Positions 1-64,000 of a stretch of 64,000 bases of DNA are shown here, piece after piece; the stretch's first letter is position 1, and each line of letters opens with the position of its first letter. Where the stretch lies: assembly GCF_046052825.1 (NCBI RefSeq), contig NZ_JAVLFP010000060.1, positions 87,355 to 151,354 of the forward strand, given 5' to 3'. The position numbers and the translations under genes are program-made. The notes below the pieces were generated by a model. That model was given only the letters and a program-made list of their open reading frames with translations, did no database searches and was not told the DNA's origin. This stretch comes from Limnohabitans sp. Its GTDB lineage: Bacteria > Pseudomonadota > Gammaproteobacteria > Burkholderiales > Burkholderiaceae_C.

Positions 1-48
1 TGACTTGTATGCGCCAAGGGCTTAGGATGTCGCATTCACAGGAATCCT

Positions 49-1458
49 ATGTCAGCTGTTTTATCAGGCCTTGAAGAAGGCTTCTCAAGCGATAAACAAA
101 TCGCTCAATTGCGCATTCCTCCGCACTCGATCGAAGCAGAGTCCAGTGTGTTGGGCGGGTTGTTGCTCGACAACGGTGCTTGGGATCGGGTCGGGGATTT
201 GTTGGTGGATGGAGACTTCTACCGCTATGAGCACCGGCAGGTGTATGCGGCGATTGGGGCCTTGGTCAACACCAGCCGTCCAGCGGATGTGATCACGGTG
301 TATGAGCATTTACAGGCCTTGGGAAAAGCGGAGGAGATCGGTGGTCTGGGCTACTTGAATGCCTTGGCGCAGTATGTGCCGAGCGCCAGCAATATTCGTC
401 GTTATGCCGAAATCGTGCGTGAGCGTTCAATTTTGCGCAAGCTGGTGAGCGCCAGCGACGAGATCGCTACCAACGCATTCAACACCCAAGGGCGTGCCGT
501 GGCACAAATCTTGGACGAGGCAGAGCAAAAAATCTTCAACATAGGGGAAGAGGGCTCGCGGATGAAGCAAGGCTTCCAAGCGATGCCTCAATTGGTGGTT
601 GATTTGTTGGATCGCGTCCAAGAGATGGCCGACAACCAAAACGACATCACGGGTGTACCTACCGGATTCTTTGACTTTGATCGCATGACGTCTGGCCTGC
701 AGCCCGGAGACTTGATCGTCTTGGCTGCTCGTCCCTCCATGGGTAAGACCGCCTTGGCGATCAACATAGCAGAGCATGTGGCCTTGAATGAAGGATTGCC
801 GGTTGCCGTTTTCTCTATGGAAATGGGCGCTTCACAATTGGCGGTGCGTATTGTGGGCTCGATTGGTCGGATTGACCAAGGCCATTTGCGAACCGGTAAA
901 TTGAGTGATGACGAGTGGCCGCGTTTGACCGAGGCGATCGAAAAATTACGCAATGTTTCTTTGCACATTGACGAAACGCCAGGATTGACTCCGAGTGAAC
1001 TTCGTGCAAACGCCCGTCGTTTGGCGCGACAGTGCGGCAAATTGGGTTTGATCGTGGTCGACTATTTGCAGTTGATGAGCGGTTCAAACAGCAGCGGAGG
1101 AGATAACCGTGCAACTGAAATTGGTGAGATTTCACGTGGCTTGAAAATGCTGGCCAAAGAATTGCAATGCCCCGTGATTGCATTGTCTCAGTTGAACCGA
1201 AGTGTGGAGCAGCGCACGGACAAGCGCCCAATGATGAGTGACTTGCGTGAGTCAGGCGCCATTGAGCAAGACGCTGACGTGATCATGTTCATTTACCGCG
1301 ATGATTACTACAACAAAGAATCCAAAGAGCCCGGTGTTGCTGAAGTGATCATCGGCAAGCAACGCAATGGACCCACGGGCACAGTCAAGCTGGCCTTCTT
1401 GAAACCTCTGACCAAGTTTGAGAGTTTGGCCAGTGGTTACAACAACGGCGACTTCTGA
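49..1458 (+). CDS. dnaB: replicative DNA helicase DnaB
   Basis: 469-aa ORF with a RecA-type core: Walker A ARPSMGKTALAIN, Walker B LIVVDYLQLM and IALSQLNR. Length is normal, with no intein insertion. Confidence 0.95.
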   Translation: MSAVLSGLEEGFSSDKQIAQLRIPPHSIEAESSVLGGLLLDNGAWDRVGDLLVDGDFYRYEHRQVYAAIGALVNTSRPADVITVYEHLQALGKAEEIGGLGYLNALAQYVPSASNIRRYAEIVRERSILRKLVSASDEIATNAFNTQGRAVAQILDEAEQKIFNIGEEGSRMKQGFQAMPQLVVDLLDRVQEMADNQNDITGVPTGFFDFDRMTSGLQPGDLIVLAARPSMGKTALAINIAEHVALNEGLPVAVFSMEMGASQLAVRIVGSIGRIDQGHLRTGKLSDDEWPRLTEAIEKLRNVSLHIDETPGLTPSELRANARRLARQCGKLGLIVVDYLQLMSGSNSSGGDNRATEIGEISRGLKMLAKELQCPVIALSQLNRSVEQRTDKRPMMSDLRESGAIEQDADVIMFIYRDDYYNKESKEPGVAEVIIGKQRNGPTGTVKLAFLKPLTKFESLASGYNNGDF

Positions 1459-1461
1459 GTC

Positions 1462-3150
1462 TTAGAGAACGTCGCTGGCGTAGTCTGCCAATCGAGAGCG
1501 TTCGCCTCGCGCCAATGTGATGTGACCGCCATGCGGCCAACCTTTGAACCGGTCCACGGCAAAGGTCAATCCGGAAGAGCCTTCACTCAAATAAGGCGTG
1601 TCAATTTGAGCCAAGTTGCCCATGCAAACAATCTTGGTTCCAGGACCCGCTCGCGTGATCAATGTCTTCATTTGCTTGGGCGTTAAATTTTGCGCCTCGT
1701 CAATGATCAGGTACTTGTTCAAGAACGTTCGCCCTCGCATGAAGTTCAGGCTCTTGATCTTGATACGGCTGCGAATCAATTCACTGGTGGCTGCCCGACC
1801 CCATTCGCCAGCGCTGGTTTCGGTCTTGGCCAATACCTCAAGGTTGTCGTCTAAAGCGCCCATCCATGGGCCCATCTTTTCCTCTTCGGTGCCTGGCAAA
1901 AAGCCAATGTCTTCACCCACACTCACCGTGGCGCGTGTCATGATGATTTCGGTGTAACGACGCTCGTCGAGCACTTGCGTTAAGCCAGCGGCCAAAGCCA
2001 TCAAGGTTTTACCCGTACCCGCTGTGCCTGTGAGTGTGACGAAATCAATCTCATGATCTGTCAGTAAATTCATGGCAAAGTTTTGTTCGCGGTTGCGGGT
2101 GGTGACGCCCCAAACAGCATTCTTGAGGTGATTGAAGTCCTTGAGTGTTTTCAAAACCACCGTTTTGCCACGGATTTCAGTCACCCGGGCATACAAACTG
2201 GGTTCGCCAGGGGCCTCGAAATAGACAAACTGGTTGATGTGCAACTCTGGCACGATGGGTCCAGCCAAACGGTAGAAGGTCTGGCTGCCGCTTTGCCAGC
2301 TTTCCACCGACTTGGCGTGTTTGATCCAGAAATCATGCGGAAGGGCCAAGGCGCCAGAGTACAACAAGTCCCCATCTTCGAGCGTCTTGTCGTTTTGATA
2401 GTCTTCTGCCGCCAAGCCCAATGCGCGTGCTTTGACCCGCATGTTGATGTCTTTGGAGACCAGCACCACGTCACGGGGGGCATGTTGCAGCCTTAATGCA
2501 TCGACAACCCCCAGAATTTGGTTATCGGCCTTACCTTGGGGCAGGCTGGCTGGCAAATTGAAGTCGAGTGTTTGGGTTTGAAAGAACAATCGCCCACCCA
2601 CTTGACGATGGCCGGTGCTGTCGAGTTTCAAGCCTGATGTGATGTCAGCGCCGTGGTTGGCCACCAATGCATCCAATGTCCGACTGGTTTGCCGTGCATT
2701 TCGCGCGACTTCAGTGACACCTTTTTTGTTGCTGTCGAGCTCTTCCAGCACGATCATGGGTAAAAAGATGTCATGTTCTTCGAAGTTGAACAGGCACATG
2801 GGGTCGTGCATCAACACATTGGTGTCAAGCACAAACAGTTTGACAGGCCCGCTTCGTTTGGCCTTTTTAGGGGATGTTGCAACCGAAGTCGTTTGACGGG
2901 CAGCCACAGGTCGGCGCTCTGGAGGTCGAGCTTTCTCGCTGGCCTGGACGGGAGTCAGGTGCACGTGGGCTTTTGGGCTGATGTCGTGGCTGGCGTGTTG
3001 CGGCGCTTCAAACGATGTCGTGTCTGGGCTGTGATCGGCTTCCTCGTCTTGGACCAAAGCCCTGCGCGTTGGACGAGATTTTGTGGCGGCTTCAAGGCCT
3101 TCATTGCTCAGTATGGCGGCGCGTTTGGTAGGTGCAGGAGGCAGTGGCAT
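1462..3150 (-). CDS. PhoH-family ATPase with N-terminal PIN domain (YlaK-like)
   Basis: 562-aa ORF. PIN-like FVLDTNVLMHDP...MIVLEELD is followed by P-loop GTAGTGKTLMALAAG and Walker B LIIDEAQNL. The first ~105 aa are low-complexity Pro/Ala/Ser/Lys/Arg. Confidence 0.85.
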   Translation of the reverse strand: MPLPPAPTKRAAILSNEGLEAATKSRPTRRALVQDEEADHSPDTTSFEAPQHASHDISPKAHVHLTPVQASEKARPPERRPVAARQTTSVATSPKKAKRSGPVKLFVLDTNVLMHDPMCLFNFEEHDIFLPMIVLEELDSNKKGVTEVARNARQTSRTLDALVANHGADITSGLKLDSTGHRQVGGRLFFQTQTLDFNLPASLPQGKADNQILGVVDALRLQHAPRDVVLVSKDINMRVKARALGLAAEDYQNDKTLEDGDLLYSGALALPHDFWIKHAKSVESWQSGSQTFYRLAGPIVPELHINQFVYFEAPGEPSLYARVTEIRGKTVVLKTLKDFNHLKNAVWGVTTRNREQNFAMNLLTDHEIDFVTLTGTAGTGKTLMALAAGLTQVLDERRYTEIIMTRATVSVGEDIGFLPGTEEEKMGPWMGALDDNLEVLAKTETSAGEWGRAATSELIRSRIKIKSLNFMRGRTFLNKYLIIDEAQNLTPKQMKTLITRAGPGTKIVCMGNLAQIDTPYLSEGSSGLTFAVDRFKGWPHGGHITLARGERSRLADYASDVL

Positions 3151-3200
3151 GGGATGGTCAAAAGGAAGGTTAAAACGCAGGCATGAGGCTTAAAAAGCGC

Positions 3201-3229
3201 AAAAGCCGCCTGGTGTCCAAGCGGCTTTT
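3201..3229 (-). terminator. intrinsic terminator downstream of bcp
   Basis: Inverted repeat aaaagccgc / gcggctttt (3201-3209 and 3221-3229). On the minus strand it is followed by a T-rich run, about 80 nt after the bcp stop. Confidence 0.6.
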
Positions 3230-3311
3230 GTGGGGTGAAACGTGTTCTCGTCTTTCATCGTCATAGAGCCACTATACCCGAGCCCCATGACGGTTGTTGG
3301 GCATGAATCGT

Positions 3312-3791
3312 TCAGCCACCTGCCTTTTTCAAAACTTTGACGGCTTTGAGCACATCATCCACGTGACCTGGTACTTTCAGTCCTCGCCATTCTTCTTTGA
3401 GCAGACCGTCAGCGCCAATCAAGAAGGTGCTCCGCTCAATGCCCTTGACTTTCTTGCCGTACATGATTTTGTTTTTCACCACGCCAAACATATGGCACAT
3501 CTTTTCTTCGGTGTCCGCAATCAACTCAAAGGGTAGTTCGAGTTTGGTTTTGAAGTCATCATGCGACTTCATGTTGTCACGAGAGACCCCAAACACGACA
3601 GCACCGGCTTTGACGAAATCTTTGTATTTGTCTCGGAATTGCATCGCTTCTGTGGTGCACCCAGGCGTGTTGTCCTTGGGGTAAAAGTACAGCACCAACA
3701 TTTGTCCGGTGTGCGAGTTGTTGGACACCTTGATGCCACCCGTGGCATTGGCTTCAAATTCGGGAAGGGGTTTGTTGACAACAATTGCCAT
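3312..3791 (-). CDS. bcp: thiol peroxidase / peroxiredoxin Bcp
   Basis: 159 aa with the peroxidatic-Cys motif KDNTPGCTTEA and an AhpC/TSA-type layout. Confidence 0.9.
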   Translation of the reverse strand: MAIVVNKPLPEFEANATGGIKVSNNSHTGQMLVLYFYPKDNTPGCTTEAMQFRDKYKDFVKAGAVVFGVSRDNMKSHDDFKTKLELPFELIADTEEKMCHMFGVVKNKIMYGKKVKGIERSTFLIGADGLLKEEWRGLKVPGHVDDVLKAVKVLKKAGG

Positions 3792-3931
3792 AGCGCTTCA
3801 ATCAGGTGTGACAGTAAAGACGGCCGATGGTCTGGGGCAACTGTCTAGACGCCCCCAACGGCAACCTGTTATTTTAACTTGAAATCAAATCGGACCTTGT
3901 ATTTCGCCCAGATGACCAACTCGTGGCGGAT

Positions 3932-4315
3932 TCAACACTTCATTGGGCTGTCTATCAACAGTGCCGCAGCCACCTTGCGGCCCTCGCCTGCCAAGATGTT
4001 GTAGGTGCGGCAGGCTGCTTGGGTGTCCATGGTTTCCAAACCGATGCGTTTTTCCATCATGCCTTGAATCCAGCCGGGGGATACAAAACGGAGCAAACGT
4101 CCGCTGCCAAAAATAACCAACTCGACATCAAGTTGGGCCAGTTGCGCAAAATGCGAGGGCTCTAAGTCTTCAAACCGCTCGCATTGCCAATCGAGTTGAG
4201 CGCCGTTCGATGAGATGACCACGCTGTGGTGAATTTTTTCCCCCTGGATGGCCACCCATCCGGGGCCATACCCCGTGACAGAGGGCACATCGATTCGGTC
4301 GGGTTGCAGTTTCAT
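3932..4315 (-). CDS. Mth938-like (DUF498) domain protein
   Basis: 127 aa. The pattern ...VIFGSG...PGWIQGMMEKRIGLETMDTQAACRTYNILAGEGRKVAAALL matches my recollection of the Mth938/DUF498 family. Confidence 0.6.
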   Translation of the reverse strand: MKLQPDRIDVPSVTGYGPGWVAIQGEKIHHSVVISSNGAQLDWQCERFEDLEPSHFAQLAQLDVELVIFGSGRLLRFVSPGWIQGMMEKRIGLETMDTQAACRTYNILAGEGRKVAAALLIDSPMKC

Positions 4316-4404
4316 GGTGGGTTGTCGAGGTGGTGTGCTTGAAGCGTGCGAGTTCTGTGGTCAAATTATAGGTTTTCACCCGTAAAAGCGCCCCCGGAGG
4401 GACT

Positions 4405-5631
4405 TTGAAGAAGATCCAAAAATCCAACAAGCTGTCCAACGTCTGTTATGACATACGCGGTCCCATCATGGACCGAGCCCGTCAAATGGAGGAGGAAGGC
4501 CACAAGATCATCAAGCTCAACATCGGCAACTTGGCCGTGTTTGGGTTTGATGCGCCAGAAGAGATTCAGCAAGACATGATCCGAAATTTGCCCAATTCGG
4601 CAGGTTATTCGGACAGCAAAGGCATTTTTGGGGCTCGAAAAGCCGTCATGCACGAGACCCAAAAACAAGGCATCAAAGGTGTCACGCTGGATGATATTTA
4701 CTTGGGCAACGGTGCCAGCGAATTGATTGTGATGGCCACCAACGCGTTGTTGAACAACGGCGACGAGCTATTACTGCCAGCACCTGACTATCCATTGTGG
4801 ACGGCAGCGGTCAGTCTGTCTGGCGGCACACCCGTTCATTACCTCTGTGATGAAGACAATGGCTGGATGCCAAACCTCGACGACATCCGTGCCAAGATCA
4901 CGTCGAACACCAAAGGTATTGTGGTGATCAACCCCAACAACCCCACGGGAGCTTTGTATTCTGATGACTTGCTCAAGCAGATCGTCTCTCTGGCCCGTGA
5001 AAATGGCTTGGTCATCTTTGCTGACGAGGTGTACGACAAGGTGCTGTATGACGGCATCAAGCACACGCCTATCGCCAGCCTGAGCCAAGATGTGTTGACG
5101 TTGACCTTCAACTCTTTGTCTAAAAGCTACCGTTCTTGTGGGTATCGAGCAGGCTGGTTGGTGGTCTCGGGTGACAAAAAGCCCGCCACAGATTACATCG
5201 AGGGCTTGAACATGCTCTCCAACATGCGGCTGTGCGCGAATGTGCCAGGCCAATGGGCCATCCAAACAGCTTTGGGGGGGTACCAGAGCATCAACGATTT
5301 GGTGGGGGAGGGTGGTCGGTTGCGCAAGCAACGCGATTTGGCCTATGAACTCATCAGCGCAATCCCCGGCGTGAGTTGTGTCAAACCTCAGGCTGCACTT
5401 TACATGTTCCCACGTCTGGATCCCAAGGTTTACCCGATCCAAGATGACCAACATTTTTTCTTGGAATTGCTCCAAGAAACCAAAGTCATGTTGGTGCAAG
5501 GGACAGGATTCAACTGGCCCAGTACCGACCACTTTCGCATCGTGTTCTTACCGCATGAAGATGACTTGCGCGAAGCCATTGCGCGCATCGCCAAATTCCT
5601 AGAAAACTACCGTCACAAACATTCCGCATGA
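4405..5631 (+). CDS. alaA: PLP-dependent glutamate-pyruvate (alanine) aminotransferase, AlaA-like
   Basis: 408 aa, near-colinear with E. coli AlaA as I recall it (KLSNVCYDIRGP, NIGN, APDYPLWTAAVSLSGG, NPNNPTG, PLP-lysine motif SLSKSYRSCGYRAGW). TTG start at 4405 is preceded by GGAGGG. Confidence 0.85.
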   Translation: MKKIQKSNKLSNVCYDIRGPIMDRARQMEEEGHKIIKLNIGNLAVFGFDAPEEIQQDMIRNLPNSAGYSDSKGIFGARKAVMHETQKQGIKGVTLDDIYLGNGASELIVMATNALLNNGDELLLPAPDYPLWTAAVSLSGGTPVHYLCDEDNGWMPNLDDIRAKITSNTKGIVVINPNNPTGALYSDDLLKQIVSLARENGLVIFADEVYDKVLYDGIKHTPIASLSQDVLTLTFNSLSKSYRSCGYRAGWLVVSGDKKPATDYIEGLNMLSNMRLCANVPGQWAIQTALGGYQSINDLVGEGGRLRKQRDLAYELISAIPGVSCVKPQAALYMFPRLDPKVYPIQDDQHFFLELLQETKVMLVQGTGFNWPSTDHFRIVFLPHEDDLREAIARIAKFLENYRHKHSA

Positions 5632-6938
5632 AACCGATACAAGTAGGCCTTTTCGGCATAGGCACCGTGGGACGAGGCACTTTTGAAGTGCTCCAACGCA
5701 ACCAAGAAGAAATTCAACGCCGAGCTGGGCGACCGATTCAAATCACCATGGTGGCTGATTTGGATACGGCCCGAGCCCAATCCATCGTAGGCAGCGACAT
5801 TCAAGTGGTCGGCGATGCCCGCCAAATCATCGCCAACCCTGAGATCGATATCGTGGTCGAATTGATCGGTGGCTACGGCGTTGCCAAGCAATTGGTGTTG
5901 GAAGCTATTGCAGCCGGCAAGCATGTGGTCACGGCCAACAAAGCGTTGCTCGCTGTGCATGGGACAGAAATTTTTGCCGCCGCACACCAGAAAGGCGTGA
6001 TGGTTGCATTTGAGGCTGCTGTGGCAGGGGGGATTCCGATCATCAAGGCCCTGCGCGAAGGTCTCACGGCCAACCGCATCCAGTGGTTGGCGGGCATCAT
6101 CAATGGCACCACCAATTTCATCTTGTCTGAGATGCGCGACAAAGGCTTGGCTTTTGATGACGTGCTCAAGCAAGCGCAAGCCTTGGGTTATGCCGAGGCA
6201 GACCCTACGTTTGACATTGAAGGTGTGGATGCCGCGCACAAAGCCACCCTCATGTCGGCCATTGCGTTTGGGGTGCCAGTTCAGTTTGACAAAGCCTATG
6301 TAGAAGGCATCACCAAGCTGGAATCACAAGACATTCGCTATGCCGAACAGCTGGGCTATCGCATCAAGCTCTTGGGGATTTCTAAGCGCACGGCGCACGG
6401 CATTGAGCTGCGAGTTCACCCTTGTCTTGTGCCCGCCAAGCGCCTGATTGCCAATGTCGAGGGCGCGATGAACGCCGTCATGGTGCACGCCGATGCTGTG
6501 GGGACGACCCTGTACTACGGCAAAGGCGCAGGCAGCGAGCCTACGGCCAGCGCAGTGATCGCCGATCTGGTGGACATCACACGTTTGCACACCGTGGATC
6601 CACTGAACCGTGTACCGCATCTGGCATTCCAGCCCGATGCGATGAGCGACTTGCCGATGCTCTCCATGGACCGAGTGGTGACCAGTTATTACCTTCGCCT
6701 TCGCGTGGCCGACCAAGCGGGTGTATTGGCCAAGGTGACGGGTATTTTGGCTGCCGCCGACATCAGCATTGACGCGGTTCTTCAGCGTGAAGCGGGTGAG
6801 GGCGAGAGCTACACCGACCTGATCATTCTGACCCATGACTGCCCAGAAGCCAAAATGAACCAAGCCTTGGCTGAAATGCAGCAACTCACCACGGTTCTTG
6901 CACCTATCACGCGTATCCGCAAAGAAGAGCTCAACTGA
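5628..6938 (+). CDS. hom: homoserine dehydrogenase
   Basis: 436 aa with N-terminal NAD(P) fold VGLFGIGTVG, a catalytic core and a C-terminal ACT-like region. Its ATG overlaps the alaA stop by 4 nt. Confidence 0.9.
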   Translation: MKPIQVGLFGIGTVGRGTFEVLQRNQEEIQRRAGRPIQITMVADLDTARAQSIVGSDIQVVGDARQIIANPEIDIVVELIGGYGVAKQLVLEAIAAGKHVVTANKALLAVHGTEIFAAAHQKGVMVAFEAAVAGGIPIIKALREGLTANRIQWLAGIINGTTNFILSEMRDKGLAFDDVLKQAQALGYAEADPTFDIEGVDAAHKATLMSAIAFGVPVQFDKAYVEGITKLESQDIRYAEQLGYRIKLLGISKRTAHGIELRVHPCLVPAKRLIANVEGAMNAVMVHADAVGTTLYYGKGAGSEPTASAVIADLVDITRLHTVDPLNRVPHLAFQPDAMSDLPMLSMDRVVTSYYLRLRVADQAGVLAKVTGILAAADISIDAVLQREAGEGESYTDLIILTHDCPEAKMNQALAEMQQLTTVLAPITRIRKEELN

Positions 6939-8371
6939 TGCAATACCTGTCGACCCGCGGCCACCCAGAACGCAAACGTTTTTGCGAAATCTTGTTGGAA
7001 GGTTTGGCCCCCGATGGCGGCCTTTACTTGCCGCAACACTATCCTCAAGTGGCAGGGACTGAGTTGGCGCGTTTGCGAAGTGTTTACGCGTCGAAGGGAT
7101 ATGCCCACCTTGCGTATGAGGTGCTCTCCCTCTACATCGACGACATTCCAGCCGATGACCTCAAGGCCTTGTGCATCAAGACCTACACCCCAGAAGTTTT
7201 TGGCACAGCCGCCATCGTCCCCGTGCGTCCGCTGGAGCCGGGTGTCTTCGTTGAAGCCCTCTCCAACGGGCCCACCTTGGCATTCAAGGACATGGCGATG
7301 CAACTGCTTGGCAACTTGTTTGAGTACGAGTTAGCTCGCCGTGGCGAAGAGCTCAATATTTTTGGTGCCACCAGTGGTGACACAGGAAGCGCGGCCGAAT
7401 ATGCCATGCGCGGCAAACACGGCGTACGTGTCTTCATGACCAGCCCACACGGGCGCATGAGCCCGTTCCAGCAAGCGCAAATGTTCAGTCTGCTGGATGA
7501 AAACATCCACAACATCGCGATTGAAGGTGTGTTTGACGATTGCCAAGATTTGGTCAAGGCAGTGTCCAATGATTTGGACTTCAAGAGCCGGTACAAAATT
7601 GGCACAGTCAACTCCATCAACTGGGCACGCTTGTTAGCTCAGGTGGTCTATTACTTTGCTGGTTATTTTCAAGTCACCTCAGACAATGCGCAGCAGGCAA
7701 GTTTTACCGTGCCGAGTGGGAACTTTGGCAATGTGTGTGCGGGTCATGTGGCGCGCATGATGGGCTTGCCGATCGCCCAACTGGTGGTGGCAACCAATGA
7801 AAACGATGTGTTGGATGAGTTTTTCCGAACGGGCGTCTACCGTGTGCGCGGCAGTGCCGACACCCATGAAACATCCAGTCCCTCCATGGACATTTCCAAG
7901 GCCAGCAATTTCGAGCGCTTTGTCTTTGACCTGCTGGGCCGTGATGGTGCCCGCGTCGACACCCTGTTTCGGCATGAACTTTCGGCCAATGGTCGATTTG
8001 ACTTGAGCGCAGATCCTCTGTTTGAGCAAGCGCATGCACGCTACGGATTTGTCAGTGGCAAAAGCACCCATGCGGATCGGTTGCAGACCATTCGCTCGGT
8101 CCACCAAGCCTTTGGCCAAATGGTGGATACGCACACGGCCGATGGCATCAAAGTTGCCCGTGAGCATGTGTCTGCAGGCGTGCCCATGGTGGTGCTTGAG
8201 ACCGCTTTGCCGATCAAGTTTGCGGCCACCATCGTCGAGGCCCTGAACCAAGAGCCTGAACGACCTTCAAAGTTTGATGGCCTAGAGCTTTTACCTCGCC
8301 GGGTACGCGTGATGGCTGCTGACGTGACACTGGTCAAAGATTACATTCGCCAGCACTGCGCTCATTCATGA
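6938..8371 (+). CDS. thrC: threonine synthase
   Basis: 477 aa with N-terminal MQYLSTRG and PLP-lysine motif PTLAFKDMAMQ. Its ATG shares 1 nt with the hom stop. Confidence 0.9.
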   Translation: MQYLSTRGHPERKRFCEILLEGLAPDGGLYLPQHYPQVAGTELARLRSVYASKGYAHLAYEVLSLYIDDIPADDLKALCIKTYTPEVFGTAAIVPVRPLEPGVFVEALSNGPTLAFKDMAMQLLGNLFEYELARRGEELNIFGATSGDTGSAAEYAMRGKHGVRVFMTSPHGRMSPFQQAQMFSLLDENIHNIAIEGVFDDCQDLVKAVSNDLDFKSRYKIGTVNSINWARLLAQVVYYFAGYFQVTSDNAQQASFTVPSGNFGNVCAGHVARMMGLPIAQLVVATNENDVLDEFFRTGVYRVRGSADTHETSSPSMDISKASNFERFVFDLLGRDGARVDTLFRHELSANGRFDLSADPLFEQAHARYGFVSGKSTHADRLQTIRSVHQAFGQMVDTHTADGIKVAREHVSAGVPMVVLETALPIKFAATIVEALNQEPERPSKFDGLELLPRRVRVMAADVTLVKDYIRQHCAHS

Positions 8372-8898
8372 AGGTGGTGGCTTTTGCTGGTTTTTCTGGC
8401 TCCGGAAAAACCACCTTGGTGGAGCAAATGATCGGTGTCATGCGAATGCGCCACCTGCGTGTGTCTGTGGTCAAGCACGCGCACCACGACTTTGACATTG
8501 ACCATCCAGGCAAAGACAGTTGGCGCCATCGGGAAGCCGGAGCATTTGAAGTGGTGTTGGCATCGCACCGACGGTTGGTTTTGCAACGTGAATTTGAACA
8601 ACCCACCCAGCTTTCGGTGCATCATTTGTTGGCCGAAGTCTACGACGGTGTCGACTGGGTTTTGGTTGAGGGCTTCAAGCACAGCGATCTGCAAAAAATT
8701 GAGGTTTGGCGCCTGTCTTCAGGGCAGCCCGTGCGCTACCCAGAAGACGACTTTGTGGTGGCTATTGCCACCGATACCCCTGAGGCATTGCCAGAACCTA
8801 CGCAGCGTCCTGTGCTAGATTTGAACGATCCTCAAGCTGTCTGCGATTGGTTGCTCACCCACCAAGACCGATTTGACTACACCCCACCTTTGATATGA
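8368..8898 (+). CDS. mobB: molybdopterin-guanine dinucleotide biosynthesis adaptor MobB
   Basis: 176 aa with P-loop GFSGSGKTTLV. ATGA overlap with the thrC stop. Confidence 0.85.
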   Translation: MKVVAFAGFSGSGKTTLVEQMIGVMRMRHLRVSVVKHAHHDFDIDHPGKDSWRHREAGAFEVVLASHRRLVLQREFEQPTQLSVHHLLAEVYDGVDWVLVEGFKHSDLQKIEVWRLSSGQPVRYPEDDFVVAIATDTPEALPEPTQRPVLDLNDPQAVCDWLLTHQDRFDYTPPLI

Positions 8899-10139
8899 CG
8901 CGACCTGCCTTGTTGTCTTTAGATGAAGCCTTGCCCCAGCTGTTGGCACATGCCAAGCCTTTGTCTGGCGTTCAGAGGGTCTCGACTTTTGAGGCCGATG
9001 GTCGTGTTCTGGCGCAAGATGTGACGGCTGGTTTGCAAGTGCCACCGCAAGACAATAGTTCGATGGATGGCTATGCCGTGCGAGCGTCCGATTGCCTACA
9101 AGCCGGTGCGCTGCTGCGTGTCACGCAGCGCATCCCTGCGGGTACTCAGGGCGCGCCTTTGGGTGTTGGGGAGGCCGCGCGTATCTTCACCGGTGCGCCT
9201 ATTCCTGAAGGTGCTGATGCTGTGGTGATGCAAGAGGATTGCGAACCGATGGAGCCGTCATACGTCAAGGTCCTCAAACCCACGCCAGCCGGGCAGTGGA
9301 TTCGCCGCTCCGGCGAGGATGTCACCCTTGGTTCCAAGGTGTTGTTGACGGGCGATCGCCTCACCCCCGCTTCTTTGGGCCTGGCGGCCAGCATTGGCAT
9401 GGCGCAGTTGCACGTGGCCGCTCGACCCCGCGTGGCATTGTTCTCAACCGGTGATGAACTGGTCATGCCAGGAGATGTGGCGCCCCAAGACATGGCTGCG
9501 GGCTCTATTTACAACTCCAACCGTTTTTTTCTGCGCGCCATGCTGCAGCGCCTGGGTTGTAAAGTCACGGATCTGGGCATCGTGCCCGACCAGCGTGAAG
9601 CCACAGTTCAAGCCTTGCGCGATGCCGCCGCTGGTCATGATCTGGTGTTGACGAGTGGTGGCGTGTCTGTGGGGGAAGAGGACCACATCAAACCTGCTGT
9701 GCAGGCCTTGGGGACCTTGAATCTGTGGCAGCTCGCCATCAAACCCGGCAAGCCGTTTGCCTACGGTCAGGTGAATCGTGCCGATCCAACCGCCGGGGTA
9801 TGCCATTTCATGGGTTTGCCAGGCAATCCAGTGTCTAGTTTTGTCACCTTCTTGTTGCTGGTTCGCCCCTTTGTGTTGGCGCTGCAAGGTTTGAAAAACA
9901 CAGACATCACCCGTACCGCACAGACCGCGAATTTTGATTGGCTTCGCGCAGACAAGCGGCGTGAATTTTTGCGTGTCAAGCGAAATGCCCAAGGTGGCTT
10001 GGACTTGTTTGCCAACCAAAGCTCTGGCGTTCTCACCTCTGCTGTCTGGGGCGATGGTGTGGTCGATAACCCTGCCGGTCAAACCATTGCAAAAGGTGAC
10101 ACAGTTCAGTTTATTTCCTTTGCGGAGTGGTTGTCATGA
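8895..10139 (+). CDS. moeA: molybdopterin molybdotransferase MoeA
   Basis: 414 aa with a MoeA-type layout (SMDGYAV, TGAPIPEGADAVV, TSGGVSVGEEDH, GLPGNPVSS). ATGA overlap with the mobB stop. Confidence 0.9.
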   Translation: MTRPALLSLDEALPQLLAHAKPLSGVQRVSTFEADGRVLAQDVTAGLQVPPQDNSSMDGYAVRASDCLQAGALLRVTQRIPAGTQGAPLGVGEAARIFTGAPIPEGADAVVMQEDCEPMEPSYVKVLKPTPAGQWIRRSGEDVTLGSKVLLTGDRLTPASLGLAASIGMAQLHVAARPRVALFSTGDELVMPGDVAPQDMAAGSIYNSNRFFLRAMLQRLGCKVTDLGIVPDQREATVQALRDAAAGHDLVLTSGGVSVGEEDHIKPAVQALGTLNLWQLAIKPGKPFAYGQVNRADPTAGVCHFMGLPGNPVSSFVTFLLLVRPFVLALQGLKNTDITRTAQTANFDWLRADKRREFLRVKRNAQGGLDLFANQSSGVLTSAVWGDGVVDNPAGQTIAKGDTVQFISFAEWLS

Positions 10140-10387
10140 ATTTGACGGTGCGTTATTTCGCATCGATCCGCGAGGCTGTGGGTTGTGGCAGTGAAGCCTT
10201 AGATACCCAAGCGGCCTCGTTGGCTGAGTTGCGAGCCGAGTTGATCTCACGTGGCGGGGCTTACGCCGAGGCGCTGGCCCAAGGACGAGCGGTGCGCATG
10301 GCGCTCAACCAAGACCTGTGCGAGGCGACTGCAACCTTGTCCGAAGGCTGTGAGGTGGCCTTTTTTCCTCCAGTGACCGGTGGTTGA
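10136..10387 (+). CDS. moaD: molybdopterin synthase sulfur-carrier subunit MoaD
   Basis: 83 aa ending in PPVTGG. ATG 10136 overlaps the moeA stop (ATGA) and has GGAG 8 nt upstream. The ORF-track GTG at 10127 is an alternative start. Confidence 0.8.
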   Translation: MNLTVRYFASIREAVGCGSEALDTQAASLAELRAELISRGGAYAEALAQGRAVRMALNQDLCEATATLSEGCEVAFFPPVTGG

Positions 10388-10389
10388 TC

Positions 10390-10866
10390 ATGTCTTTCAG
10401 CGTGATCATCCAAACTCAAGACTTTGACGTCAGTCAGGAGTTGTCGGTTTTGCGCCAAGGAGATTCCCGCGTGGGTGCCGTGTGCAGTTTTGTGGGCACG
10501 GTGCGTGAGCGCAATGAAGGCAGTTCAGTTTCAAGCATGGAGCTGGAGCATTACCCAGGGATGACCGAAAAATCGATCCAAGCCATGATGGCGCAAGCCC
10601 AGCAGCGTTTTGATATTTATGCCGCCAAGGTGATTCACCGCGTGGGGTTGTTGCAGCCGATGGACCAAATCGTCTTGGTGGCCGTGACCTCGGCGCACCG
10701 TGGCATGAGCTTTCAGGCATGTGAGTTTTTGATGGATTACCTCAAAACGCAAGCCCCCTTTTGGAAAAAAGAAGTCACCCCAGATGGTGCGCGTTGGGTC
10801 GACGCGCGCGTCAGTGATGACCAGGCCTTGGCGCGTTGGGGCATTCAAGCGCACAACGCGGACTGA
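10390..10866 (+). CDS. moaE: molybdopterin synthase catalytic subunit MoaE
   Basis: About 158 aa with GAVCSFVGTVR, LEHYPGM and APFWKKE. ATG 10390 lies 3 nt after the moaD stop. TTG 10384 is an alternative start. Confidence 0.85.
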   Translation: MSFSVIIQTQDFDVSQELSVLRQGDSRVGAVCSFVGTVRERNEGSSVSSMELEHYPGMTEKSIQAMMAQAQQRFDIYAAKVIHRVGLLQPMDQIVLVAVTSAHRGMSFQACEFLMDYLKTQAPFWKKEVTPDGARWVDARVSDDQALARWGIQAHNAD

Positions 10867-10975
10867 CCCCCGGGCGTGTGGTGCGAGCAGCCTCGGGCAG
10901 CCTTTTGACCCATGTGACGCGGTGCTTTGGGCTTGAATTCATTGACCTATGTCAATCTTGGTCTTGAGCGAGCCA

Positions 10976-11004
10976 CTTGAAAAGTGTGGCAACAGCCTCA
11001 GCTA
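10976..11004 (+). promoter_or_regulatory. candidate sigma-32 (heat-shock) promoter of clpB
   Basis: CTTGAAA (10976-10982), a 13-nt spacer, then CCTCAGCTA (10996-11004), compared with the consensus CTTGAAA-N13-15-CCCCATnTA. It sits about 35 nt upstream of the clpB ATG. Confidence 0.4.
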
Positions 11005-11037
11005 CTGAGTCATTCAACATCTGATTGCGGAGTTTTC

Positions 11038-13641
11038 ATGCGTCTCGACAAACTGACCACCAAATTCCAAGAAGCACTCTCCGAAGCCCAAACTTTGGCA
11101 CTGGGCAACGACCATGCCTACATCGAACCGTCGCATGTATTGGTGGCCATGTTGCGACAAGATGACGGCCCCAAGTCGCTCCTGCAGCGCGCTGGCGTCA
11201 ACGTGGCCGGGTTGGCTACAGCTGCCGAAACAGCCATGAACCGTTTGCCCAAAGTTCAAGGGCAAGAGCAGGTGCAGGTCGGGCGTGATTTGGTGTCGCT
11301 GATCCAAGCGGCTGAGAAAGAATCCATCAAACGTGGCGATCAATACATTGCCAGCGAGTTGTTTTTGCTGGCGCTTTGCGATCACAAGGGCGATTGGGGC
11401 AAGCTCGCGCGTGACAACGGGTTGAGCCGACACAGCTTGGAGGCCGCGGTCACCGCTGTGCGGGGTGGACAAAAGGTGGACAACGCTGAGAGCGAAGGCC
11501 AGCGCGAGTCCCTCAAAAAGTACTGCGTTGATTTGACCGAGCGTGCGCGCAGCGGCAAGCTCGATCCCGTGATTGGCCGTGACGATGAAATTCGCCGTGC
11601 GATTCAAGTTTTGCAACGACGAACCAAAAACAACCCGGTCCTGATTGGCGAGCCTGGTGTAGGTAAAACGGCGATCGTTGAAGGCCTAGCACAACGCATT
11701 GTCTCGGGTGAAGTTCCTGACTCACTCAAAGGCAAGCGGGTGTTGTCACTGGACATGGCGGCTTTGTTGGCGGGAGCCAAATACCGTGGTGAGTTTGAAG
11801 AACGCCTGAAAAGCGTGCTCACCGAATTGGCCAAGGACGAAGGTCAAACCATCGTCTTTATTGACGAACTGCACACCATGGTGGGGGCTGGCAAAGCCGA
11901 GGGGGCCATGGACGCGGGCAACATGCTCAAGCCTGCTTTGGCGCGCGGTGAACTGCACTGTGTGGGCGCGACGACCTTGGATGAATACCGAAAGTACATT
12001 GAAAAAGATGCGGCTTTAGAGCGTCGTTTTCAAAAAATCATCGTTGGCGAACCTTCGGTTGAAGCCACCATTGCCATCTTGCGAGGCTTGCAAGAGAAGT
12101 ACGAAGTTCACCATGGCGTAGAGATCACCGACCCCGCCATTGTTGCGGCGGCTGAGTTGTCACATCGTTACATCACAGACCGATTTCTTCCTGACAAAGC
12201 GATTGACCTGATCGATGAAGCTGCTGCCAAGATCAAGATTGAAATTGATTCCAAGCCCGAAGTGATGGACAAGTTGGATCGCCGGTTGATCCAGCTCAAA
12301 ATTGAACGCGAGGCCGTGCGTAAAGAAAAGGATGAGGCCTCCCAAAAACGCTTAGGTTTGTTGGAAGAAGAAATCACCAAACTCGGCAAAGACTATGCGG
12401 ACTTGGAAGAGATTTGGAAGTCTGAAAAAGCATCCGCCCATGGCGGCGCGCAAATCAAAGAAGAAATTGACCGCCTGCGTCACCAAATTGAAGAGTTCAC
12501 CCGCAAAGGGGACTTCAACAAGGTGGCTGAGCTCCAGTATGGAAAGTTGCCCGAGCTGGAAAAGCGCTTGAAAGAAGCCAACGCCAACGAAACCAGCAAA
12601 GCTGCCAAGTCAGGTGGACACAGGTTGTTGCGCACCCAAGTGGGGGCTGAAGAAATTGCTGAAGTGGTGGCACGTGCCACGGGAATACCTGTGTCCAAGT
12701 TGATGCAGGGTGAGCGTGACAAGTTGCTGCAGATGGAAGACAAGTTGCACCAACGTGTGGTGGGTCAAGAGGAGGCCATCACGGCTGTGGCCAACGCGAT
12801 TCGTCGCTCCCGTGCTGGTTTGGGTGACCCCCATCGCCCCACCGGTTCCTTCTTGTTCCTTGGCCCAACGGGTGTTGGAAAAACGGAGTTGTGCAAAGCG
12901 TTGGCGGGCTTCTTGTTTGACAGCGAAGACCACATGATTCGCATCGACATGAGTGAATTCATGGAGAAGCACTCTGTCAGCCGTTTGATCGGTGCACCAC
13001 CCGGCTATGTGGGCTATGACGAAGGTGGCTACTTGACCGAGGCGGTGCGACGCAAGCCTTACAGCGTGTTGCTGCTCGATGAGGTGGAAAAAGCACATCC
13101 CGATGTCTTCAATATTTTGTTGCAAGTGCTCGACGACGGTCGATTGACCGATGGTCAAGGACGCACCGTGGATTTCAAAAACACGGTCATCGTGATGACA
13201 TCCAACATTGGTTCTCCAATCATCCAAAGCATGGTGGGACAGGACCCGCAAGACATCAAAGATGCTGTCTGGGATGAGCTCAAGAGCCATTTCCGTCCTG
13301 AGTTTTTGAACCGCATTGACGAAACCGTGGTGTTTCATGCCCTCGATGCGCAGCACATTGCGCGCATTGCAGACATCCAACTCAAGGTGCTCTCCGAGCG
13401 TCTGGCCAAGATGGACCTCGGGTTGCAGGTCTCACCTGCAGCCTTGGCTGAATTGGCCAAGGTCGGTTTTGACCCTGTCTTTGGTGCACGTCCCCTCAAA
13501 CGCGCCATCCAGCAACGCATTGAGAACCCGTTGTCAAAGCTCTTGTTAGAGGGCAAATTTGGACCCAAAGACCACATCGCGGTGAGCGTGGATCCAGTCC
13601 GTGCTCCGGGTGAGTTCGCCTTCACCAAAGTAGCCAGTTAA
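11038..13641 (+). CDS. clpB: AAA+ disaggregase ClpB
   Basis: Start moved to ATG 11038 ([11 protein letters not shown], the conserved ClpB N-terminus) from the ORF-track start at 10984. Two AAA+ modules carry Walker [10 protein letters not shown] and GPTGVGKTE, separated by a long coiled-coil middle domain. Confidence 0.95.
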
Positions 13642-13734
13642 CCCGGGGGTTTGTCCCCCAGTCGACGTCTCCAAAGCGGCGCAAAGGTTAGGATCCCATT
13701 CTTCCTGGCCTTTGCGCTGATTTGATGAGACTTC

Positions 13735-14946
13735 ATGACATCTCCCCTTGACCCCCATGCCGTGCCTTGGCGCGATGACGCTGCAGTGATAGGTTTGGTG
13801 GGCTTGGCGCACGCCGGGTCACATTTTTCGCATCTGCTTTTGCCTTTGATGTTTCCGGTGTTCATTCAAACCTTTGGTTTGAGCTATGCCGAACTGGGCT
13901 TGTTGATGTCGGTGTTTTTCGTGGTCTCGGGCATCGGCCAGGCCAGCGCAGGTTTCTTGGTCGATCGTGTGGGCGCGCGACCGGTGCTTTTCGCAGCATT
14001 GACTGCGTTTGTGTTGGCTTGTCTGCTGGCCTCTGTGGCTCACAACTACGCGACCTTGATGGGCGTTGCCGTCCTTCTTGGATTGGGTAACAGCACGTTT
14101 CATCCGGCAGACTTCACCATCTTGAATCAAAAAATCTCTGCCCAGCGCCTGGGATATGCCTTCAGCGTGCATGCTTTGACAGGTAATCTGGGTTGGGCCG
14201 TAGCGCCCATTTTCATGGTTGGCTTGAGCAGTTTGTTTGACTGGCGTATGGCCTATTTGGGCGCGGCGTTGATGTTTTCTGGCATTTTGCTTTTGTTGGT
14301 GTGGCATCGCGCGAGTTTGCTCACGCATCAGACTGTTCACCCGGAGGGGGCACCTCAGGTTCACACTTTGGCATTTTTAAAAAATACAGTCGTTTGGTGG
14401 TGCTTCGGCTTTTTCATGCTCACGGCCATGACCTTGGTGATCGTGCAGAGTTTTTCCGTCTCCATCTTGCAGGCCATGCATGGTGTGACGTTTGAAGCCG
14501 CCACCATGACCCTCACGGCATATATGTTGTGTGCTGCTGCGGGGGTGGTGATTGGAGGCTTTTTTGCCGCGCGTTTGCCCAAACAAAGCGAGTGGGTGGT
14601 TGCGGTTTGCATGGCGGTCGCGGCTTTGTTCATGGCCCTGTGTGGCAGTGGGTGGTTGGGGGCGACAGCCACCATGGTGGTGCTGGCATTGACGGGTCTT
14701 GCCATTGGCGTGGGCGGGCCGTCACGAGACATGATGATCAAAAATGCCACGCCTAAAGGAGCCACGGGCCGCGTTTATGGCATGGTGTATTCCGGCATCG
14801 ATGTGGGCTCTGCCATCACCCCTTTGATGTTTGGTGTGTTCATGGACCATGGTTGGTTTGGCTCAACCTTGATTGGTGCGGCGATGGTGTTGCTGCTCAG
14901 TGTTTGGGTCGCGCTGGCGGTGGGGCGACGCACGGTACACGTTTAA
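13735..14946 (+). CDS. MFS transporter
   Basis: 403 aa and highly hydrophobic, with about 12 predicted TM segments. Includes the MFS-type loop GFLVDRVGARP. Confidence 0.8.
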   Translation: MTSPLDPHAVPWRDDAAVIGLVGLAHAGSHFSHLLLPLMFPVFIQTFGLSYAELGLLMSVFFVVSGIGQASAGFLVDRVGARPVLFAALTAFVLACLLASVAHNYATLMGVAVLLGLGNSTFHPADFTILNQKISAQRLGYAFSVHALTGNLGWAVAPIFMVGLSSLFDWRMAYLGAALMFSGILLLLVWHRASLLTHQTVHPEGAPQVHTLAFLKNTVVWWCFGFFMLTAMTLVIVQSFSVSILQAMHGVTFEAATMTLTAYMLCAAAGVVIGGFFAARLPKQSEWVVAVCMAVAALFMALCGSGWLGATATMVVLALTGLAIGVGGPSRDMMIKNATPKGATGRVYGMVYSGIDVGSAITPLMFGVFMDHGWFGSTLIGAAMVLLLSVWVALAVGRRTVHV

Positions 14947-14964
14947 GTTAATTGGAGAAATATC

Positions 14965-16665
14965 ATGAAACAGATGGCTGGACACTTGCTGGTTGAGTGC
15001 TTGATTGAGCAAGGCGTGACCCATGCGTTTGGTGTGCCTGGAGAGAGTTACTTGGGCGTCTTGGACGGGTTTCACGCCTACCAAGACAAAATTCAATTCG
15101 TCATCAATCGCCAAGAAGGTGGCGCGGCCTACATGGCCGATGCCCAAGGGCGTCTGACCGGTCGGCCGGGCGTGTGTTTTGTCACCCGAGGTCCAGGTGC
15201 AACCAATGCCTCCATTGGCATTCACACGGCCTTTCAAGACAGTGCGCCGATGGTGTTGTTTGTTGGGGATGTCGGCAGTGATTTCCGCGACCGAGAGGCT
15301 TTCCAAGAAGTGGACTACAACAGCTTTTTTGGCCCCAGCACCCGTGGCATGGCCAAACGGGTGGAGCGCATTGACGATCCAGAGCGGATTCCAGAATACA
15401 TCGCCCGCGCCTTTGCCACCGCCATGAATGGGCGCCCGGGGCCTGTTGTGGTGGTTTTGCCAGAAGACATGTTGGTGCGTCACGTCAGCGCGCGTCCTTT
15501 GGCGCGCGTGGAGCCTGTGGAGGCCTGGAGTGATCCGGGGGCCTTGCGTCAACTGCGAGAGATGCTGCTGGCTTGCCAACGGCCTTTTGTGATCGCAGGC
15601 GGGACAGGTTGGACCCCGCAATCGGCACAAGCCCTGCAACGGTTTGCAGAAAATTGGAAATTGCCAGTGGGCAACGCGTTTCGCTTTCAAGATATTTTTG
15701 ACAACCACCATCCCCAGTACGCTGGTGACGTGGGGATTGGCATCAACCCCAAACTGGCGCAACGCATTCGTGAAAGCGATTTGATCTTGGCAATAGGCCC
15801 TCGATTGGGAGAAATGACGACCCATGGATACACCTTGCTTGAAGCGCCAAGACCCAAACAAAAGCTGGTGCATATGCATGCCAGCGCAGAGGAGCTCAAT
15901 CGGGTCTACCAAGCTGATTTGGCCATTCTCTCGACGATGAACGCGGCTGCTCGATCACTGGAGGTTTTGACTGCGCCTGTGAGCTTACCGTGGGAGGCGT
16001 GGACGGAGTCTGCTCACCAAGACTATCAAGATAACTTGGTGCCTCAAGCGATGCCGGGAGACATCAACATGCCCGCCATTGTCAACACCATCAGCCAACT
16101 GTTGCCCGCCGATGCTGTGCTGACCAATGGGGCGGGTAATTTTGCGAGTTGGGTGCATCGATTCCATCAACACCATGGACTTGCAAGTGGCTTGCGGACG
16201 CAATTGGCGCCAACTGTGGGCTCTATGGGTTATGGCGTGCCAGCTGGTATTGCCGCCAACCTGATCACTGGTCGCACAGTGTTCACGATTGCAGGGGACG
16301 GGGACTTTTTGATGAATGGTCAAGAGTTGGCCACAGCCACTCAGCATGGTGCCAAAACCATCGTCGTGTTGCTCAACAACGGCATGTACGGAACCATTCG
16401 CATGCATCAAGAGCGGGAGTTTCCCCGACATGACAGTGGCTCAAATTTGAAAAACCCAGATTTTGCTGCTTTGGCGCGCGCTTATGGATATGCAGGTGTA
16501 CGAATCACGCGCACGGATGAGTTCGAAGCTGAATTCAAAGCTGCGCTTGCTCGTCCTGAAGGCACCTTGATTGAGATCATGCTTGACCCCGAGGTCATCA
16601 CCACCCGCGGGACCTTGAGTGCCATTCGTGATGCGGCACTTGAGCGCCGACAAAATGGTGCCTGA
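14965..16665 (+). CDS. thiamine-diphosphate-dependent enzyme (acetolactate synthase large-subunit-like)
   Basis: 566 aa with N-terminal Pyr domain FGVPGESYLGVLDG...TRGPGATN and C-terminal ThDP motif IAGDGDFLMNGQEL...VLLNNGMYG. Confidence 0.8.
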   Translation: MKQMAGHLLVECLIEQGVTHAFGVPGESYLGVLDGFHAYQDKIQFVINRQEGGAAYMADAQGRLTGRPGVCFVTRGPGATNASIGIHTAFQDSAPMVLFVGDVGSDFRDREAFQEVDYNSFFGPSTRGMAKRVERIDDPERIPEYIARAFATAMNGRPGPVVVVLPEDMLVRHVSARPLARVEPVEAWSDPGALRQLREMLLACQRPFVIAGGTGWTPQSAQALQRFAENWKLPVGNAFRFQDIFDNHHPQYAGDVGIGINPKLAQRIRESDLILAIGPRLGEMTTHGYTLLEAPRPKQKLVHMHASAEELNRVYQADLAILSTMNAAARSLEVLTAPVSLPWEAWTESAHQDYQDNLVPQAMPGDINMPAIVNTISQLLPADAVLTNGAGNFASWVHRFHQHHGLASGLRTQLAPTVGSMGYGVPAGIAANLITGRTVFTIAGDGDFLMNGQELATATQHGAKTIVVLLNNGMYGTIRMHQEREFPRHDSGSNLKNPDFAALARAYGYAGVRITRTDEFEAEFKAALARPEGTLIEIMLDPEVITTRGTLSAIRDAALERRQNGA

Positions 16666-16684
16666 CAAGTGAGGGTGCGAATAC

Positions 16685-16712
16685 AAAAGGGCCGCTCATG
16701 AGCGGCCCTTTT
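16685..16712. terminator. bidirectional intrinsic terminator between convergent genes
   Basis: Near-perfect palindrome aaaagggccgctc-at-gagcggccctttt, flanked by A-runs and T-runs on both sides. Confidence 0.7.
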
Positions 16713-16729
16713 TTTCGGCAAGAAGTCAA

Positions 16730-17194
16730 TTACTTCAGGTGTTTGCCGATCAAGCCAGCCAATTCAAACATGGTGACTTGGGCTTTGCCAAAGACAGCTT
16801 TGAGCTTGTCATCGGCATTGATGTTGCGCTTGTTGACTTTGTCTTGCAGGCCATGTTTTTTGATGTATGTCCACAGCTTGCTCACCACTTCAGTGCGTGG
16901 GACAGCAGTTTGACCAATCACAGCAGCCAAGGCAGCGCTTGGCGTCATGGCTTTCATGAATGCCGCGTTAGGCGTGCGCTTCTTAGCAGGTGCTTTTTTA
17001 GCGGCTACTTTTTTTGCAGGTGCCTTCTTAGCCACTACTTTTTTAGCAGGTGCTGCTTTTTTAGCAGGCGCAGCCTTCTTGGCTGGCGCAGCTTTTTTAG
17101 CGGCTACTTTTTTAGCGGGAGCAGCTTTTTTAGCAGCTGGAGCTGCTTTCTTTGCGGGTGCTTTTTTAGCGGGAGCTTTTTTTGCAGTTGCCAT
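16730..17194 (-). CDS. SWIB/MDM2-domain protein with histone-H1-like Lys/Ala/Pro-rich N-terminal tail
   Basis: C-terminal PSAALAAVIGQTAVPRTEVVSKLWTYIKKHGLQDKVNKRNINADDKLKAVFGKAQVTMFELAGLIGKHL is a classic SWIB pattern. The N-terminal ~72 aa are (A)KKA(A)P repeats. Start set at ATG 17194, 7 nt after AAGGAA. The ORF-track start at 17224 lacks an SD. Confidence 0.8.
   Translation of the reverse strand: MATAKKAPAKKAPAKKAAPAAKKAAPAKKVAAKKAAPAKKAAPAKKAAPAKKVVAKKAPAKKVAAKKAPAKKRTPNAAFMKAMTPSAALAAVIGQTAVPRTEVVSKLWTYIKKHGLQDKVNKRNINADDKLKAVFGKAQVTMFELAGLIGKHLK
16979..17194 (-). repeat. imperfect in-frame tandem repeat (9-15-nt units) encoding AKKAAP-type repeats
   Basis: The plus strand shows reiterated ttttttagc(a/g)gg(t/a)gc units. 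Both antisense frames are also open, as expected for a low-complexity repeat. Confidence 0.85.
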
Positions 17195-17592
17195 GGTCGA
17201 TTTCCTTCTAGAAGTGTTTGTCATTGCCCATCAAAAACTGAAATCTGTTGAGCACCTCAGATGCTAATTGAGAAGTATGTGCTTTCCAAGGGGGAAAGTA
17301 CTTTTTTCACTCTTGAATGTTGTTTTTTTCATAGTGCATATTCACTCGCAGAACTGCACCCGATCGTGCCGTCGCAATCGCCAATGCCGCATTGATCGGT
17401 CAGCGTTGAGCCTGGGTGCGCAAGCAGTACCGTCGTGTCAGTGCGGCATCCATTCAAGCGAATGAAATAATATTTTGTAATGCGAAATATTGAATTGATG
17501 CGCCGCATCATTTTTTCTTGATATGAGAAATTGATTTTTGCATAGAGAAATAATGTTAGTAAGTTGTTGATTTATAATGTAAAAAAATAATT

Positions 17593-17632
17593 CTTATATA
17601 AGACACAAGACAATTGCATGGTCTTATACAAG
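17593..17632. promoter_or_regulatory. candidate operator: 12-bp inverted repeat upstream of aceA
   Basis: cttatataagac (17593-17604), a 16-nt spacer, then gtcttatacaag (17621-17632), with 11 of 12 positions complementary. It sits 80-120 nt upstream of the aceA ATG in an AT-rich region. Confidence 0.35.
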
Positions 17633-17711
17633 AGTTACGATGACCCCATCGGTGCTTGAACAAGTCTTGTCAAAACACCGTGAATTTGTCAATCAACCTC
17701 TGGAGTGAACC

Positions 17712-19043
17712 ATGCCCCAATCCCTGAACGAACAACTCAGCCGTGAACAACAAATCGCAGCGCTTGAAAAAGACTGGGCCACCAACCCCCGTTGGAAAGG
17801 CGTCAAGCGAGGTTACAGCGCAGCCGATGTGGTGCGCTTGCGCGGCAGCTTGCAAATTGAAAACACTTTGGCCCGTCGCGGTGCCGAGAAACTGTGGCGT
17901 TTGGTCAATGGCGAAGCGAAGAAGGGCTATGTGAATTCCTTTGGTGCTATGTCTGCGGGCCAAGCCATGCAACAAGCCAAAGCAGGTTTAGAAGCGGTGT
18001 ACTTGTCCGGATGGCAAGTGGCCGCGGACGGCAACACGTCTGAAACCATGTACCCCGACCAATCCTTGTACGCCTATGACTCGGTGCCCACCATGGTGCG
18101 CCGCATCAACAACACCTTCAAGCGCGCCGACGAAATTCAATGGGGCCGCGGCATCAATCCAGGCGACAAAGAATTCATCGACTACTTCTTGCCCATCGTC
18201 GCCGACGCTGAAGCAGGTTTCGGCGGCGTGCTGAATGCGTTTGAATTGATGAAAAACATGATCTCAGCGGGTGCAGCTGGCGTTCACTTCGAAGACCAAT
18301 TAGCGGCTGTGAAGAAATGCGGTCACATGGGCGGAAAAGTGTTGGTTCCCACGCAAGAAGCTTGTGAAAAACTCATTTCGGCACGTTTCGCTGCGGACGT
18401 GATGGGCGTGCCCACCATCGTGCTGGCCCGTACCGATGCCGAAGCGGCCAACTTGATCACTTCGGACCATGATGCCAATGACAAACCATTCCTCACTGGC
18501 GAACGTACCCAAGAAGGTTTTTACCGAGTCAAGAACGGTGTTGAACAAGCCATCAGCCGCGGTGTGGCTTATGCACCTTATGCCGACTTGGTGTGGTGCG
18601 AAACAGGCGTGCCCGACATCGGGTTTGCACGTGAATTCGCTCAGGCGGTCCATGCGGCTTGTCCAGGCAAGTTGTTGTCTTACAACTGCTCACCCTCATT
18701 CAATTGGAAGAAAAACCTCAACGACAGCCAAATCGCTTCGTTCCAGGAAGACTTGTCTGCATTGGGCTACAAGTACCAGTTCATCACTTTGGCGGGGATC
18801 CACATCAACTGGTACAACACATTCCAGTTCGCCAATGCATACGCCAACGGCGAAGGTATGAAGCATTACGTCAACATGGTGCAAGAACCTGAGTTCGCAG
18901 CACGTGACAAGGGGTACACCTTCGTGTCACACCAACAAGAAGTGGGCGCAGGCTACTTCGACGATGTGACCACCGTCATCCAAGGCGGTTCATCATCTGT
19001 GAAAGCCCTCACAGGTTCTACTGAAGAAGAGCAGTTTCACTGA
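17712..19043 (+). CDS. aceA: isocitrate lyase
   Basis: 443 aa with the isocitrate lyase signature KKCGHMGGK. Confidence 0.95.
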
Positions 19044-19102
19044 GCAAGATGCCGAATGCGAGGGCGGCGTAAAATCCGTTCTCAGCGTTCAGACACCTTT
19101 TC

Positions 19103-19128
19103 AAGCGCGGCCACAGCCGCGCTTTTTT
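19103..19128 (+). terminator. intrinsic terminator after aceA
   Basis: Stem aagcgcggc / gccgcgctt with loop caca, followed by tttt. Confidence 0.65.
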
Positions 19129-19140
19129 ACTTGAAGACAC

Positions 19141-21048
19141 ATGGTTCAGATTACTCTCCCCGACGGTTCGCAGCGTGAATTTCCCGGCCCAGTGAGCGTG
19201 GCCGAAGTGGCGGCTTCCATAGGCGCAGGCTTGGCCAAAGCCGCCCTGGCTGGCAAGGTGGATGGCCAAGTGGTCGACACCAGCTACACCCTGCATGCCA
19301 ATGCGAGTTTGGCCATCATCACCGCCAAAGATGCAGAAGGGTTGGAGGTGATCCGTCACTCCACCGCCCACTTGCTGGCCTATGCGGTCAAAGAATTGTT
19401 CCCTCAAGCGCAAGTCACCATCGGGCCTGTGATCGAGAACGGCTTTTTTTACGATTTCTCTTACAGCCGCAGCTTCACCCCAGAAGACCTGGCCGCGATT
19501 GAAAAGCGCATGGCCGAGTTGGTCAACAAAGACGAACCCGTTGTGCGTCGTGTCTTGCCACGCGATGAGGCCGTTGCTTACTTCAAGGGGTTGGGGGAGC
19601 ACTATAAAGCGGAGATCATCGCGAGCATCCCTTCCAATGAAGATGTGAGCTTGTACCGCGAAGGCAATTTCGAAGACCTTTGCCGAGGCCCTCATGTGCC
19701 AAGCACGGGCAAGCTCAAGCACTTCAAGCTGATGAAGGTGGCCGGCGCCTACTGGCGAGGTGACCACCGCAACGAAATGTTGCAACGCATTTATGGCACG
19801 GCTTGGGCCAGCAAAGACGATTTGCAGCAATACCTTGTTCGGTTGGAAGAAGCAGAAAAACGCGACCATCGAAAACTGGGACGCGAGTTGGATTTGTTCC
19901 ACATCGATGAGCACTCTCCAGGTACCGTGTTTTGGCATCCCAAAGGATGGACCGTGTGGCAAGAGGTCGAGCAGTACATGCGTCGTGTGTATCGCGACAA
20001 CGGCTATCTCGAGGTCAAAGGCCCGCAAATTTTGGATCAGAGCTTGTGGGAGAAAACCGGGCATTGGGACAAATACCGCGACAACATGTTTGTCACCGAG
20101 TCTGAGAAGCGTGACTACGCACTCAAGCCCATGAATTGTCCGGGTCACATCATCATCTTTAAGCAAGGTATCAAGAGCTATCGCGATTTACCATTGCGCT
20201 TTGGTGAGTTTGGTCAATGCCACCGCAACGAGCCCAGTGGCGGCTTACACGGGATCATGCGGGTGCGGGCCTTCACCCAAGACGATGGCCATATTTTTTG
20301 CACAGAGGATCAGATCCAAGCAGAAGTTGTGGCCTTCACCACCTTATTGCAAAAGGTCTACCGAGACTTTGGCTTCACAGACATCATTTACAAACTCTCC
20401 ACGCGCCCAGAAAAGCGCATTGGCACCGAAGAGAGTTGGGACCGCGCAGAGGCTGCCTTGGCAGATGGCCTGCGTGCTTCAGGTTGTGCGTTTTCTTATT
20501 TGCCAGGCGAGGGCGCGTTTTACGGCCCCAAGATTGAATACACGCTGAAGGATGCCATTGGTCGTGAGTGGCAATGCGGCACGATCCAAGTGGATCCCAA
20601 TTTGCCTGAGCGCTTGGATGCCGAGTTTGTGGGAGAAGATGGCACCCGCCACCGTCCCATCATGCTGCACCGAGCCATCGTGGGGAGCTTGGAGCGTTTC
20701 ATCGGGATTCTGATCGAACAGCACGCGGGGGCCTTGCCCACTTGGTTGGCTCCGGTGCAAGTTTCTGTGCTCAATATCACCGATTCGCAGGCTGAATATG
20801 CGCAAGAAGTTGCGAAAACGCTGCGAAATCAAGGGCTTAGGGTTGATTTAGACCTGCGCAACGAGAAAATCACGTATAAAATACGTGAGCATTCGATGCA
20901 AAAGCTTCCCTACATCTTGGTCGTAGGCGACAAAGAGAAGGAAGCAGGCGCCGTCGCAGTGCGCGCCCGAGGCAACCAAGACCTCGGTGTGATGTCTCTT
21001 CAAGCGTTCTCTGAAAAGATTGCCTCTGACATCGCTCTCAAACGCTGA
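19141..21048 (+). CDS. thrS: threonine--tRNA ligase
   Basis: 635 aa with N-terminal TGS domain ([10 protein letters not shown]) and class-II core [30 protein letters not shown]. Confidence 0.95.
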
Positions 21049-21124
21049 TTTCTCCTAGAAATTGCCAAGAGTTGTGCGTCGCACACGTGTGTCGGCTTGT
21101 TTTTGATTTTTAAGGATAGTCACC

Positions 21125-21724
21125 ATCGCTACAGAATTTCGCGACCGCCGCCAGCGCGAGGAACGCAAACACCGCCTTAACCGGGAAATCATGGCCCCGG
21201 AAGTCCGTCTCTCCGGTCCTGATAACGAGCCATTGGGCATTGTGAGCTTGGCTGAAGCCTTGCGCATGGCCGGTGAGATCGATGTGGATTTGGTTGAAAT
21301 TGCTGCCACAGCAGTTCCACCCGTCTGCAGATTGATGGATTACGGCAAGTTCAAGTACCAAGAGCAAAAGAAGGCGGCGGAAGCCAAGTCCAAGCAAAAG
21401 GTCATCGAGGTCAAGGAAATCAAATTCCGGCCCGGTACCGACGATGGTGACTACAACATCAAGATGCGCAACATCAAGCGTTTCTTGGATGATGGTGATA
21501 AATGCAAGATCACGTTGCGCTTTCGGGGCCGCGAGATCACGCACCAAGAAATCGGCATGGCGCTGTTGCAGCGCATCCGTGATGAGTTGGCGGATCTGAT
21601 CGTGGTTGAACAGTTCCCCAAGCTCGAAGGGCGTCAGATGATCATGATGATCGCGCCAGGCAAGAGGAAATCGGGTGGCGCCGCCAAACCCGCCGCAGAG
21701 GCTGCTTCGGCAGAGACTGCGTAA
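21125..21724 (+). CDS. infC: translation initiation factor IF-3, with probable non-AUG (ATC) start
   Basis: The IF-3 core includes [17 protein letters not shown] and [14 protein letters not shown]. The frame is open back to TGA 21104-21106. ATC 21125 lies 8 nt after AAGGA and restores the basic N-terminal segment [22 protein letters not shown]. The first ATG (21191) would truncate that segment. Confidence 0.8.
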
Positions 21725-21811
21725 ATTGGTGGCGAATTAGTGTCTCGGGGCTAACAAGACTGCGCATCGGTGCGTAGGCGCCTCACGAGCACAAATAAAA
21801 GGAGCATTCAT

Positions 21812-22015
21812 ATGCCCAAAATGAAGACCAAAAGCAGCGCTAAAAAGCGCTTTCGCGTTCGTCCAGGTGGCACCGTCAAGCGCGGTCAAGCCTTCAAGCG
21901 TCACATCCTGACCAAGAAGACCACCAAAAACAAGCGTCACCTCCGCGGTTCAGTGGCTGTGCATGAGACCAACATGGGTCACATGGCACAAATGCTGCCA
22001 AAGACTGGCCTGTAA
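21812..22015 (+). CDS. rpmI: 50S ribosomal protein L35
   Basis: [15 protein letters not shown]-terminus. ATG 21812 follows AAGGAG. The ORF-track start at 21770 is an upstream extension. Confidence 0.9.
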
Positions 22016-22041
22016 TTAACTGACGAACAAGGAGAAAAAAT

Positions 22042-22401
22042 ATGCCTCGCGTTAAACGTGGTGTCACGGCCCGTGCCCGTCACAAAAAAGTTCTGGCTTT
22101 AGCCAAAGGTTTCCGCGGCCGCCGCGGTAATGTCTTCCGCATCGCTAAACAAGCGGTGATGAAGGCGGGTCAATACGCCTACCGTGACCGCCGCACCAAA
22201 AAGCGTGTGTTCCGCCAGTTGTGGATTGCCCGTATCAACGCCGCTGCACGTCAGTGTGGTTTGACCTACAGCCAGTTTGCCAACGGCCTGAAAAAGGCAG
22301 CGATCGAAATCGACCGCAAGATGCTGGCCGATTTGGCGGTGCACGACATGGCTGCATTCAGTCACATCGTGGACCAAGTCAAAGCCAAGCTGGCCGCTTG
22401 A
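22042..22401 (+). CDS. rplT: 50S ribosomal protein L20
   Basis: 119 aa with [16 protein letters not shown]. Confidence 0.95.
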
Positions 22402-22462
22402 TGCCCGCTGAGGTCACGTTGCGGCTGCGCGCTATCGCAACACCGTAACGTACCCACCAGCC

Positions 22463-22500
22463 AAGGGATTGAAGCTGCAACCAGCTTCAATCCCTTTTTT
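22463..22500 (+). terminator. strong intrinsic terminator between rplT and pheS
   Basis: Perfect 15-bp stem aagggattgaagctg / cagcttcaatccctt with loop caac, followed by a T-run. Confidence 0.75.
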
Positions 22501-22521
22501 GTTTCTTACTTCCGAATTCCT

Positions 22522-23574
22522 ATGAACGAGTTGGACACTTTGGTCACCAGCGCGCAGGCCTTGTTTGCACAAAGCGCCACCCCAGCTGATCTTGAAAATG
22601 CCAAGGCCCAGTTTTTGGGCAAGTCTGGTCGCATCACCGAGTTGATGAAGGGCATGGCTGCATTGAGCGTGGAAGAAAAAAAATCACGTGGTGCAGTCAT
22701 CAACGTGGCCAAGCAAGCGATCGAAGCGGCCTTGACTGCTCGTCGCCAAGCTTTGGCCGATGCCGAACTGGAGACGCAACTCAAAGCCGAAGCACTGGAC
22801 GTCACTCTGCCTGGGCGTTCACGCATGAGCGGCGGTTTGCACCCCGTGTCATTGACGCTGGAGCGGATCGAAGCCATCTTTGGCTCCATGGGTTTTGATG
22901 TGGCCCAGGGCCCTGAGATCGAGACCGATTGGTTCAACTTCACAGCGCTGAACACGCCACAAGATCACCCCGCGCGCTCCATGCACGACACCTTCTACTT
23001 GGAAGGTGGCAGCCCAGACGCGCCCAACTTGTTGCGCACTCACACCAGCCCCATGCAAATTCGCCATGCGGTGCAACATGTCAAGCGCCACCAATCTTTG
23101 CTCGATGCAGGGCAACAAATGCCTGAGATCCGTGTCATCGCACCAGGCCGAACTTACCGCGTCGACAGCGATGCCACCCATTCACCCATGTTCCACCAAT
23201 GCGAAGGCCTGTGGGTGGGTGAGAACGTGAGTTTCAAAGACCTCAAGGTTGTCTTCACTGACTTCTACCGAACCTTTTTCGAAACCGACGACTTGGTGTT
23301 GCGTTTCCGTCCCAGCTTTTTCCCATTCACCGAACCCAGCGCCGAGGTTGACATTCAATTTTCAAGCGGACCATTGGCTGGGCGCTGGTTGGAAGTGGCA
23401 GGTTCTGGCGAAGTGCACCCCAACGTCATTCGCAACATGGGCCTCGATCCCGAGCGCTACATTGGCTTTGCCTTTGGTATGGGGACCGACCGCTTGACCA
23501 TGCTGCGTTATGGCGTCAGCGACTTACGTCTCTTCTTTGACGGCGACATTCGCTTTTTGAGCCAGTTCCAGTAA
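22522..23574 (+). CDS. pheS: phenylalanine--tRNA ligase alpha subunit
   Basis: 350 aa with class-II motifs, including [16 protein letters not shown] and [14 protein letters not shown]. Confidence 0.95.
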
Positions 23575-23599
23575 TTCGCCCACCGATACGAGATTCAAC

Positions 23600-26026
23600 A
23601 TGCAATTCCCCGAGTCCTGGTTGCGCGAATTCTGCAACCCCCCCCTGAATACCCAAGAGCTGGCCGATACCTTGACCATGGCCGGTCTAGAGGTTGAAGA
23701 ACTTCAAACGGTCGCACCGCCTTTCACCGGCATCGTGGTGGGCGAAATCAAAGAAGCTGTCCAGCACCCTGACGCCGATCGCTTGCGTGTGTGCCAGGTG
23801 GACATTGGGCAGGGTAGCTTGCTCAACATCGTCTGTGGCGCACCCAATGCCCGCGTTGGCATCAAAATTCCGTGCGCCACAGTAGGGGCTGAGTTGCCAC
23901 CAGGCGAGGATGGCAAACCTTTCAAAATCAAAGTGGGCAAACTGCGCGGCGTGGAAAGCCAAGGCATGTTGTGCTCCGCCAAAGAACTCAAAATTGCCGA
24001 TGACCATGGTGGATTGTTGGAGTTGCCCGCCGATGCGCCATTGGGCCAAAACATCCGCCAATACCTGCAACTCGACGACACCTTGCTCACCTTGAAGCTC
24101 ACGCCTAACTTGGCGCATTGCTTGAGCGTCTATGGCATCGCACGTGAACTCTCCGCCTTGACCGGTGCGCCTCTCAAAGCGCAAAGCATCCCAGCGGTAC
24201 CGACCAGCAACAAAGACCAACTCGCGGTCAAGATCAGTGCGCCTGATCTGTGTGGCCGCTTCTCGGGTCGTGTGGTGCGCGGCGTCAACACGCAAGCCCA
24301 AACGCCTGCTTGGATGGTTGACCGATTGGCGCGTTGCGGTCAACGCAGTGTCAGCCCCTTGGTCGACATTTCGAACTATGTGATGTTCGAACTTGGCCGC
24401 CCCTCACACATGTTTGACCTTGACAAAATTCATGGTGGCTTGGACGTGCGTTGGGGTCAGACGGGCGAGTCGCTCAAACTCTTGAACGGCCAGACCGTCT
24501 CGGTGGATGACAAAGTCGGCGTCATTGCCGATGACACCCAAGTCGAATCGCTCGCAGGCATCATGGGGGGCGACGCCACCGCCGTGAGTGACAGCACGCA
24601 AAACATCTACATCGAGGCCGCCTTCTGGTGGCCCTCGGCCATCACGGGCCGTTCACGTCGCTTCAACTTCAGCACCGATGCAGGACATCGCTTTGAGCGC
24701 GGTGTAGACCCTCAGTTGACGGTTGAGCACATCGAGCGCATCACCCAGTTGGTGATCGATATCTGTGGCACGCCACAGACCACCGTGGGCCCTGTCGTCG
24801 ACCAGCAGGTCAATATGCCGCAGGAAAAATCGGTCACGCTGCGCGTGGCCCGCGCGGCCAAAGTCATCGGCATGCCCTTGACACAACAGCGTGTGGTCGA
24901 AGCTTTGCGCGGATTGGGCTTGTCCGTGGCAGAAGGCGTTGGCACCGTCACCGTGCAAGCACCGTCTTACCGTTTTGACTTGCAGATCGAAGAAGACCTG
25001 ATCGAAGAAGTCGCGCGCATGGTGGGTTACAACAACTTACCCACCACACCGCCGCTGGCCCCTGTGACGGCCAAGGTTCGTTTGGAGTCTCAGCGCAGTC
25101 CTCATGCTGTGCGCCGTCAATTGGCAGCTTTGGGCTACCAAGAAACCATCAACTTCAGTTTTGTCGAAGAGCGCTGGGAACATGAACTTGCTGGCAATCC
25201 CAGCCCGATCAAACTGCTCAACCCCATCGCCAGCCAGATGAGCGTGATGCGTTCTTCGCTGCTGGGCTCCTTGCTCAACGTCGTCAAGTTCAACGTGGAC
25301 CGCAAGGCCAGCCGCGTGCGCGTGTTCGAACTCGGTCGCGTGTTCAACAAAGATCCGTCCGTCAAAGACACCGACACCACCGTAGAGGGGTTTGATCAAC
25401 CCATGCATGTGGCTGGCATGGTGTTTGGCGGCGCGGCTCCTGCGCAATGGGGCAGCAAAGAGCAGGGCATTGATTTCTTTGACGTCAAAGCCGATGTGCA
25501 AGCTTTGCTGGCACCTGCGCAGCCCAGTTTTGAGGCTTCAGACCATCCGGCCATGCACCCTGGGCGTTGTGCCAAGGTGCTGCTCCACGGTGCGGTCATC
25601 GGCCATGTGGGGGAGTTGCACCCGCGTTGGCGACAAAGCTGGGACTTGGCACAAGCCCCTGTGATGTTCGAACTTCAACTTGACGCCGTGTTGCAACGAC
25701 AAGTGCCAGTGTCTCAGCCTGTCGCAAGATTTCCAGCGGTGGAACGCGACATTGCGGTGATCGTGAAAGAGAGCGTCACGCATGCGGCCTTGATGGCTGC
25801 CGTGCATGCCGCCCCAACCCATGGCTTGCTGCGTCAAGCGGTCTTGTTTGATGTGTACCGCCCCAAGACTGACAACGCGGGCATGGCTTTGGACGAGAAA
25901 AGCTTGGCCGTGCGCTTGACGCTCAACAGCGACGAAGCCACGCTGAACGAAGCGCAAATTGAAGGCGTGGTTCAAGCTGTGGTCGCACAGTTGACCCAAC
26001 AACTGGCCGCGCGCCTTCGTGCGTGA
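23600..26026 (+). CDS. pheT: phenylalanine--tRNA ligase beta subunit
   Basis: 808 aa with an N-terminal tRNA-binding (OB) domain, then B3/4, B5 and C-terminal FDX-ACB-like regions in the usual order. Confidence 0.95.
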   Translation: MQFPESWLREFCNPPLNTQELADTLTMAGLEVEELQTVAPPFTGIVVGEIKEAVQHPDADRLRVCQVDIGQGSLLNIVCGAPNARVGIKIPCATVGAELPPGEDGKPFKIKVGKLRGVESQGMLCSAKELKIADDHGGLLELPADAPLGQNIRQYLQLDDTLLTLKLTPNLAHCLSVYGIARELSALTGAPLKAQSIPAVPTSNKDQLAVKISAPDLCGRFSGRVVRGVNTQAQTPAWMVDRLARCGQRSVSPLVDISNYVMFELGRPSHMFDLDKIHGGLDVRWGQTGESLKLLNGQTVSVDDKVGVIADDTQVESLAGIMGGDATAVSDSTQNIYIEAAFWWPSAITGRSRRFNFSTDAGHRFERGVDPQLTVEHIERITQLVIDICGTPQTTVGPVVDQQVNMPQEKSVTLRVARAAKVIGMPLTQQRVVEALRGLGLSVAEGVGTVTVQAPSYRFDLQIEEDLIEEVARMVGYNNLPTTPPLAPVTAKVRLESQRSPHAVRRQLAALGYQETINFSFVEERWEHELAGNPSPIKLLNPIASQMSVMRSSLLGSLLNVVKFNVDRKASRVRVFELGRVFNKDPSVKDTDTTVEGFDQPMHVAGMVFGGAAPAQWGSKEQGIDFFDVKADVQALLAPAQPSFEASDHPAMHPGRCAKVLLHGAVIGHVGELHPRWRQSWDLAQAPVMFELQLDAVLQRQVPVSQPVARFPAVERDIAVIVKESVTHAALMAAVHAAPTHGLLRQAVLFDVYRPKTDNAGMALDEKSLAVRLTLNSDEATLNEAQIEGVVQAVVAQLTQQLAARLRA

Positions 26027-26053
26027 TGGTTCACGATTTAAAGTAAGACCCTT

Positions 26054-26389
26054 ATGGAACTTTCCTTCGAGAGCCTCGAAACGCCCGCGTTGACCAAAGC
26101 CCAATTGGCCGAATTGTTGTTTGAGCAAATTGGTCTGAACAAGCGTGAGTCCAAAGACATGATCGACGCCTTTTTCGATCTCATTGCACAAAGTTTGGTT
26201 GAGGGCACGGACGTCAAAATCTCAAGCTTTGGCAACTTTCAGATTCGTACCAAGGCACCACGTCCTGGTCGAAACCCTCGCACGGGTGAAGCCATACCCA
26301 TCGAGGCGCGTCGTGCGGTGACGTTTCACGCCAGCCACAAGCTCAAAGAACAAATTCAAGGTGACTCTCCTGCGAAAGTAGACCTCTGA
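26054..26389 (+). CDS. ihfA: integration host factor alpha subunit
   Basis: 111 aa with an HU/IHF fold and arm motif FGNFQIRTKAPRPGRNPRTGE. Confidence 0.9.
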   Translation: MELSFESLETPALTKAQLAELLFEQIGLNKRESKDMIDAFFDLIAQSLVEGTDVKISSFGNFQIRTKAPRPGRNPRTGEAIPIEARRAVTFHASHKLKEQIQGDSPAKVDL

Positions 26390-26420
26390 CTGACAACGAA
26401 TGTCGGTCATTTACTTTTTT
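26387..26420 (+). terminator. intrinsic terminator after ihfA
   Basis: Stem tgactgaca / tgtcggtca (one G-U pair) with loop acgaa, followed by tttactttttt. Confidence 0.5.
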
Positions 26421-26500
26421 GCTTGGAAAACGAAAAAATAGGGGCAGCGAAGCCATTCTTCGTGTAACCTCTGCGCTCCCGTTTACAAGCCCCTGATTTC

Positions 26501-26965
26501 ATGGAGAAATCCCTCCTTCCTTCCATACCAGCCAAACGCTACTTCACCATCGGTGAAGTGAGCGACTTGTGCGGCGTCAAGCCGCACGTGCTGCGCTATT
26601 GGGAGCAGGAATTCACGCAACTGCGCCCCATGAAGCGACGTGGCAATCGCCGCTATTACCAGCACCATGAAGTGCTGATGATTCGCCGCATTCGCGACCT
26701 CTTGTACGACCAAGGCTTCACCATCAGTGGTGCGCGCAACAAGTTACAAGAGTTGGTGCAATCCGAGCGCGAGCGTCGTCGTGCCACCCTGGACCTGTTG
26801 GATGGGGCGGATGCCATGGACGACGGGATCGACCTCGGCGATGCTGATCAAGAAGTCACACCAGACTGGGTGACCGAATTTGAATTTCGTGCCACCGATG
26901 AGGGCATGCAAGTGCTTCGCAAAGAGTTGGTGCAAATTCGCGATCTTCTTTCAGAGACGGTCTGA
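26501..26965 (+). CDS. MerR-family transcriptional regulator
   Basis: 154 aa with N-terminal HTH YFTIGEVSDLCGVKPHVLRYWEQEF. Confidence 0.8.
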   Translation: MEKSLLPSIPAKRYFTIGEVSDLCGVKPHVLRYWEQEFTQLRPMKRRGNRRYYQHHEVLMIRRIRDLLYDQGFTISGARNKLQELVQSERERRRATLDLLDGADAMDDGIDLGDADQEVTPDWVTEFEFRATDEGMQVLRKELVQIRDLLSETV

Positions 26966-26987
26966 GTCACGGTATACTAGTTGTCTT

Positions 26988-27064
26988 CGGCGTGTAGCGC
27001 AGCCTGGTAGCGCACTTGCATGGGGTGCAAGGGGTCGCGAGTTCGAATCCCGCCACGCCGACCA
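26988..27064 (+). tRNA. tRNA-Pro (anticodon GGG)
   Basis: A 77-nt cloverleaf folded by hand: 7-bp acceptor stem CGGCGTG/CACGCCG, D arm GCGC-AGCCTGGTA-GCGC, anticodon arm CTTGC-ATGGGGT-GCAAG and T loop TTCGAAT, with an encoded CCA. The T stem has one A-C mismatch (GCGAG/CCCGC). Confidence 0.9.
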
Positions 27065-27072
27065 GAAATGAC

Positions 27073-27107
27073 AAGGGTTAGTAGATGATGTCTACTAACC
27101 CTTTTGT
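27073..27107 (+). terminator. intrinsic terminator after tRNA-Pro
   Basis: Perfect 13-bp stem aagggttagtaga / tctactaaccctt with loop tgatg, followed by a T-rich tail. The outer arms gaaatgacaa / ttgtcatttc extend the palindrome. Confidence 0.7.
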
Positions 27108-27158
27108 CTTTGTCATTTCTCTTCGTGTGTCGATCCCGTTGATCCAAGGAGCATTGTG

Positions 27159-28133
27159 ATGCGTGCTTTGCGTTGTAACCATTTCGGTCCCCCCAGTGAG
27201 TTGCGTGTGGAGGAGGTGCCGGACTTGGTGCCAGGTCCCGGTGAGGTGCTGATCGAGGTCAAAGCCGCAGGCATCAACTTTCCCGATGCATTGATCATTC
27301 AAAACAAATACCAGATGAAGCCGCCCTTGCCCTTCACGCCCGGTGGCGAGTTGGCTGGCGTGGTGCGCATGGCAGGGCAGGGCGCAGATCCCGCATGGGT
27401 CGGTCAGTCGGTGATCGCCTTCACGGCTTGGGGGGCGTTCGCGCAACAAGCGGTGGTGTCGCAGGACCGCTTGATGCCCATGCCAGAGGGCATGTCCTAT
27501 GACATGGCAGGCGCTTTCTTGATGACTTATGGCACCTGTTACCACGCCTTGAAAGACCGAGGCCAATTGCGCCCAGGTGAAACGGTGTTGGTGTTGGGTG
27601 CCTCGGGGGGCATTGGTTTGGCCGCGATTGAAATAGCCAAAGCCATGGGCGCGCGCGTGATTGCAGCCGCCTCGTCCGAGGAAAAACTAGAGATGTGTCG
27701 CCAACATGGGGCGGATGAACTGATCAATTACGCGACGCAGGATTTGCGCGAACGACTCAAAGTCCTCACACAAGGACAGGGCGTCGACGTGGTGTGTGAC
27801 CCAGTCGGTGGCGCCTACACCGAACCCTCATTGCGCAGCATGGCTTGGCGAGGGCGTTATTTGGTGGTGGGTTTCGCCAATGGCGACATCCCTCGCATTC
27901 CACTCAATCTGGTCTTGCTCAAAGGTTGCGCCTTGGTGGGTGTGTTTTGGGGCGACTACATCCGCCGTCAGCCCCTGGACAATGCGCGCGATCTGCAAGC
28001 GCTCAATGCCATGTACTTGGCTGGAGACATCAAACCTTGTGTGTCAGGCCTCTACACCTTGGAAGAGGCAGGTCTGGCGATTGAGCGTCTGGCCAACCGT
28101 CAAGTCAGCGGCAAATTGGTGGTGACACCCTGA
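27159..28133 (+). CDS. NADPH:quinone oxidoreductase (MDR / zeta-crystallin family)
   Basis: About 324 aa with nucleotide-binding VLGASGGIGLAAIEIAK. ATG 27159 lies 7 nt after AAGGAG. Confidence 0.85.
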   Translation: MRALRCNHFGPPSELRVEEVPDLVPGPGEVLIEVKAAGINFPDALIIQNKYQMKPPLPFTPGGELAGVVRMAGQGADPAWVGQSVIAFTAWGAFAQQAVVSQDRLMPMPEGMSYDMAGAFLMTYGTCYHALKDRGQLRPGETVLVLGASGGIGLAAIEIAKAMGARVIAAASSEEKLEMCRQHGADELINYATQDLRERLKVLTQGQGVDVVCDPVGGAYTEPSLRSMAWRGRYLVVGFANGDIPRIPLNLVLLKGCALVGVFWGDYIRRQPLDNARDLQALNAMYLAGDIKPCVSGLYTLEEAGLAIERLANRQVSGKLVVTP

Positions 28134-28199
28134 GTCGAACAGTGCGCAAGCACGGTCTCGTCATTCGCACACGCAAGGTGTTGACGCGAGTCCTTTGAA

Positions 28200-28664
28200 T
28201 CAGCGCGACACGCGGCTGGTGCCGCCCACGCCGCTCAACACACGCACTTGCTCGCCCACCAGGAATGCGCCTTCTTTCTCGTCGATCTCTTGAACGATGG
28301 CGATCTCTGTGCCGTTGTTCAACACAATGCTGATTTCTTGACCCTTAAGGGTGTTGAGTTTCTTATCGACCACGCTGCCCGCCATGCCGCCGATGACCAG
28401 GCCCACGATCGACGAAGCTGCCGATTGGTTAGAGCCAGCGCGGCCATTGTTGGAGCCTGCAATCCCGCCCAAGGCGCCGCCTGCCAGAGCGCCCACACCG
28501 CTGGGGTGAGCTGCCACGTCCACGTCCTTGACGGCGATCACTTTGCCACGCTGAACCGTTTGCGCTTGACGTGATTGACCCGCTGTGTAGGCGTTGCCAG
28601 TTTGCGTTTGGTTGGCACAACCGAACAGGCTCACAACAGCCAAAGTACAGATTATTTTTTTCAT
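28200..28664 (-). CDS. glycine-zipper outer-membrane lipoprotein (SlyB/Pcp-like)
   Basis: Signal peptide with lipobox LFGC (MKKIICTLAVVSLFGC) and glycine zippers GALAGGALGGIAGS and GLVIGGMAGS. Confidence 0.7.
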   Translation of the reverse strand: MKKIICTLAVVSLFGCANQTQTGNAYTAGQSRQAQTVQRGKVIAVKDVDVAAHPSGVGALAGGALGGIAGSNNGRAGSNQSAASSIVGLVIGGMAGSVVDKKLNTLKGQEISIVLNNGTEIAIVQEIDEKEGAFLVGEQVRVLSGVGGTSRVSR

Positions 28665-28843
28665 AAGGTCGCTCACCGTCAGTGTTCAAAACTCAAACTG
28701 TAAGGTATTTTTTGCAGGCGCTGGCAAGGTCGTCATGAAGGATCTGCTTTCGCGGTTTGTAAGCCCTTGGGGACGCTGCGTGCTTGAGCGGACTGAACAA
28801 TCAAGGCTTGTTTGATTCACCGCATCTCCATGCCACTTCGCCC

Positions 28844-29890
28844 ATGAACATTCACACTTGGCTGACTCACTGCATCGACATGAAAGGCTCAGACCTGCAC
28901 TTGAGGGTTGGCGAACCCCCCGTGTTGCGCATCGATGGTGACCTGCATCGGTGTGACAGTCCCGCCTTGCGAGCTGATGACATGGCGGTGATGGTCGACC
29001 AAGTCATGCAGGCCGAGCAACGGGCGTTCTTTGCGCAACACTTGGAGTGCGATCTGTCTTATGAAGTCAAGGGCTTGTCGCGATTTCGGATCAATGCCTT
29101 TCATCATTCAGGTGGCATGTCCTTGGCATGTCGGGTTGTGCCAAATCAGGCGCCGCGTTTGTCCGAATTGCATGCGCCCGCATTGCTCGGCCCATTGGCA
29201 TGCAGTCCGCGGGGTTTGATCTTGGTCACTGGGCCTACAGGCTCAGGCAAGTCGACCACCCTGGCGGCCATGATCCAAGAACTCAACTTGGCTTTGCCAC
29301 GTCATGTGCTGACCATCGAAGACCCCGTGGAGTTTGTGCACACCCCTCAGCAGTGTTTGATCCATCAGCGCGAACTTGGCGCCCACACACAGAGTTTCGC
29401 CAATGCCCTGCGCGCAGGCTTGCGCGAAGACCCAGACGTCATCTTGGTGGGTGAGATGCGAGACCTTGACACCATTCGTCTGGCCATCACAGCGGCAGAA
29501 ACAGGGCATTTGGTGTTGGCCAGTTTGCATGCCTCTGAGGCGGTTAAATCGGTCGATCGCATGGTGGACGTTTTCCCAGCCGATGAAAAAGACATGGTGC
29601 GCACCATGCTCTCGGAGTCGTTGTCCGCAGTGGTCTATCAGGTGTTGTGCAAAAGACGTCAGGGGCCTGGCAGAGTGGCTGCCTACGAAGTCATGTTGGC
29701 CACCCCGGCGGTACGTCATTTGATTCGCGAGGGCAAAGCGGCGCAGATGTACTCAGCCATTCAAACAGGCGCCGGCGTGGGCATGCAAACCTTGGACCAA
29801 AGTCTGGCCTGGCTCGTCAAGCAAGGCGCGATCAGCGCCGACGAAGCTCGGTCCAAAGCCAAGTTCCCCGACCAGCTGCCGTTGGCTTAG
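28844..29890 (+). CDS. PilT/PilU-family type IV pilus retraction-type ATPase (orphan paralogue)
   Basis: Start set at MNIHTWL...GSDLHLRVGEPPVLRIDG. Walker A GPTGSGKST, Walker B DVILVGEMRD, His box TGHLVLASLHA, and AVRHLIRE. Confidence 0.85.
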   Translation: MNIHTWLTHCIDMKGSDLHLRVGEPPVLRIDGDLHRCDSPALRADDMAVMVDQVMQAEQRAFFAQHLECDLSYEVKGLSRFRINAFHHSGGMSLACRVVPNQAPRLSELHAPALLGPLACSPRGLILVTGPTGSGKSTTLAAMIQELNLALPRHVLTIEDPVEFVHTPQQCLIHQRELGAHTQSFANALRAGLREDPDVILVGEMRDLDTIRLAITAAETGHLVLASLHASEAVKSVDRMVDVFPADEKDMVRTMLSESLSAVVYQVLCKRRQGPGRVAAYEVMLATPAVRHLIREGKAAQMYSAIQTGAGVGMQTLDQSLAWLVKQGAISADEARSKAKFPDQLPLA

Positions 29891-29916
29891 TGTGTGCCAC
29901 GCCACACCCCATCGTC

Positions 29917-30381
29917 TCATTTGCAGGCCAGTGACATGAGCTTGAGGTTTCGGGTTTGGTCCGAGTAAATGATTTTTTTCTGAAACTGCTTGGCAAAGTC
30001 TGAGTTGTCGTTGCCGATCACCTGGTCGGTGTTCTTGTACGCGATGATCACCAACTTGCCCTCGCGGTCGGCATAAAACACCCGGCTCTTGAGTTGCACC
30101 GTTTTTTCTTTGCAATCGAACTCGTACGACGATTGTTCGGAGCCAAACTTCACAAATTGGGTCACCTTGCCTTTGATCTTGGGGTCGTAGAACGGCACCC
30201 GGTTGACGATGGCGTGGGCGGTGAAGGTTTTGATCGTGGTGTTTTTTCCTTGGGGCGTGATGGCCGAATCGTAGTAGTCGTCGGTGCTGCCGTTGCCATC
30301 GTCGAAATACACCCAAGCAGAATGACCGAATGGATGAAACAGCAAACAGGCGAGAAGGGCAAACGATTTGAGCATGGCCAA
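29917..30381 (-). CDS. small secreted protein of unknown function (possibly surface-adhesin-E-like)
   Basis: 154 aa with an N-terminal signal peptide (MLKSFALLACLLFHPFGHSA) and two Cys. The spacing FDC-x11-FY...G loosely resembles Haemophilus protein E as I recall it. The gene is visibly AT-richer than its neighbours. Confidence 0.45.
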   Translation of the reverse strand: MAMLKSFALLACLLFHPFGHSAWVYFDDGNGSTDDYYDSAITPQGKNTTIKTFTAHAIVNRVPFYDPKIKGKVTQFVKFGSEQSSYEFDCKEKTVQLKSRVFYADREGKLVIIAYKNTDQVIGNDNSDFAKQFQKKIIYSDQTRNLKLMSLACK

Positions 30382-30461
30382 ATTCTAGGGAATCCCCTAG
30401 CCGAGCCTGCAAGGCCTGATTGGTAGCATGCTTACGAATTACTCACGCGTTTGCCATTCCC

Positions 30462-32192
30462 ATGTCTGAATCTTCACAGCCCACCTCCGCACACTATTTT
30501 TGGGAGGGGCTCAACGATTTAGGCATCGAGCACATCTTCTCCAACTTTGGCACCGACCATGTGTCCTTGATCGAGGCCCTGGCCCAGTGGGACCAAGAAG
30601 GCAGACCGCATCCCCAAGTTATTTTGTGTCCCCATGAAAACGTCGCCATTCACATGGCCGCAGGTTTTGCCGCCGTCACCGGGCGTGGCCAAGCGGTGAT
30701 GGTGCATGTGGACGCGGGTACCGCCAATGCGGCCATGGGCATGCACAACATGTTTCGCGGTCGTTTGCCTGTCTTGCTGATGGCCGGCAAAGCGCCATTC
30801 ACCCTGCACGGTGAACTTGAAGGCTCACGCGACAACTATGTGCACTTTGTGCAAGACCCTTTTGACATCGGCAGTTTGGTGCGCTCGTATGTGAAGTGGG
30901 AATACAACCTGCCCACCGGCGTGATCACCAAAGAGGTCTTGCGCCGAGGGCACACCGTGATGCAAAGCGACCCGCCGGGCCCAGTGTTCTTGACCTTGCC
31001 GCGTGAAGTACTGGCCGAAACCTGGGCCCCTGAAGCCGTGCGGTCGTACCCCGAGTCTCGCTACGGCGCGGTGCTTGCGGGTGGCGTGGAGGCTTCCTGT
31101 GCGGAGGCCCTGGCCGAACAACTGCTGCACGCCGAACACCCGATGGTGGTCACCGCCTACCTAGGACGTAAAGCAGAAGCCGTGCACGCCCTGCAAGACC
31201 TGGCCGAGTTGTGTGGCATTCAGGTGTTTGAGTTCAGCCCCAGCTACCTGTGCATCTCGCGCGAATCACCGTGCTTTGCGGGCTTTGACCCCTCGGTCGG
31301 CCTGGCCCAGGCCGACGTGGGTTGGCTGCTCGATGTCGATGTGCCGTGGTTGCCCAAATACGCCAAGCCCCAGCCCCACACCCGTTGGAGCCATGTCGAT
31401 GTGGACACGGTCAAAAAAGATTTCCCCATGTGGGGCTTTGCCACCGACCTGCGCGTGCAGGCCGACTGCGCCACCGTGCTGCGCCAAGTGGCCACCATCG
31501 TGCGCGCCAAGGCCGATGCAGCCTTTCACCAGCGCGTGGCCGACCGCATGACGCAGCTGCGTGCTGCCCAGCAAACGCGTGTGGCAGCTTTGCAGCAAGC
31601 CGCGCTCAGCCCTGGTCAAGTGGGGGCCATTTCGCCCGCCTATCTGTGTGCCGCCATCGGGGCGGCCATCGCGCCGCACGATGTGGTGGTGAACGAAGCC
31701 ATTCGCAACACCTTTGCCGTGCTCAACCAAATCCCGCGCACCGAACCTTTGAGCATGATTGCGGGCGCTGGCGGCGGTTTGGGCTACAGCGGCGGCATGG
31801 CGCTGGGCATCAAACTGGCTCGGCCTCATAGCCGTGTGGTGCAAATTGTGGGCGATGGTGGCTTTCATTTCTCGACCCCCAGCTCGGTCTATGCCACCGC
31901 CCAAAGCTACGGCTTGCCCATCTTCACCGTGGTGCTCGACAACGGCGGTTGGCAAGCCGTCAAAGAGGCGGTCTTGCGCGTCTACCCCCAAGGTGTGGCC
32001 AAGCAAACCGATGAGTTTCAGGCCCGCCTGCAAGGTCAACAACGCCATTTCGAACAAATCGGCCAAGCCTTTGGCGCCTATGGCGAATGCGTCAGCGATC
32101 CGGCCGAGGTGCCCGCTGCGATTGCGCGTTGTTTGCAAGCTTTGGACAGCGGGCAATCGACGGTCTTGAATGTGCACATCGGTCTGCAGTGA
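30462..32192 (+). CDS. thiamine-diphosphate-dependent enzyme (acetolactate synthase-like family, unknown specificity)
   Basis: About 576 aa from ATG 30462, with ThDP motif VQIVGDGGFHFS...VVLDNGGWQAV. Confidence 0.8.
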   Translation: MSESSQPTSAHYFWEGLNDLGIEHIFSNFGTDHVSLIEALAQWDQEGRPHPQVILCPHENVAIHMAAGFAAVTGRGQAVMVHVDAGTANAAMGMHNMFRGRLPVLLMAGKAPFTLHGELEGSRDNYVHFVQDPFDIGSLVRSYVKWEYNLPTGVITKEVLRRGHTVMQSDPPGPVFLTLPREVLAETWAPEAVRSYPESRYGAVLAGGVEASCAEALAEQLLHAEHPMVVTAYLGRKAEAVHALQDLAELCGIQVFEFSPSYLCISRESPCFAGFDPSVGLAQADVGWLLDVDVPWLPKYAKPQPHTRWSHVDVDTVKKDFPMWGFATDLRVQADCATVLRQVATIVRAKADAAFHQRVADRMTQLRAAQQTRVAALQQAALSPGQVGAISPAYLCAAIGAAIAPHDVVVNEAIRNTFAVLNQIPRTEPLSMIAGAGGGLGYSGGMALGIKLARPHSRVVQIVGDGGFHFSTPSSVYATAQSYGLPIFTVVLDNGGWQAVKEAVLRVYPQGVAKQTDEFQARLQGQQRHFEQIGQAFGAYGECVSDPAEVPAAIARCLQALDSGQSTVLNVHIGLQ

Positions 32193-32235
32193 CCGTGTGT
32201 CAATTGAATGCTTTGTCTTGAATAGGAAACATCTC

Positions 32236-33204
32236 ATGCGTCTTCATCACACCTTTGCGTTCACCGTGTCGCTGCTGGCAGGCCTGTGCCTGAGCAGCGC
32301 GACGGCTCAATCCACGGACTACCCCACGCGGACCATCACCATGGTGGTGGGCTACTCGGCGGGAGGCGGCACCGACGTGTTGGCGCGCATCGTGGCCGAA
32401 AAACTGGCTGCTTCTCTGGGGCAAGCGGTGGTGGTGGAAAACCGGCCCGGTGTGGGGGCCATCGTGGGCTCCACTTACGTAGCCAAAGCCAAACCCGATG
32501 GCTACACCTTGCTGATGGGGGCCAGCGGCCCCATGGTGTTCAACCACGCGTTGTACGCCAAATTGCCCTATGGCCCGCAAGACTTTGCGCCTGTCACCTT
32601 GGTCGGCATTTCGCCCATGGTGTTGCTGGTCAATGCCAACAACCCCGTCAAGTCGGTGGCAGAGTTGGTGGCTTTCTCGAAGCAAAACCCCGACAAGTCG
32701 AACTACGGGGCCAGCTCGGCTTCGTTTCAGCTCATCACCGAGTTGTTCAACAACAAAACCGGGGGCCGCTTCATGTACATCCCTTACAAAGGCGCCAACG
32801 ACTCAGTCACGGCGGTGATGACGGGGGACGTCACCATGACCCTGGCTGACGTGGGCCCCGCGAACGTGGGCTTGCAAAGTGGCCGTGTCAAACCCTTGGC
32901 CGTCACCTCGGCCGAGCGTTTGAAAGACTTTCCCAACGTGCCTACCTTGTCGGAGTTGGGCATCGACTTGAAAGCCTCGCTGTGGAACGGCTTGCTCGCG
33001 CCCGCTGGCACACCACCTGCCATCGTCAAACGCTTGCAAGAAGAAGTGGCGCGTGTGATTGAGCTGCCCGACGTGAAAAAACGCATCAGCGGCATGTCGG
33101 TGATTCCGTACACCAACACCCCCGAAGACTTTTCCAAATTCATCGCTTCTGAAATTGTGTTGTGGACGCAGGTGGCGAAAGACAACCACATCAAAGCGAA
33201 CTGA
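32236..33204 (+). CDS. Bug/TctC-family (tripartite tricarboxylate transporter) periplasmic binding protein
   Basis: Signal peptide, then YPTRTITMVVGYSAGGGTDVLARIV and the rest of the family layout. ATG 32236 follows AGGAAA. Confidence 0.85.
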   Translation: MRLHHTFAFTVSLLAGLCLSSATAQSTDYPTRTITMVVGYSAGGGTDVLARIVAEKLAASLGQAVVVENRPGVGAIVGSTYVAKAKPDGYTLLMGASGPMVFNHALYAKLPYGPQDFAPVTLVGISPMVLLVNANNPVKSVAELVAFSKQNPDKSNYGASSASFQLITELFNNKTGGRFMYIPYKGANDSVTAVMTGDVTMTLADVGPANVGLQSGRVKPLAVTSAERLKDFPNVPTLSELGIDLKASLWNGLLAPAGTPPAIVKRLQEEVARVIELPDVKKRISGMSVIPYTNTPEDFSKFIASEIVLWTQVAKDNHIKAN

Positions 33205-33212
33205 GGCCCACC

Positions 33213-34190
33213 ATGACCACCACTTTGTCTCGTCTGCTGTGTTTGGTTTTGGCGCTGCTGGGCTGGGTCAGCACTTCGGTGCAAGCGCAAAACTACCCGA
33301 ACAAACCCATTCGCTTGATCGTGCCGTTTCCACCCGGGGGCGGCAACGACGTGATTGCCCGCTTGATCGCTCAAAAACTCAGCGACCGCTTTGGGCAACA
33401 GGTGGTGGTGGACAACAAAGCCGGTGCCAACGGCATTGTGGGTCTGCAAGCGCTGATGCAGTCGCCCGCCGACGGCTACACCTTGGCTGTGGCCGCTGCC
33501 GGGCCCATGGCCGTCAACCCGAGCTTGTACGACAAGCTGCCTTACGACCCCACCAAAGACTTCTCGCCCATCACCAACCTGGTGAACTACCCGTTGCTGT
33601 TGGTGGTGCACCCATCGGTGCCCGTCAAAACCACGCTCGACTTGGTCAACCTGGCCAAGGCCAAACCGCAGCAGTTGTTCTTTGCTTCACCTGGCAGCGG
33701 CAACTCGGGCCATTTGGCGGGCGAGTTGTTCAACACCATGGCCCATGTGCAAACCGTGCACGTGCCCTACAAAGGACAGGGGCCTGCCTTGGCCGACTTG
33801 CTGACCGGTCAGGTGCAGATGCTCTACAGCAGCATTCCCTCGGTGTTGCCCCAGGTCCGCTCAGGCCAGCTCACTGCGCTGGCGGTGGGCAGTGCCAAGC
33901 GCTTGCCATCACTGCCAGACATTCCGACCATCGCCGAAACCGGCGTGCCGGGTTATGAAGCGTATTCCTGGGTGGGTATCGTGGCCCCGGCCAAAACGCC
34001 CAAGGCCATCGTGACACGCTTGAACCAAGAGATCGTGGACATCTTGAAACAAAAAGACGTGGCCGAAAAACTCAACCAGCAAGGTGCCTTGCCAGTGGGC
34101 GACACGCCTGAGCAATTTGCGGCTTACATCAAGACCGAAATAGACAAATGGGGTGCGGTGGTGCGCGCTGCCAACATCAAAGCCGATTGA
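33213..34190 (+). CDS. Bug/TctC-family periplasmic binding protein
   Basis: Signal peptide, then YPNKPIRLIVPFPPGGGNDVIARLI. Start set at ATG 33213. Confidence 0.85.
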   Translation: MTTTLSRLLCLVLALLGWVSTSVQAQNYPNKPIRLIVPFPPGGGNDVIARLIAQKLSDRFGQQVVVDNKAGANGIVGLQALMQSPADGYTLAVAAAGPMAVNPSLYDKLPYDPTKDFSPITNLVNYPLLLVVHPSVPVKTTLDLVNLAKAKPQQLFFASPGSGNSGHLAGELFNTMAHVQTVHVPYKGQGPALADLLTGQVQMLYSSIPSVLPQVRSGQLTALAVGSAKRLPSLPDIPTIAETGVPGYEAYSWVGIVAPAKTPKAIVTRLNQEIVDILKQKDVAEKLNQQGALPVGDTPEQFAAYIKTEIDKWGAVVRAANIKAD

Positions 34191-34212
34191 ACCTTCTGCA
34201 CAAAGTACCCCC

Positions 34213-34803
34213 ATGAGCACAGCCAAACCCACGCCACGCCCCAAGAAGAAGACCCCCACCGCCGCCTACAAAGCGGGTTTGGCCATGCGGGCCCAAGTGT
34301 TGGGACCCGACTATGTGCAAAAAGCGTTTGACAACGCCAACGACTTGAACATGCCGTTTCAAGAAGTGGCCACCGAATTTGCCTGGGGCAGCGTGTGGAC
34401 GCGCCCAGGCTTGTCGCTGCGTGACCGCAGCTTGGCCACGCTCTCGATGTGCATTGCCTTGAACCGCCCGGCCGAGTTGCGCATTCACTTGCGTGGCGCC
34501 ATCCGCAACGGCATCACCCGCACCGAGCTGCGCGAGTTGTTGCTGCATTCGTTTTTGTACTGCGGTGGGCCTGCGGCCCTGGATGCCTACAAGGCGGTGC
34601 GTGAAGAGTTGCCGCTGATCGAAGCGGCTGAGGAGGCTTTGAAACAAGCGGCCAAGGCCACTGCGCCCAAAGCTAAGACCAAAGCCAAAGTCAAAACGCC
34701 TTCGGCTCAACGCCCGCCAAGCCCTCGGGTGGCCAAACCAGCACCCAAGGTTGCTGCCAAAGCGCCAGCACCGAAGGCTGCTGCTAAAGCATCCGCACCC
34801 TGA
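34213..34803 (+). CDS. carboxymuconolactone decarboxylase (CMD/AhpD-like) family protein with Lys/Ala/Pro-rich C-terminal tail
   Basis: CMD-type core FAWGSVWTRPGLSLRDRSLATLSMCIALNRPAELRIHLRGAIRNGITRTELRELLLHSFLYCG. The last ~55 aa are KAKTKAKVKTP...AKPAPKVAAKAPAPKAAAKASAP. Confidence 0.75.
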   Translation: MSTAKPTPRPKKKTPTAAYKAGLAMRAQVLGPDYVQKAFDNANDLNMPFQEVATEFAWGSVWTRPGLSLRDRSLATLSMCIALNRPAELRIHLRGAIRNGITRTELRELLLHSFLYCGGPAALDAYKAVREELPLIEAAEEALKQAAKATAPKAKTKAKVKTPSAQRPPSPRVAKPAPKVAAKAPAPKAAAKASAP

Positions 34804-34825
34804 GCAGAGCGCTCAAGCCCTGAAG

Positions 34826-35767
34826 TCACTTGGCAGATTTCGGGCTCTCCAACCCCGCCATGCGCCCCAACACCTCGGCGGTCGATGCCGTGTCATGCAA
34901 GGCCAAGCCTTGCGCCATGGCCGCGGTGTAAACCGAGGCGCAGGCATTGAACACCGGGGTGGGGCAGTGCAGTGACTTGGCCATGTCGCCAATCACCTGC
35001 ATGTCTTTTTGCCACACCTCCACCTTCATGGTGGGCGGGGTGTACTGCTGCTTGACCATCATGTCCATGCGCAAGCGCATCACGCCCGTGCCCAGCACGG
35101 GGCTGGGGCCAAACAAGTCCAGCATTTGTTGCGGGTCCAAACCCATCTTGCGTGCCAGCGTCACCGACTCGGCGTAGGCCACGTTGTAAATCGCCACCAA
35201 GTGGTTGGCGGCGTATTTCATCTTGGTGCCGTTGCCATAAGCACCCACGTGCGGCACGCTGTCGGTGAAGGCATTCAAGATCGGCAAGGCTTGTTGGAAT
35301 GCTGCCTTGGGGCCGCTGGCATAGATGGTCCAGGCGCGGTCTTTCATGCGCACCGCGGTGCCGCTGATGGGGCAGTCCAGCGCACTCACGCCCGCGGATT
35401 TGAGCGTTTTTGCGCAATGCATCTTGTCGGCCAAGGGCAGGGTGCTGGTTTCAATCACCAAGGGCGTGTGCTTGCTCTTGGTTGCGGCGTCCGCCAGCGC
35501 CTGCGTGACTTGCCGCAGCGCGTTGGAAGTGGCCAGCGACACGATCACGATGTCGGATTGGTCGCTCACCGCTTGCACACTGGCCAAGGGCTGACCCCCG
35601 TGGCTTTTGAGGCGTGCTTTGGCGGCAGGCGCAATGTCAAAACCGCAGACCTTGAAACCTTGGCGCAACAACTCTTCGGCCATGATGCCGCCCATGATGC
35701 CCAGACCGATGATGCCGATGCGGGAGCGATTGCTAGCGGGGGCTGGGCGTTTTTTGGGGGATGTCAA
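34826..35767 (-). CDS. NAD(P)-dependent oxidoreductase (3-hydroxyisobutyrate / 6-phosphogluconate dehydrogenase-like)
   Basis: 313 aa with Rossmann motif IGIIGLGIMGG and a beta-hydroxyacid dehydrogenase layout. Confidence 0.8.
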   Translation of the reverse strand: MTSPKKRPAPASNRSRIGIIGLGIMGGIMAEELLRQGFKVCGFDIAPAAKARLKSHGGQPLASVQAVSDQSDIVIVSLATSNALRQVTQALADAATKSKHTPLVIETSTLPLADKMHCAKTLKSAGVSALDCPISGTAVRMKDRAWTIYASGPKAAFQQALPILNAFTDSVPHVGAYGNGTKMKYAANHLVAIYNVAYAESVTLARKMGLDPQQMLDLFGPSPVLGTGVMRLRMDMMVKQQYTPPTMKVEVWQKDMQVIGDMAKSLHCPTPVFNACASVYTAAMAQGLALHDTASTAEVLGRMAGLESPKSAK

Positions 35768-35918
35768 AGCAGTGCTCCACAGGTTGTGAGGGGGTTGATG
35801 GGGGGATCAACAAATTATCAACACCTGCACAGGCACTTCGAGCTGTTTGACACACCTGTGTGACACCGGGGCATTCTTCGGGCGATACACTCGTCGCAGT
35901 TAACCAACCCACGGGAGC

Positions 35919-38237
35919 TTGAACTTGGTCTCAACAACGACACGGTTTGGCAGCGGACAAGCTGTTCAACGACTGGAAGACGAGCAGTTGCTCAAAGGTG
36001 CGGGCATTTACGCCAACGACGTGACGCCGCAAGGCCAAACGCGTTTGTGCTTTGTGCGCTCCTCTTATCCCCACGCACGCATTGTGTCGATCGACACCTC
36101 CGCCGCGCAGGCCATGCCCGGTGTGCGCTTGGTCGTGACAGGCCAGCAGCTGGTCGACGAGGGTCGCCCTGCCATGCCTGGTGTGGCCAACTTCACGCGC
36201 GCAGACGGCACGCCTGCCGCCACGCCGGTGCGTCATATCTTGGCGGTGGACCGCGTGCGCTACGTGGGCGAACCCGTGGTGGCCGTGGTGGCCGACACCG
36301 AACAACAAGCGCGTGACGCGGCAGAAGCGGTGCAGATCGACTTTGACGAGTTGCCTTGCGCGGTGACCCTGACCGACGCCCTCAAGCCCGGTGCGCCTTT
36401 GATTTCCTATGCGCCCGACAACCGCGTGGCCGAAACCCGTTATGGCGACCGCGAGGCTGCTGCCAAAGCCTTTGCCGCGGCAGCCCATGTGGTGCAACTC
36501 GACATCACCAACCAGCGCTTGGTTGCGTTGACCATCGAGCCCCGCAGCGTGGTGGCTTCCATCGACGCCGGCCGTCTGGTGGTGCGCATGAGCTCGCAAA
36601 TGCCCACCGCCGTGCGCGGTGCGGTGGCGGGCTTGTTGGGCCTCAAGCCTGAGCAAGTGCGCGTGGTGGTGGGGGACGTGGGCGGCGGCTTTGGCATGAA
36701 AACCGGCCCCTACGCTGAAGACCTTGTGGTGGCTTATTGTGCGCACCGCTTGCAGTTGCCCGTCAAATGGATTGCCGACCGCAGCGAAGACTTCTTGAGC
36801 AGCTCGCACGGCCGCGACATCGAGTCGCACGCGTCCTTGGCGCTCGACGCCAGCGGCAAAATTTTGGCGCTGCGCATCGAGAACAACGCCAACGTGGGCG
36901 CCTACGCCGTCATGACCGGTGTGGCCATTCAGCTCTTGATTGGCCCCTGGGTGCAAACCAGCGTGTACGACATTCCGCTGATCGACTTCCACTTCACCGG
37001 CGTGTTGACCAACACCGCCAGCACCGGCGCTTACCGGGGTGCGGGTCGCCCGGAGGCGATCTACAACATCGAACGTTTGATGGACGAGGCGGCGCGCCAA
37101 ACCGGCATCGACCGCATCGCCCTGCGTCGCCGCAACTTTGTGCAGCCTTCGCAGATGCCCTACAAAAACCCCATGGGCCAAACCTATGACGTGGGCCACT
37201 TTGAGTCCATCATGGACCAAGGCTTGGCCCTGGCGCATTGGGACAGCTTTGCGCAGCGCGCCGCTGCGTCGGCCAAGCAAGGCCTGTGGCGCGGTTTGGG
37301 CGTGGCCACCTTCTTGGAGTGGACGGGCGGCAATGCTTTGGAAGAAAACGTGCACGTGCAAGTGCTGGCCGATGGTGTGATTGAGGTCTTCACCGCCGTC
37401 AACGCCATGGGGCAGGGCATTGCCACCTCGCTGGCACAGTTGGTGGTGGACGTGTTTGGCGTGCCCCTGTCGCAAGTGCGCGTGGTCATGGGCGACACCG
37501 ACCGTGGCAACGGCTTTGGCAGCGCAGGTTCGCGTTCGCTGTTCACCGGTGGTTCTGCCGTGAGCGTGGGTGCCAAGCAAGCGCTGGACAAAGCCCAAGA
37601 GCTGGCCGCCCAAGCGCTTGAGGCCGCACCGCAAGACTTGCGTTACGAACAAGGCAGCTTCCATGTCGCGGGCACCGATCTGAAGGTCAGCCTGTCCGAG
37701 TTGGCCAGTGCCCAACCCAACCAGCGCATTGAACTCAACTCCACCACCGCCGCCAAAGGCCCGACCTGGCCCAATGGCTGCCATGTGTGCGAGGTCGAAC
37801 TCGACCCACAAACTGGCGAAGTGCAAGTGGTGGCCTATGCCTCGGTCAACGACGTGGGCCGTGTCATCAACCCGATGATCGTGCGCGGTCAGCTTGACGG
37901 TGGTGCGGTTCAAGGCATTGGCCAAGCGCTGCTCGAACATGTGGTGTACGACGACGAGACCGGCCAGCTGCTGACGGGCAGCTTGATGGACTACGCCGTG
38001 CCCCACGCCGACATCATGCCCAACCTGTTTGTCACCGAGATGGACCAAAGCATCCCGTGCAAGAACAACGTCTTGGGCGTCAAAGGTGTGGGCGAGTTGG
38101 GCACCATCGGTGCCACACCCGCCGTGGTCAACGCCGTGGCCGACGCCTTGGCCCGCCATGGCCGTGCCGACCTGGCTCCTCAGCTGCAAATGCCGCTGAC
38201 CCCTTATCGCCTGTGGCGCTTGATGCACGCGGCTTGA
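35919..38237 (+). CDS. molybdopterin-binding large subunit of a xanthine dehydrogenase-family hydroxylase (CoxL-like, form II type)
   Basis: 772 aa with active-site loop GAYRGAGRPE (the form-II motif AYRGAGR, not the form-I AYxCSFR). TTG start at 35919 or 35925. Confidence 0.85.
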   Translation: MNLVSTTTRFGSGQAVQRLEDEQLLKGAGIYANDVTPQGQTRLCFVRSSYPHARIVSIDTSAAQAMPGVRLVVTGQQLVDEGRPAMPGVANFTRADGTPAATPVRHILAVDRVRYVGEPVVAVVADTEQQARDAAEAVQIDFDELPCAVTLTDALKPGAPLISYAPDNRVAETRYGDREAAAKAFAAAAHVVQLDITNQRLVALTIEPRSVVASIDAGRLVVRMSSQMPTAVRGAVAGLLGLKPEQVRVVVGDVGGGFGMKTGPYAEDLVVAYCAHRLQLPVKWIADRSEDFLSSSHGRDIESHASLALDASGKILALRIENNANVGAYAVMTGVAIQLLIGPWVQTSVYDIPLIDFHFTGVLTNTASTGAYRGAGRPEAIYNIERLMDEAARQTGIDRIALRRRNFVQPSQMPYKNPMGQTYDVGHFESIMDQGLALAHWDSFAQRAAASAKQGLWRGLGVATFLEWTGGNALEENVHVQVLADGVIEVFTAVNAMGQGIATSLAQLVVDVFGVPLSQVRVVMGDTDRGNGFGSAGSRSLFTGGSAVSVGAKQALDKAQELAAQALEAAPQDLRYEQGSFHVAGTDLKVSLSELASAQPNQRIELNSTTAAKGPTWPNGCHVCEVELDPQTGEVQVVAYASVNDVGRVINPMIVRGQLDGGAVQGIGQALLEHVVYDDETGQLLTGSLMDYAVPHADIMPNLFVTEMDQSIPCKNNVLGVKGVGELGTIGATPAVVNAVADALARHGRADLAPQLQMPLTPYRLWRLMHAA

Positions 38238-38255
38238 AATCAAAAGGACACATCG

Positions 38256-38723
38256 ATGCAGGTTTCTCTCAACGTCAACGGTAAAGCCGTGACCCTCGAC
38301 GCCGCACCCAACACCTTGTTGGTCCAGGCCATCCGTGAACACATGCAACTCACCGGAACGCATGTGGGCTGTGACACCGCCCAGTGCGGCGCTTGCACCG
38401 TGCTGATGAATGGCAGCTCGGTCAAGTCGTGCAACGTGCTGCTGGCGCAAGCCCAGGGCGCACACATCACCACCATCGAAGGCTTGGCCCAAGCCGACGG
38501 CACACTGCACCCCATGCAAGCCGCGTTCAAAGAATGCCACGGCTTGCAGTGCGGCTTTTGCACCCCCGGCATGGTGATGAGCGCGATCGACCTGTGCCAC
38601 AAAAAGCCAGACGCTTCGGCCCACGAGATCCGCGACATGCTTGAAGGCAATTTGTGCCGTTGCACGGGTTACCAAAACATTGTCTTGGCGGTGCAGCAAG
38701 GTGCTGCCGCCATGAAGGCTTGA
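38256..38723 (+). CDS. [2Fe-2S] small subunit (CoxS-like)
   Basis: 155 aa with cysteine clusters [11 protein letters not shown] and CGFCTPG...CRCTGY. Confidence 0.9.
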
Positions 38724-38736
38724 AAGGGGTCCACAC

Positions 38737-39528
38737 GTGTACGCATTCAACTTCGAACGTCCCAGCGCTTTGGCGCAAGCCGTGAGCCATCTGCAAGCCG
38801 GCGGTCAAGCCTTGGCTGGCGGCCAAACGCTGCTGGCCTCTATGAAACAGCGCCTGCTCGCGCCTGAACTGCTGGTGGACTTGGGCGCATTGCCCGAGCT
38901 CCAAGGCGTGTGCCAAGACGGCGACCACTTGGTCATCGGTGCCATGACGCGCCACCAAGACGTGGCCAGCAACGCCTTGGTGCGTCAGCACTTGCCTGCC
39001 TTAGCGGCACTGGCCAACGGCATTGGCGACAAACAAATTCGCGCCATGGGCACCTTGGGTGGCTCGGTCGCCAACAACGACCCTGCCGCCTGTTACCCCA
39101 GCGCGGTGCTGGCCTTGGGTGCCACCGTGGTCACGAACCAGCGCAGCATTGCCGCGGAAGACTTTTTTCAAGGCCTCTACAGCACGGCCTTGGAGCCGGG
39201 CGAGTTAGTTGTTGCCATCCGCTTCCCCCTGGCGCAGCGCGCGGCCTATGCCAAGTTCAAGCAGGCCGCCTCGCGCTTTGCCTTGGTGGGCGTGTTTGTG
39301 GCGCAAACCCAAGCCGGTGTGCGCGTGGCCATCACGGGCGCAGGCAACGGCGTGTTCCGCCATGCGGGCTTAGAAGCGGCGTTGACCCAAAGCTTCACGC
39401 CCGAGGCGGTGGCGCATGTGGCCATCGACGCGTCAGACCTGAACGGTGACTTGCACGCCAGCGCCGACTACCGTGCCCACTTGATCACGGTGCAAACCCA
39501 ACGTGCGGTGCGCCTGGCCCTGGCATGA
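38737..39528 (+). CDS. FAD-binding medium subunit (CoxM-like)
   Basis: 263 aa with a FAD-binding PCMH-type pattern (LAGGQTL, GTLGGSVANNDP). GTG start. Confidence 0.85.
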   Translation: MYAFNFERPSALAQAVSHLQAGGQALAGGQTLLASMKQRLLAPELLVDLGALPELQGVCQDGDHLVIGAMTRHQDVASNALVRQHLPALAALANGIGDKQIRAMGTLGGSVANNDPAACYPSAVLALGATVVTNQRSIAAEDFFQGLYSTALEPGELVVAIRFPLAQRAAYAKFKQAASRFALVGVFVAQTQAGVRVAITGAGNGVFRHAGLEAALTQSFTPEAVAHVAIDASDLNGDLHASADYRAHLITVQTQRAVRLALA

Positions 39529-40430
39529 GCGCAGCGGCAGCACTTGCCAGCATTGACGCACTGACCGAGGCCTTGGCCGCCCATGGCTACTGGGCCGACC
39601 GGCGCTTGGCCACCACGGTGTTTTTGGCGCTCAGCTTGCAGCGCCCCTTGTTGCTCGAAGGCGAGCCCGGCGTGGGCAAAACCGAGCTGGCCAAGGCCTT
39701 GTCCAAGGTGTTGGCGCGTCCGCTGATTCGCTTGCAGTGTTACGACGGCATCGAACAGCGCGAAACCCTGTACGAGTGGAACCACGCCGCCCAGCTCTTG
39801 CACATGCGCGCCGCGCACGACAGCGCCACGCCCGAGCAGCTGGAGCGCGAGATTTACCAAGAGCGCTACCTGATTCGCCGCCCGCTGTTGCAAGCCTTGC
39901 AAACCCCGGCCCCGGGTGCGGTGCTGCTGATCGACGAAGTAGACCGCGCCGACGAGCCCTTTGAAGCGTTTTTGTTGGAGTATTTGGGCGAGTACCAAAT
40001 CAGCATCCCCGAGCTGGGCACGGTCACAGCGCAGGTGCCGCCCATCACGCTGCTGACCAGCAACCGCACCCGTGAGCTCAACGATGCGGTCAAGCGCCGC
40101 TGCCTCTACCACTGGATGGACTACCCCGAACGCGCGCGCGAGTTGGCCATTTTGCGGGCCCAGGTGCCGCAAGCCAGCCAGCAACTGACCCAGCAGGTGA
40201 GCGACTTTGTGGCCCAGCTGCGCAGCCAGGCCCTGGCCGCGCACTTTGCCCGCGTGCCCGGCATTGCCGAGAGCGTGGAATGGGCCAAGGCCTTGGTCGC
40301 TTTGCACACCACTGCGCTCGATGCCACACGGGTGCAAGACACTGCTGGCCTGTTGTTCAAGCAGCGCGAAGACGTGGTGGCCCTCAACGACCTGTTGGCG
40401 CAGCTGCTCAGCCCCACGGCCCACGGCTAA
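39525..40430 (+). CDS. MoxR-family AAA+ ATPase (CoxD-like)
   Basis: 301 aa with Walker [15 protein letters not shown] and Walker B LLIDEVDRA. ATGA overlap with the preceding gene. Confidence 0.85.
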   Translation: MSAAAALASIDALTEALAAHGYWADRRLATTVFLALSLQRPLLLEGEPGVGKTELAKALSKVLARPLIRLQCYDGIEQRETLYEWNHAAQLLHMRAAHDSATPEQLEREIYQERYLIRRPLLQALQTPAPGAVLLIDEVDRADEPFEAFLLEYLGEYQISIPELGTVTAQVPPITLLTSNRTRELNDAVKRRCLYHWMDYPERARELAILRAQVPQASQQLTQQVSDFVAQLRSQALAAHFARVPGIAESVEWAKALVALHTTALDATRVQDTAGLLFKQREDVVALNDLLAQLLSPTAHG

Positions 40431-40447
40431 TTTCACCCACCACCCAC

Positions 40448-41605
40448 ATGTTGGCGCTTGAGAACCTGGCCGCGTTTGCACGGGCTTTGCAGCGCGCGGC
40501 TGTGCCCATCGACTGCACCCGCGTGGCCTTGGCCGCCCAAGCCGCGGTGCAGGTGGGCGTGGTCCGCAAAGAAGACCTGCGCTTTGCACTCGAAGTCGTG
40601 CTGGTGTCACGGCCCCAAGACCGGGCTGTGTTTGAAGCGGTGTTTGACGCTTTTTTTCGTGCACCTGGCGAGGCCTCGGCGCTCTCGCTGGCAGCGGATG
40701 TATCGCCCTCAGACGGTGACCCACCGCCAGCTTCTGCGGCGCAGCGCCGTGCGCAAGAGGCCTTGGCCACACCCGCCGTGGCGCAGCCCCTGCACGACAC
40801 GCCGGGTACGCCAGACGACGACCCCTTGGCGCTGCGCGCCAGTGCCTATGCGCGTTTGCGCCAAGCCGATTTCGCAAGCTTGAGCGCCCAAGATGCGCGC
40901 CACATGCAGCGTTTGTTGCGCGAGGTACGCCTGGACCTGCCGCAAGTGCGGGGTCGGCGTTTGGCCGCCAGCGGGCAGGGCACGCGGCTCGACTGGGCCC
41001 GCGCCATGGAATGGGCGGCACGCCACGACGGTGAGCTGGTGCGCCTGCCGCATTTGCAACGGCGCCAACAAGCCTTGCCCTTGCTCATCTTGGTGGATGT
41101 GTCGGGCTCGATGGCGGTGTATGCGCGCTGGCTGCTGGCGTTCTTGCACCAGGCCACACGCAAGGTGCCGCGTGCAGTGTTTGCCTTTGGCACCCAGTTG
41201 ACCGACTTGAGCGCCGCTTTTCGCCAGCCCGACACCGACACCATGTTGGAGACGGTCAACCGCACCGTCACCGACTATGGCTCGGGCACCCGCCTGGGCG
41301 ACGCTGTGCAAGGCTTGCTGACACAGCACGCACGCCAGCTGGTGGGGCGGCGTACCGTGGTGCTGCTCATCACCGATGGCTTGGACACCGGCGAGCCCGA
41401 GGTGCTGGAGCGAGCCATGCGCGAGCTCAAGCGGCGCACGCGGCGCGTCTTGTGGTTGAATCCTCTGCTGCGCTTTGCGGGCTACACGCCCACAGCGCGC
41501 GGCCCCGAGGTGTTGAACCGGTGTGTCGATGGCCTATTGCCCATCCACAACCTCAACAGCCTCGAAGACCTGGCGCACGCTGTGGCCCAGGTGGTGCAAC
41601 ACTGA
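40448..41605 (+). CDS. VWA-domain protein (CoxE-like)
   Basis: Start set at ATG 40448. MIDAS motif LILVDVSGSM lies in the C-terminal VWA domain. Confidence 0.8.
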   Translation: MLALENLAAFARALQRAAVPIDCTRVALAAQAAVQVGVVRKEDLRFALEVVLVSRPQDRAVFEAVFDAFFRAPGEASALSLAADVSPSDGDPPPASAAQRRAQEALATPAVAQPLHDTPGTPDDDPLALRASAYARLRQADFASLSAQDARHMQRLLREVRLDLPQVRGRRLAASGQGTRLDWARAMEWAARHDGELVRLPHLQRRQQALPLLILVDVSGSMAVYARWLLAFLHQATRKVPRAVFAFGTQLTDLSAAFRQPDTDTMLETVNRTVTDYGSGTRLGDAVQGLLTQHARQLVGRRTVVLLITDGLDTGEPEVLERAMRELKRRTRRVLWLNPLLRFAGYTPTARGPEVLNRCVDGLLPIHNLNSLEDLAHAVAQVVQH

Positions 41606-41624
41606 ACCGTGAACGGAGAATGAG

Positions 41625-42215
41625 ATGGACATGCAAGGAAGCCGCACCCTGGCGGTGACGCAACAACAAGCCTGGGACGCGCTCAACAACCCCGGGGTGC
41701 TCAAGCGCTGCATCCCAGGGTGCGACAAATTCGAGGCCTCAGGTGACAACCGCTACACCGTGGGCGTGGCGATCAAGATTGGCCCGGTGTCCGCCAAGTT
41801 CTCGGGCTCGGTCCAGCTCAACGACATCGTGCCACCGCACAGCTACGCTTTGCAGTTCGACGCCCAAGGCGGTGTGGCCGGTTTTGGCAAAGGCGATTGC
41901 AAGGTGGAACTCAAACCCTTGGACGCAGGCTGCGAGCTGCACTACACCGTGCATTCGCGCATCGGCGGCAAGCTGGCGCAAATGGGCCAGCGCTTGATCG
42001 ACGGCGCTGCCAAGTCGCTGATCGAAGACTTTTTCAGCCGCTTTGAACAGGTGTTGAAAGATGACGCAGCCTCTGCTGACGCTCAAGGCAACGCATCCGA
42101 TGACGCCAGTGCCGTGGCAGCACAGGCTGCGTCTGCACCCACCACCTCGGTGCCCGTGTGGGTCTGGGTGGCCGGTGCTTTGCTGCTGGCTGCAGCGGTT
42201 TACGTGCTGCGCTGA
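41625..42215 (+). CDS. SRPBCC-fold CoxG-like protein with C-terminal hydrophobic anchor
   Basis: 196 aa with a CoxG-type N-terminal ~145 aa, an Ala/Ser/Asp-rich linker, then a predicted TM segment VPVWVWVAGALLLAAAVYVL. Confidence 0.75.
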   Translation: MDMQGSRTLAVTQQQAWDALNNPGVLKRCIPGCDKFEASGDNRYTVGVAIKIGPVSAKFSGSVQLNDIVPPHSYALQFDAQGGVAGFGKGDCKVELKPLDAGCELHYTVHSRIGGKLAQMGQRLIDGAAKSLIEDFFSRFEQVLKDDAASADAQGNASDDASAVAAQAASAPTTSVPVWVWVAGALLLAAAVYVLR

Positions 42216-43192
42216 AGCAGCTGGGCGGCGTTGCCACCGGCGACTGCCGCCAAATCGTCGCCGTGCAGCCCGGCTTCTTGCAGCCAAGCCACGGGGTCGG
42301 CCTCACCCACGGGGTAGTCGCTGCCCATGACCAAGCGGTCCACTCCCACGCGGTCGATCAGCACCTGCAACACCTGCGGGTCGTACACGCAGGTGTCGTA
42401 GTAAAAGCGGCGCAAAAACGCGCTCGGGCTCTGCCCATCCATGTGACGTACGGTGTCCGGGCGGTTGGCCGTGTTGCGGTCTAAGCGGCCCATGTAGTGC
42501 GCAAAGTAACCGCCGCCGTGGGCCATCACCACCTTGAGGTGGGGGTGGCGTGTCATCACGCCTTCGTAAATCAGCGAGGCCATGCACTTGGTTTCTTCAA
42601 TCGATTGGCCCAGCGAGTTCCACAACGCATAGCGCTGAAACCAGGGGTCGCTCACGCCTTCGGGGTGAATCCACGCGGTCAACTGGTGCGCGTCCAGCAA
42701 GGCCCAAAACGGGTGGTACAGCGGGTCGCCCATGTACACGCCTTGGTAGCTGGACGACATGTTCACCACCTGCAAGCCCAGCTGGCTGCTGGCGCGTTCC
42801 AGCTCTTGCATGGCGAGTTGCGGGTCTTGCAGCGGCAACACCATGCTGCCAATGAAGCGCTCGGGGTACAGCGCCACCCAACGCGCGGCTTGGTCGTTGC
42901 AGCGCTGACACAGCCTCAAGTCGGTGGCCGCATCGGCCCACGAGGTGCCTTGCAGCACCGTGCTGGCGCTGACCACCGAGCGGTCGATGCCGCGTGCGTC
43001 CATGTCTTGCAAGATCGCCTGGGGGTCAAACATCTTGCCCATCAAGGCCTGTGCGCCCGGGCGCGGCGCTTTGGCCGGCGTAGCCCCAAAGCCGGTGAAC
43101 ACCGTGCGGTTGGTGGAGGCCTCAAACACCTCGTGTTCCAACATGTGCACGTGAAAGTCGATGACCAGAGGAGGGCGTTCGGTGTGGGGCAT
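42200..43192 (-). CDS. amidohydrolase-2 (ACMSD/LigW-like decarboxylase/hydratase) family protein
   Basis: Start set at ATG 43192 (MPHTERPPLVIDFHVHM). Metal-ligand HxH, later AHGGG and GSDYP motifs. Confidence 0.8.
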   Translation of the reverse strand: MPHTERPPLVIDFHVHMLEHEVFEASTNRTVFTGFGATPAKAPRPGAQALMGKMFDPQAILQDMDARGIDRSVVSASTVLQGTSWADAATDLRLCQRCNDQAARWVALYPERFIGSMVLPLQDPQLAMQELERASSQLGLQVVNMSSSYQGVYMGDPLYHPFWALLDAHQLTAWIHPEGVSDPWFQRYALWNSLGQSIEETKCMASLIYEGVMTRHPHLKVVMAHGGGYFAHYMGRLDRNTANRPDTVRHMDGQSPSAFLRRFYYDTCVYDPQVLQVLIDRVGVDRLVMGSDYPVGEADPVAWLQEAGLHGDDLAAVAGGNAAQLLQRST

Positions 43193-43353
43193 GGCGGGCA
43201 AAGTAGACAAGGGGTGGAAGCAAAAGATGAGGAGGGGATTTTCAATCACGGCGCTGGGTGAATGGCGTTTTTTCCAACGCATGTGACAAATCATCCTGAG
43301 GTCTTCGCCGACAATCGTCTCCAAAATATCAGGTCAAAAAAGGAGATACCCCC

Positions 43354-44325
43354 ATGCGATCACGCCTTGTTGCTGCCTGTCTGGCATTCACATCCTGGGC
43401 CTTGCCCCACGGTGCTGCCCTGGCACAAGACTTTCCCAACAAGCCCATCCGCATTGTCGTGGGGCAGGGCGCGGGTGGGGGCATGGACACCCTGGCGCGC
43501 TTGGTGGGGCAACGGCTGTCCAACAGCTTGGGCCAGCCGGTGCTGGTGGAAAACAAGGTGGGGGCGGGTGGCATCATCGCCACCGACTTTGTGGCCAAGG
43601 CTCCGCCCGATGGCTACAGCTTGCTGATGGGGCCAATTGGCAACATGGTGTTCACCCCGGTGATGACGCCCAAGCTGCGTTACTCACCCACCAAAGACTT
43701 CACCCCCGTGTCGCTGGTGGCCACCTTTCCTTTGGTGCTGGTGGTCAGTGCCAAACAAAACATCCAGACCGTGCCCGAGTTGGTGGCCTTCATGAAAGCC
43801 AATCCCGCCAAGTCCAACTACGGGGGCTCGGGCCCGGCGTTTCAGTTCGCGTCCGAGTTGTTCCGCCTCAAAACCGGCACACCGGGCGAGTTCATCCAGT
43901 ACAAGAGTATGAGCGAGACCATCACCGGCTTGATTGCCGGCGACTTGCTCATGTCGATGGTCGACACCGGACCTGCCACACCGGCCATTGCCGCTGGGCA
44001 GTTGCGTGCCTTGGCCGTGACCTCACCCACGCGCTTGGCCGCGCTGCCCCAAGTGCCCACCATGGCCGAGCTGGGGCTGCCCGAGGTGGGCTTTCGGTTT
44101 TGGACTGGCTTGTTCGCGCCTGCGGGTACGCCCGAGCCGGTGGTGAAAAAGCTCGAAGCAGAGATCAACCGCGTCTTGAAACTCCCTGAGGTGGCCAGCC
44201 AAATGGCGACCATGCAGGTCACGCCCACCGGCAGCACCTCGGCCGAACTGGGCAAGTTGGTGGTGCAAGACCTGGCCCGTTGGGGCGCGGTCGCCGAGGT
44301 GGCGAAAATCAAAGCGCCCGAATAA
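43354..44325 (+). CDS. Bug/TctC-family periplasmic binding protein
   Basis: Signal peptide, then FPNKPIRIVVGQGAGGGMDTLARLV. Confidence 0.85.
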   Translation: MRSRLVAACLAFTSWALPHGAALAQDFPNKPIRIVVGQGAGGGMDTLARLVGQRLSNSLGQPVLVENKVGAGGIIATDFVAKAPPDGYSLLMGPIGNMVFTPVMTPKLRYSPTKDFTPVSLVATFPLVLVVSAKQNIQTVPELVAFMKANPAKSNYGGSGPAFQFASELFRLKTGTPGEFIQYKSMSETITGLIAGDLLMSMVDTGPATPAIAAGQLRALAVTSPTRLAALPQVPTMAELGLPEVGFRFWTGLFAPAGTPEPVVKKLEAEINRVLKLPEVASQMATMQVTPTGSTSAELGKLVVQDLARWGAVAEVAKIKAPE

Positions 44326-44343
44326 AAAAACCGAGAACGTCAC

Positions 44344-45375
44344 ATGTCCCCTGTTTCTGCGTGCCACGGCACATGCTGCGGTGTTGATGTGCATGCGCAC
44401 GTCATCCCCGCCGAATTTCCCCGCTACTTGGGCGATGTGGTGCCCAAGGGCTGGCCCTCGATGGCGCTGGGCGAGAACTGCCACCGCCACGTCATGATCG
44501 ACGGCAAGAACTACCGCACCGTGTCTGACAAATGCTGGACCACCTCCAAGCGCTTGGCCGACTTCACCGAGATGGGCCTGGCCCAGCAAGCTGTGTCTCC
44601 CATGCCCGAGTTGCTGTCGTACTGGCTGGAGCCTGTGGCCGCGCAGCAGCTGATTCGCTACTTGAACGACCACATCGCCCTCATGGTGGCCGAGTCGTCG
44701 GGGCAACTGCTGGGCTTGGGCGCGGTGCCTTTGCAGCACATGGACATGGCGCTGCAAGAGTTGCAGTACATCAAACACTCGCTGGGGCTGTCGGGCGTGG
44801 AGATTGGCAGCAACATCAACGGTGTGGTGGTGGGGGACCCCAAGCTAGAGCCGTTCTTTGAAGCCTGTGAGGCGTTGGACTTGGCGGTGTTTGTGCATGC
44901 GGTGCGCCCCACCGGCATGGACCGTTTGGTGGGCCCTGCGCCGCTGCAACAAATCTTGGCCTACCCGTCTGACGTGGGCTTGGCCGCCGCCTCGGTGCTG
45001 ACCAGCCAGCTCATGCTGCGCCGACCCAAACTGCGCATCGCGTTCAGCCATGGCGGGGGCACCTTGCCCATGCTGTTGCCGCGCTTGGAGCAGTCGATGT
45101 CGGTGTTCCCGGCTGTGCGTGAGGCGGTGGGCGTGTCGCCCAGCCAGCAGGTCAAGTCCTTGTACTTTGACACCTTGGTGTTTGACACGCCCACGCTGCG
45201 ACACTTGGTGCATACCTACGGCGCGAGCCAATTGATGATTGGCACCGACTATCCGTTCAATTTCCATGATCGCACCCCCGTGCAACGCATTCAGGATGCG
45301 GGCTTCGATGACGCGGTGGTGCAACAACTGGTGGCTGGCAACGCCCAGCGTTTTCTGTCTTTGACTTCTCACTGA
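44344..45375 (+). CDS. ACMSD-like amidohydrolase-2 family decarboxylase
   Basis: 343 aa, colinear with 2-amino-3-carboxymuconate-semialdehyde decarboxylase as I recall it (VDVHAHVIP, CW...R, YW, LGAVPLQ, FVH, FSHGGG, YFDTLVFD, GTDYPF, AGNAQRFL). Confidence 0.8.
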   Translation: MSPVSACHGTCCGVDVHAHVIPAEFPRYLGDVVPKGWPSMALGENCHRHVMIDGKNYRTVSDKCWTTSKRLADFTEMGLAQQAVSPMPELLSYWLEPVAAQQLIRYLNDHIALMVAESSGQLLGLGAVPLQHMDMALQELQYIKHSLGLSGVEIGSNINGVVVGDPKLEPFFEACEALDLAVFVHAVRPTGMDRLVGPAPLQQILAYPSDVGLAAASVLTSQLMLRRPKLRIAFSHGGGTLPMLLPRLEQSMSVFPAVREAVGVSPSQQVKSLYFDTLVFDTPTLRHLVHTYGASQLMIGTDYPFNFHDRTPVQRIQDAGFDDAVVQQLVAGNAQRFLSLTSH

Positions 45376-45387
45376 AAGCGGCTTTCT

Positions 45388-46293
45388 ATGTCCCATGCTT
45401 CTTCTCGCATCAGCGCCTTGCGCAGCGCGGCCCTGAATGTGCCCGACCTGCAGCTGGCCGAAGATTTTTTCACCCGCACTTGGCACCTGACGGTGGCAGA
45501 CCGTGCCCCTGGCGTGGTGTACTTGCGCGGCACAGGTCAAGACCACCACCTGCTGGCGCTGCACCAAGGCGGTGAACACGCACAGATCAAGCACATCAGC
45601 TTGCGTGCCCACAGCGAGAGCGCGCTGCACGAAGCCGCCACATTGGTGGTGCAGCATGGGGGCCGAGTGGTCAAACCCGTGTCACCTAGCGCAGAACCTG
45701 CAGGCGGCACCTCACTCACCATCGCCGACCCCCACGGACGCATTTTTGAATTGGTCTTCGGAGACGCTTTGCGCACCACGCTGACCGAAGCAGCCGACCA
45801 TCCCATCCGTCTGGCCCACGTGGTGCTCAACACCCATGATGTGCCAGCCAGCCAAGAATTTTTAGCCCAGGTGCTGGACTTTTCCTTGTCAGACCGCACC
45901 AAGATCATGGCCTTCATGCGTTGCAACAGCGACCACCACAGCATTGCCTTGGGCGACACCGACAACGACGCCTTGAACCACATCGCCTTCTTGATGCCCG
46001 ATTTGGAGTCTGTCATGCGCGGCGGTGGCCGCATGCGCGACGCGGGCTATGGCATCGAGTGGGGTCCAGGCCGCCATGGCCCTGGCAACAACGCCTTCAA
46101 TTACTTTGTGGGCCCCTTCGATCTGGTGATCGAGTACACCGCCGATGTGCAGCAAATCGACGACAGCTACAAAGTGGGTCAACCTTCGGATTGGAAATGG
46201 CCCGAAGGCCGTGTGGACCATTGGGGCATCTCTCAGCCCCCCAGCGCCAAGCTCAAAGAAGCCCAGCGTGCCGTGTTGTTTGAAAACGTTTGA
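45388..46293 (+). CDS. two-domain VOC-superfamily extradiol ring-cleavage dioxygenase-like protein
   Basis: 301 aa made of two tandem VOC modules. The C-terminal module carries His/Glu-type ligand context (LAHVVLNT..., NHIAFLM..., VIEYTA). Confidence 0.7.
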   Translation: MSHASSRISALRSAALNVPDLQLAEDFFTRTWHLTVADRAPGVVYLRGTGQDHHLLALHQGGEHAQIKHISLRAHSESALHEAATLVVQHGGRVVKPVSPSAEPAGGTSLTIADPHGRIFELVFGDALRTTLTEAADHPIRLAHVVLNTHDVPASQEFLAQVLDFSLSDRTKIMAFMRCNSDHHSIALGDTDNDALNHIAFLMPDLESVMRGGGRMRDAGYGIEWGPGRHGPGNNAFNYFVGPFDLVIEYTADVQQIDDSYKVGQPSDWKWPEGRVDHWGISQPPSAKLKEAQRAVLFENV

Positions 46294-46295
46294 AG

Positions 46296-47834
46296 ATGAG
46301 TGTTGACATGTTTGATGTGGCGATTGTGGGTTTGGGCCCAACGGGTGCGGTGGCAGCGGGTTTGTTAGGGGGGCGTGGCGTCAAGGTGTGGGTGGGCGAC
46401 CGTTTGCACGATGTGTACGACAAGCCTCGCGCCATTGCCTTGGACCACGAAATCATGCGGGTCTTCCAAGAGCTGAATTTGGTGGACGCCATCGCGTCCT
46501 TCACCGAGCCCTTCACCAACTCTGAGTTCTTTGGGGTTGACGGCCAGTTGATCAAGTGCATGTCCACCGTGGCCGAGCCTTATCCGCTGGCCTACACGCC
46601 CTCGTTGGTGTTCAGCCAGCCGCCGGTCGAAGCGGCCATGCGCGCCCATCTGAGCAGCCTGCCCAACGTCACGGTCTCGCTGGGTCAAACGGTCACCGCC
46701 GTCACGCAAGACAGCGCAGCGGCCACGCTGACGGTGGTGGACGCGCAAGGCCACAGCAGCCAAGTGCAAGCGCGTTACGTCATTGGCTGCGACGGTGCGT
46801 CGAGCTTTGTGCGCAGCCAAGTGGGCGTGACGCTGCAAGACCTGGGCTTTGACGAGCCCTGGCTGGTGGTGGACGTGTTGGTCAACGAACAGGGTTTGAA
46901 AAAGCTGCCCAAAACCAGTGTGCAGTACTGCGAGCCTGAACGTCCTTGCACGCTGGTGATTGGGCCGAAGAACCACCGCCGCTGGGAGATTTCGATCAAC
47001 CCCGGCGAAGACCCGCAACACTTGGCCACGCCTGAAGGCACCTGGCCTTTGCTGGCGCGTTGGCTCACGCCGGACGACGCCACGCTGTGGCGCCAAGCGA
47101 GTTACCGCTTCCATGCTTTGGTGGCCCAAGACTGGCGCCAAGGCCGCGTGTTCTTGGCCGGAGACGCTGCGCACCAACAGCCGCCGTTTTTGGGCCAAGG
47201 CATGTGCCAAGGCATACGCGATGCAGCCAACTTGAGCTGGAAGCTGGCCGAGGTCTTGGCCGGGCGTGCCCAAGACAGCTTGCTCGACACCTACGGACAA
47301 GAGCGCAAAGCCCACGTGACCGAGTTGACCCGACGCATCAAAGGCATTGGCCAGTTGGTGGGCCAGCGTGATGTGGCCAAAGCCCGTGAGCGCGATGCCC
47401 ATTTGTTGGCCGAGTGCGGGGGCGTGGTTCAACCCATGCCACGGCAAAACGTGCAACCCGCACTGGCCGATGGCTGCTTGGTACCCGGCACTGCGGCTGT
47501 TGGTACGCTGTTTCCCCAGGCCTGGTGGCAGCAAGGCGCGCACAAGCTGCGCATGGACTCGGTGCTGGGCACGGGCTGGCGCGTGTTCTTGGCTGCCAGT
47601 GCCGATGCGGGCTGTGAGGCCGCCTTGGCCGCCGTGCCTGCATCGCTCCAACTCAAGGTCATTCGCTTGGGCACCCCTGAGGCACCCGAGTGCGATGGTG
47701 TGCTCGCCCACTGGTTCACCACCCAGGGCTGTCAGGCCGCTTGGGTGCGCCCCGACCACTATGTGTTTGCCACCGCCAACACTGCCTCAGAACTCACCCC
47801 ACAGCTGCACACCCTGCGCACTTTCTTTTCATAA
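46296..47834 (+). CDS. FAD-dependent aromatic monooxygenase (MhpA / 3-hydroxyphenylpropionate hydroxylase-like)
   Basis: GxGxxG DVAIVGLGPTG, DG motif IGCDGASS and FAD fingerprint GDAAHQQPPFLGQGMCQGIRDAANLSWKL. Candidate starts are TTG 46290, ATG 46296 and ATG 46308. Confidence 0.85.
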   Translation: MSVDMFDVAIVGLGPTGAVAAGLLGGRGVKVWVGDRLHDVYDKPRAIALDHEIMRVFQELNLVDAIASFTEPFTNSEFFGVDGQLIKCMSTVAEPYPLAYTPSLVFSQPPVEAAMRAHLSSLPNVTVSLGQTVTAVTQDSAAATLTVVDAQGHSSQVQARYVIGCDGASSFVRSQVGVTLQDLGFDEPWLVVDVLVNEQGLKKLPKTSVQYCEPERPCTLVIGPKNHRRWEISINPGEDPQHLATPEGTWPLLARWLTPDDATLWRQASYRFHALVAQDWRQGRVFLAGDAAHQQPPFLGQGMCQGIRDAANLSWKLAEVLAGRAQDSLLDTYGQERKAHVTELTRRIKGIGQLVGQRDVAKARERDAHLLAECGGVVQPMPRQNVQPALADGCLVPGTAAVGTLFPQAWWQQGAHKLRMDSVLGTGWRVFLAASADAGCEAALAAVPASLQLKVIRLGTPEAPECDGVLAHWFTTQGCQAAWVRPDHYVFATANTASELTPQLHTLRTFFS

Positions 47835-47852
47835 AAAAACCGGAGACTTCCC

Positions 47853-48833
47853 ATGACACGTCGTCACTTTTTACACACCGCACTGGCCACCGCTGCTGGT
47901 TTGAGCGCCTTGCCTGTGTGGGCGCAAAGCGCTGCATGGCCCGACAAACCCATCAAGGTGGTGCTGTCGCAGCCGCCTGGCTCGGGCCCCGACAACGTGG
48001 CCCGTTTGTTGGGCGAGCGCGTCGGCAAGACCTTGGGCCAGCCGTGGGTGATCGACAACAAACCTGGGGGCCAAAACATCATCGGTGCGCAAGCCGCTGC
48101 GCGTTCGCCCGCCGACGGCTACACCTTGTACTTCGCCACCACGGCCGCCTTGGTCACGAACAAGCACCTGTTCAAAACCATGCCCTACGACCCGCAAAAA
48201 GACTTTGTGCCGGTGGCCTTCGTGGCCAAGAGCCCGTTTGCGGTGTTGGTGAAAGCCGAGTCACCCATCGCCTCGATCCAAGACCTGATCGCACGTGCCA
48301 AGGCCACACCCGGCAAGCTGTCGCTGGCCAACGAAGGCCCTCGCACCTTTGGCGGGATCATCGCGCGCTTGATCAATTCACGGACCAAGATGGAGGCCAA
48401 TTTGGTCTCTTACGCCTCGGTGGGGGTGGCGGTGCAAGACGTGTTGGGTGGACATGCCGAAGCCGTGGTGGCCGACTTGGCCTCAACCGCCGCTTTGGTG
48501 CGCCAAGGCCGCCTGCGTTTGTTGGCCGTCACAGCGGGCAAACGCGTGGCAGGTTGGGAGCAGGTGCCTGCGTTGTCAGAGTTGCTGCCCAACTTTGAAA
48601 TGGTGGGTTGGTTCGCCTTGATGGCGCCCACGGGCACCCCTGCTGCAGCGATTCAAAAACTCAACGTCGAAGTCAACAAGTTGCTGGCCGAGCCCGAGTT
48701 TGCGCAACGCATGCTCACCATGGGGCCGATTGCAGACCCCTTGGGCGGGCCCGAGAAGACCGAAGCCTTCTTGAACCGCGAGCACGAGCGCTGGGCCGAA
48801 GTGGCCAAAGAAATTGGCCTCTTGCCGGAGTAA
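47853..48833 (+). CDS. Bug/TctC-family periplasmic binding protein (Tat-type signal)
   Basis: N-terminus MTRRHFLHTALATAAGLSALPVWA matches the (S/T)RRxFL pattern, followed by WPDKPIKVVLSQPPGSGPDNVARLL. Confidence 0.85.
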   Translation: MTRRHFLHTALATAAGLSALPVWAQSAAWPDKPIKVVLSQPPGSGPDNVARLLGERVGKTLGQPWVIDNKPGGQNIIGAQAAARSPADGYTLYFATTAALVTNKHLFKTMPYDPQKDFVPVAFVAKSPFAVLVKAESPIASIQDLIARAKATPGKLSLANEGPRTFGGIIARLINSRTKMEANLVSYASVGVAVQDVLGGHAEAVVADLASTAALVRQGRLRLLAVTAGKRVAGWEQVPALSELLPNFEMVGWFALMAPTGTPAAAIQKLNVEVNKLLAEPEFAQRMLTMGPIADPLGGPEKTEAFLNREHERWAEVAKEIGLLPE

Positions 48834-48937
48834 TCCCGAGTCATCCCGGGTCACTCCACACACCCAAGCGGGTTTACTTTTTCTTGGCCATGCCTTCGGC
48901 CGAGACACAGCCCCAATGTAATTCAGACCGAAGGTGT

Positions 48938-49933
48938 TCACTCGGCCTGCACCCCGGCCAGCCGAATGGCCTTGCGGGTTTGCTCAATGTCGCGTGCCAA
49001 AAACTCACGAAACGCCTCGCCCGTGCTGCTGTGGGGCACCGCACCGTGCACGGCAAAACCCTCGCGAATTTCTTTGGTTTGCAAGGCCAGGGTCAATTGA
49101 CGGCGTAGCCCGTCGAGCACCTCTGGCGGCAATCCTTTGGGGCCCATCCAACCAATCCAACTGGTGAACTCAAAGCCAGGCAAGGTCTCGGCCAGCGAGG
49201 GCACAGGCCCCAAGGGTTGCGTGCCTTTGGGCATGCTGTGACCCAAAATTTTCAAACGCCCACCCTTGACCAAGGCCATGGCCACCGGGGCGGGCGTGAG
49301 GGTCCAGTCGGTCTCGCCACTGACCACCGACCCCACCGATTGGCTGCCCCCCTTGTAAGGCACATGCAGGGCTTCAAACCCACCGGCTGCGCTCAAGGCC
49401 ACACCCGCCAAATGGCTCACCGAGCCCGGTCCGGCAGAGGCCATGTTGAACTTGCCGCCTTGGGCTTTGCCGTAGGCCACAAACTCCGACAACTTGTTCA
49501 CTGGCAAGGTGGTGCGACACACCAGCACATTGGGCAACAAGGCCACCAGGGAAATCAATTCAAAGTCTTTGAGGGGGTCGTAGCTGATGGCCTTTTGCAG
49601 CAAAGGGGCCACCGTCACCGAACTGCTCGACGCCGCGATGACGGTGTAGCCATCGGGCGGGGCCAATTTGCCAGCGTCGATGCCCACAGCGCCCGCCGCA
49701 CCGGCTTTGTTGTCGACCACCAGGGCCTGTCCAAGAAGCGGCGTGAGCTGTTGGCCCAGCAAGCGGCTGATGGTGTCGACCGAACTGCCCGGCGCATTGG
49801 GCACGATCAAGCGCACCGGGCGTGCCGGGTAGCGTGGGCTTTGCGCCCCCACAGGGCTGCTTGCCGTCAAACCGGCGCCATACAGCAAGGCGCCAGAGAT
49901 CAGTTGTCGGCGCGATGCACGAAAAGTGGACAT
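48938..49933 (-). CDS. Bug/TctC-family periplasmic binding protein
   Basis: N-terminus MSTFRASRRQLISGALLYGAGL..., then YPARPVRLIVPNAPGSSVDTISRLL. Confidence 0.85.
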   Translation of the reverse strand: MSTFRASRRQLISGALLYGAGLTASSPVGAQSPRYPARPVRLIVPNAPGSSVDTISRLLGQQLTPLLGQALVVDNKAGAAGAVGIDAGKLAPPDGYTVIAASSSSVTVAPLLQKAISYDPLKDFELISLVALLPNVLVCRTTLPVNKLSEFVAYGKAQGGKFNMASAGPGSVSHLAGVALSAAGGFEALHVPYKGGSQSVGSVVSGETDWTLTPAPVAMALVKGGRLKILGHSMPKGTQPLGPVPSLAETLPGFEFTSWIGWMGPKGLPPEVLDGLRRQLTLALQTKEIREGFAVHGAVPHSSTGEAFREFLARDIEQTRKAIRLAGVQAE

Positions 49934-49975
49934 GGATTTTCCTGTGGAAGTTGCAAAGGTGAGGGCGCACAGGCC

Positions 49976-50854
49976 TCAGCGTTGCATCAGATCGATCAAG
50001 GCTTGGGCCATCACGCCATCAGGTTGAGAAAAGGTTTCGAGCATTTCAAAATGGTTGAATGCTTCACCCCAGTAAAACCTCAAATTGGCTTTGTGATCCG
50101 ACAAACCTTGCGCAAATTCTCTGGCTTGGCGCTTGAACTCGGGCGACTCAAACTCACCACACGCCACAGACACAGGCATGGTGAAGTTGTGCAAGCGCCG
50201 CATGGGGCTGAGGTCTTGCAAGGTCTTGGGCGTGAAATTCACATAGGTGCTGCGCGACGACAGGCTCACGGGCTCCAGCTCGTACATGCCGCTGCAACAC
50301 ACCAAGGCATGCACAGGCGATTCGGTGAAACCCTTTTGCAGCCAGTTGTAAGAAGCCAAGCAGGCCGCCAAGTGCGCCCCTGAGGAATGTCCCACCAAAT
50401 AAATGCGTCGCGGGTTGGCCCCCAACTCGGCAGCTTTGCGTGCGGTGAAAGCCAAGGCGTTTTGCAGTTGCTCGGCCATGGTCAGCAAGCTGCCGCCGAC
50501 ATCAGGGGCAGCGGCAAAGTCGGGCACCACCAAGTGCGCACCCGCCAAGTTCAACCAGCCTGCGGCCATGGCGTAGTCTTTGGCCTTGCCACGGCGCCAG
50601 GCACCCCCATGCACGAAAAAAACCAAGGGTGCTCGGGCACGTTGGCTGGGATACCAATCGAGTGCCTCGACGTCGCTGGGGCCATAGGCGAAACGCTGAA
50701 CCTCGGTGCCGATCTTTTCTGCAATGGCGCGTCCTTCGACGCTGAGGGCCTCGCAGCGTGCGATCACCATGGCCATGTTGGGTGCGTGTTGAGCTTGGTC
50801 GTAGGCCCAATCCAGTTGTGCTTGCGTGAGGTCTCGCCAGACGTTGGAGTTCAT
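49976..50854 (-). CDS. alpha/beta hydrolase (arylformamidase/esterase-like, HGG class)
   Basis: 292 aa with oxyanion motif FVHGGAW and nucleophile elbow GHSSGAH. Confidence 0.75.
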   Translation of the reverse strand: MNSNVWRDLTQAQLDWAYDQAQHAPNMAMVIARCEALSVEGRAIAEKIGTEVQRFAYGPSDVEALDWYPSQRARAPLVFFVHGGAWRRGKAKDYAMAAGWLNLAGAHLVVPDFAAAPDVGGSLLTMAEQLQNALAFTARKAAELGANPRRIYLVGHSSGAHLAACLASYNWLQKGFTESPVHALVCCSGMYELEPVSLSSRSTYVNFTPKTLQDLSPMRRLHNFTMPVSVACGEFESPEFKRQAREFAQGLSDHKANLRFYWGEAFNHFEMLETFSQPDGVMAQALIDLMQR

Positions 50855-51816
50855 TCGATCACAGTGCCTGAAGTTTTGATGGTGGTTCTGCGTGAAGCGC
50901 TTTCGTTGCGGATGTGGCGACGAAATTCGTCCGGCCCGGCACCCGCAAAGTCATACGACTTGCCCTCGATTTCTTTGCTGCGGAAGTCGGCTTCACTGAT
51001 CACGGACAAGATGTCGCGGTGCATGCGGTTGACCAGGGCTGGTGCAAAGCTGGCCGGCGCAAACACGCCCACCCAGACATTGGCATCCACCTCGGGAAAA
51101 CCCAGCTCGGTCATGGTGGGAACATCGGGGTAGGCCGGGGCACGTGTTTTACCGCCGTAGGCCAAGGCCTTGATGCGTTTGCTGGCGATGTGCGGCCTGG
51201 CCGACACAATGCCCGACCAGGTCAAGGGCACCTCGCCACTGACCACCGCCGTGATCGCTTGCGGTATGCCACGGTAAGGGATGTGCACGATGAAGACGCC
51301 CGCTTTTTGCTTGAGCATCTCGGTGGCCAATTGCGGTTGACTGCCGGGCCCATAAGACGCATAAGACAAAGATCCGGGTTGTGCTTTGGCCAGGGCCAGC
51401 AATTCTTTGAGGTTGTTGGCGGGCAAGTTGGCGTTGGCCACCAGCATTTGGCTGAAGGCGACCAATTGCGTCACCGGCGCAAAGTCTTTGTCGGCGTCGT
51501 AGGGCAGCTTGGTGTAGAGATGCGGGTTGATGGTGAAGGTGGCGTCGGTGGTGAACAACAAGGTGTGGTTGTCTGTGGCGCGTGCCGCTGCTTCGGTGCC
51601 CAACAAGGTGTTGGCGCCCGGGCGGTTGTCAATGGTGATGGGTTGTTGCCATTTGTCTTGCAAGCGCTGCGCCAAAGCGCGCGCCATCACATCCACGCCG
51701 CCCCCTGCGGGGTAAGGCACGATCAACTTGACCGGGCGCGTGGGCCACTCTTGCGCCACCGCAGAGCCTGCGGCCAGACACAAGGCCGTGATCCCAATGA
51801 CAATCCAATGTTTCAT
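50851..51816 (-). CDS. Bug/TctC-family periplasmic binding protein
   Basis: Start set at ATG 51816 (MKHWIVIGITALCLAAGSAVA), then WPTRPVKLIVPYPAGGGVDVMARAL. 4-nt overlap with the downstream hydrolase gene. Confidence 0.85.
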   Translation of the reverse strand: MKHWIVIGITALCLAAGSAVAQEWPTRPVKLIVPYPAGGGVDVMARALAQRLQDKWQQPITIDNRPGANTLLGTEAAARATDNHTLLFTTDATFTINPHLYTKLPYDADKDFAPVTQLVAFSQMLVANANLPANNLKELLALAKAQPGSLSYASYGPGSQPQLATEMLKQKAGVFIVHIPYRGIPQAITAVVSGEVPLTWSGIVSARPHIASKRIKALAYGGKTRAPAYPDVPTMTELGFPEVDANVWVGVFAPASFAPALVNRMHRDILSVISEADFRSKEIEGKSYDFAGAGPDEFRRHIRNESASRRTTIKTSGTVIE

Positions 51817-51890
51817 TGTTTGAGTCCAAAAACCTGGGGTTAGGATGCAGCGGTCGGCTTCACCTTTGCCCACTGAAAATTGCGTCGATC

Positions 51891-52754
51891 ATGACACACA
51901 CTTTGACCATTTCTCCTCTGCCGGACTTACGGTTTGCACGTATCCCACTGCACGCGCAAGACCGCTACCTGGGCGACCGTTTCAGCTACATCGAAGCAGG
52001 TCCTGTGGATGCGCCCTGTGTCCTGTTTTTACATGGCATCGGCAGCAATGCGACTTACTTTCGGTTTCAATTTTTGACACTGAGCCAACACTTTCGTGTC
52101 GTCGCTTGGAACGCGCCGGGCTATTGGATGAGCGACAACCTTGCCACCGAGCACCCCAGCGACGCCGACTATGCGCAAGCCCTGACCGACTTCACGCAAG
52201 CCTTAGGCATCGAGGATTTTGTGTTGTGTGGCAACTCTTTCGGCTCGGTGGTCGCGCAAGCCTTTGCCATTCGCCAGCCGCACCGCGTGCGCCGATTGAT
52301 CATGACGGGCACTGGCGTCGGGCAAAAACAACTGAGTCAAGAGCGGCGCGAAAAATTTGAAGCCCGCGCCCAACGCATCCGCTTGGGCAGTTACCAATAC
52401 GGCGACGCAGGCATGGACAACTTGGTGGGGCCCCATGCGTCGCCGCAATTGCGCGCTCTGCTGGTGGAAGTCTCGCGTGGCACGCAAGCAGCAGGCTTGT
52501 TGCGGGCCGTCTCGTTCAGGCTGAGCGACTTCTACACCCCCGACTTGGCCAGCGCTCTGACCATGCCGGTGCTGATGGTGCAAGGCAGCGAAGACCACAT
52601 GAACCCCCGACAAGAAAATGCCGACCTGCTCCTGCCCCAATTGCCCAACGGGAGTTTGGTCGAGCTGGCCGGCATCGGGCACTTGCCTGAGGTGGAAGAC
52701 CCGGGCGCGTTCAATCAGTTGCTGCTCAACTTTGTGGGTTCACTTCACCAGTAA
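51891..52754 (+). CDS. alpha/beta hydrolase (meta-cleavage-product hydrolase-like)
   Basis: Start set at ATG 51891. Carries LFLHGIGSN and nucleophile elbow GNSFGS, with C-terminal GHLPEVEDP. Confidence 0.7.
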   Translation: MTHTLTISPLPDLRFARIPLHAQDRYLGDRFSYIEAGPVDAPCVLFLHGIGSNATYFRFQFLTLSQHFRVVAWNAPGYWMSDNLATEHPSDADYAQALTDFTQALGIEDFVLCGNSFGSVVAQAFAIRQPHRVRRLIMTGTGVGQKQLSQERREKFEARAQRIRLGSYQYGDAGMDNLVGPHASPQLRALLVEVSRGTQAAGLLRAVSFRLSDFYTPDLASALTMPVLMVQGSEDHMNPRQENADLLLPQLPNGSLVELAGIGHLPEVEDPGAFNQLLLNFVGSLHQ

Positions 52755-52818
52755 GACAGGCACCTTGGCAATGGCCAGCACTTTGTGGGCCACCGAGCGG
52801 ATGTCTTGATCTGCGGGC

Positions 52819-53511
52819 TTAGTTTTTCAGCCGTTCGTTTTGCGGAAACAAGAAACGCCGGGCTTCGTCGTCCAACTCCGCCTTGAAGGTGTTGCGCGTC
52901 TTGAGTGCCTCGGCGCGTTGCGCCGCTGGACGGGCATTGATCTCGTCGAGCAGGCGCTTGACGTGCGGGTAGGTGGCCCACGCATCGTCTTGACCCAGCA
53001 CATACGGCACCATGCGTGCCCAGCCCCAAAACGCCATGTCGACGATGGAGTAGTGCTCGCCCGCCATGTAGTGGTGGGTGCTGAGGTGCTCGTTGACGAC
53101 GGACCAGTGGCGGTGCGCCTCAAAGTCGTAGCGGTTCAAGGCGTAGGCTTTGGGTTCAGGGGCCGCATGGCGAAAGTGCACCGACTGGCCTGAGAAAGGG
53201 CCTATGCCTGTGGCGATGAACATCAACCACGACAGCATTTGGCCGCGCTCGGCGCTGTCGACCTGCAGGGGCACAAACTTTTGCGCGCGGTCGGCCAAGA
53301 ACAACAAAATTGCATTGCTGTCGAACACGGTGACGTCACCGTCCACGATGGCGGGAACCTTGCTGTTGGGGTTGACTTGCTTGAAGGCGGGGTCAAACTG
53401 TTGCCCCTTGCGCGTGTCCACGGGGATGGGCTCATAGGGCAAGCCCAGCTCCTCGAGCAGCAGCGCAATCTTCATCGGGTTGGGCGCGGCGTTGTAATAG
53501 AACTTCAGCAT
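52819..53511 (-). CDS. glutathione S-transferase, Nu class (YfcG/YghU-like)
   Basis: Start set at ATG 53511 (MLKFYYNAAPNPMKIALLLEELGLPY). Colinear with E. coli YfcG as I recall it (NPNSKVPAIVD, SNAILLFLA, YSIVDMAFWGW). Confidence 0.85.
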   Translation of the reverse strand: MLKFYYNAAPNPMKIALLLEELGLPYEPIPVDTRKGQQFDPAFKQVNPNSKVPAIVDGDVTVFDSNAILLFLADRAQKFVPLQVDSAERGQMLSWLMFIATGIGPFSGQSVHFRHAAPEPKAYALNRYDFEAHRHWSVVNEHLSTHHYMAGEHYSIVDMAFWGWARMVPYVLGQDDAWATYPHVKRLLDEINARPAAQRAEALKTRNTFKAELDDEARRFLFPQNERLKN

Positions 53512-53524
53512 GGTGTGTCTCCTC

Positions 53525-53534
53525 GGGGGGGGGG
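53525..53534. repeat. G10/C10 homopolymer tract in a divergent promoter region
   Basis: Ten consecutive G on the plus strand. On the minus strand the C10 tract directly abuts the GAGGAGA Shine-Dalgarno sequence of the GST gene. Confidence 0.9.
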
Positions 53535-53611
53535 TGTAGGGGTGTGTCATTCTATGGACAGACCCACCCCGCATTTGATGCTGTAATCCAGCCATCAATC
53601 ACCCTGGAGAC

Positions 53612-54787
53612 ATGATGAAAAAAAGACACCTGATCGCTTTGACCGCCGCCAGCCTGATGGGCTTGTTCCTGAGCACTGCACAGGCCCAAGATGACAGCTT
53701 CAAAGTGGGACTGTTGCTGCCCATGACCGGTCCTTTTGCCTCCACAGGCAAACAAATGGAAGCCGGTGCCCGTTTGTATTTGCAACAAAACGGCAGCACC
53801 GTGGCAGGCAAAAAAATTGAACTGATCCTCAAAGACGACACCAGCACGCCCGATGTGACCAAGCGTTTGGCGCAAGAGATGGTGGTCAACCAAAAGGTCA
53901 ACGTCTTGGCGGGTTTCGGCTTGACCCCGCTCGCGTTTGCCACGGCACCGGTGGCCACCCAGTCCAAAACACCGATGGTGGTCATGGCTGCGGCCACCTC
54001 CAGCATCACCCAGGCTTCGCCCTACATCGTGCGCTCCAGCTTCACGGTGCCGCAAGTGGTGACGGCCTTGGCCGATTGGGCCTACAAGAACAACATCAAA
54101 AAAGTGGTCAGCTTGGTCACCGACTACGGCCCTGGCGTGGACTCTGAAAAGTTTTTCAAAGACACCTTCATTGCCAACGGTGGCGTGGTGGTTGAAACCC
54201 TGCGCGTGCCCTTGCGCAACCCCGACTTCGCGCCGTTCTTGCAAAAAGTGCGTGACGCCAAACCCGATGCCTTGTTTGCCTTTGTGCCCGCAGGCGTGGG
54301 CACCGCCTTGATGAAGCAATTCACCGAGCGCGGCTTGGACAAAGCCGGCATCAAGGTGATTGCCGAAGGCAGCGTGACCGACGACGACATCTTGAACGAC
54401 ATGGGCGAAGTCGCGCTGGGCTTGGTCACCGCGCACCACTACTCGGCAGCGCACAACTCGCCCCAAAACAAAAAGTTTGTCGAGGCCTTTGCCAAAGCCA
54501 ACAACGGCATGCGCCCCAACTTCATGGCCGTGGGTGCCTACGACGGCATGCGCGTGATCGTGGAAGCCCTCAAGGCCACCCAAGGCAAGGGCGATGGCGA
54601 CGCGTTGCTGGCCGCGATGAAAGGCCAGATTTTTGAAAGCCCCCGTGGCTCGATGTACATCGACGCGCAAACCCGCGACGTGGTGCACAACATCTACATC
54701 CGCAAAGTCGAGCGCAAAAACGGCCAGCTCTACAACACCGAGATCGAAACCATCAAAGACGTGAAAGACCCTGGCAAGACACGTTGA
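53612..54787 (+). CDS. LivJ-type (ABC cluster, type I PBP fold) periplasmic substrate-binding protein
   Basis: 391 aa with a signal peptide, then FKVGLLLPMTGPFASTGKQMEAGARLY, typical of Leu/Ile/Val-binding-protein-family SBPs. Confidence 0.8.
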   Translation: MMKKRHLIALTAASLMGLFLSTAQAQDDSFKVGLLLPMTGPFASTGKQMEAGARLYLQQNGSTVAGKKIELILKDDTSTPDVTKRLAQEMVVNQKVNVLAGFGLTPLAFATAPVATQSKTPMVVMAAATSSITQASPYIVRSSFTVPQVVTALADWAYKNNIKKVVSLVTDYGPGVDSEKFFKDTFIANGGVVVETLRVPLRNPDFAPFLQKVRDAKPDALFAFVPAGVGTALMKQFTERGLDKAGIKVIAEGSVTDDDILNDMGEVALGLVTAHHYSAAHNSPQNKKFVEAFAKANNGMRPNFMAVGAYDGMRVIVEALKATQGKGDGDALLAAMKGQIFESPRGSMYIDAQTRDVVHNIYIRKVERKNGQLYNTEIETIKDVKDPGKTR

Positions 54788-54803
54788 TCCCACGCGTCTC
54801 ACC

Positions 54804-56054
54804 ATGCCCCGCACACCGGCCTCGGCCGATCTGATCGACTCGCGCTACGCCGCTTGGCGCTTGCTCACCACGCTGCTGTTGGTCACCCTGGGCAACAGCA
54901 GCATGTATGTGGTGGCTGTGGTGTTGCCCACGGTGCAAGCCGAGTTCGGCGTCAACCGCGCCGATGCTTCCTTGCCCTATACCTTGATGATGGTGTGTCT
55001 GGGTTTGGGCGGGCTGTGGACCGGCAAGTTGGCCGACCGCTTTGGCATCACCCCGGTGTTGCAAATGGGCTCGGTGGCGGTGTGCGCAGGCTTTGTGTTG
55101 GCCGGCCTGTCGGGCAGCATTTGGACTTTTGGTTTGGCCCATGGCTTGTTGTTGGGCTTGTTGGGTGGGGCGTCCACCTTTGCCCCCCTCATGGCCGACA
55201 CCTCGTTGTGGTGGAACAAACGGCGCGGCATGGCGGTGGCCATTTGCGCCAGCGGCAACTATGTGGCGGGCACTTTTTGGCCCCCTGTGGCGCAGTGGGG
55301 CATCGAAGCCCTGGGCTGGCGCCACACCTACATCGGCATGGGTATTTTTTGTGGTGTGGGCATGGCGTTGTTGTCCTTGCGCATGCGCCAGCGTCCGCCA
55401 CTGGTGGCGCTCACCCCGAGCAGCGCCACTCCCAGTCGTGCGAGCTTGCACACCAGTGAGCGGCCGTTTGGTCTGAGCCAAGGGCAAGCCCAGCTCTTGT
55501 TGTGTGTGTCAGGTTTTGCCTGCTGCGTGGCCATGTCCATGCCCCAGGTGCACATCGTGGCCTATTGCTCCGACTTGGGCTTTGGTGCCGCACGTGGGGC
55601 TGAGATGTTGTCGCTCATGTTGGCCTGTGGCATCGTCAGCCGCTTGGTCTCGGGCTGGATTTGCGACCACATTGGCGGCATTCGCACCCTCTTGCTGGGC
55701 TCTGCTTTGCAAGGTGTGGCCTTGCTGTTGTTTTTGCCTTTTGATGGCTTGGTGCCGCTGTACCTTATCTCGGCCATGTTTGGCTTGTTTCAGGGCGGCA
55801 TCGTGCCGTCTTACGCCATCATCGTGCGCGAACACTTCCCGCCCCAGCAAGCGGGCGCCCGCGTGGGCGCTGTGATCATGGCGACCTTGGTGGGCATGGC
55901 GGCCGGTGGGTGGATGTCGGGCAAGGTGTTTGACCTCACCGGCTCCTACCAAGCCGCCTTCCTCAACGGCATCGGTTGGAATTTGTTGACCGTCTCGATC
56001 GCTTCGTGGCTGTATTGGCGGGTGGCCCGTGCCACACCGCAACCCAGCCCTTAG
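54804..56054 (+). CDS. MFS transporter (oxalate/formate antiporter-like subfamily)
   Basis: 416 aa with about 12 TM segments and motif GKLADRFGITP. It starts 16 nt after the SBP stop. Confidence 0.8.
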   Translation: MPRTPASADLIDSRYAAWRLLTTLLLVTLGNSSMYVVAVVLPTVQAEFGVNRADASLPYTLMMVCLGLGGLWTGKLADRFGITPVLQMGSVAVCAGFVLAGLSGSIWTFGLAHGLLLGLLGGASTFAPLMADTSLWWNKRRGMAVAICASGNYVAGTFWPPVAQWGIEALGWRHTYIGMGIFCGVGMALLSLRMRQRPPLVALTPSSATPSRASLHTSERPFGLSQGQAQLLLCVSGFACCVAMSMPQVHIVAYCSDLGFGAARGAEMLSLMLACGIVSRLVSGWICDHIGGIRTLLLGSALQGVALLLFLPFDGLVPLYLISAMFGLFQGGIVPSYAIIVREHFPPQQAGARVGAVIMATLVGMAAGGWMSGKVFDLTGSYQAAFLNGIGWNLLTVSIASWLYWRVARATPQPSP

Positions 56055-56083
56055 ACCTCGACGCATTCAGAAAGGCTTCAGGT

Positions 56084-57784
56084 ATGACCCACATCGCATC
56101 GACAGACGTCATCATCGTGGGTGGCGGCCCCAGTGGTCTGATGTTGGCCATTGAGCTGGGATGCCGCAACGTGCCCTGCCTCTTGATCGAGCCGCAACTG
56201 CTGCCCCCCGACCGCCCCAAAGCCAACGCCACCTCCGCACGCACCATGGAGCATTACCGCCGCCGTGGTTTTGCCGACCAGGTGCGCAAGGTCGGCATGG
56301 CCGCAGACTATCCCCAAGACGTGATGTATTGCACCCGATTGGCGGGCAAAGAACTGGCGCGTTTTCGCATCCCCAGCCGCACCCAGGCGGCTCAGCAAAG
56401 CGCCTTTGGCGACTACGGCGAAGCCGCTTGGCCCACCCCAGAGTTGCCGCACCGGGGCCAGCAGATGTACATCGAGCCGATCTTGCGTCAACAGATCGCG
56501 CGCTACCCCAGTGTGACCACGCGTTACGGTTGGCAAGTCGATCAAGTCGCCGATGGCGCCGAGCACGCGCGTGTAGTCGCCACCGATGTGGCCACCCAAC
56601 GCACGCATGAGCTGCAAGCGCGGTACGTGGTGGGGTGCGATGGACCCCGCAGCATCGTGCGCCACACCATGGGCACCAGCTACGAAGGGGCCAGCCAAGA
56701 GCAGCGGGATTATTTTGGCGGGCAGATGCTGTCGATCCACTTTCGCGCGGCAGGTTTGTACCCCGCCTTGGCGCACGGCCCGTTGGCCCAGCCGGCTTGG
56801 CAGAGCTGGGTCATGAACCCCCAACTGCGCGGCATCTTGGTGGCCATCAACGGCGTGGATGAGTTTGGCATGGGCATTCAACTCAAACCCGGTCAAGGCA
56901 TTGACGATGTCAATGTCGATGCCACCCTGCGCACGCTCACCGGCCTGGACACCGTGCCGTTTGACTACGAGGTGCTGCACAAAAGCAGTTGGACAGCGGG
57001 CTTCATGTTGGTGGCCGAGCAGTTCCAAACCGGGCGCTTGTTCATTGCCGGAGACGCCGCCCATTTGTTCACCCCCACCGGTGGCATGGGCTACAACACC
57101 AGCATCGACGACGCCGTGAACTTGGGTTGGAAGCTCGCCGCCGTGGTGCAGGGCTGGGCCCCTGAGTCGCTGCTGCACACCTACTTTGAAGAGCGCCACC
57201 CCATCGCCAAGCGCAACACACAGTTTGCGCGTCTCATGGCCGAAAGCATTGGGCGCATGCCCATCCCGGCATCGCTGGAGCAAGACACCACGGAGGGTGA
57301 ACAAGCCCGAGTCGCCTTGGCCCATGCCGTGCACGCCCACGCCCATGCGGAGTTCAACATCCCAGGCTTGCAGCTGGGGCTGCGCTACCAAAGCCGCATC
57401 GTGGCGCGTGAATCGGGCGAGGCCCCGCCCGATGCCCCCAATGTCTATGTGCCCAGTGGGTTTGCGGGATGCCGCGCACCGTTTGTCAAGCTGGCAGACG
57501 GCAGGTGGCTGCCCGACTTGTTTGGCAGGGACTTCACCGTGTTGGCCTTGGGCCCGCAGTCCGACGAACACACCTGGTTGGAGGCCGCCAGTGCCCTCAC
57601 ATTGCCCTTGACGGTGGTGCATCAACCCGACGCCGCAGCGCGTGCGCTGTACGGGGCCGATTGGGTGCTGGTTCGCCCCGACCATCATGTGGCTTGGCGG
57701 GGCAACAGCGCACAGCAGGCTTCAGCCGTGCTGGCGCAAGCCGCAGGTCTCAGGGTGGATGAAGGGATGCAGATCAGCCGGTGA
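56084..57784 (+). CDS. FAD-dependent aromatic hydroxylase (PheA/TfdB phenol monooxygenase-like, with C-terminal thioredoxin-like domain)
   Basis: Start set at ATG 56084. Carries VIIVGGGPSG, VGCDGPRS and GDAAHLFTPTGGMGYNTSIDDAVNLGWKL, with a ~170-aa C-terminal extension. Confidence 0.85.
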   Translation: MTHIASTDVIIVGGGPSGLMLAIELGCRNVPCLLIEPQLLPPDRPKANATSARTMEHYRRRGFADQVRKVGMAADYPQDVMYCTRLAGKELARFRIPSRTQAAQQSAFGDYGEAAWPTPELPHRGQQMYIEPILRQQIARYPSVTTRYGWQVDQVADGAEHARVVATDVATQRTHELQARYVVGCDGPRSIVRHTMGTSYEGASQEQRDYFGGQMLSIHFRAAGLYPALAHGPLAQPAWQSWVMNPQLRGILVAINGVDEFGMGIQLKPGQGIDDVNVDATLRTLTGLDTVPFDYEVLHKSSWTAGFMLVAEQFQTGRLFIAGDAAHLFTPTGGMGYNTSIDDAVNLGWKLAAVVQGWAPESLLHTYFEERHPIAKRNTQFARLMAESIGRMPIPASLEQDTTEGEQARVALAHAVHAHAHAEFNIPGLQLGLRYQSRIVARESGEAPPDAPNVYVPSGFAGCRAPFVKLADGRWLPDLFGRDFTVLALGPQSDEHTWLEAASALTLPLTVVHQPDAAARALYGADWVLVRPDHHVAWRGNSAQQASAVLAQAAGLRVDEGMQISR

Positions 57785-58238
57785 AGCGTTGCAGCTGAGC
57801 CAGCATGGCGGCTGGAATGGGCACCCGCTGGCGCACCTCTCGGCTGATGCAAATGGGTGAAAAGCGCCCCGTGAAAATGCGTCGTCCATCGGCTTGCTTG
57901 GCCTCGACGTGGATGTCGTAGCTGTGCGCACGGATGTTGGAGACCGTGCAGTGCATGTCAAACTCATCCTCGGGCCACAGCGCACCATGGAACGTCAAGT
58001 CCATGCCTTTGCAAGGCGTGTCGACGGCCAGCGTTTTGATCCATTCAAAGTAGCGGCCATCGCCCAACTCGGCAAAAAAATAGCTCGAAGCGATCAGCAA
58101 ATACTCGGTGAACTTACCGGTGTACACCACGCCTGCCGGGTCGCAGTCGGCCCAGCGCACGCGCTTGCGCACCACCAAGGGGTGGCGCGACACCACACGT
58201 TCGTAGGTTGACACATGGGGGGCGCTGTCAGCGTGCAT
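57774..58238 (-). CDS. 4-hydroxybenzoyl-CoA-thioesterase-type (hotdog fold) acyl/aryl-CoA thioesterase
   Basis: 154 aa with N-terminal VRWADCDPAGVVYTGKF, the 4HBT-type catalytic Asp context. Confidence 0.75.
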   Translation of the reverse strand: MHADSAPHVSTYERVVSRHPLVVRKRVRWADCDPAGVVYTGKFTEYLLIASSYFFAELGDGRYFEWIKTLAVDTPCKGMDLTFHGALWPEDEFDMHCTVSNIRAHSYDIHVEAKQADGRRIFTGRFSPICISREVRQRVPIPAAMLAQLQRFTG

Positions 58239-59445
58239 GGGCGCTTTCCAGGGGTTCGTGGGCAGCCACAGGCTTTTGTGTCAAACCCTCGCGCTGAAAT
58301 TGCGCAAACAACTCGGGGTATTGCTGCTGCAAGCGTTCTTCGCTCAGGCGACCGGTGCGGGTCATGAACGCGTGAATGAACCCATAGGGGGTGTAGCGTC
58401 GCATCCAGTCCCCAAACTGCTCGTACCACAGGTAGGACTTGCGTGAGGCGTTCAAGAGTTTGTCTTTGGCCGGGCCGCGCGTTTGGGCAAAGTTGTGCAG
58501 GCGTGCCAGTGGGCTGAGCTCTGGGGCTCCGGTTGCCACCGGCGCGGTCAAGGCATCGGCCAGCGCAATCGCGTCTTCCATGGCGATGCGGGTGCCTGAA
58601 CCAATCGAGAAGTGGGCCGTGGTGTGCGCGTCGCCCATCAACACATGCTTGCCCACCGTCCAGTGCGCGTTTTGCGTCACGGGGAACTGCCGCCAGTTGG
58701 AATGGTTGGAAATCAGTGGCTCCCCATCCAGCTCAGGCGCAAACACCTGTTCAAACACCTGTTGGCGTTGTTCGTTGCTCATGGCGTGCAGCCCTAAGCT
58801 GTGCCAGGTGGCGTCGTCGCACTCCGCCACAAAGGTGCTGGCCGAGCTGCTGTAGGGGTAGTAATGCGCCACAAACGAGCCGCCTTGCCACTCACGAAAC
58901 ACCAAGGCCGATTTGGTGAACACCCGCGCCGTGCCGTACCACGCAAAGTGGTTGGTCAGGAATGACTGGGTGGTGCCAAACTCTGTTTCGTAGGCGGCAC
59001 GCACCACCGAGTTCACGCCATCGGCGCCCACCACCACATCGGCATCGGCCAAACCATGCTGACTGAGTTCGTCGGGGTGTTCGATGCGCACACCAAAACG
59101 CACATCCACACCCACCTCTTGGGCGGTGCGTTGCAGCACATGCAGCAAATCGATGCGGGCAATGGCACCCCCTTTGGCGGGGTGTTGAATGTCAATCGGA
59201 TGGTGTTGCACTTCGATGGTTTGAACCCCATTGAAATTCATCTTCGCAACCAACTGCTCAAACACCTGGGGGTCTGCTGCTTGCAAACGGTTGAGCCCTG
59301 AGTCGGCCAGCACCACCCCAAACCCAAAGGTCGAATCGGCGTTGTTTTGTTCAATCACGCTCACAGGCCAGTCGGGTTGGCGGCGTTTGAGCAAGAGGGC
59401 GAGGTACAGCCCCGAGGGGCCACCGCCCACGATGGCGACTTTCAT
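58228..59445 (-). CDS. stand-alone group-A FAD-dependent monooxygenase (candidate aryl-CoA hydroxylase)
   Basis: 405 aa with MKVAIVGGGPSG and GDAHTTAHFSIGSGTRIAMEDAIALADAL. The N-terminal pattern ...TFGFGVVL... resembles what I recall of the monooxygenase half of aminobenzoyl-CoA/salicylyl-CoA hydroxylases. That resemblance is unverified. Confidence 0.75.
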   Translation of the reverse strand: MKVAIVGGGPSGLYLALLLKRRQPDWPVSVIEQNNADSTFGFGVVLADSGLNRLQAADPQVFEQLVAKMNFNGVQTIEVQHHPIDIQHPAKGGAIARIDLLHVLQRTAQEVGVDVRFGVRIEHPDELSQHGLADADVVVGADGVNSVVRAAYETEFGTTQSFLTNHFAWYGTARVFTKSALVFREWQGGSFVAHYYPYSSSASTFVAECDDATWHSLGLHAMSNEQRQQVFEQVFAPELDGEPLISNHSNWRQFPVTQNAHWTVGKHVLMGDAHTTAHFSIGSGTRIAMEDAIALADALTAPVATGAPELSPLARLHNFAQTRGPAKDKLLNASRKSYLWYEQFGDWMRRYTPYGFIHAFMTRTGRLSEERLQQQYPELFAQFQREGLTQKPVAAHEPLESAHAR

Positions 59446-59699
59446 GCGGCGCTTTCGATGATGGTCAACACATCGTTGTCAAAGTGGGTGATCTGTCCGA
59501 CCAAGCCACCCGTCAACGCCCCGTGCCACACCGCAGGCTTGAAGCCCAAGGTTTTACGCTTCAAGCTGATTTGCTGCGGCGCGGAGATGCGCCAATACCC
59601 CAGCCGTGGGCCATCGACCTGGTAGTCGGGCACCTCACGCGCATGCGCCACCAAGGGTAAAAACTCTTCCACATTGAGGACAAAGATCGTGGGCATCAA
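59442..59699 (-). CDS. 85-aa protein, possible MmoB/DmpM-family (monooxygenase effector) fold
   Basis: Translationally coupled to both neighbours by 4-nt overlaps. The motif YWRISAPQQISLKRKTL...GQITHFDNDVLTI parallels DmpM MIRIEAEKRLEIRRETV...GNVDEDDDRFVL and T4moD [17 protein letters not shown]...GQIQADEDQIRF, both recalled from memory. Confidence 0.45.
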   Translation of the reverse strand: MMPTIFVLNVEEFLPLVAHAREVPDYQVDGPRLGYWRISAPQQISLKRKTLGFKPAVWHGALTGGLVGQITHFDNDVLTIIESAA

Positions 59700-60316
59700 T
59701 GGGACTCCTGGGCCTGCTCAAACGCCTGGGCCAAGGCCGCGCCTTTGGTCAGCCAGACTTGGTCGATCTTTTGAAACGGTTGCTGGCCTTGCTCCAGGGC
59801 CATGCCTGCTTCGAGGGTGCGGGCGGCGTCTTGAATGTCAATGGCTTCGAACGGACGGACTTGCCAGGTGATCTCCAGCGAGTAGCCATTGGGGTCGTTG
59901 AAGTAAATCGACTCAATCACCTCGTGGCGAATTTGGTACTTGACCTCAATGCCAGCGGCTTCGATCTTGGCGCGGCAGTCCAACAAGGCTTCGCGGGTGT
60001 CCACGCGCCATGCCGTGTGCGAGGCGCGGTAGCGGTAGTCGTCGTGCACCGCCACAAAGTCGGGTGGGGTGGTGCCGATGTAGTAAAAAAACGCGATCGT
60101 GCTGTGGTTGCCGCTGTCAAAAAAGAAATGCAAAAAGTCGGCATGGTCTTCCGGACCCCAGCCACGCGCTGAAATGGCATGCACCAGCGGCAGCCCCAAC
60201 AAGTCACGGTAAAAGTGCACGGTTTCTGACAACTTCCAGGTCGGGCGTGCCGTGTGGTGAACGCCCGCAATGGGAATGGGCTGACGGGCTGTGGTGGCTG
60301 AGGTGAGGGTGGTCAT
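59696..60316 (-). CDS. VOC-superfamily (glyoxalase/dioxygenase fold) protein with C-terminal helical extension
   Basis: 206 aa with a VOC module GVHHTARPTW...FYRDLLGLP...HFFFD...HTAWRV...SIYFNDPNGYSLEI, followed by about 55 extra residues. Confidence 0.7.
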   Translation of the reverse strand: MTTLTSATTARQPIPIAGVHHTARPTWKLSETVHFYRDLLGLPLVHAISARGWGPEDHADFLHFFFDSGNHSTIAFFYYIGTTPPDFVAVHDDYRYRASHTAWRVDTREALLDCRAKIEAAGIEVKYQIRHEVIESIYFNDPNGYSLEITWQVRPFEAIDIQDAARTLEAGMALEQGQQPFQKIDQVWLTKGAALAQAFEQAQESH

Positions 60317-60331
60317 AAGAGGTCTCTGGTG

Positions 60332-62017
60332 TCACTGCGGGGTTTGTTCGGCTTTGAGCATGTTGGCAATCAAGGTTCGCAGGGCGGGCTTGTTGAGTTT
60401 GGACGCGTTGGTGAGGGGGAACTCTGTCAGCACCTCGATGCGTTCAGGCCACTTGAATTTGGCCATGCCCGCCGCTTCCAAAAAGCGCCCCAGCTCTGCG
60501 GTGGTGGGCACAACCGCACCATCACGCAGGGTGACGAAGGCACAGATGCGCTCGCCGTACACCTGGTCGGGCATGCCCACGATGGCCGTGGCCGAGATGG
60601 CAGGGTGGCGGTTGACTTGCAACTCCACTTCTTCGCAGTTGACCTTTTCGCCCGCGCGGTCCACCACGTCTTTGGTGCGGCCACGGAACTGGTAGTAGCG
60701 CTTGCCGCCAATGTCTCGAAACAGCATCAAGTCGCCCGAGCGGTAAAAGCCCTGGCGGGTGAAGGCCTGTGCATCGCGCTCCGGGGCATCGTAATAACCG
60801 TGGATGGTGTAGGGCCCACCAAAGGCGCATTCGCCTTCGACACCGGGTTCCACAATTTCCTCCTCGCTGCCAATCTTGAACAGCTTGACTTGGTCAAATG
60901 GCGACACCGGCGCGCCCACCATGGTGTCGCGCACCTCTTGCGGGTCGGTGTCTTGCGTGAGCATGATCACGCCCTCGGTCATGCCAAAGATGTGATAAAC
61001 CGGCGCACCCAACAAGTCGCGCAAGGCCGGGGCGTTGTTGGCGCTGATGACCCCGCGCAGACTGCCCAGAGGCAATGCGCCCGATTGAACGGCGGGTTTG
61101 AGCTTCTCCACCAAAGGCCCGGCCATCACGGTCCAGGTGGGTTCGCAGCGTTTGAAAATATCGCCCAAAGCCTCGGGCGCCAAACTGGTGGCAATGGCCA
61201 CGTTGCCCCCGGTCAACAAAAACGGACCAAAGCAGCACCCCATGTTGAGGTTGTGCATCATCGGCATGGGCATGAACAACACGTCGTCGCTGCGGTAGCC
61301 GTTCCAAGCCGCGACCGAGCGCATGTTGTAGATGTACTCGTTGTGAAAACGCGGAATGATCTTGGGCACCCCGGTGGTGCCGCCAGACAGCTGAAACACC
61401 GCCACCTGAAACGGGTCGCGCGGCACTTGGGCCAGCAGCGCGCTGGCGCTTTCTTGGCTGATCGACGCGATCAGGGTTTGCAGATGGTGGGCGGACCCGC
61501 GCGGCGTGCCACGGGCCTGGACGATGGCCGTCAAGGTGGGCACCACGGCCTGCATGCGCTCGGCAAATGCCACATCGTCGAACTTTGGGTCATCGCCTTG
61601 CACAAACATCAGCCGTGCTTTGGCATGGTTGCCCAAGTAGCCAATTTCAAGTTCGCGGTGGGCGGCGAGGGTGCAGATGGGAATCAAACCTGCCTTGAGG
61701 CAGGCGATGAAGCCCACCACCAGCTCGTTGCAGTTGCCGATCTGAAAAATCACCCGGTCCAAGGGCGCCAACCCCATCTGGATGAACGCACCCGCCAAGC
61801 GGTCGGTCATCTCTTGCAACTGGCCGTAACTCAAACTGCCCTCGCTGCCGCTCAGTGCAGTGCGTTTGGCATGTTGGGTGAATGACGCACTGAAGGCCTG
61901 GTCCATGGTTTCGTGGGTCAGGGCGCCACCGTCGACATAGCGGCGCAAGTCGGCTTCTGGGGCATAGACCACCCCCGGCATGGGGTGGCGTACTTGGTAT
62001 TGGCGTGAGGTCAGCAT
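60332..62017 (-). CDS. aryl-acid adenylating enzyme / aryl-CoA ligase (EntE/DhbE-like ANL family)
   Basis: 561 aa with AMP-binding motifs LSGGTTGVPK, GMTEG, YRSGD and GRTKD. The N-terminal region is colinear with 2,3-dihydroxybenzoate-AMP ligases as I recall them. Confidence 0.85.
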   Translation of the reverse strand: MLTSRQYQVRHPMPGVVYAPEADLRRYVDGGALTHETMDQAFSASFTQHAKRTALSGSEGSLSYGQLQEMTDRLAGAFIQMGLAPLDRVIFQIGNCNELVVGFIACLKAGLIPICTLAAHRELEIGYLGNHAKARLMFVQGDDPKFDDVAFAERMQAVVPTLTAIVQARGTPRGSAHHLQTLIASISQESASALLAQVPRDPFQVAVFQLSGGTTGVPKIIPRFHNEYIYNMRSVAAWNGYRSDDVLFMPMPMMHNLNMGCCFGPFLLTGGNVAIATSLAPEALGDIFKRCEPTWTVMAGPLVEKLKPAVQSGALPLGSLRGVISANNAPALRDLLGAPVYHIFGMTEGVIMLTQDTDPQEVRDTMVGAPVSPFDQVKLFKIGSEEEIVEPGVEGECAFGGPYTIHGYYDAPERDAQAFTRQGFYRSGDLMLFRDIGGKRYYQFRGRTKDVVDRAGEKVNCEEVELQVNRHPAISATAIVGMPDQVYGERICAFVTLRDGAVVPTTAELGRFLEAAGMAKFKWPERIEVLTEFPLTNASKLNKPALRTLIANMLKAEQTPQ

Positions 62018-62052
62018 GGGGTGTGGTGTGTGTGGCGGCGGTGCGCAGGGGC

Positions 62053-63030
62053 TTATTCAGGCTTGAACCCTAAGGTGCGGATGACACCGCCAAACAATTC
62101 TTTTTCGCTTTTGACAAAGCGCTGGGCATCGGCCACCGAGCCTGGCGTGGCGTAGGTGCCGAAGTCACGGAACTTGGCCAACACATCGGGCTGCTGCATG
62201 GCCAGGTTGATGTCGTTGTTGAGGCGCTGCAAGATCGCCGCAGACGTGCCCTTGGGGGCCTGAAAACTGAACCAGCCGCTGATGTTCAAACCTGGAATGG
62301 TTTTGTTGGCCAAGGGAATGCTCTCCAAGCCAGGCAATTCGGTTTCGGCCGCCACCGCGAGGGCACGCAAGCGCCCTGACTTGACCAATTGAATCAGCGG
62401 GCCCGTGCCGTCCACATACATGGCGATGTCGCCGTTGACAACCGACTGAATGCCTTGCGCGGTGTTGGCAAAAGACACTTGTTGAAACTGCACATTCATT
62501 TTGATGCCCGCCACCTCGGCGGCCAAATGCGGGATGGAGGTTCGGGTGGGGTTGCCAATCGCAATTTGGTCAGGCTTGGCTTTGGCCATGGCAATGGCAT
62601 CGGCCAAGTTTTTGGCGGGGTTGCTTGCGTTGGTGACAAACAGCATGGGTGTTTTGCCGGCGATGGCAAAGGTCTCGAAGTCGCGTTCTATGTCGTAGGT
62701 GGCTTCTTTGTAGGTGACCGGCGTGACCACCACCACAGCGGCTTGGTTCAAGCCAATGGTGTAACCGTCGGCAGGCGCTGCTTTGAGCAAGTTCATGGCC
62801 ACAATGCCGCCTGCGCCGGGCTTGTTGTCGACCACGATGGTTTGACCCAGGCTCGCGGTGAGCTTGTCGCCAATGATGCGGGCCGCCAAGTCAGGCGCGC
62901 TGCCCGCAGGTGCGGGCACGATCAAGCGGATCGACTTTTGCGGCCAAGCGCCGGTTTGTGCCCAACTGCAAAGCGCTGCAGCACCAAGGCACGTGGCCAG
63001 CAAGGTGCGAGAGAGATGTTTCAAAAGCAT
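62053..63030 (-). CDS. Bug/TctC-family periplasmic binding protein
   Basis: Signal peptide MLLKHLSRTLLATCLGAAALCSWA, then WPQKSIRLIVPAPAGSAPDLAARII. Confidence 0.85.
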   Translation of the reverse strand: MLLKHLSRTLLATCLGAAALCSWAQTGAWPQKSIRLIVPAPAGSAPDLAARIIGDKLTASLGQTIVVDNKPGAGGIVAMNLLKAAPADGYTIGLNQAAVVVVTPVTYKEATYDIERDFETFAIAGKTPMLFVTNASNPAKNLADAIAMAKAKPDQIAIGNPTRTSIPHLAAEVAGIKMNVQFQQVSFANTAQGIQSVVNGDIAMYVDGTGPLIQLVKSGRLRALAVAAETELPGLESIPLANKTIPGLNISGWFSFQAPKGTSAAILQRLNNDINLAMQQPDVLAKFRDFGTYATPGSVADAQRFVKSEKELFGGVIRTLGFKPE

Positions 63031-63069
63031 GGGGTGTCTCCAGGGTGGTGGTGGTGATCTGAAAAAAAA

Positions 63070-64000
63070 TCAACGTGGCTCGTGCAGCCATTGCTGAACC
63101 AAACGGCCGGCCAAGACTTGTCCGGTCTCTTCGCCTTCGGCCAAGGCCTGTCCGTGGTGGTTGCCGCGCACGCGTTCGCGCCGCTTGTGGGAGGTGCCGA
63201 TGGACGCGTAAATGGCCGCCATGTCCGACGGAAATGCGGCTTGGTCCCCGGTGTACTCAATCACCAGCGAGGGCACTTGAATCTCCGGGCCGCATTTCTC
63301 GAAACTCGCGTTCGAGCTGATGCCCGACCAGGTGGACAACCACGACTCGGCGGTGACCATGCGGGCAAAACCCACGCTGCCCCAGTTGGAGGCAAAGGGG
63401 TCACGGCCCCACAGGCCACCCACCACGCGGTCAGAGGGGTCGAGCGACAAGTCCCAGCAGCGCAAGTCGGCATCGGTGCGCCAAATGGCGGTGATGGGCG
63501 TGTGCGCGGCCCGTCGCTGGGTGTGCACCGAGGTGTCACCTTCTTTCATTTGTTTGCGCGCCTGCGCGCGCGTGGCCAAGATGGCGCGCGCATGGGCGTC
63601 TAAGCGCTCGATGCGGGCGTGCTGCGCGGCACGGTAGCGGCTCACAAACTCAGGGCTGTAGTGGGACGAGGCGGGCGGCGTGACAAACCCGTTGTGGGCG
63701 TCGAACGGGTCAAGCGCTGCATCCACCGACAAGGGGTCGTGCTCGTCGCTGACCGACGGGTCGATGCCGTTCATCAGCAACTTGCCTTGACCGGGGTGGG
63801 GCGAGACAAAAATCAAGTCATCCGGCGCTGGCATGTGGGCACCCGCCAGATCGACCGGGCGCCCGCCGGGCGTGCGTGCAATGCGTTGCTCGGGCGCACG
63901 CAAGGCCTGCTGGGTGTAGAAGGCATACAAGCCCGCACCGCCCGAGTTGCCCAACAACACGATGCGCTCAAACCCCAGGCTGCGCAAATGCGCCATGCTG
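63070..64000 (-). CDS. alpha/beta hydrolase (partial; N-terminus beyond window end)
   Basis: Nucleophile elbow LLGNSGGAG lies only ~15 aa from the first in-window residue, so the true start must be upstream of position 64000. Confidence 0.6.
   Translation of the reverse strand, partial: SMAHLRSLGFERIVLLGNSGGAGLYAFYTQQALRAPEQRIARTPGGRPVDLAGAHMPAPDDLIFVSPHPGQGKLLMNGIDPSVSDEHDPLSVDAALDPFDAHNGFVTPPASSHYSPEFVSRYRAAQHARIERLDAHARAILATRAQARKQMKEGDTSVHTQRRAAHTPITAIWRTDADLRCWDLSLDPSDRVVGGLWGRDPFASNWGSVGFARMVTAESWLSTWSGISSNASFEKCGPEIQVPSLVIEYTGDQAAFPSDMAAIYASIGTSHKRRERVRGNHHGQALAEGEETGQVLAGRLVQQWLHEPR

Follow-up and report, generated by a model that had tools for sequence, protein, structure and literature searches.

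Gene content and organization of the locus

The window, i.e., the whole 64,000-nt stretch of DNA analyzed here, had been described in a first-pass annotation as carrying six consecutive genes on its minus strand. An ORF check of the window recovered all six, with every coordinate correct, but the same-strand row comprises seven genes, the seventh of which reaches past the window end. This additional gene, the first of the operon, encodes an alpha/beta-hydrolase-fold protein (63070 to 64000, clipped by the window end), as judged from its translation and its 96% identity to the full-length gene at locus L004; the portion inside the window is the 3′ three-quarters, corresponding to residues 108 to 416 of 416. 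It is followed, all on the minus strand, by genes for a TctC/Bug-family periplasmic solute-binding protein of 325 residues (62053 to 63030; PF03401 TctC, 9e-46), a 561-residue aryl-acid adenylating enzyme or aryl-CoA ligase of the EntE/DhbE/PchD family (60332 to 62017; AMP-binding, 1e-50, plus AMP-binding_C), a single-domain VOC metalloenzyme of 206 residues (59696 to 60316; PF00903, 3e-13), a small protein with a predicted MmoB/DmpM fold (59442 to 59699; AlphaFold2 [AF2] model and Foldseek), a stand-alone group-A FAD monooxygenase of 405 residues (58228 to 59445; FAD_binding_3, 6e-16), and a 154-residue hotdog-fold (4HBT_2/YbgC-like) acyl-CoA thioesterase (57774 to 58238; PF13279 [4HBT_2], 7.7e-15). 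The earlier family calls (Bug, EntE/DhbE-like ligase, VOC, flavin monooxygenase, and 4HBT-type) were thus upheld by Pfam and NCBIfam profile searches.

Two of the gene overlaps reported previously are as described, namely, the ATGA shared by the small ORF and the monooxygenase gene (59442 to 59445) and the 11 nt shared by the monooxygenase and thioesterase genes (58228 to 58238). The junction between the VOC and small genes reads cat-TGATG-ccc, and the 4-nt overlap proposed there requires the TTG at 59699 as the start, giving 85 residues. The ATG at 59696 instead yields an 84-residue protein, the length of many of its homologues, and a 1-nt TGATG overlap with the VOC gene. It had also been remarked that no regulator is adjacent; this is an artifact of the window edge, beyond which, in contigs that are 93 to 97% identical at the protein level, a divergent TetR gene is found immediately upstream of the hydrolase gene. 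With a probability of about one half, we read the region as the greater part of a catabolic operon under TetR control, the substrate of which would be an ortho-substituted aromatic acid resembling salicylate.

Conservation of the operon and its predicted CoA ester-forming enzymes

Gene neighborhoods were tabulated at 64 loci with full flanks, all from other genomes. The VOC and small genes are present at every one of them, the hydrolase gene at 63/64, the ligase and flavin monooxygenase genes at 61/64 each, and the thioesterase gene, located 3′ of the monooxygenase gene, at 52/64 (it is absent in 12). All six occur together at 52/64 loci, an arrangement far beyond chance. The conserved order starts with the hydrolase gene and, where present, that of the binding protein, continues through the ligase, VOC, and MmoB-like genes to those of the flavin monooxygenase and the thioesterase, and usually ends in a maleate isomerase gene. 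The first-pass annotation had named a lack of conservation of the VOC and small genes with the ligase-monooxygenase-thioesterase triad as evidence against its reading; both genes turned out to be conserved with the triad, and the reading stands in this respect. Its view of the cluster as undescribed also holds, as neither our literature search nor the curated NCBIfam models yielded a description of it. The surroundings are catabolic, with a TetR regulator and TctC, MFS, or porin neighbors, and no carrier protein or NRPS genes were found in the operon neighborhoods examined. The operon is real, widely conserved, and uncharacterized, and it probably degrades a salicylate-like aromatic acid via CoA esters. 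Two loci (L070 and L072) keep the VOC-small pair and the hydrolase without ligase, monooxygenase, or thioesterase, which suggests a separable module for ring cleavage and hydrolysis.

The TctC/Bug protein is a lineage-specific uptake component: an orthologue of at least 45% identity occurs at only 28/64 loci, and an MFS transporter takes its place elsewhere. The ligase matches TIGR02275 at 1.7e-103, which lies under the equivalog cutoff, and its best solved relatives are the salicylate-AMP ligase 5wm2 (5e-90), PchD (5e-84), and DhbE (5e-82). Its H-N-x4-C motif (Asn/Cys type) lines up with salicylate-type enzymes. A second pocket segment, GMTEGVIMLT, differs from those of two aligned salicylate-activating enzymes (GMAEGLLNYT and GMAEGLICYT), and a substrate other than plain salicylate is therefore possible.

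The monooxygenase was correctly recognized as a stand-alone enzyme. It aligns to positions 1 to 390 of the 768 of NF006101 (6.9e-93; 312 bits against a cutoff of 1078) and is thus a homologue of the hydroxylase half of salicylyl-CoA 5-hydroxylase/2-aminobenzoyl-CoA monooxygenase-reductase, without the reductase half. It also resembles VioD (2.6e-55 by profile; 2e-43 against VioD structures) and keeps the DG and GD motifs. The thioesterase matches TIGR00051 at 5e-6, under the cutoff, and its gene lies directly downstream of the monooxygenase gene in most loci.

The VOC protein and its small partner

According to the homologue alignment, the VOC protein has invariant His21, His100, and Glu148, along with His46, His58, His63, His131, and Tyr138. 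Residues 129 to 148 form an extradiol signature (I-R-H-x5-I-Y-x2-D-P-x-G-x3-E), matched by 74/77 homologues and of the type seen in catechol extradiol enzymes. The protein carries a C-terminal extension of about 50 residues, and its best solved relative is 9u42, a “Glyoxalase” (1e-14). These features point to a putative ring-cleaving iron enzyme with dioxygenase activity.

The small protein has no Pfam match above threshold. Among its 156 homologues, the best 120 measure 81 to 93 residues, and the motif RKxLGFKPAVWHGALTGG is strongly conserved. The earlier description of this ORF as effector-like is borne out by structure prediction: an AF2 model (pLDDT 91) retrieved T4moD/MMOB/DmpM effectors as its top 32 Foldseek matches, with E values down to 6.6e-5 and TM scores of 0.63 to 0.77 against crystal and cryo-electron microscopy structures (0.44 to 0.61 against two NMR models). 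The predicted fold is one hitherto known only from the auxiliary proteins that assist methane and toluene monooxygenases.

Alternatively, the small protein might be unrelated to MmoB/DmpM and derive instead from a two-domain extradiol dioxygenase, as the degenerate remnant of its second domain, now encoded by a separate gene. Such enzymes typically measure about 290 residues, close to the 206 plus 84 found here. In its first half, the model shows the beta-alpha-beta-beta-beta topology of a VOC module, MmoB/DmpM similarity is weak by sequence (hhalign probability of 19%; sub-threshold Pfam matches only), and some sources name relatives “glyoxalase.” However, despite the many VOC structures in the PDB, illustrated by the matches of the VOC protein itself, the 50 best Foldseek matches listed include none, and the top 32 are all effectors of bacterial multicomponent monooxygenases. 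Of the Pfam families matched by the members, PF02406 comes up most often, albeit weakly, and the “glyoxalase” names probably derive from fused or neighboring genes. We regard this origin as very improbable.

In a reading along the lines of the hydroxylation system of the first-pass annotation, with hydroxylation only, the small protein would be an effector of the flavoenzyme, the VOC protein would play an accessory part (as a tautomerase, an isomerase, or a detoxifying enzyme), and the hydrolase would be a front-end esterase. The ATGA overlap with the monooxygenase start, seen at many loci besides that of the window, fits this reading, as do the esterases and thioesterases among the nearest folds of the hydrolase. 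Nevertheless, the VOC and small genes are adjacent at all 64 loci and fused in frame at 23/79. PGAP annotates the fusions as one 289-residue protein, and a library of 1.84 billion proteins contains 260- to 298-residue proteins combining Glyoxalase with a C-terminal match. The small gene also stays beside the VOC gene where the monooxygenase gene is elsewhere or absent (L042, L060, and L063 to L077). The in-frame fusions and invariant adjacency assign the small protein to the VOC protein, as its partner or subunit, and not demonstrably to the flavoenzyme. The VOC protein further retains the full metal triad and dioxygenase signature, and group-A flavin monooxygenases are not known to need an effector. 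An effector of the flavoenzyme is therefore a highly doubtful assignment. As a partner of the VOC protein, the MmoB-like protein may act as a lid or second domain shaping or gating the metal site.

Proposed ring-cleavage pathway and known systems

No Pfam or NCBIfam model was found for the hydrolase, an orthologue of which is named “alpha/beta hydrolase” by PGAP. Its AF2 model (pLDDT 82) retrieves generic alpha/beta hydrolases by Foldseek, the nearest being esterases, lipases, and thioesterases rather than C-C hydrolases, and Ser126, Asp359, and His388/389 form an invariant triad in the homologue alignment. A maleate cis-trans isomerase gene is present at 47/64 loci, directly after the thioesterase gene in 44. 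The product of this downstream gene is similar to maleate cis-trans isomerases of solved structure (4fq7, 1.3e-73) and has both catalytic cysteines. Maleate is thus the expected outcome of the pathway, in agreement with ring opening of the gentisate type and subsequent hydrolysis.

We thus propose, with a probability of roughly 0.5, a complete pathway from a salicylate-like acid via aryl-CoA, gentisyl-CoA, and gentisate to maleate plus pyruvate and then fumarate. Uptake of the acid would be the task of the TctC protein (MFS transporter and porin in other lineages), and the EntE/PchD-type ligase would convert the acid to aryl-CoA. The stand-alone, NAD(P)H-dependent flavin monooxygenase would hydroxylate the ring, by homology para to the 2-substituent to give gentisyl-CoA, from which the hotdog thioesterase would free the dihydroxy acid. 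The ring would be opened by the VOC protein as an Fe(II) extradiol-type dioxygenase, complexed with or fused to the MmoB/DmpM-fold protein; the novel Ser-Asp-His hydrolase would split the ring fission product, maleylpyruvate, into maleate and pyruvate; and maleate isomerase would form fumarate. Gene content, homologies, folds, conservation, and the VOC-small fusion are established by the present analysis. We infer the CoA acceptor, the substrate, the hydroxylation position, the dioxygenase activity, the hydrolase step, and the role of the MmoB-like protein; the hydrolase could equally act first, freeing the acid from an ester. Known gentisate 1,2-dioxygenases are cupins, not VOC proteins, and a cupin gentisate dioxygenase is not part of the conserved cluster. 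The hydroxylation system proposed earlier thus stands in its ligase, hydroxylase, and thioesterase homologies but belongs to a larger unit, with hydrolase, TetR regulator, and usually maleate isomerase, that probably encodes a whole ring-cleavage pathway.

Further observations sit against this pathway: the catechol-type VOC signature, the lack of a maleate isomerase gene adjacent to the cluster in the window's own lineage, and the missing thioesterase at 12/64 loci.

The signature raises a catechol route, in which hydroxylation ortho to the 2-OH would give 2,3-dihydroxybenzoyl-CoA, the VOC protein would act as a genuine catechol extradiol dioxygenase, and the hydrolase would be a C-C hydrolase of the meta-cleavage product. 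An extradiol dioxygenase and an alpha/beta hydrolase are the classical meta-cleavage pair, and the window's hydrolase has a G-N-S-G-G nucleophile elbow, but the elbow Asn is not invariant. Characterized homologues of the monooxygenase introduce the hydroxyl group at C5, para to the substituent (name of NF006101; PMC4600096). This route, which we judge quite unlikely, also leaves the maleate isomerase unexplained, and the neighborhoods examined conserve none of the further meta-pathway enzymes (hydratase, aldolase, or decarboxylase).

In another reading, the VOC:MmoB-like pair would open gentisyl-CoA (or another dihydroxyaryl-CoA), the hydrolase would cut the CoA-bound product, and the thioesterase would act last on a small acyl-CoA. 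The dispensability of the thioesterase at 12/64 loci and the location of the VOC-small pair between ligase and monooxygenase, translationally coupled to the latter, agree with this order, and the extra partner domain could bind the bulky CoA moiety. The Sdg, Ceh, and Phg routes, however, hydrolyze the thioester before ring cleavage (PMC4600096 and PMC11848710). The thioesterase gene also directly follows the monooxygenase gene in most loci, and no CoA-binding motif was found in the VOC or small protein; cleavage of the thioester itself is accordingly unlikely.

The VOC protein shares its fold, His-His-Glu metal positions, extradiol signature, and small size with single-domain type I extradiol dioxygenases and VOC hydroquinone dioxygenases, e.g., one-domain BphC and LinE/PcpA/MhqO. 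It differs in its obligate MmoB-fold partner or fusion, its C-terminal linker, and a likely substrate that would be a carboxylated hydroquinone or thioester, not a catechol or chlorohydroquinone. The small protein resembles the MmoB/DmpM/T4moD effectors (PF02406) of multicomponent diiron monooxygenases in predicted fold and size and, faintly, in sequence at structurally equivalent positions. In contrast to them, its partner is a mononuclear-metal VOC protein, often covalently fused, its sequence similarity falls under every family threshold, and the operon has no neighboring genes for a diiron hydroxylase, a reductase, or a ferredoxin. The proposed end steps recall the gentisate pathway of Pseudomonas alcaligenes NCIMB 9867, in which HbzF hydrolyzes maleylpyruvate directly, and the maleate isomerase of nicotinate/nicotine pathways (4fq7). 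However, the hydrolase here belongs to an unmodeled alpha/beta hydrolase family rather than to the known maleylpyruvate hydrolase type, and the isomerase is missing beside the window's own cluster.

The Sdg system of Streptomyces sp. WA46 and the Ceh system of Rhizobium sp. X9 are described as CoA-dependent routes from salicylate to gentisate (PMC4600096; Zhou et al. 2021 via PMC11335346). As proposed here, an EntE-type adenylating enzyme or ligase activates the aryl acid, a homologous flavin monooxygenase domain hydroxylates the CoA thioester, and the hydroxylated acid is released before the ring is cleaved. The present monooxygenase, however, is only the FAD half of about 400 residues, without the OYE-type reductase half. 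In place of a conserved cupin gentisate dioxygenase, the cluster has the VOC protein paired with the MmoB-like one, an alpha/beta hydrolase of a novel family, and a maleate isomerase. PhgABC of Brevibacillus laterosporus converts 4-hydroxybenzoate via 4-hydroxybenzoyl-CoA and gentisyl-CoA to gentisate (PMC11848710 and PMC7862547) and, compared by description only, shares the three-gene logic of a ligase, a stand-alone aryl-CoA hydroxylase, and a gentisyl-CoA thioesterase. Phg lacks the VOC, MmoB-like, hydrolase, and isomerase genes, and its ligase is a 4-hydroxybenzoate-CoA ligase, whereas that of the operon belongs to the salicylate/DHB-AMP ligase family.

Extent and gene order of the minus-strand cluster

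Translation of the minus strand recovered all six ORFs at the coordinates claimed by the first-pass annotation, and Pfam and NCBIfam searches upheld their family assignments. They encode a TctC/Bug binding protein (62053-63030; PF03401, 9e-46), an AMP-binding ligase (60332-62017), a VOC protein (59696-60316; PF00903, 3e-13), a small protein with no Pfam or NCBIfam match (59442-59699), a FAD_binding_3 monooxygenase (58228-59445), and a hotdog thioesterase of the 4HBT_2 family (57774-58238). Two of the overlaps proposed earlier, at 59442-59445 (ATGA) and 58228-58238 (11 nt), are visible in the junction DNA. The third, a 4-nt overlap between the VOC and small genes, holds only with a TTG start at 59699; the junction reads cat-TGATG-ccc, and the ATG at 59696 reduces the overlap to 1 nt and yields a small protein of 84 aa, a length common to many homologues. 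A promoter and terminator scan of 57000-64000 was uninformative, since it gave no excess of sites over shuffled sequence, and none above that expectation lay inside the gene row.

The conserved unit exceeds the one first described, as a seventh gene on the same strand lies upstream, from 63070 to the window end. Its frame has no stop through 63999 and aligns, with 96% identity, to residues 108-416 of a 416-aa protein from L004, one of the two loci (with L005) most closely related to the window, whose proteins are 88-97% identical to those studied here. In both L004 and L005, a divergent TetR-family gene is found upstream of the gene for the 416-aa protein, and the same arrangement occurs in Variovorax sp. 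Root411 and on a plasmid of Burkholderia sp. THE68. The earlier statement that no regulator is adjacent is thus contradicted, and the apparent absence is an artefact of the window edge, since the regulator lies beyond the seventh gene in related loci. Just past the TetR gene, outside the window, L004 also carries on its plus strand (3918-4511) a single-domain VOC protein of 197 aa (PF00903, 2.6e-10).

Several other genes of the window are worth describing. The plus-strand ORF at 56084-57784 encodes a 566-aa FAD aromatic-ring hydroxylase with FAD_binding_3 and Rng_hyd_C domains, which scores over the cut-off for the NCBIfam PRK06126 subfamily (593 bits). It is convergent with the thioesterase gene, and the 11-nt overlap of their 3′ ends (57774-57784) leaves no room for a terminator between them. 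This adjacency is found only in L004 and L005; a 62% homologue sits a few kilobases off in another locus, L038. A second, separate block resembling an aromatic catabolism cluster (43354-48833) comprises an Amidohydro_2 protein (44344-45375), a two-domain VOC/extradiol-type protein (45388-46293), and a 514-aa FAD ring hydroxylase (46290-47834), flanked by Bug/TctC genes at 43354-44325 and 47853-48833. Seven Bug/TctC paralogues occur within about 31 kb (32305-63030); such expanded families of tripartite tricarboxylate transporter receptors are typical of Burkholderiales. An AAA ATPase gene beside a CoxE-like VWA gene (39525-41605, plus strand), a pair of the MoxR/CoxD-CoxE type, appears unrelated to the gene row.

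Conservation across species

A scan with the small-protein alignment, restricted to one genome per species, yielded 76 loci from soil and water Burkholderiales and from some Alpha- and Gammaproteobacteria. The Burkholderiales carriers include Variovorax, Polaromonas, Hydrogenophaga, Ottowia, Bordetella, Achromobacter, Cupriavidus, Paraburkholderia, Caballeronia, Burkholderia, Pandoraea, Methylibium, and Verticiella; the alphaproteobacterial ones include Acetobacteraceae, Sphingomonas sp. SRS2, Methylocella, and Pontivivens, and one carrier is a Woeseiaceae genome. Gene presence was then counted by tblastn with the window proteins over the 64 loci with full flanks. The VOC and small genes were present in all 64, the gene for the 416-aa protein in 63, the ligase and monooxygenase genes in 61 each, and the thioesterase gene in 52. 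All six core genes occurred together in 52 of the 64 loci, which bears out the suggestion that the VOC and small genes form a unit with the ligase, monooxygenase, and thioesterase. A Bug orthologue was present in 28 loci, an MFS transporter and a porin replacing it in many others, and a TetR gene was present in 48 of the 64.

Clustering of neighboring ORFs revealed a further component, a protein of about 250 aa encoded directly 3′ of the thioesterase gene in 47 of the 64 loci and immediately adjacent to it in 44. The protein aligns with maleate cis-trans isomerases of known structure (4fq7, 1.3e-73; 2xec, 1.4e-56), whereas its match to arylmalonate decarboxylases reaches just about 1e-6, and the two catalytic Cys motifs of maleate isomerase are kept in 37/37 and 36/37 members. 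No homologue of this isomerase was found in the window.

An effector-like small protein and its VOC neighbor

The small gene is real and strongly conserved. Its product has 156 homologues, the best 120 of those listed spanning 81-93 aa, and the motif RKxLGFKPAVWHGALTGG is almost invariant among them. A search of Pfam with the window protein gave no match, the gathering score of PF02406 included, and a PDB sequence search returned nothing usable; the 416-aa protein likewise had no Pfam, NCBIfam, or PDB sequence match, and fold prediction was therefore required for both. The AlphaFold2 model of the small protein, built from 33 sequences, has a pLDDT of 91 and a pTM of 0.80. When it was compared with the PDB by Foldseek, the top 32 matches were all T4moD, MMOB, or phenol hydroxylase regulatory proteins (E down to 6.6e-5; probability 1.00 except for the last, at 0.66), with TM scores of 0.63-0.77 for crystal and cryo-EM structures and 0.44-0.61 for two NMR models, and nothing credible followed beyond these 32 places. 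The first-pass annotation had called this protein MmoB/DmpM-like; given the exclusive effector matches, the call is right at the level of the fold, but it does not extend to membership in the PF02406 sequence family. The small protein could otherwise be read as a degenerate VOC module, an unlikely origin given that every one of the leading structural matches is an effector.

At the sequence level, 7 of 33 relatives matched PF02406 weakly (best E, 0.017), and an hhalign comparison of our small-protein alignment (A1) with 10 aligned proteins annotated as MmoB/DmpM/TmoD gave a weak match (probability 19%, P 0.0012) over 42 columns, in the structurally expected register. Searching 1.84 billion representative proteins with the small-protein profile produced 130 listed matches. 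Six stand-alone ones (96-112 aa) were scanned against Pfam and lacked PF02406, so that there was no sign of genuine effectors among those checked. No diiron hydroxylase or reductase was present among the gene families common to at least 3 of the 76 loci, nor did PGAP annotate one in the cluster on the THE68 plasmid. Two side matches were recorded: 3 of the 33 relatives weakly matched PF23509 ("MSMEG_3727, PQQ-associated"; best E, 0.006), a family of small proteins that may also be related to this fold, and P0481, a 1668-aa library protein with YDG and DUF5649 repeats, gave six weak profile matches (E 1.9e-4) that are probably due to chance or composition.

The adjacent VOC protein carries hallmarks of a dioxygenase. 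His21, His100, and Glu148, to which we assign metal ligand roles by position only, are invariant in 77 sequences, as are His46, His58, His63, His131, and Tyr138. Residues 129-148 fit what we take to be the extradiol signature, [GNTIV]-x-H-x(5,7)-[LIVMF]-Y-x(2)-[DENTA]-P-x-[GP]-x(2,3)-E, as do 74 of the 77 homologues, and in a control set of 1238 ORFs the pattern is rare and its matches are almost all VOC proteins. The protein stays far below the cut-offs of TIGR03211 (1.7e-6, 27 bits against 320) and TIGR03213 (25 bits against 366). Its closest solved relative is 9u42 (1e-14), deposited merely as "Glyoxalase," for which a full-text literature search found no paper.

The strongest tie of the small protein is to this VOC protein. 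In 23 of 79 loci, from Paraburkholderia, Caballeronia, Burkholderia, Cupriavidus, Verticiella, Methylibium, Pseudoduganella, and Woeseiaceae, the two frames form one continuous ORF of about 275-291 aa; at the fusion position of the THE68 plasmid, PGAP annotates a 289-aa "VOC family protein." The representative library also holds proteins of 260-298 aa with a C-terminal match to the small-protein profile, one of which (P0403) has a Glyoxalase domain ahead of that match. In unfused loci, the VOC stop and the small-gene start nearly always overlap as TGATG, and in rearranged loci (L042, L060, and L063-L077) the small gene stays behind the VOC gene while the monooxygenase gene is elsewhere or missing. 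These in-frame fusions and the retained adjacency, classical evidence of its kind, point to the MmoB-like protein as the partner of the VOC protein. An effector role on the flavoenzyme, as initially proposed, is a weaker candidate: the VOC-small fusions speak against it, and nothing comparable to them or to the shared adjacency links the small protein to the monooxygenase. As a predicted partner of the VOC protein, the MmoB-like protein may sit as a lid over the metal site and influence how substrate or O2 reaches it, a role suggested by analogy with diiron systems and by its occupying the place of a second domain.

Two of the loci, L070 (Rhizobiales bacterium 62-17) and L072 (Methylocella sp.), contain at about 5500-12800 the VOC-small pair and the alpha/beta hydrolase without ligase, monooxygenase, or thioesterase. 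Inspection by eye placed an isochorismatase-like hydrolase, a LigB-type dioxygenase, a MarR regulator, and a Bug protein beside them, and both VOC copies fail the extradiol signature. Their layout fits a separable cleavage-plus-hydrolysis module, and the ring-cleavage module seems to be reused there in another pathway.

A candidate route to fumarate and its known counterparts

The ligase is homologous at family level to the aryl-acid adenylating enzymes (EntE/DhbE/PchD), but scores 347 bits against their model TIGR02275 (1.7e-103), well under the cut-off of 724, and is thus not an EntE equivalog. Its closest relatives are the salicylate-AMP ligase 5wm2 (5e-90), PchD (5e-84), and DhbE (5e-82), and its H-N-x4-C motif aligns with salicylate-type enzymes; in DhbE work, the Asn reportedly touches the 2-hydroxyl and the Cys stands in for the Ser of 2,3-DHB enzymes. 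In another stretch of the pocket, the ligase reads GMTEGVIMLT where two aligned salicylate-activating enzymes have GMAEGLLNYT and GMAEGLICYT, so its actual substrate might be a substituted analogue. The conserved cluster holds no carrier protein or NRPS gene, which favors acyl transfer to CoA by the ligase. A biosynthetic, siderophore-type reading was rejected on the same absence and on the presence of uptake genes, TetR, and the maleate isomerase.

Among 46 NCBIfam families, the monooxygenase best matches NF006101, the bifunctional salicylyl-CoA 5-hydroxylase/oxidoreductase (6.9e-93 over residues 1-393), followed by VioD (2.6e-55), which is also its closest solved structure. The match covers model positions 1-390 of 768, and, lacking the C-terminal OYE-type reductase half, the 405-aa protein reaches 312 bits against an equivalog cut-off of 1078; the earlier description of a stand-alone enzyme without a fused reductase is therefore accurate.

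The AF2 model of the 416-aa protein (pLDDT 82) shows an alpha/beta hydrolase fold interrupted by a long insertion of helices. All 50 Foldseek matches listed have a probability of 1.00 and all but a few are alpha/beta hydrolases, the nearest being esterases, monoglyceride lipases, and a thioesterase. Ser126, Asp359, and His388/389, a Ser-Asp-His triad, are invariant in the family, and G-x-S-G-G, Y-T-G-D, and G-x-H-H-G are kept in 52-53 of 53 members. With 5766 proteins at E<=1e-5, this family is much more widespread than that of the 84-aa protein. As for a predicted C-C hydrolase activity, the fold search argues neither for nor against it.

Taken together, these genes could encode a six-step route in which the ligase would convert a salicylate-like acid to its aryl-CoA, the monooxygenase would hydroxylate this to gentisyl-CoA, and the thioesterase would release gentisate. 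The VOC:MmoB-like complex would then open the ring to give maleylpyruvate, the 416-aa hydrolase would split this by hydrolysis into maleate and pyruvate, and the isomerase would turn maleate into fumarate. This gentisate reading is the simplest complete one, as each conserved gene takes one step and the isomerase is accounted for. Alternatively, the ring might be opened while still bound to CoA as the ester, leaving the thioesterase for the last step. A catechol route, through a 2,3-dihydroxy compound and a classical meta-cleavage hydrolase, is also conceivable, but it leaves the maleate isomerase unexplained. We give roughly one chance in three to the boldest reading, in which a VOC dioxygenase with mononuclear non-heme iron would depend on the MmoB/DmpM-fold protein as its obligate subunit or effector, their complex would be a new non-cupin gentisate or gentisyl-CoA ring-cleaving enzyme, and this complex and a new alpha/beta-hydrolase family would replace all classical lower-gentisate enzymes.

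If true, this would be the first bacterial multicomponent monooxygenase effector fold at work outside diiron enzymes. To our knowledge, the MmoB/DmpM fold has been studied for decades solely as the component that gates O2 activation in the diiron monooxygenases of methane, toluene, and phenol. Pairing with a VOC iron enzyme, conserved and often in the form of a fusion, would give it a second biochemical context, and the partnership would offer a testable handle on the origins of effectors and their effect on the metal site. The operon would also represent a so far unannotated pathway for the breakdown of acids of the salicylate type, among them plant signals, drug residues, and PAH intermediates, and would give functions to the 84-aa protein and to the 416-aa hydrolase (>5000 relatives), two families for which neither Pfam nor NCBIfam has a model. 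The VOC protein, small protein, hydrolase, and thioesterase all lack a specific model in NCBIfam release 20, their PGAP names are generic, and full-text literature searches found no paper on the cluster or on an MmoB-like protein outside diiron monooxygenases.

CoA-dependent conversion of salicylate to gentisate is described for Sdg of Streptomyces sp. WA46 and Ceh of Rhizobium sp. X9 (PMC4600096; Zhou et al. 2021 as cited in PMC11335346), and that of 4-hydroxybenzoate to gentisate for PhgABC (PMC11848710). The ligase, monooxygenase, and thioesterase found here repeat the logic of these three routes, and the pathway would be a variant of this known kind, with the VOC-MmoB-fold partnership as its new element if confirmed biochemically. 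In the Sdg, Ceh, and Phg clusters the next enzyme is a cupin gentisate dioxygenase, for which the present cluster has no conserved gene; its place is taken by a VOC protein bearing the marks of a dioxygenase, together with a hydrolase and a maleate isomerase.

Follow-up and report, generated by a model that had tools for sequence, protein, structure and literature searches.

Which enzyme is served by a protein that resembles a diiron-monooxygenase effector when no diiron monooxygenase is encoded beside it? This question is raised by a small open reading frame (ORF) in a Limnohabitans sp. contig, of which a stretch of 64,000 nucleotides (the 64-kb window) was analyzed. The effectors of soluble methane, toluene and phenol monooxygenases are the textbook example of protein-controlled O2 activation, and, to our knowledge, they are treated as specific to diiron enzymes. 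The original prediction, made from the window's letters, read the small ORF as an MmoB/DmpM-like effector that stands alone between the genes of a VOC protein and a flavoprotein monooxygenase.

The small ORF is a real gene

The small ORF spans positions 59442–59699 of the minus strand, with a TTG start and the stop codon counted, and this location was reproduced when the sequence was re-read. The TGA stop codon (59444–59442) shares the letters ATGA with the ATG of the flavoprotein gene (59445–59443), and the 4-nt overlap described for this junction is therefore present. At the other junction, a 4-nt overlap with the VOC stop codon exists for the TTG start only. The codon that follows the TTG is an ATG (59696–59694), which shares a single nucleotide with the VOC stop codon (TGATG). 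A Shine-Dalgarno-like AGGAG (59705–59709, minus strand), located within the VOC gene at its 3′ end, precedes this ATG by 8 nt. For this reason, an 84-aa product that begins MPTIFVL (59445–59696, minus strand, stop codon at 59442–59444) is likelier than the 85-aa product first proposed, for which the TTG at 59699 serves as an alternative start. Similar GGAG motifs precede the start of the small gene at the split junctions of other genomes.

Conserved homologues of the small protein occur in syntenic clusters. The domain is present in 80 species-level genomes that share a conserved gene cluster, and about 160 homologues of 81–93 aa were found, every one of which is annotated as hypothetical. In a comparison with the nearest relative, 20 of the 25 nucleotide differences fall in third codon positions, and the codon changes comprise 20 synonymous and 3 non-synonymous substitutions. 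This conservation, together with the codon-position evidence, rules out the possibility that the ORF is not a real gene: it is one, and it is under purifying selection.

The predicted structure matches diiron-monooxygenase effectors

To compare the small protein with known folds, an AlphaFold2 model (pLDDT 94.9) was searched against the PDB with Foldseek. The top 31 matches are all MmoB, T4moD or PHM, the phenol-hydroxylase effector, with TM-scores of 0.70–0.75, a probability of 1.00 and E values from 3e-5. The next fold in the list has an E value of 0.3 and a TM-score of at most 0.43. A generic alpha/beta sandwich was rejected as the reason for the match, as ACT, PII, BMC and ferredoxin-like folds reach just E ≥ 0.3 and TM ≤ 0.43. 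The small protein is thus modeled with the MmoB/DmpM effector fold, in agreement with the original prediction.

At the level of sequence, the relationship is remote. The small protein has no match to Pfam PF02406 at E ≤ 1, and the best-scoring relative reaches 16.1 bits (E 0.013), so that the gathering threshold of 25 bits is attained neither by the small protein nor by any relative scored. Weak, sub-threshold matches to PF02406 were obtained for 10 of 51 family members, and the three that were examined in detail are all in register with the profile. Searches of Pfam, NCBIfam and PDB sequences with the small protein itself returned nothing useful, and BLASTP against T4moD gave no alignment; the only PDB sequences that did match, picornavirus VP1 and HIV protease (E ~1), were dismissed as chance hits. 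In contrast to the formal Pfam assignment, which did not hold, a profile–profile comparison points to homology. When 158 diverse family members were aligned to a verified MmoB/DmpM/T4moD alignment with hhalign, a probability of 92.7% was obtained (E 4e-7, columns 10–50), compared with 91.2% for a less diverse query profile and 0.2% for a reversed-profile control, with a confident core that spans ~40 columns only. Remote homology of the family with the MmoB/DmpM/T4moD effectors is, by this measure, detectable.

The DmpM and T4moD fragments from which the resemblance was first recognized are exact substrings of PDB entries 1hqi and 3dhh. The consensus pattern drawn from them fits only approximately: where it asks for [RK], T4moD has a T, and in place of [DEN]-D the small protein has D-N. 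The most conserved stretch of the family, LG[FL]KPAVW[HY]G..TGG..G, is of a surface-loop type and shows little or no variation among 51 sequences. By manual sequence register, it corresponds to the MmoB/T4moD segment before the penultimate strand, which we take to include hydroxylase-contact residues.

No diiron hydroxylase accompanies the small protein

A hydroxylase gene had been reported as missing from the window, and this absence extends to the related loci. Across the 64-kb window and 87 related loci (1.66 Mb), no canonical effector was detected at E ≤ 10 with a profile of verified effectors, and no diiron hydroxylase was detected at E ≤ 10 by phmmer with verified T4moA. As a positive control, the T4moA search recovered phenol hydroxylase and MmoX from the PDB. 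The Phenol_Hydrox families are likewise absent from the Pfam-annotated contexts of the related loci.

The small domain is paired with or fused to a VOC protein

In the window, the small gene lies right after a gene for a VOC (PF00903) protein of 206 aa with a C-terminal helical extension (59699–60316, minus strand), the proposed catalytic partner. A VOC domain directly precedes the small domain in all 80 species-level loci. In 41 of these, as in the window, the small domain has a gene of its own, which is translationally coupled and lies on the same strand, with junctions that overlap or span 1–10 nt; in the other 39, the VOC and small domains form an in-frame fusion. The fused proteins consist of PF00903 and the small domain: a profile search matched positions 1–83 of the small-domain profile at the C-terminus of PF00903 proteins of 261–298 aa, and the same HMM matches 125 fused and 195 small proteins over more than 65 positions. 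Fusions are frequent in Achromobacter, Bordetella, Variovorax, Azospirillum, Paraburkholderia, Cupriavidus and Pseudomonas and appear in at least two places of the domain tree. Gene-calling artefacts were ruled out as the source of the fusions by the many finished or isolate genomes, by the single ~290-aa VOC annotations of NCBI and by the open frame in the 39 loci. Left out of the fusion evidence were P0228 and P0206, which look like frameshifted metagenome calls, P0233, a spurious match to a repeat protein, and P0140, a probable chimera.

The adjacency of the small domain to VOC is therefore obligatory and its fusion to VOC is recurrent. These comparisons identify the small protein as the split-off counterpart of the C-terminal domain that a widespread two-domain VOC protein of ~290 aa carries. 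The effector fold and the lack of a diiron monooxygenase thus survive from the original prediction, and both PF02406 membership and the status of an orphan, stand-alone effector are lost. An AlphaFold2 model of a fused member has a pTM of 0.86 and a pLDDT of 87, and the two domains are therefore predicted to pack in a defined way. No relevant publication turned up in literature searches on a VOC/glyoxalase enzyme paired with an MmoB-like protein, on the gene cluster or on PDB 9u42.

The VOC partner is a putative para-diol dioxygenase in an aryl-CoA cluster

The best PDB sequence match of the VOC protein (E 1e-14) is 9u42, a VOC-type protein of 182 aa from Acinetobacter that is titled homogentisate 1,2-dioxygenase and whose substrate is a free para-diol acid rather than a CoA thioester. 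The His/His/Glu metal ligands of the paired beta-alpha-beta-beta-beta modules are conserved: residues H20/H21, H63, H100 and E148 of the VOC protein are at least 97% conserved in 81 sequences, and the same residues are found in 9u42. Because the metal ligands are kept and the closest solved relative is a homogentisate 1,2-dioxygenase, we infer a para-diol ring substrate: the VOC protein is a putative dioxygenase with 2-His-1-carboxylate-type ligands that would cleave or otherwise transform a ring of the gentisate/homogentisate type. Para-diol cleavage as such does not require the small domain, since 9u42 lacks it. The VOC chemistry may also be of a non-oxygenase kind and act on a CoA thioester. 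By TM-score, methylmalonyl-CoA epimerases match the VOC half at least as well as dioxygenases do, and MhqO-type proteins are also among the structural matches. The NCBIfam dioxygenase models are matched only far below their cut-offs, and the conserved basic residues R24, K28, R37 and R154 are missing from 9u42.

The genes around the pair, all on the minus strand, are consistent with CoA-thioester chemistry. The flavoprotein is a group-A monooxygenase of 405 aa (58231–59445), followed by a 4HBT_2 hot-dog thioesterase of 154 aa (57777–58238). On the VOC side lie an aryl-acid adenylating enzyme/CoA ligase of 561 aa (60335–62017), for which the closest model is a 2,3-dihydroxybenzoate-AMP ligase matched below its cut-off; a TctC/Bug-family periplasmic solute-binding protein (62056–63030), a cluster member in most split-form loci; and the 3′ part of a conserved ~420-aa protein (63070–64000), the gene of which extends past the window end. 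This last protein carries a GNSGG serine-hydrolase-like motif; sequence searches of Pfam, NCBIfam and the PDB found no match for it. The flavoprotein matches the bifunctional salicylyl-CoA 5-hydroxylase/oxidoreductase (PRK08255, NCBIfam NF006101) with 312 bits (E 7e-93) over profile positions 1–390 of 768. Only the N-terminal half is present and the OYE-type reductase half is missing; the score falls below the cut-off of 1078 bits for a full-length member. The conserved cluster that accompanies the VOC/small pair comprises the aryl-CoA ligase, this half-size salicylyl-CoA-5-hydroxylase-like flavoprotein, the thioesterase, the ~420-aa protein and usually an Amdase-family protein; an Amdase gene was found neither in the window nor in its closest relatives (L008–L010). 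Very distant fused members retain TetR, flavoprotein, ligase and Amdase genes, and one of them also retains the protein without a known family, which has ~415 aa there.

Proposed role of the small domain

The small protein is most likely an accessory subunit in complex with the adjacent VOC metalloenzyme, a reading that we regard as reasonably probable. The model that we infer includes a physical complex between the two separately encoded proteins, dioxygenase chemistry, a pathway and a gating role. In this model, the ligase would turn an ortho-substituted aromatic acid into its CoA thioester, the half-size flavoprotein would hydroxylate the aryl-CoA, and the thioesterase would free the hydroxylated product. 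The VOC enzyme would then cleave the para-diol ring of this gentisate- or homogentisate-type product, and the cleaved compound would be processed further by the ~420-aa serine-hydrolase-like protein and, in most genomes, by the Amdase-family isomerase/decarboxylase. The small, cofactor-less protein would bind the VOC metalloenzyme, which in roughly half of the related genomes carries it as a covalently linked C-terminal domain. If MmoB and T4moD, which act on diiron hydroxylases, are taken as a guide, the small protein probably docks over the VOC active-site funnel, where it could shape or gate the entry of substrate and O2 or could shield the metal. A more tentative proposal, which we consider possible and somewhat doubtful, is that the MmoB/DmpM effector principle, by which a small protein without a cofactor docks on an oxygenase and governs its reactivity and the entry of substrate and O2, extends beyond diiron hydroxylases to a mononuclear-metal VOC dioxygenase, whether the effector is a subunit of its own or a fused domain.

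Fusion and adjacency demonstrate association, not function, and the small domain could be a passive part of the VOC structure that serves oligomerisation, folding or solubility, with the MmoB-like fold reused as a scaffold and no effector-like regulation. The second domain of two-domain extradiol dioxygenases is such a non-catalytic structural partner, and 9u42 functions without a small domain. We nevertheless consider a purely structural role unlikely, as the conservation of the surface-loop-type LG[FL]KPAVW[HY]G..TGG..G stretch would suggest a specific functional surface.

The original prediction had named either a flavin or a VOC enzyme as the partner, and the second of these is favored because in-frame fusion recurs with VOC; the flavoprotein shows no specific tie. 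An effector or coupling protein of the flavoprotein, which would tune NAD(P)H/O2 coupling in aryl-CoA hydroxylation, might be expected from the 4-nt overlap with the flavoprotein start, from the position of the flavoprotein gene directly after the small domain in 79 of 80 loci, and from the established ability of canonical effectors to raise oxygenase coupling. However, the small domain is fused to VOC only, with no flavoprotein fusion found. In a separate gene-order subfamily, the fused VOC gene adjoins those of the ~420-aa protein and the ligase, and the ligase and thioesterase genes lie between VOC and flavoprotein. Moreover, one distant locus encodes a flavoprotein–ligase fusion, and there the MmoB-like domain is still found on VOC. 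As group-A flavoprotein monooxygenases are also not known to require effectors, this assignment is improbable. Least probable of all is that the small domain binds the CoA or nucleotide part of a thioester while VOC acts on an aryl-CoA (e.g., gentisyl-CoA) before the thioesterase step: the CoA-centered cluster, a conserved glycine-rich loop (TGGLxG) that could hold phosphate, the epimerase matches and the four basic VOC residues are compatible with it, but nucleotide binding is not known for any MmoB/DmpM-fold protein and the best VOC sequence relative acts on a free acid.

With an accessory subunit of the VOC enzyme as the preferred reading, a second class of partner, hitherto undescribed, appears to exist for the effector fold. 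The small proteins would form a widespread, unannotated sister family of effectors, obligatorily paired with or fused to a VOC metalloenzyme in at least 80 species-level genomes (Burkholderiales and some Alphaproteobacteria). Hundreds of "VOC family protein" annotations conceal the unrecognized C-terminal domain, and a conserved, uncharacterized aromatic-acid catabolic cluster is brought to notice. The natural split and fused versions allow a direct biochemical comparison. If the effector principle does operate on a VOC dioxygenase, the diiron-monooxygenase effectors would gain in this family their first known outgroup, and with it a route to asking about effector origin and minimal effector function.

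Comparison with known systems

The small protein shares its predicted fold and order of secondary structure with MmoB, T4moD/TouD and DmpM/PHM (PF02406), as well as a Y-x-R-I-x-A-x3-h-x-h-x-R-x-T core. Like these effectors, it is small, has no cysteines or obvious cofactor site and is encoded in an oxygenase-rich catabolic operon. It differs in its length (84 aa, compared with 89–141 aa for the solved effectors), in the family's own invariant KPAVW[HY]G..TGG motif, and in its partner: the known effectors act with diiron hydroxylases, whereas the small protein stands next to, or is fused to, a mononuclear-metal VOC protein with no diiron hydroxylase beside it. We know of no canonical effector that is a domain fused to its hydroxylase.

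Among VOC-type para-diol dioxygenases, 9u42 (cf. the hydroquinone-type MhqO, 3oaj) shares the His/His/His/Glu positions with the VOC partner. It is, however, a single domain without an MmoB-like domain or partner, whereas the VOC protein described here adds a helical extension of ~55 aa and the MmoB-like domain, which is either fused or encoded by its own gene. XylT-type ferredoxins are small accessory proteins that are encoded beside VOC extradiol dioxygenases and protect or reactivate the enzyme. They offer a precedent for an accessory protein of a VOC dioxygenase, as is proposed for the small protein, but XylT, as a [2Fe-2S] ferredoxin, acts by re-reducing the iron, whereas the small protein has another fold, lacks cysteine ligands and often forms one polypeptide with its enzyme.

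Gentisate is formed from salicylate or 4-hydroxybenzoate by CoA-dependent routes, represented by Sdg (Streptomyces sp. WA46), Ceh (Rhizobium sp. X9) and Phg (Brevibacillus). Of these genes, sdgC is named in PMC13215587. The three routes and the cluster described here have three enzymes in common: an aryl-CoA ligase, a flavoprotein that hydroxylates the aryl-CoA and a hot-dog thioesterase. The present cluster differs in that its flavoprotein is without the OYE reductase half and in that the place of a cupin gentisate dioxygenase is taken by the VOC/MmoB-like pair, the ~420-aa protein and, usually, an Amdase-family protein.

A conserved small-protein gene with a predicted effector fold

The reading frame at 59442-59699 on the minus strand counts 85 codons from a TTG. 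Its TGA stop (59444-59442) shares ATGA with the ATG of the next gene, in agreement with the original prediction of 4-nt overlaps on both sides. The upstream overlap with the stop of the preceding gene is likewise 4 nt for the TTG start and only 1 nt (TGATG) for the ATG in the following codon (59696-59694). Because an AGGAG (59705-59709, minus strand) precedes this ATG by 8 nt, the small protein is taken as an 84-residue product beginning MPTIFVL; since some homologues begin with MMP and others with MP, both starts are possible. Among 5.8 billion proteins searched, 159 homologues (81-93 aa, 57-95% identity) were found, all unnamed or annotated as "hypothetical", and the gene is present in 80 species-representative genomes. 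Relative to the nearest relative (locus L008), 20 of the 25 nucleotide differences fall at third codon positions; 20 codon changes are synonymous and three non-synonymous, and this bias is also kept against more distant relatives. The open reading frame is a real gene, with conserved homologues in syntenic clusters.

The small protein matches nothing in Pfam or NCBIfam, including the MmoB_DmpM profile; PDB searches with its sequence or the family profile returned nothing meaningful, and BLASTP gave no alignment with T4moD. An AlphaFold2 model built from a 51-sequence alignment (mean pLDDT 94.9, pTM 0.83) has a beta-alpha-beta-beta-beta-alpha-alpha-beta-beta topology. In a Foldseek search of the PDB with this model, chains of MmoB, T4moD and the phenol-hydroxylase protein PHM take the top 31 places (query TM 0.60-0.75, E from 3e-5, prob 1.00); beyond the old DmpM NMR model, only generic alpha/beta folds follow (E >= 0.3, TM <= 0.43). 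For profile-profile comparison, the family was set against T4moD homologues aligned with DmpM, PHM and two MmoB sequences, each confirmed in the PDB; the probability was 91.2%. With a broader query profile (158 sequences, Neff 5.0) it was 92.7% (E 4e-7), residues 10-50 of the small protein aligning with residues 22-64 of T4moD, and a reversed-template control gave 0.2%. Finally, a PF02406 scan of all 51 family members found weak matches in 10, of which the three examined in detail are all in register (e.g., protein 30-51 on profile 30-51); the best-scoring of these relatives reaches 16.1 bits, the cut-off being 25.

Based on these three independent lines (structure, profile-profile comparison and sub-threshold PF02406 matches), the small protein is predicted to have the effector fold originally proposed for it, and very probably shares a distant ancestor with the MmoB/DmpM effectors. 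The DmpM and T4moD fragments quoted for that proposal are exact substrings of PDB entries 1hqi and 3dhh; the consensus pattern drawn from them fits only approximately. Judged by sequence, the small protein falls below the threshold of PF02406 and outside that family as defined, and with its relatives forms a family of its own. The family has the invariant motif LG[FL]KPAVW[HY]G..TGG..G and is modelled in neither Pfam (2025 copy) nor NCBIfam (2026).

The VOC protein as probable partner

The reported absence of a diiron hydroxylase from the window stands and extends to 87 related loci. In six-frame translations of the window and these loci (1.66 Mb), neither an HMM of verified effectors nor phmmer with verified T4moA gave a match at E <= 10; as a positive control, the T4moA query finds the PDB entries of phenol hydroxylase (1e-40) and MmoX (1e-17 to 1e-12). 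Nor do Phenol_Hydrox or MmoB_DmpM genes appear among the Pfam annotations of ten contigs. The small protein is without the association with a diiron enzyme that defines the PF02406 family.

The small protein is also not the free-standing orphan that had been suggested. A VOC domain homologous to the 206-aa PF00903 protein of the window (59699-60316, minus strand) lies directly upstream of the small-protein domain in 80 of 80 loci, as a separate gene in 41 and fused in frame in 39. At split junctions the two genes are translationally coupled (by TGATG, by ATGA, or across 1-10-nt gaps after GGAG), and the window VOC and small proteins are collinear with the fused proteins of ~290 aa. An exhaustive profile search of 1.84 billion representatives returned 131 relatives of the small protein, several of which are 260-300 aa long and match at their C-terminus, with an N-terminal PF00903 (glyoxalase/VOC) domain followed by a helical linker and the small-protein domain. 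The top 120 matches to one fused member, P0170, are 283-316 aa long at 94-100% coverage and annotated as "VOC family protein". They include proteins from Achromobacter, Bordetella petrii, Variovorax, Azospirillum, Paraburkholderia, Pseudomonas and Pigmentiphaga, and on these sequences the fused form is common. In a neighbour-joining tree of the domain, which at ~80 residues is indicative only, fused forms occupy at least two positions, and another fused subfamily shows a different gene order, so that fusion or fission has probably occurred repeatedly. The AlphaFold2 model of a second fused member, P0346 (pLDDT 87.2, pTM 0.86), implies that the two domains would pack in a defined way. The small-protein domain thus always occurs with a VOC domain, is often covalently joined to it, and is never joined to the flavoprotein encoded downstream. 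The partner left open by the original prediction is the VOC protein, which the split-form small protein probably binds.

One Variovorax robiniae genome carries the whole split-form cluster twice, on different contigs (loci L021 and L029), so the module has been paralogously duplicated in some Variovorax.

Cluster genes and inferred pathway

The closest solved sequence relative of the window VOC protein is 9u42 (E 1e-14), a para-diol-cleaving VOC enzyme of 182 aa with a single domain, titled [quoted passage not shown]. Residues H20/H21, H63, H100 and E148 are at least 97% conserved among 81 family sequences, and the aligned residues of 9u42 are identical. By structure, the VOC protein also resembles extradiol dioxygenases, MhqO-type proteins and methylmalonyl-CoA epimerases. 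Homogentisate 1,2-dioxygenase activity classically belongs to a cupin enzyme, and the VOC fold of 9u42, released recently (2025), is unusual for it; an incomplete literature search found no paper on this entry.

The surrounding genes are kept in split and fused lineages and largely kept in very distant members. They encode a TetR regulator, a DHB-AMP-ligase-like aryl-CoA ligase, a 4HBT_2 thioesterase, a TctC or MFS transporter, the flavoprotein, a ~420-aa protein and, usually, an Amdase-family protein (PF17645). The flavoprotein (380-405 aa across loci; window copy 58231-59445, minus strand) corresponds to the monooxygenase half of salicylyl-CoA 5-hydroxylase/oxidoreductase (E 7e-93 in the window, 4e-117 in B. 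petrii). In contrast to that 768-aa bifunctional enzyme it is "half-size", covering only profile positions 1-390 and lacking the OYE reductase domain. At locus L003, a few kb away, a separate Oxidored_FMN gene lies beside another AMP-ligase. In a distant locus (the JGI metagenome contig of homologue P0225, genes 1330-4533), the flavoprotein is fused to the ligase in a 1067-aa protein with FAD_binding_3 and AMP-binding domains. This second Rosetta-stone link inside the pathway fits hydroxylation at the CoA-thioester level. The ~420-aa protein, present in 76 of 80 loci, carries a GNSGG serine-hydrolase-like motif and has no match in Pfam, NCBIfam or PDB sequences; its 3' part lies at 63070-64000 (minus strand), and a full-length homologue is found at L001:3406-4677. 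It may be a hydrolase for the ring-cleavage product.

No Amdase homologue is found in the window (tblastn E < 1e-8). A 602-aa PRK06126-type FAD aromatic-ring hydroxylase (55976-57784, plus strand), convergent to the cluster, takes the place that the Amdase-family gene has in most relatives. Only in the closest MAGs, the uncultured Burkholderiales L008 and L009, to which the window is ~96% identical at this locus, is it found in that position; a 61%-identical copy lies farther off in L043. At least seven TctC/Bug-family solute-binding paralogues occur in the 64 kb (32227-34181, 43366-44292, 47853-51801, 62056-63030), and many Burkholderiales likewise carry numerous such paralogues.

In the Sdg, Ceh and Phg routes, a ligase, an aryl-CoA hydroxylase and a thioesterase lead to gentisate, and the Amdase family includes maleate isomerase. 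By analogy with these routes, we infer that an ortho-substituted aromatic acid would be converted to its CoA thioester, hydroxylated to a para-diol and released. The ring would then be cleaved by the VOC enzyme, and the product processed by the serine-hydrolase-like protein and the Amdase-family enzyme. Alternatively to cleavage of the released para-diol, the VOC enzyme may act on the CoA thioester.

Possible role and comparison with known effectors

On balance, the small protein is probably an accessory subunit of the VOC enzyme. MmoB and T4moD sit over the active-site regions of the hydroxylases that they serve, altering access and reactivity; by analogy, the small protein might cover the VOC active-site funnel and govern access of substrate and O2, a gating role that we regard as less likely than not. 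It could alternatively shield a labile Fe(II) site from the autoxidising para-diol. In a manual register running from a shared "LG" to a shared "TI", the most conserved motif, KPAVWHG..TGG, falls on the MmoB segment ..FLVDVSSTIGRA.., which we take to contain hydroxylase-contact residues; this is a lead from sequence and not a test. The small protein may instead be a purely structural domain of the VOC enzyme, a reading consistent with 9u42, which works without it. A CoA-binding module is a speculative alternative. An effector of the flavoprotein is disfavoured, as both the fusion pattern and the alternative gene order argue against it.

An incomplete literature search found no paper on this cluster and none tying an MmoB-like protein to a VOC enzyme, which is absence of evidence only. 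The family pairs the effector fold with a partner class that is new for it. Compared with the PF02406 effectors, the small protein shares the predicted fold and probable ancestry, but lies below their sequence threshold and outside their defining genomic association; at most, it works "like" an effector.
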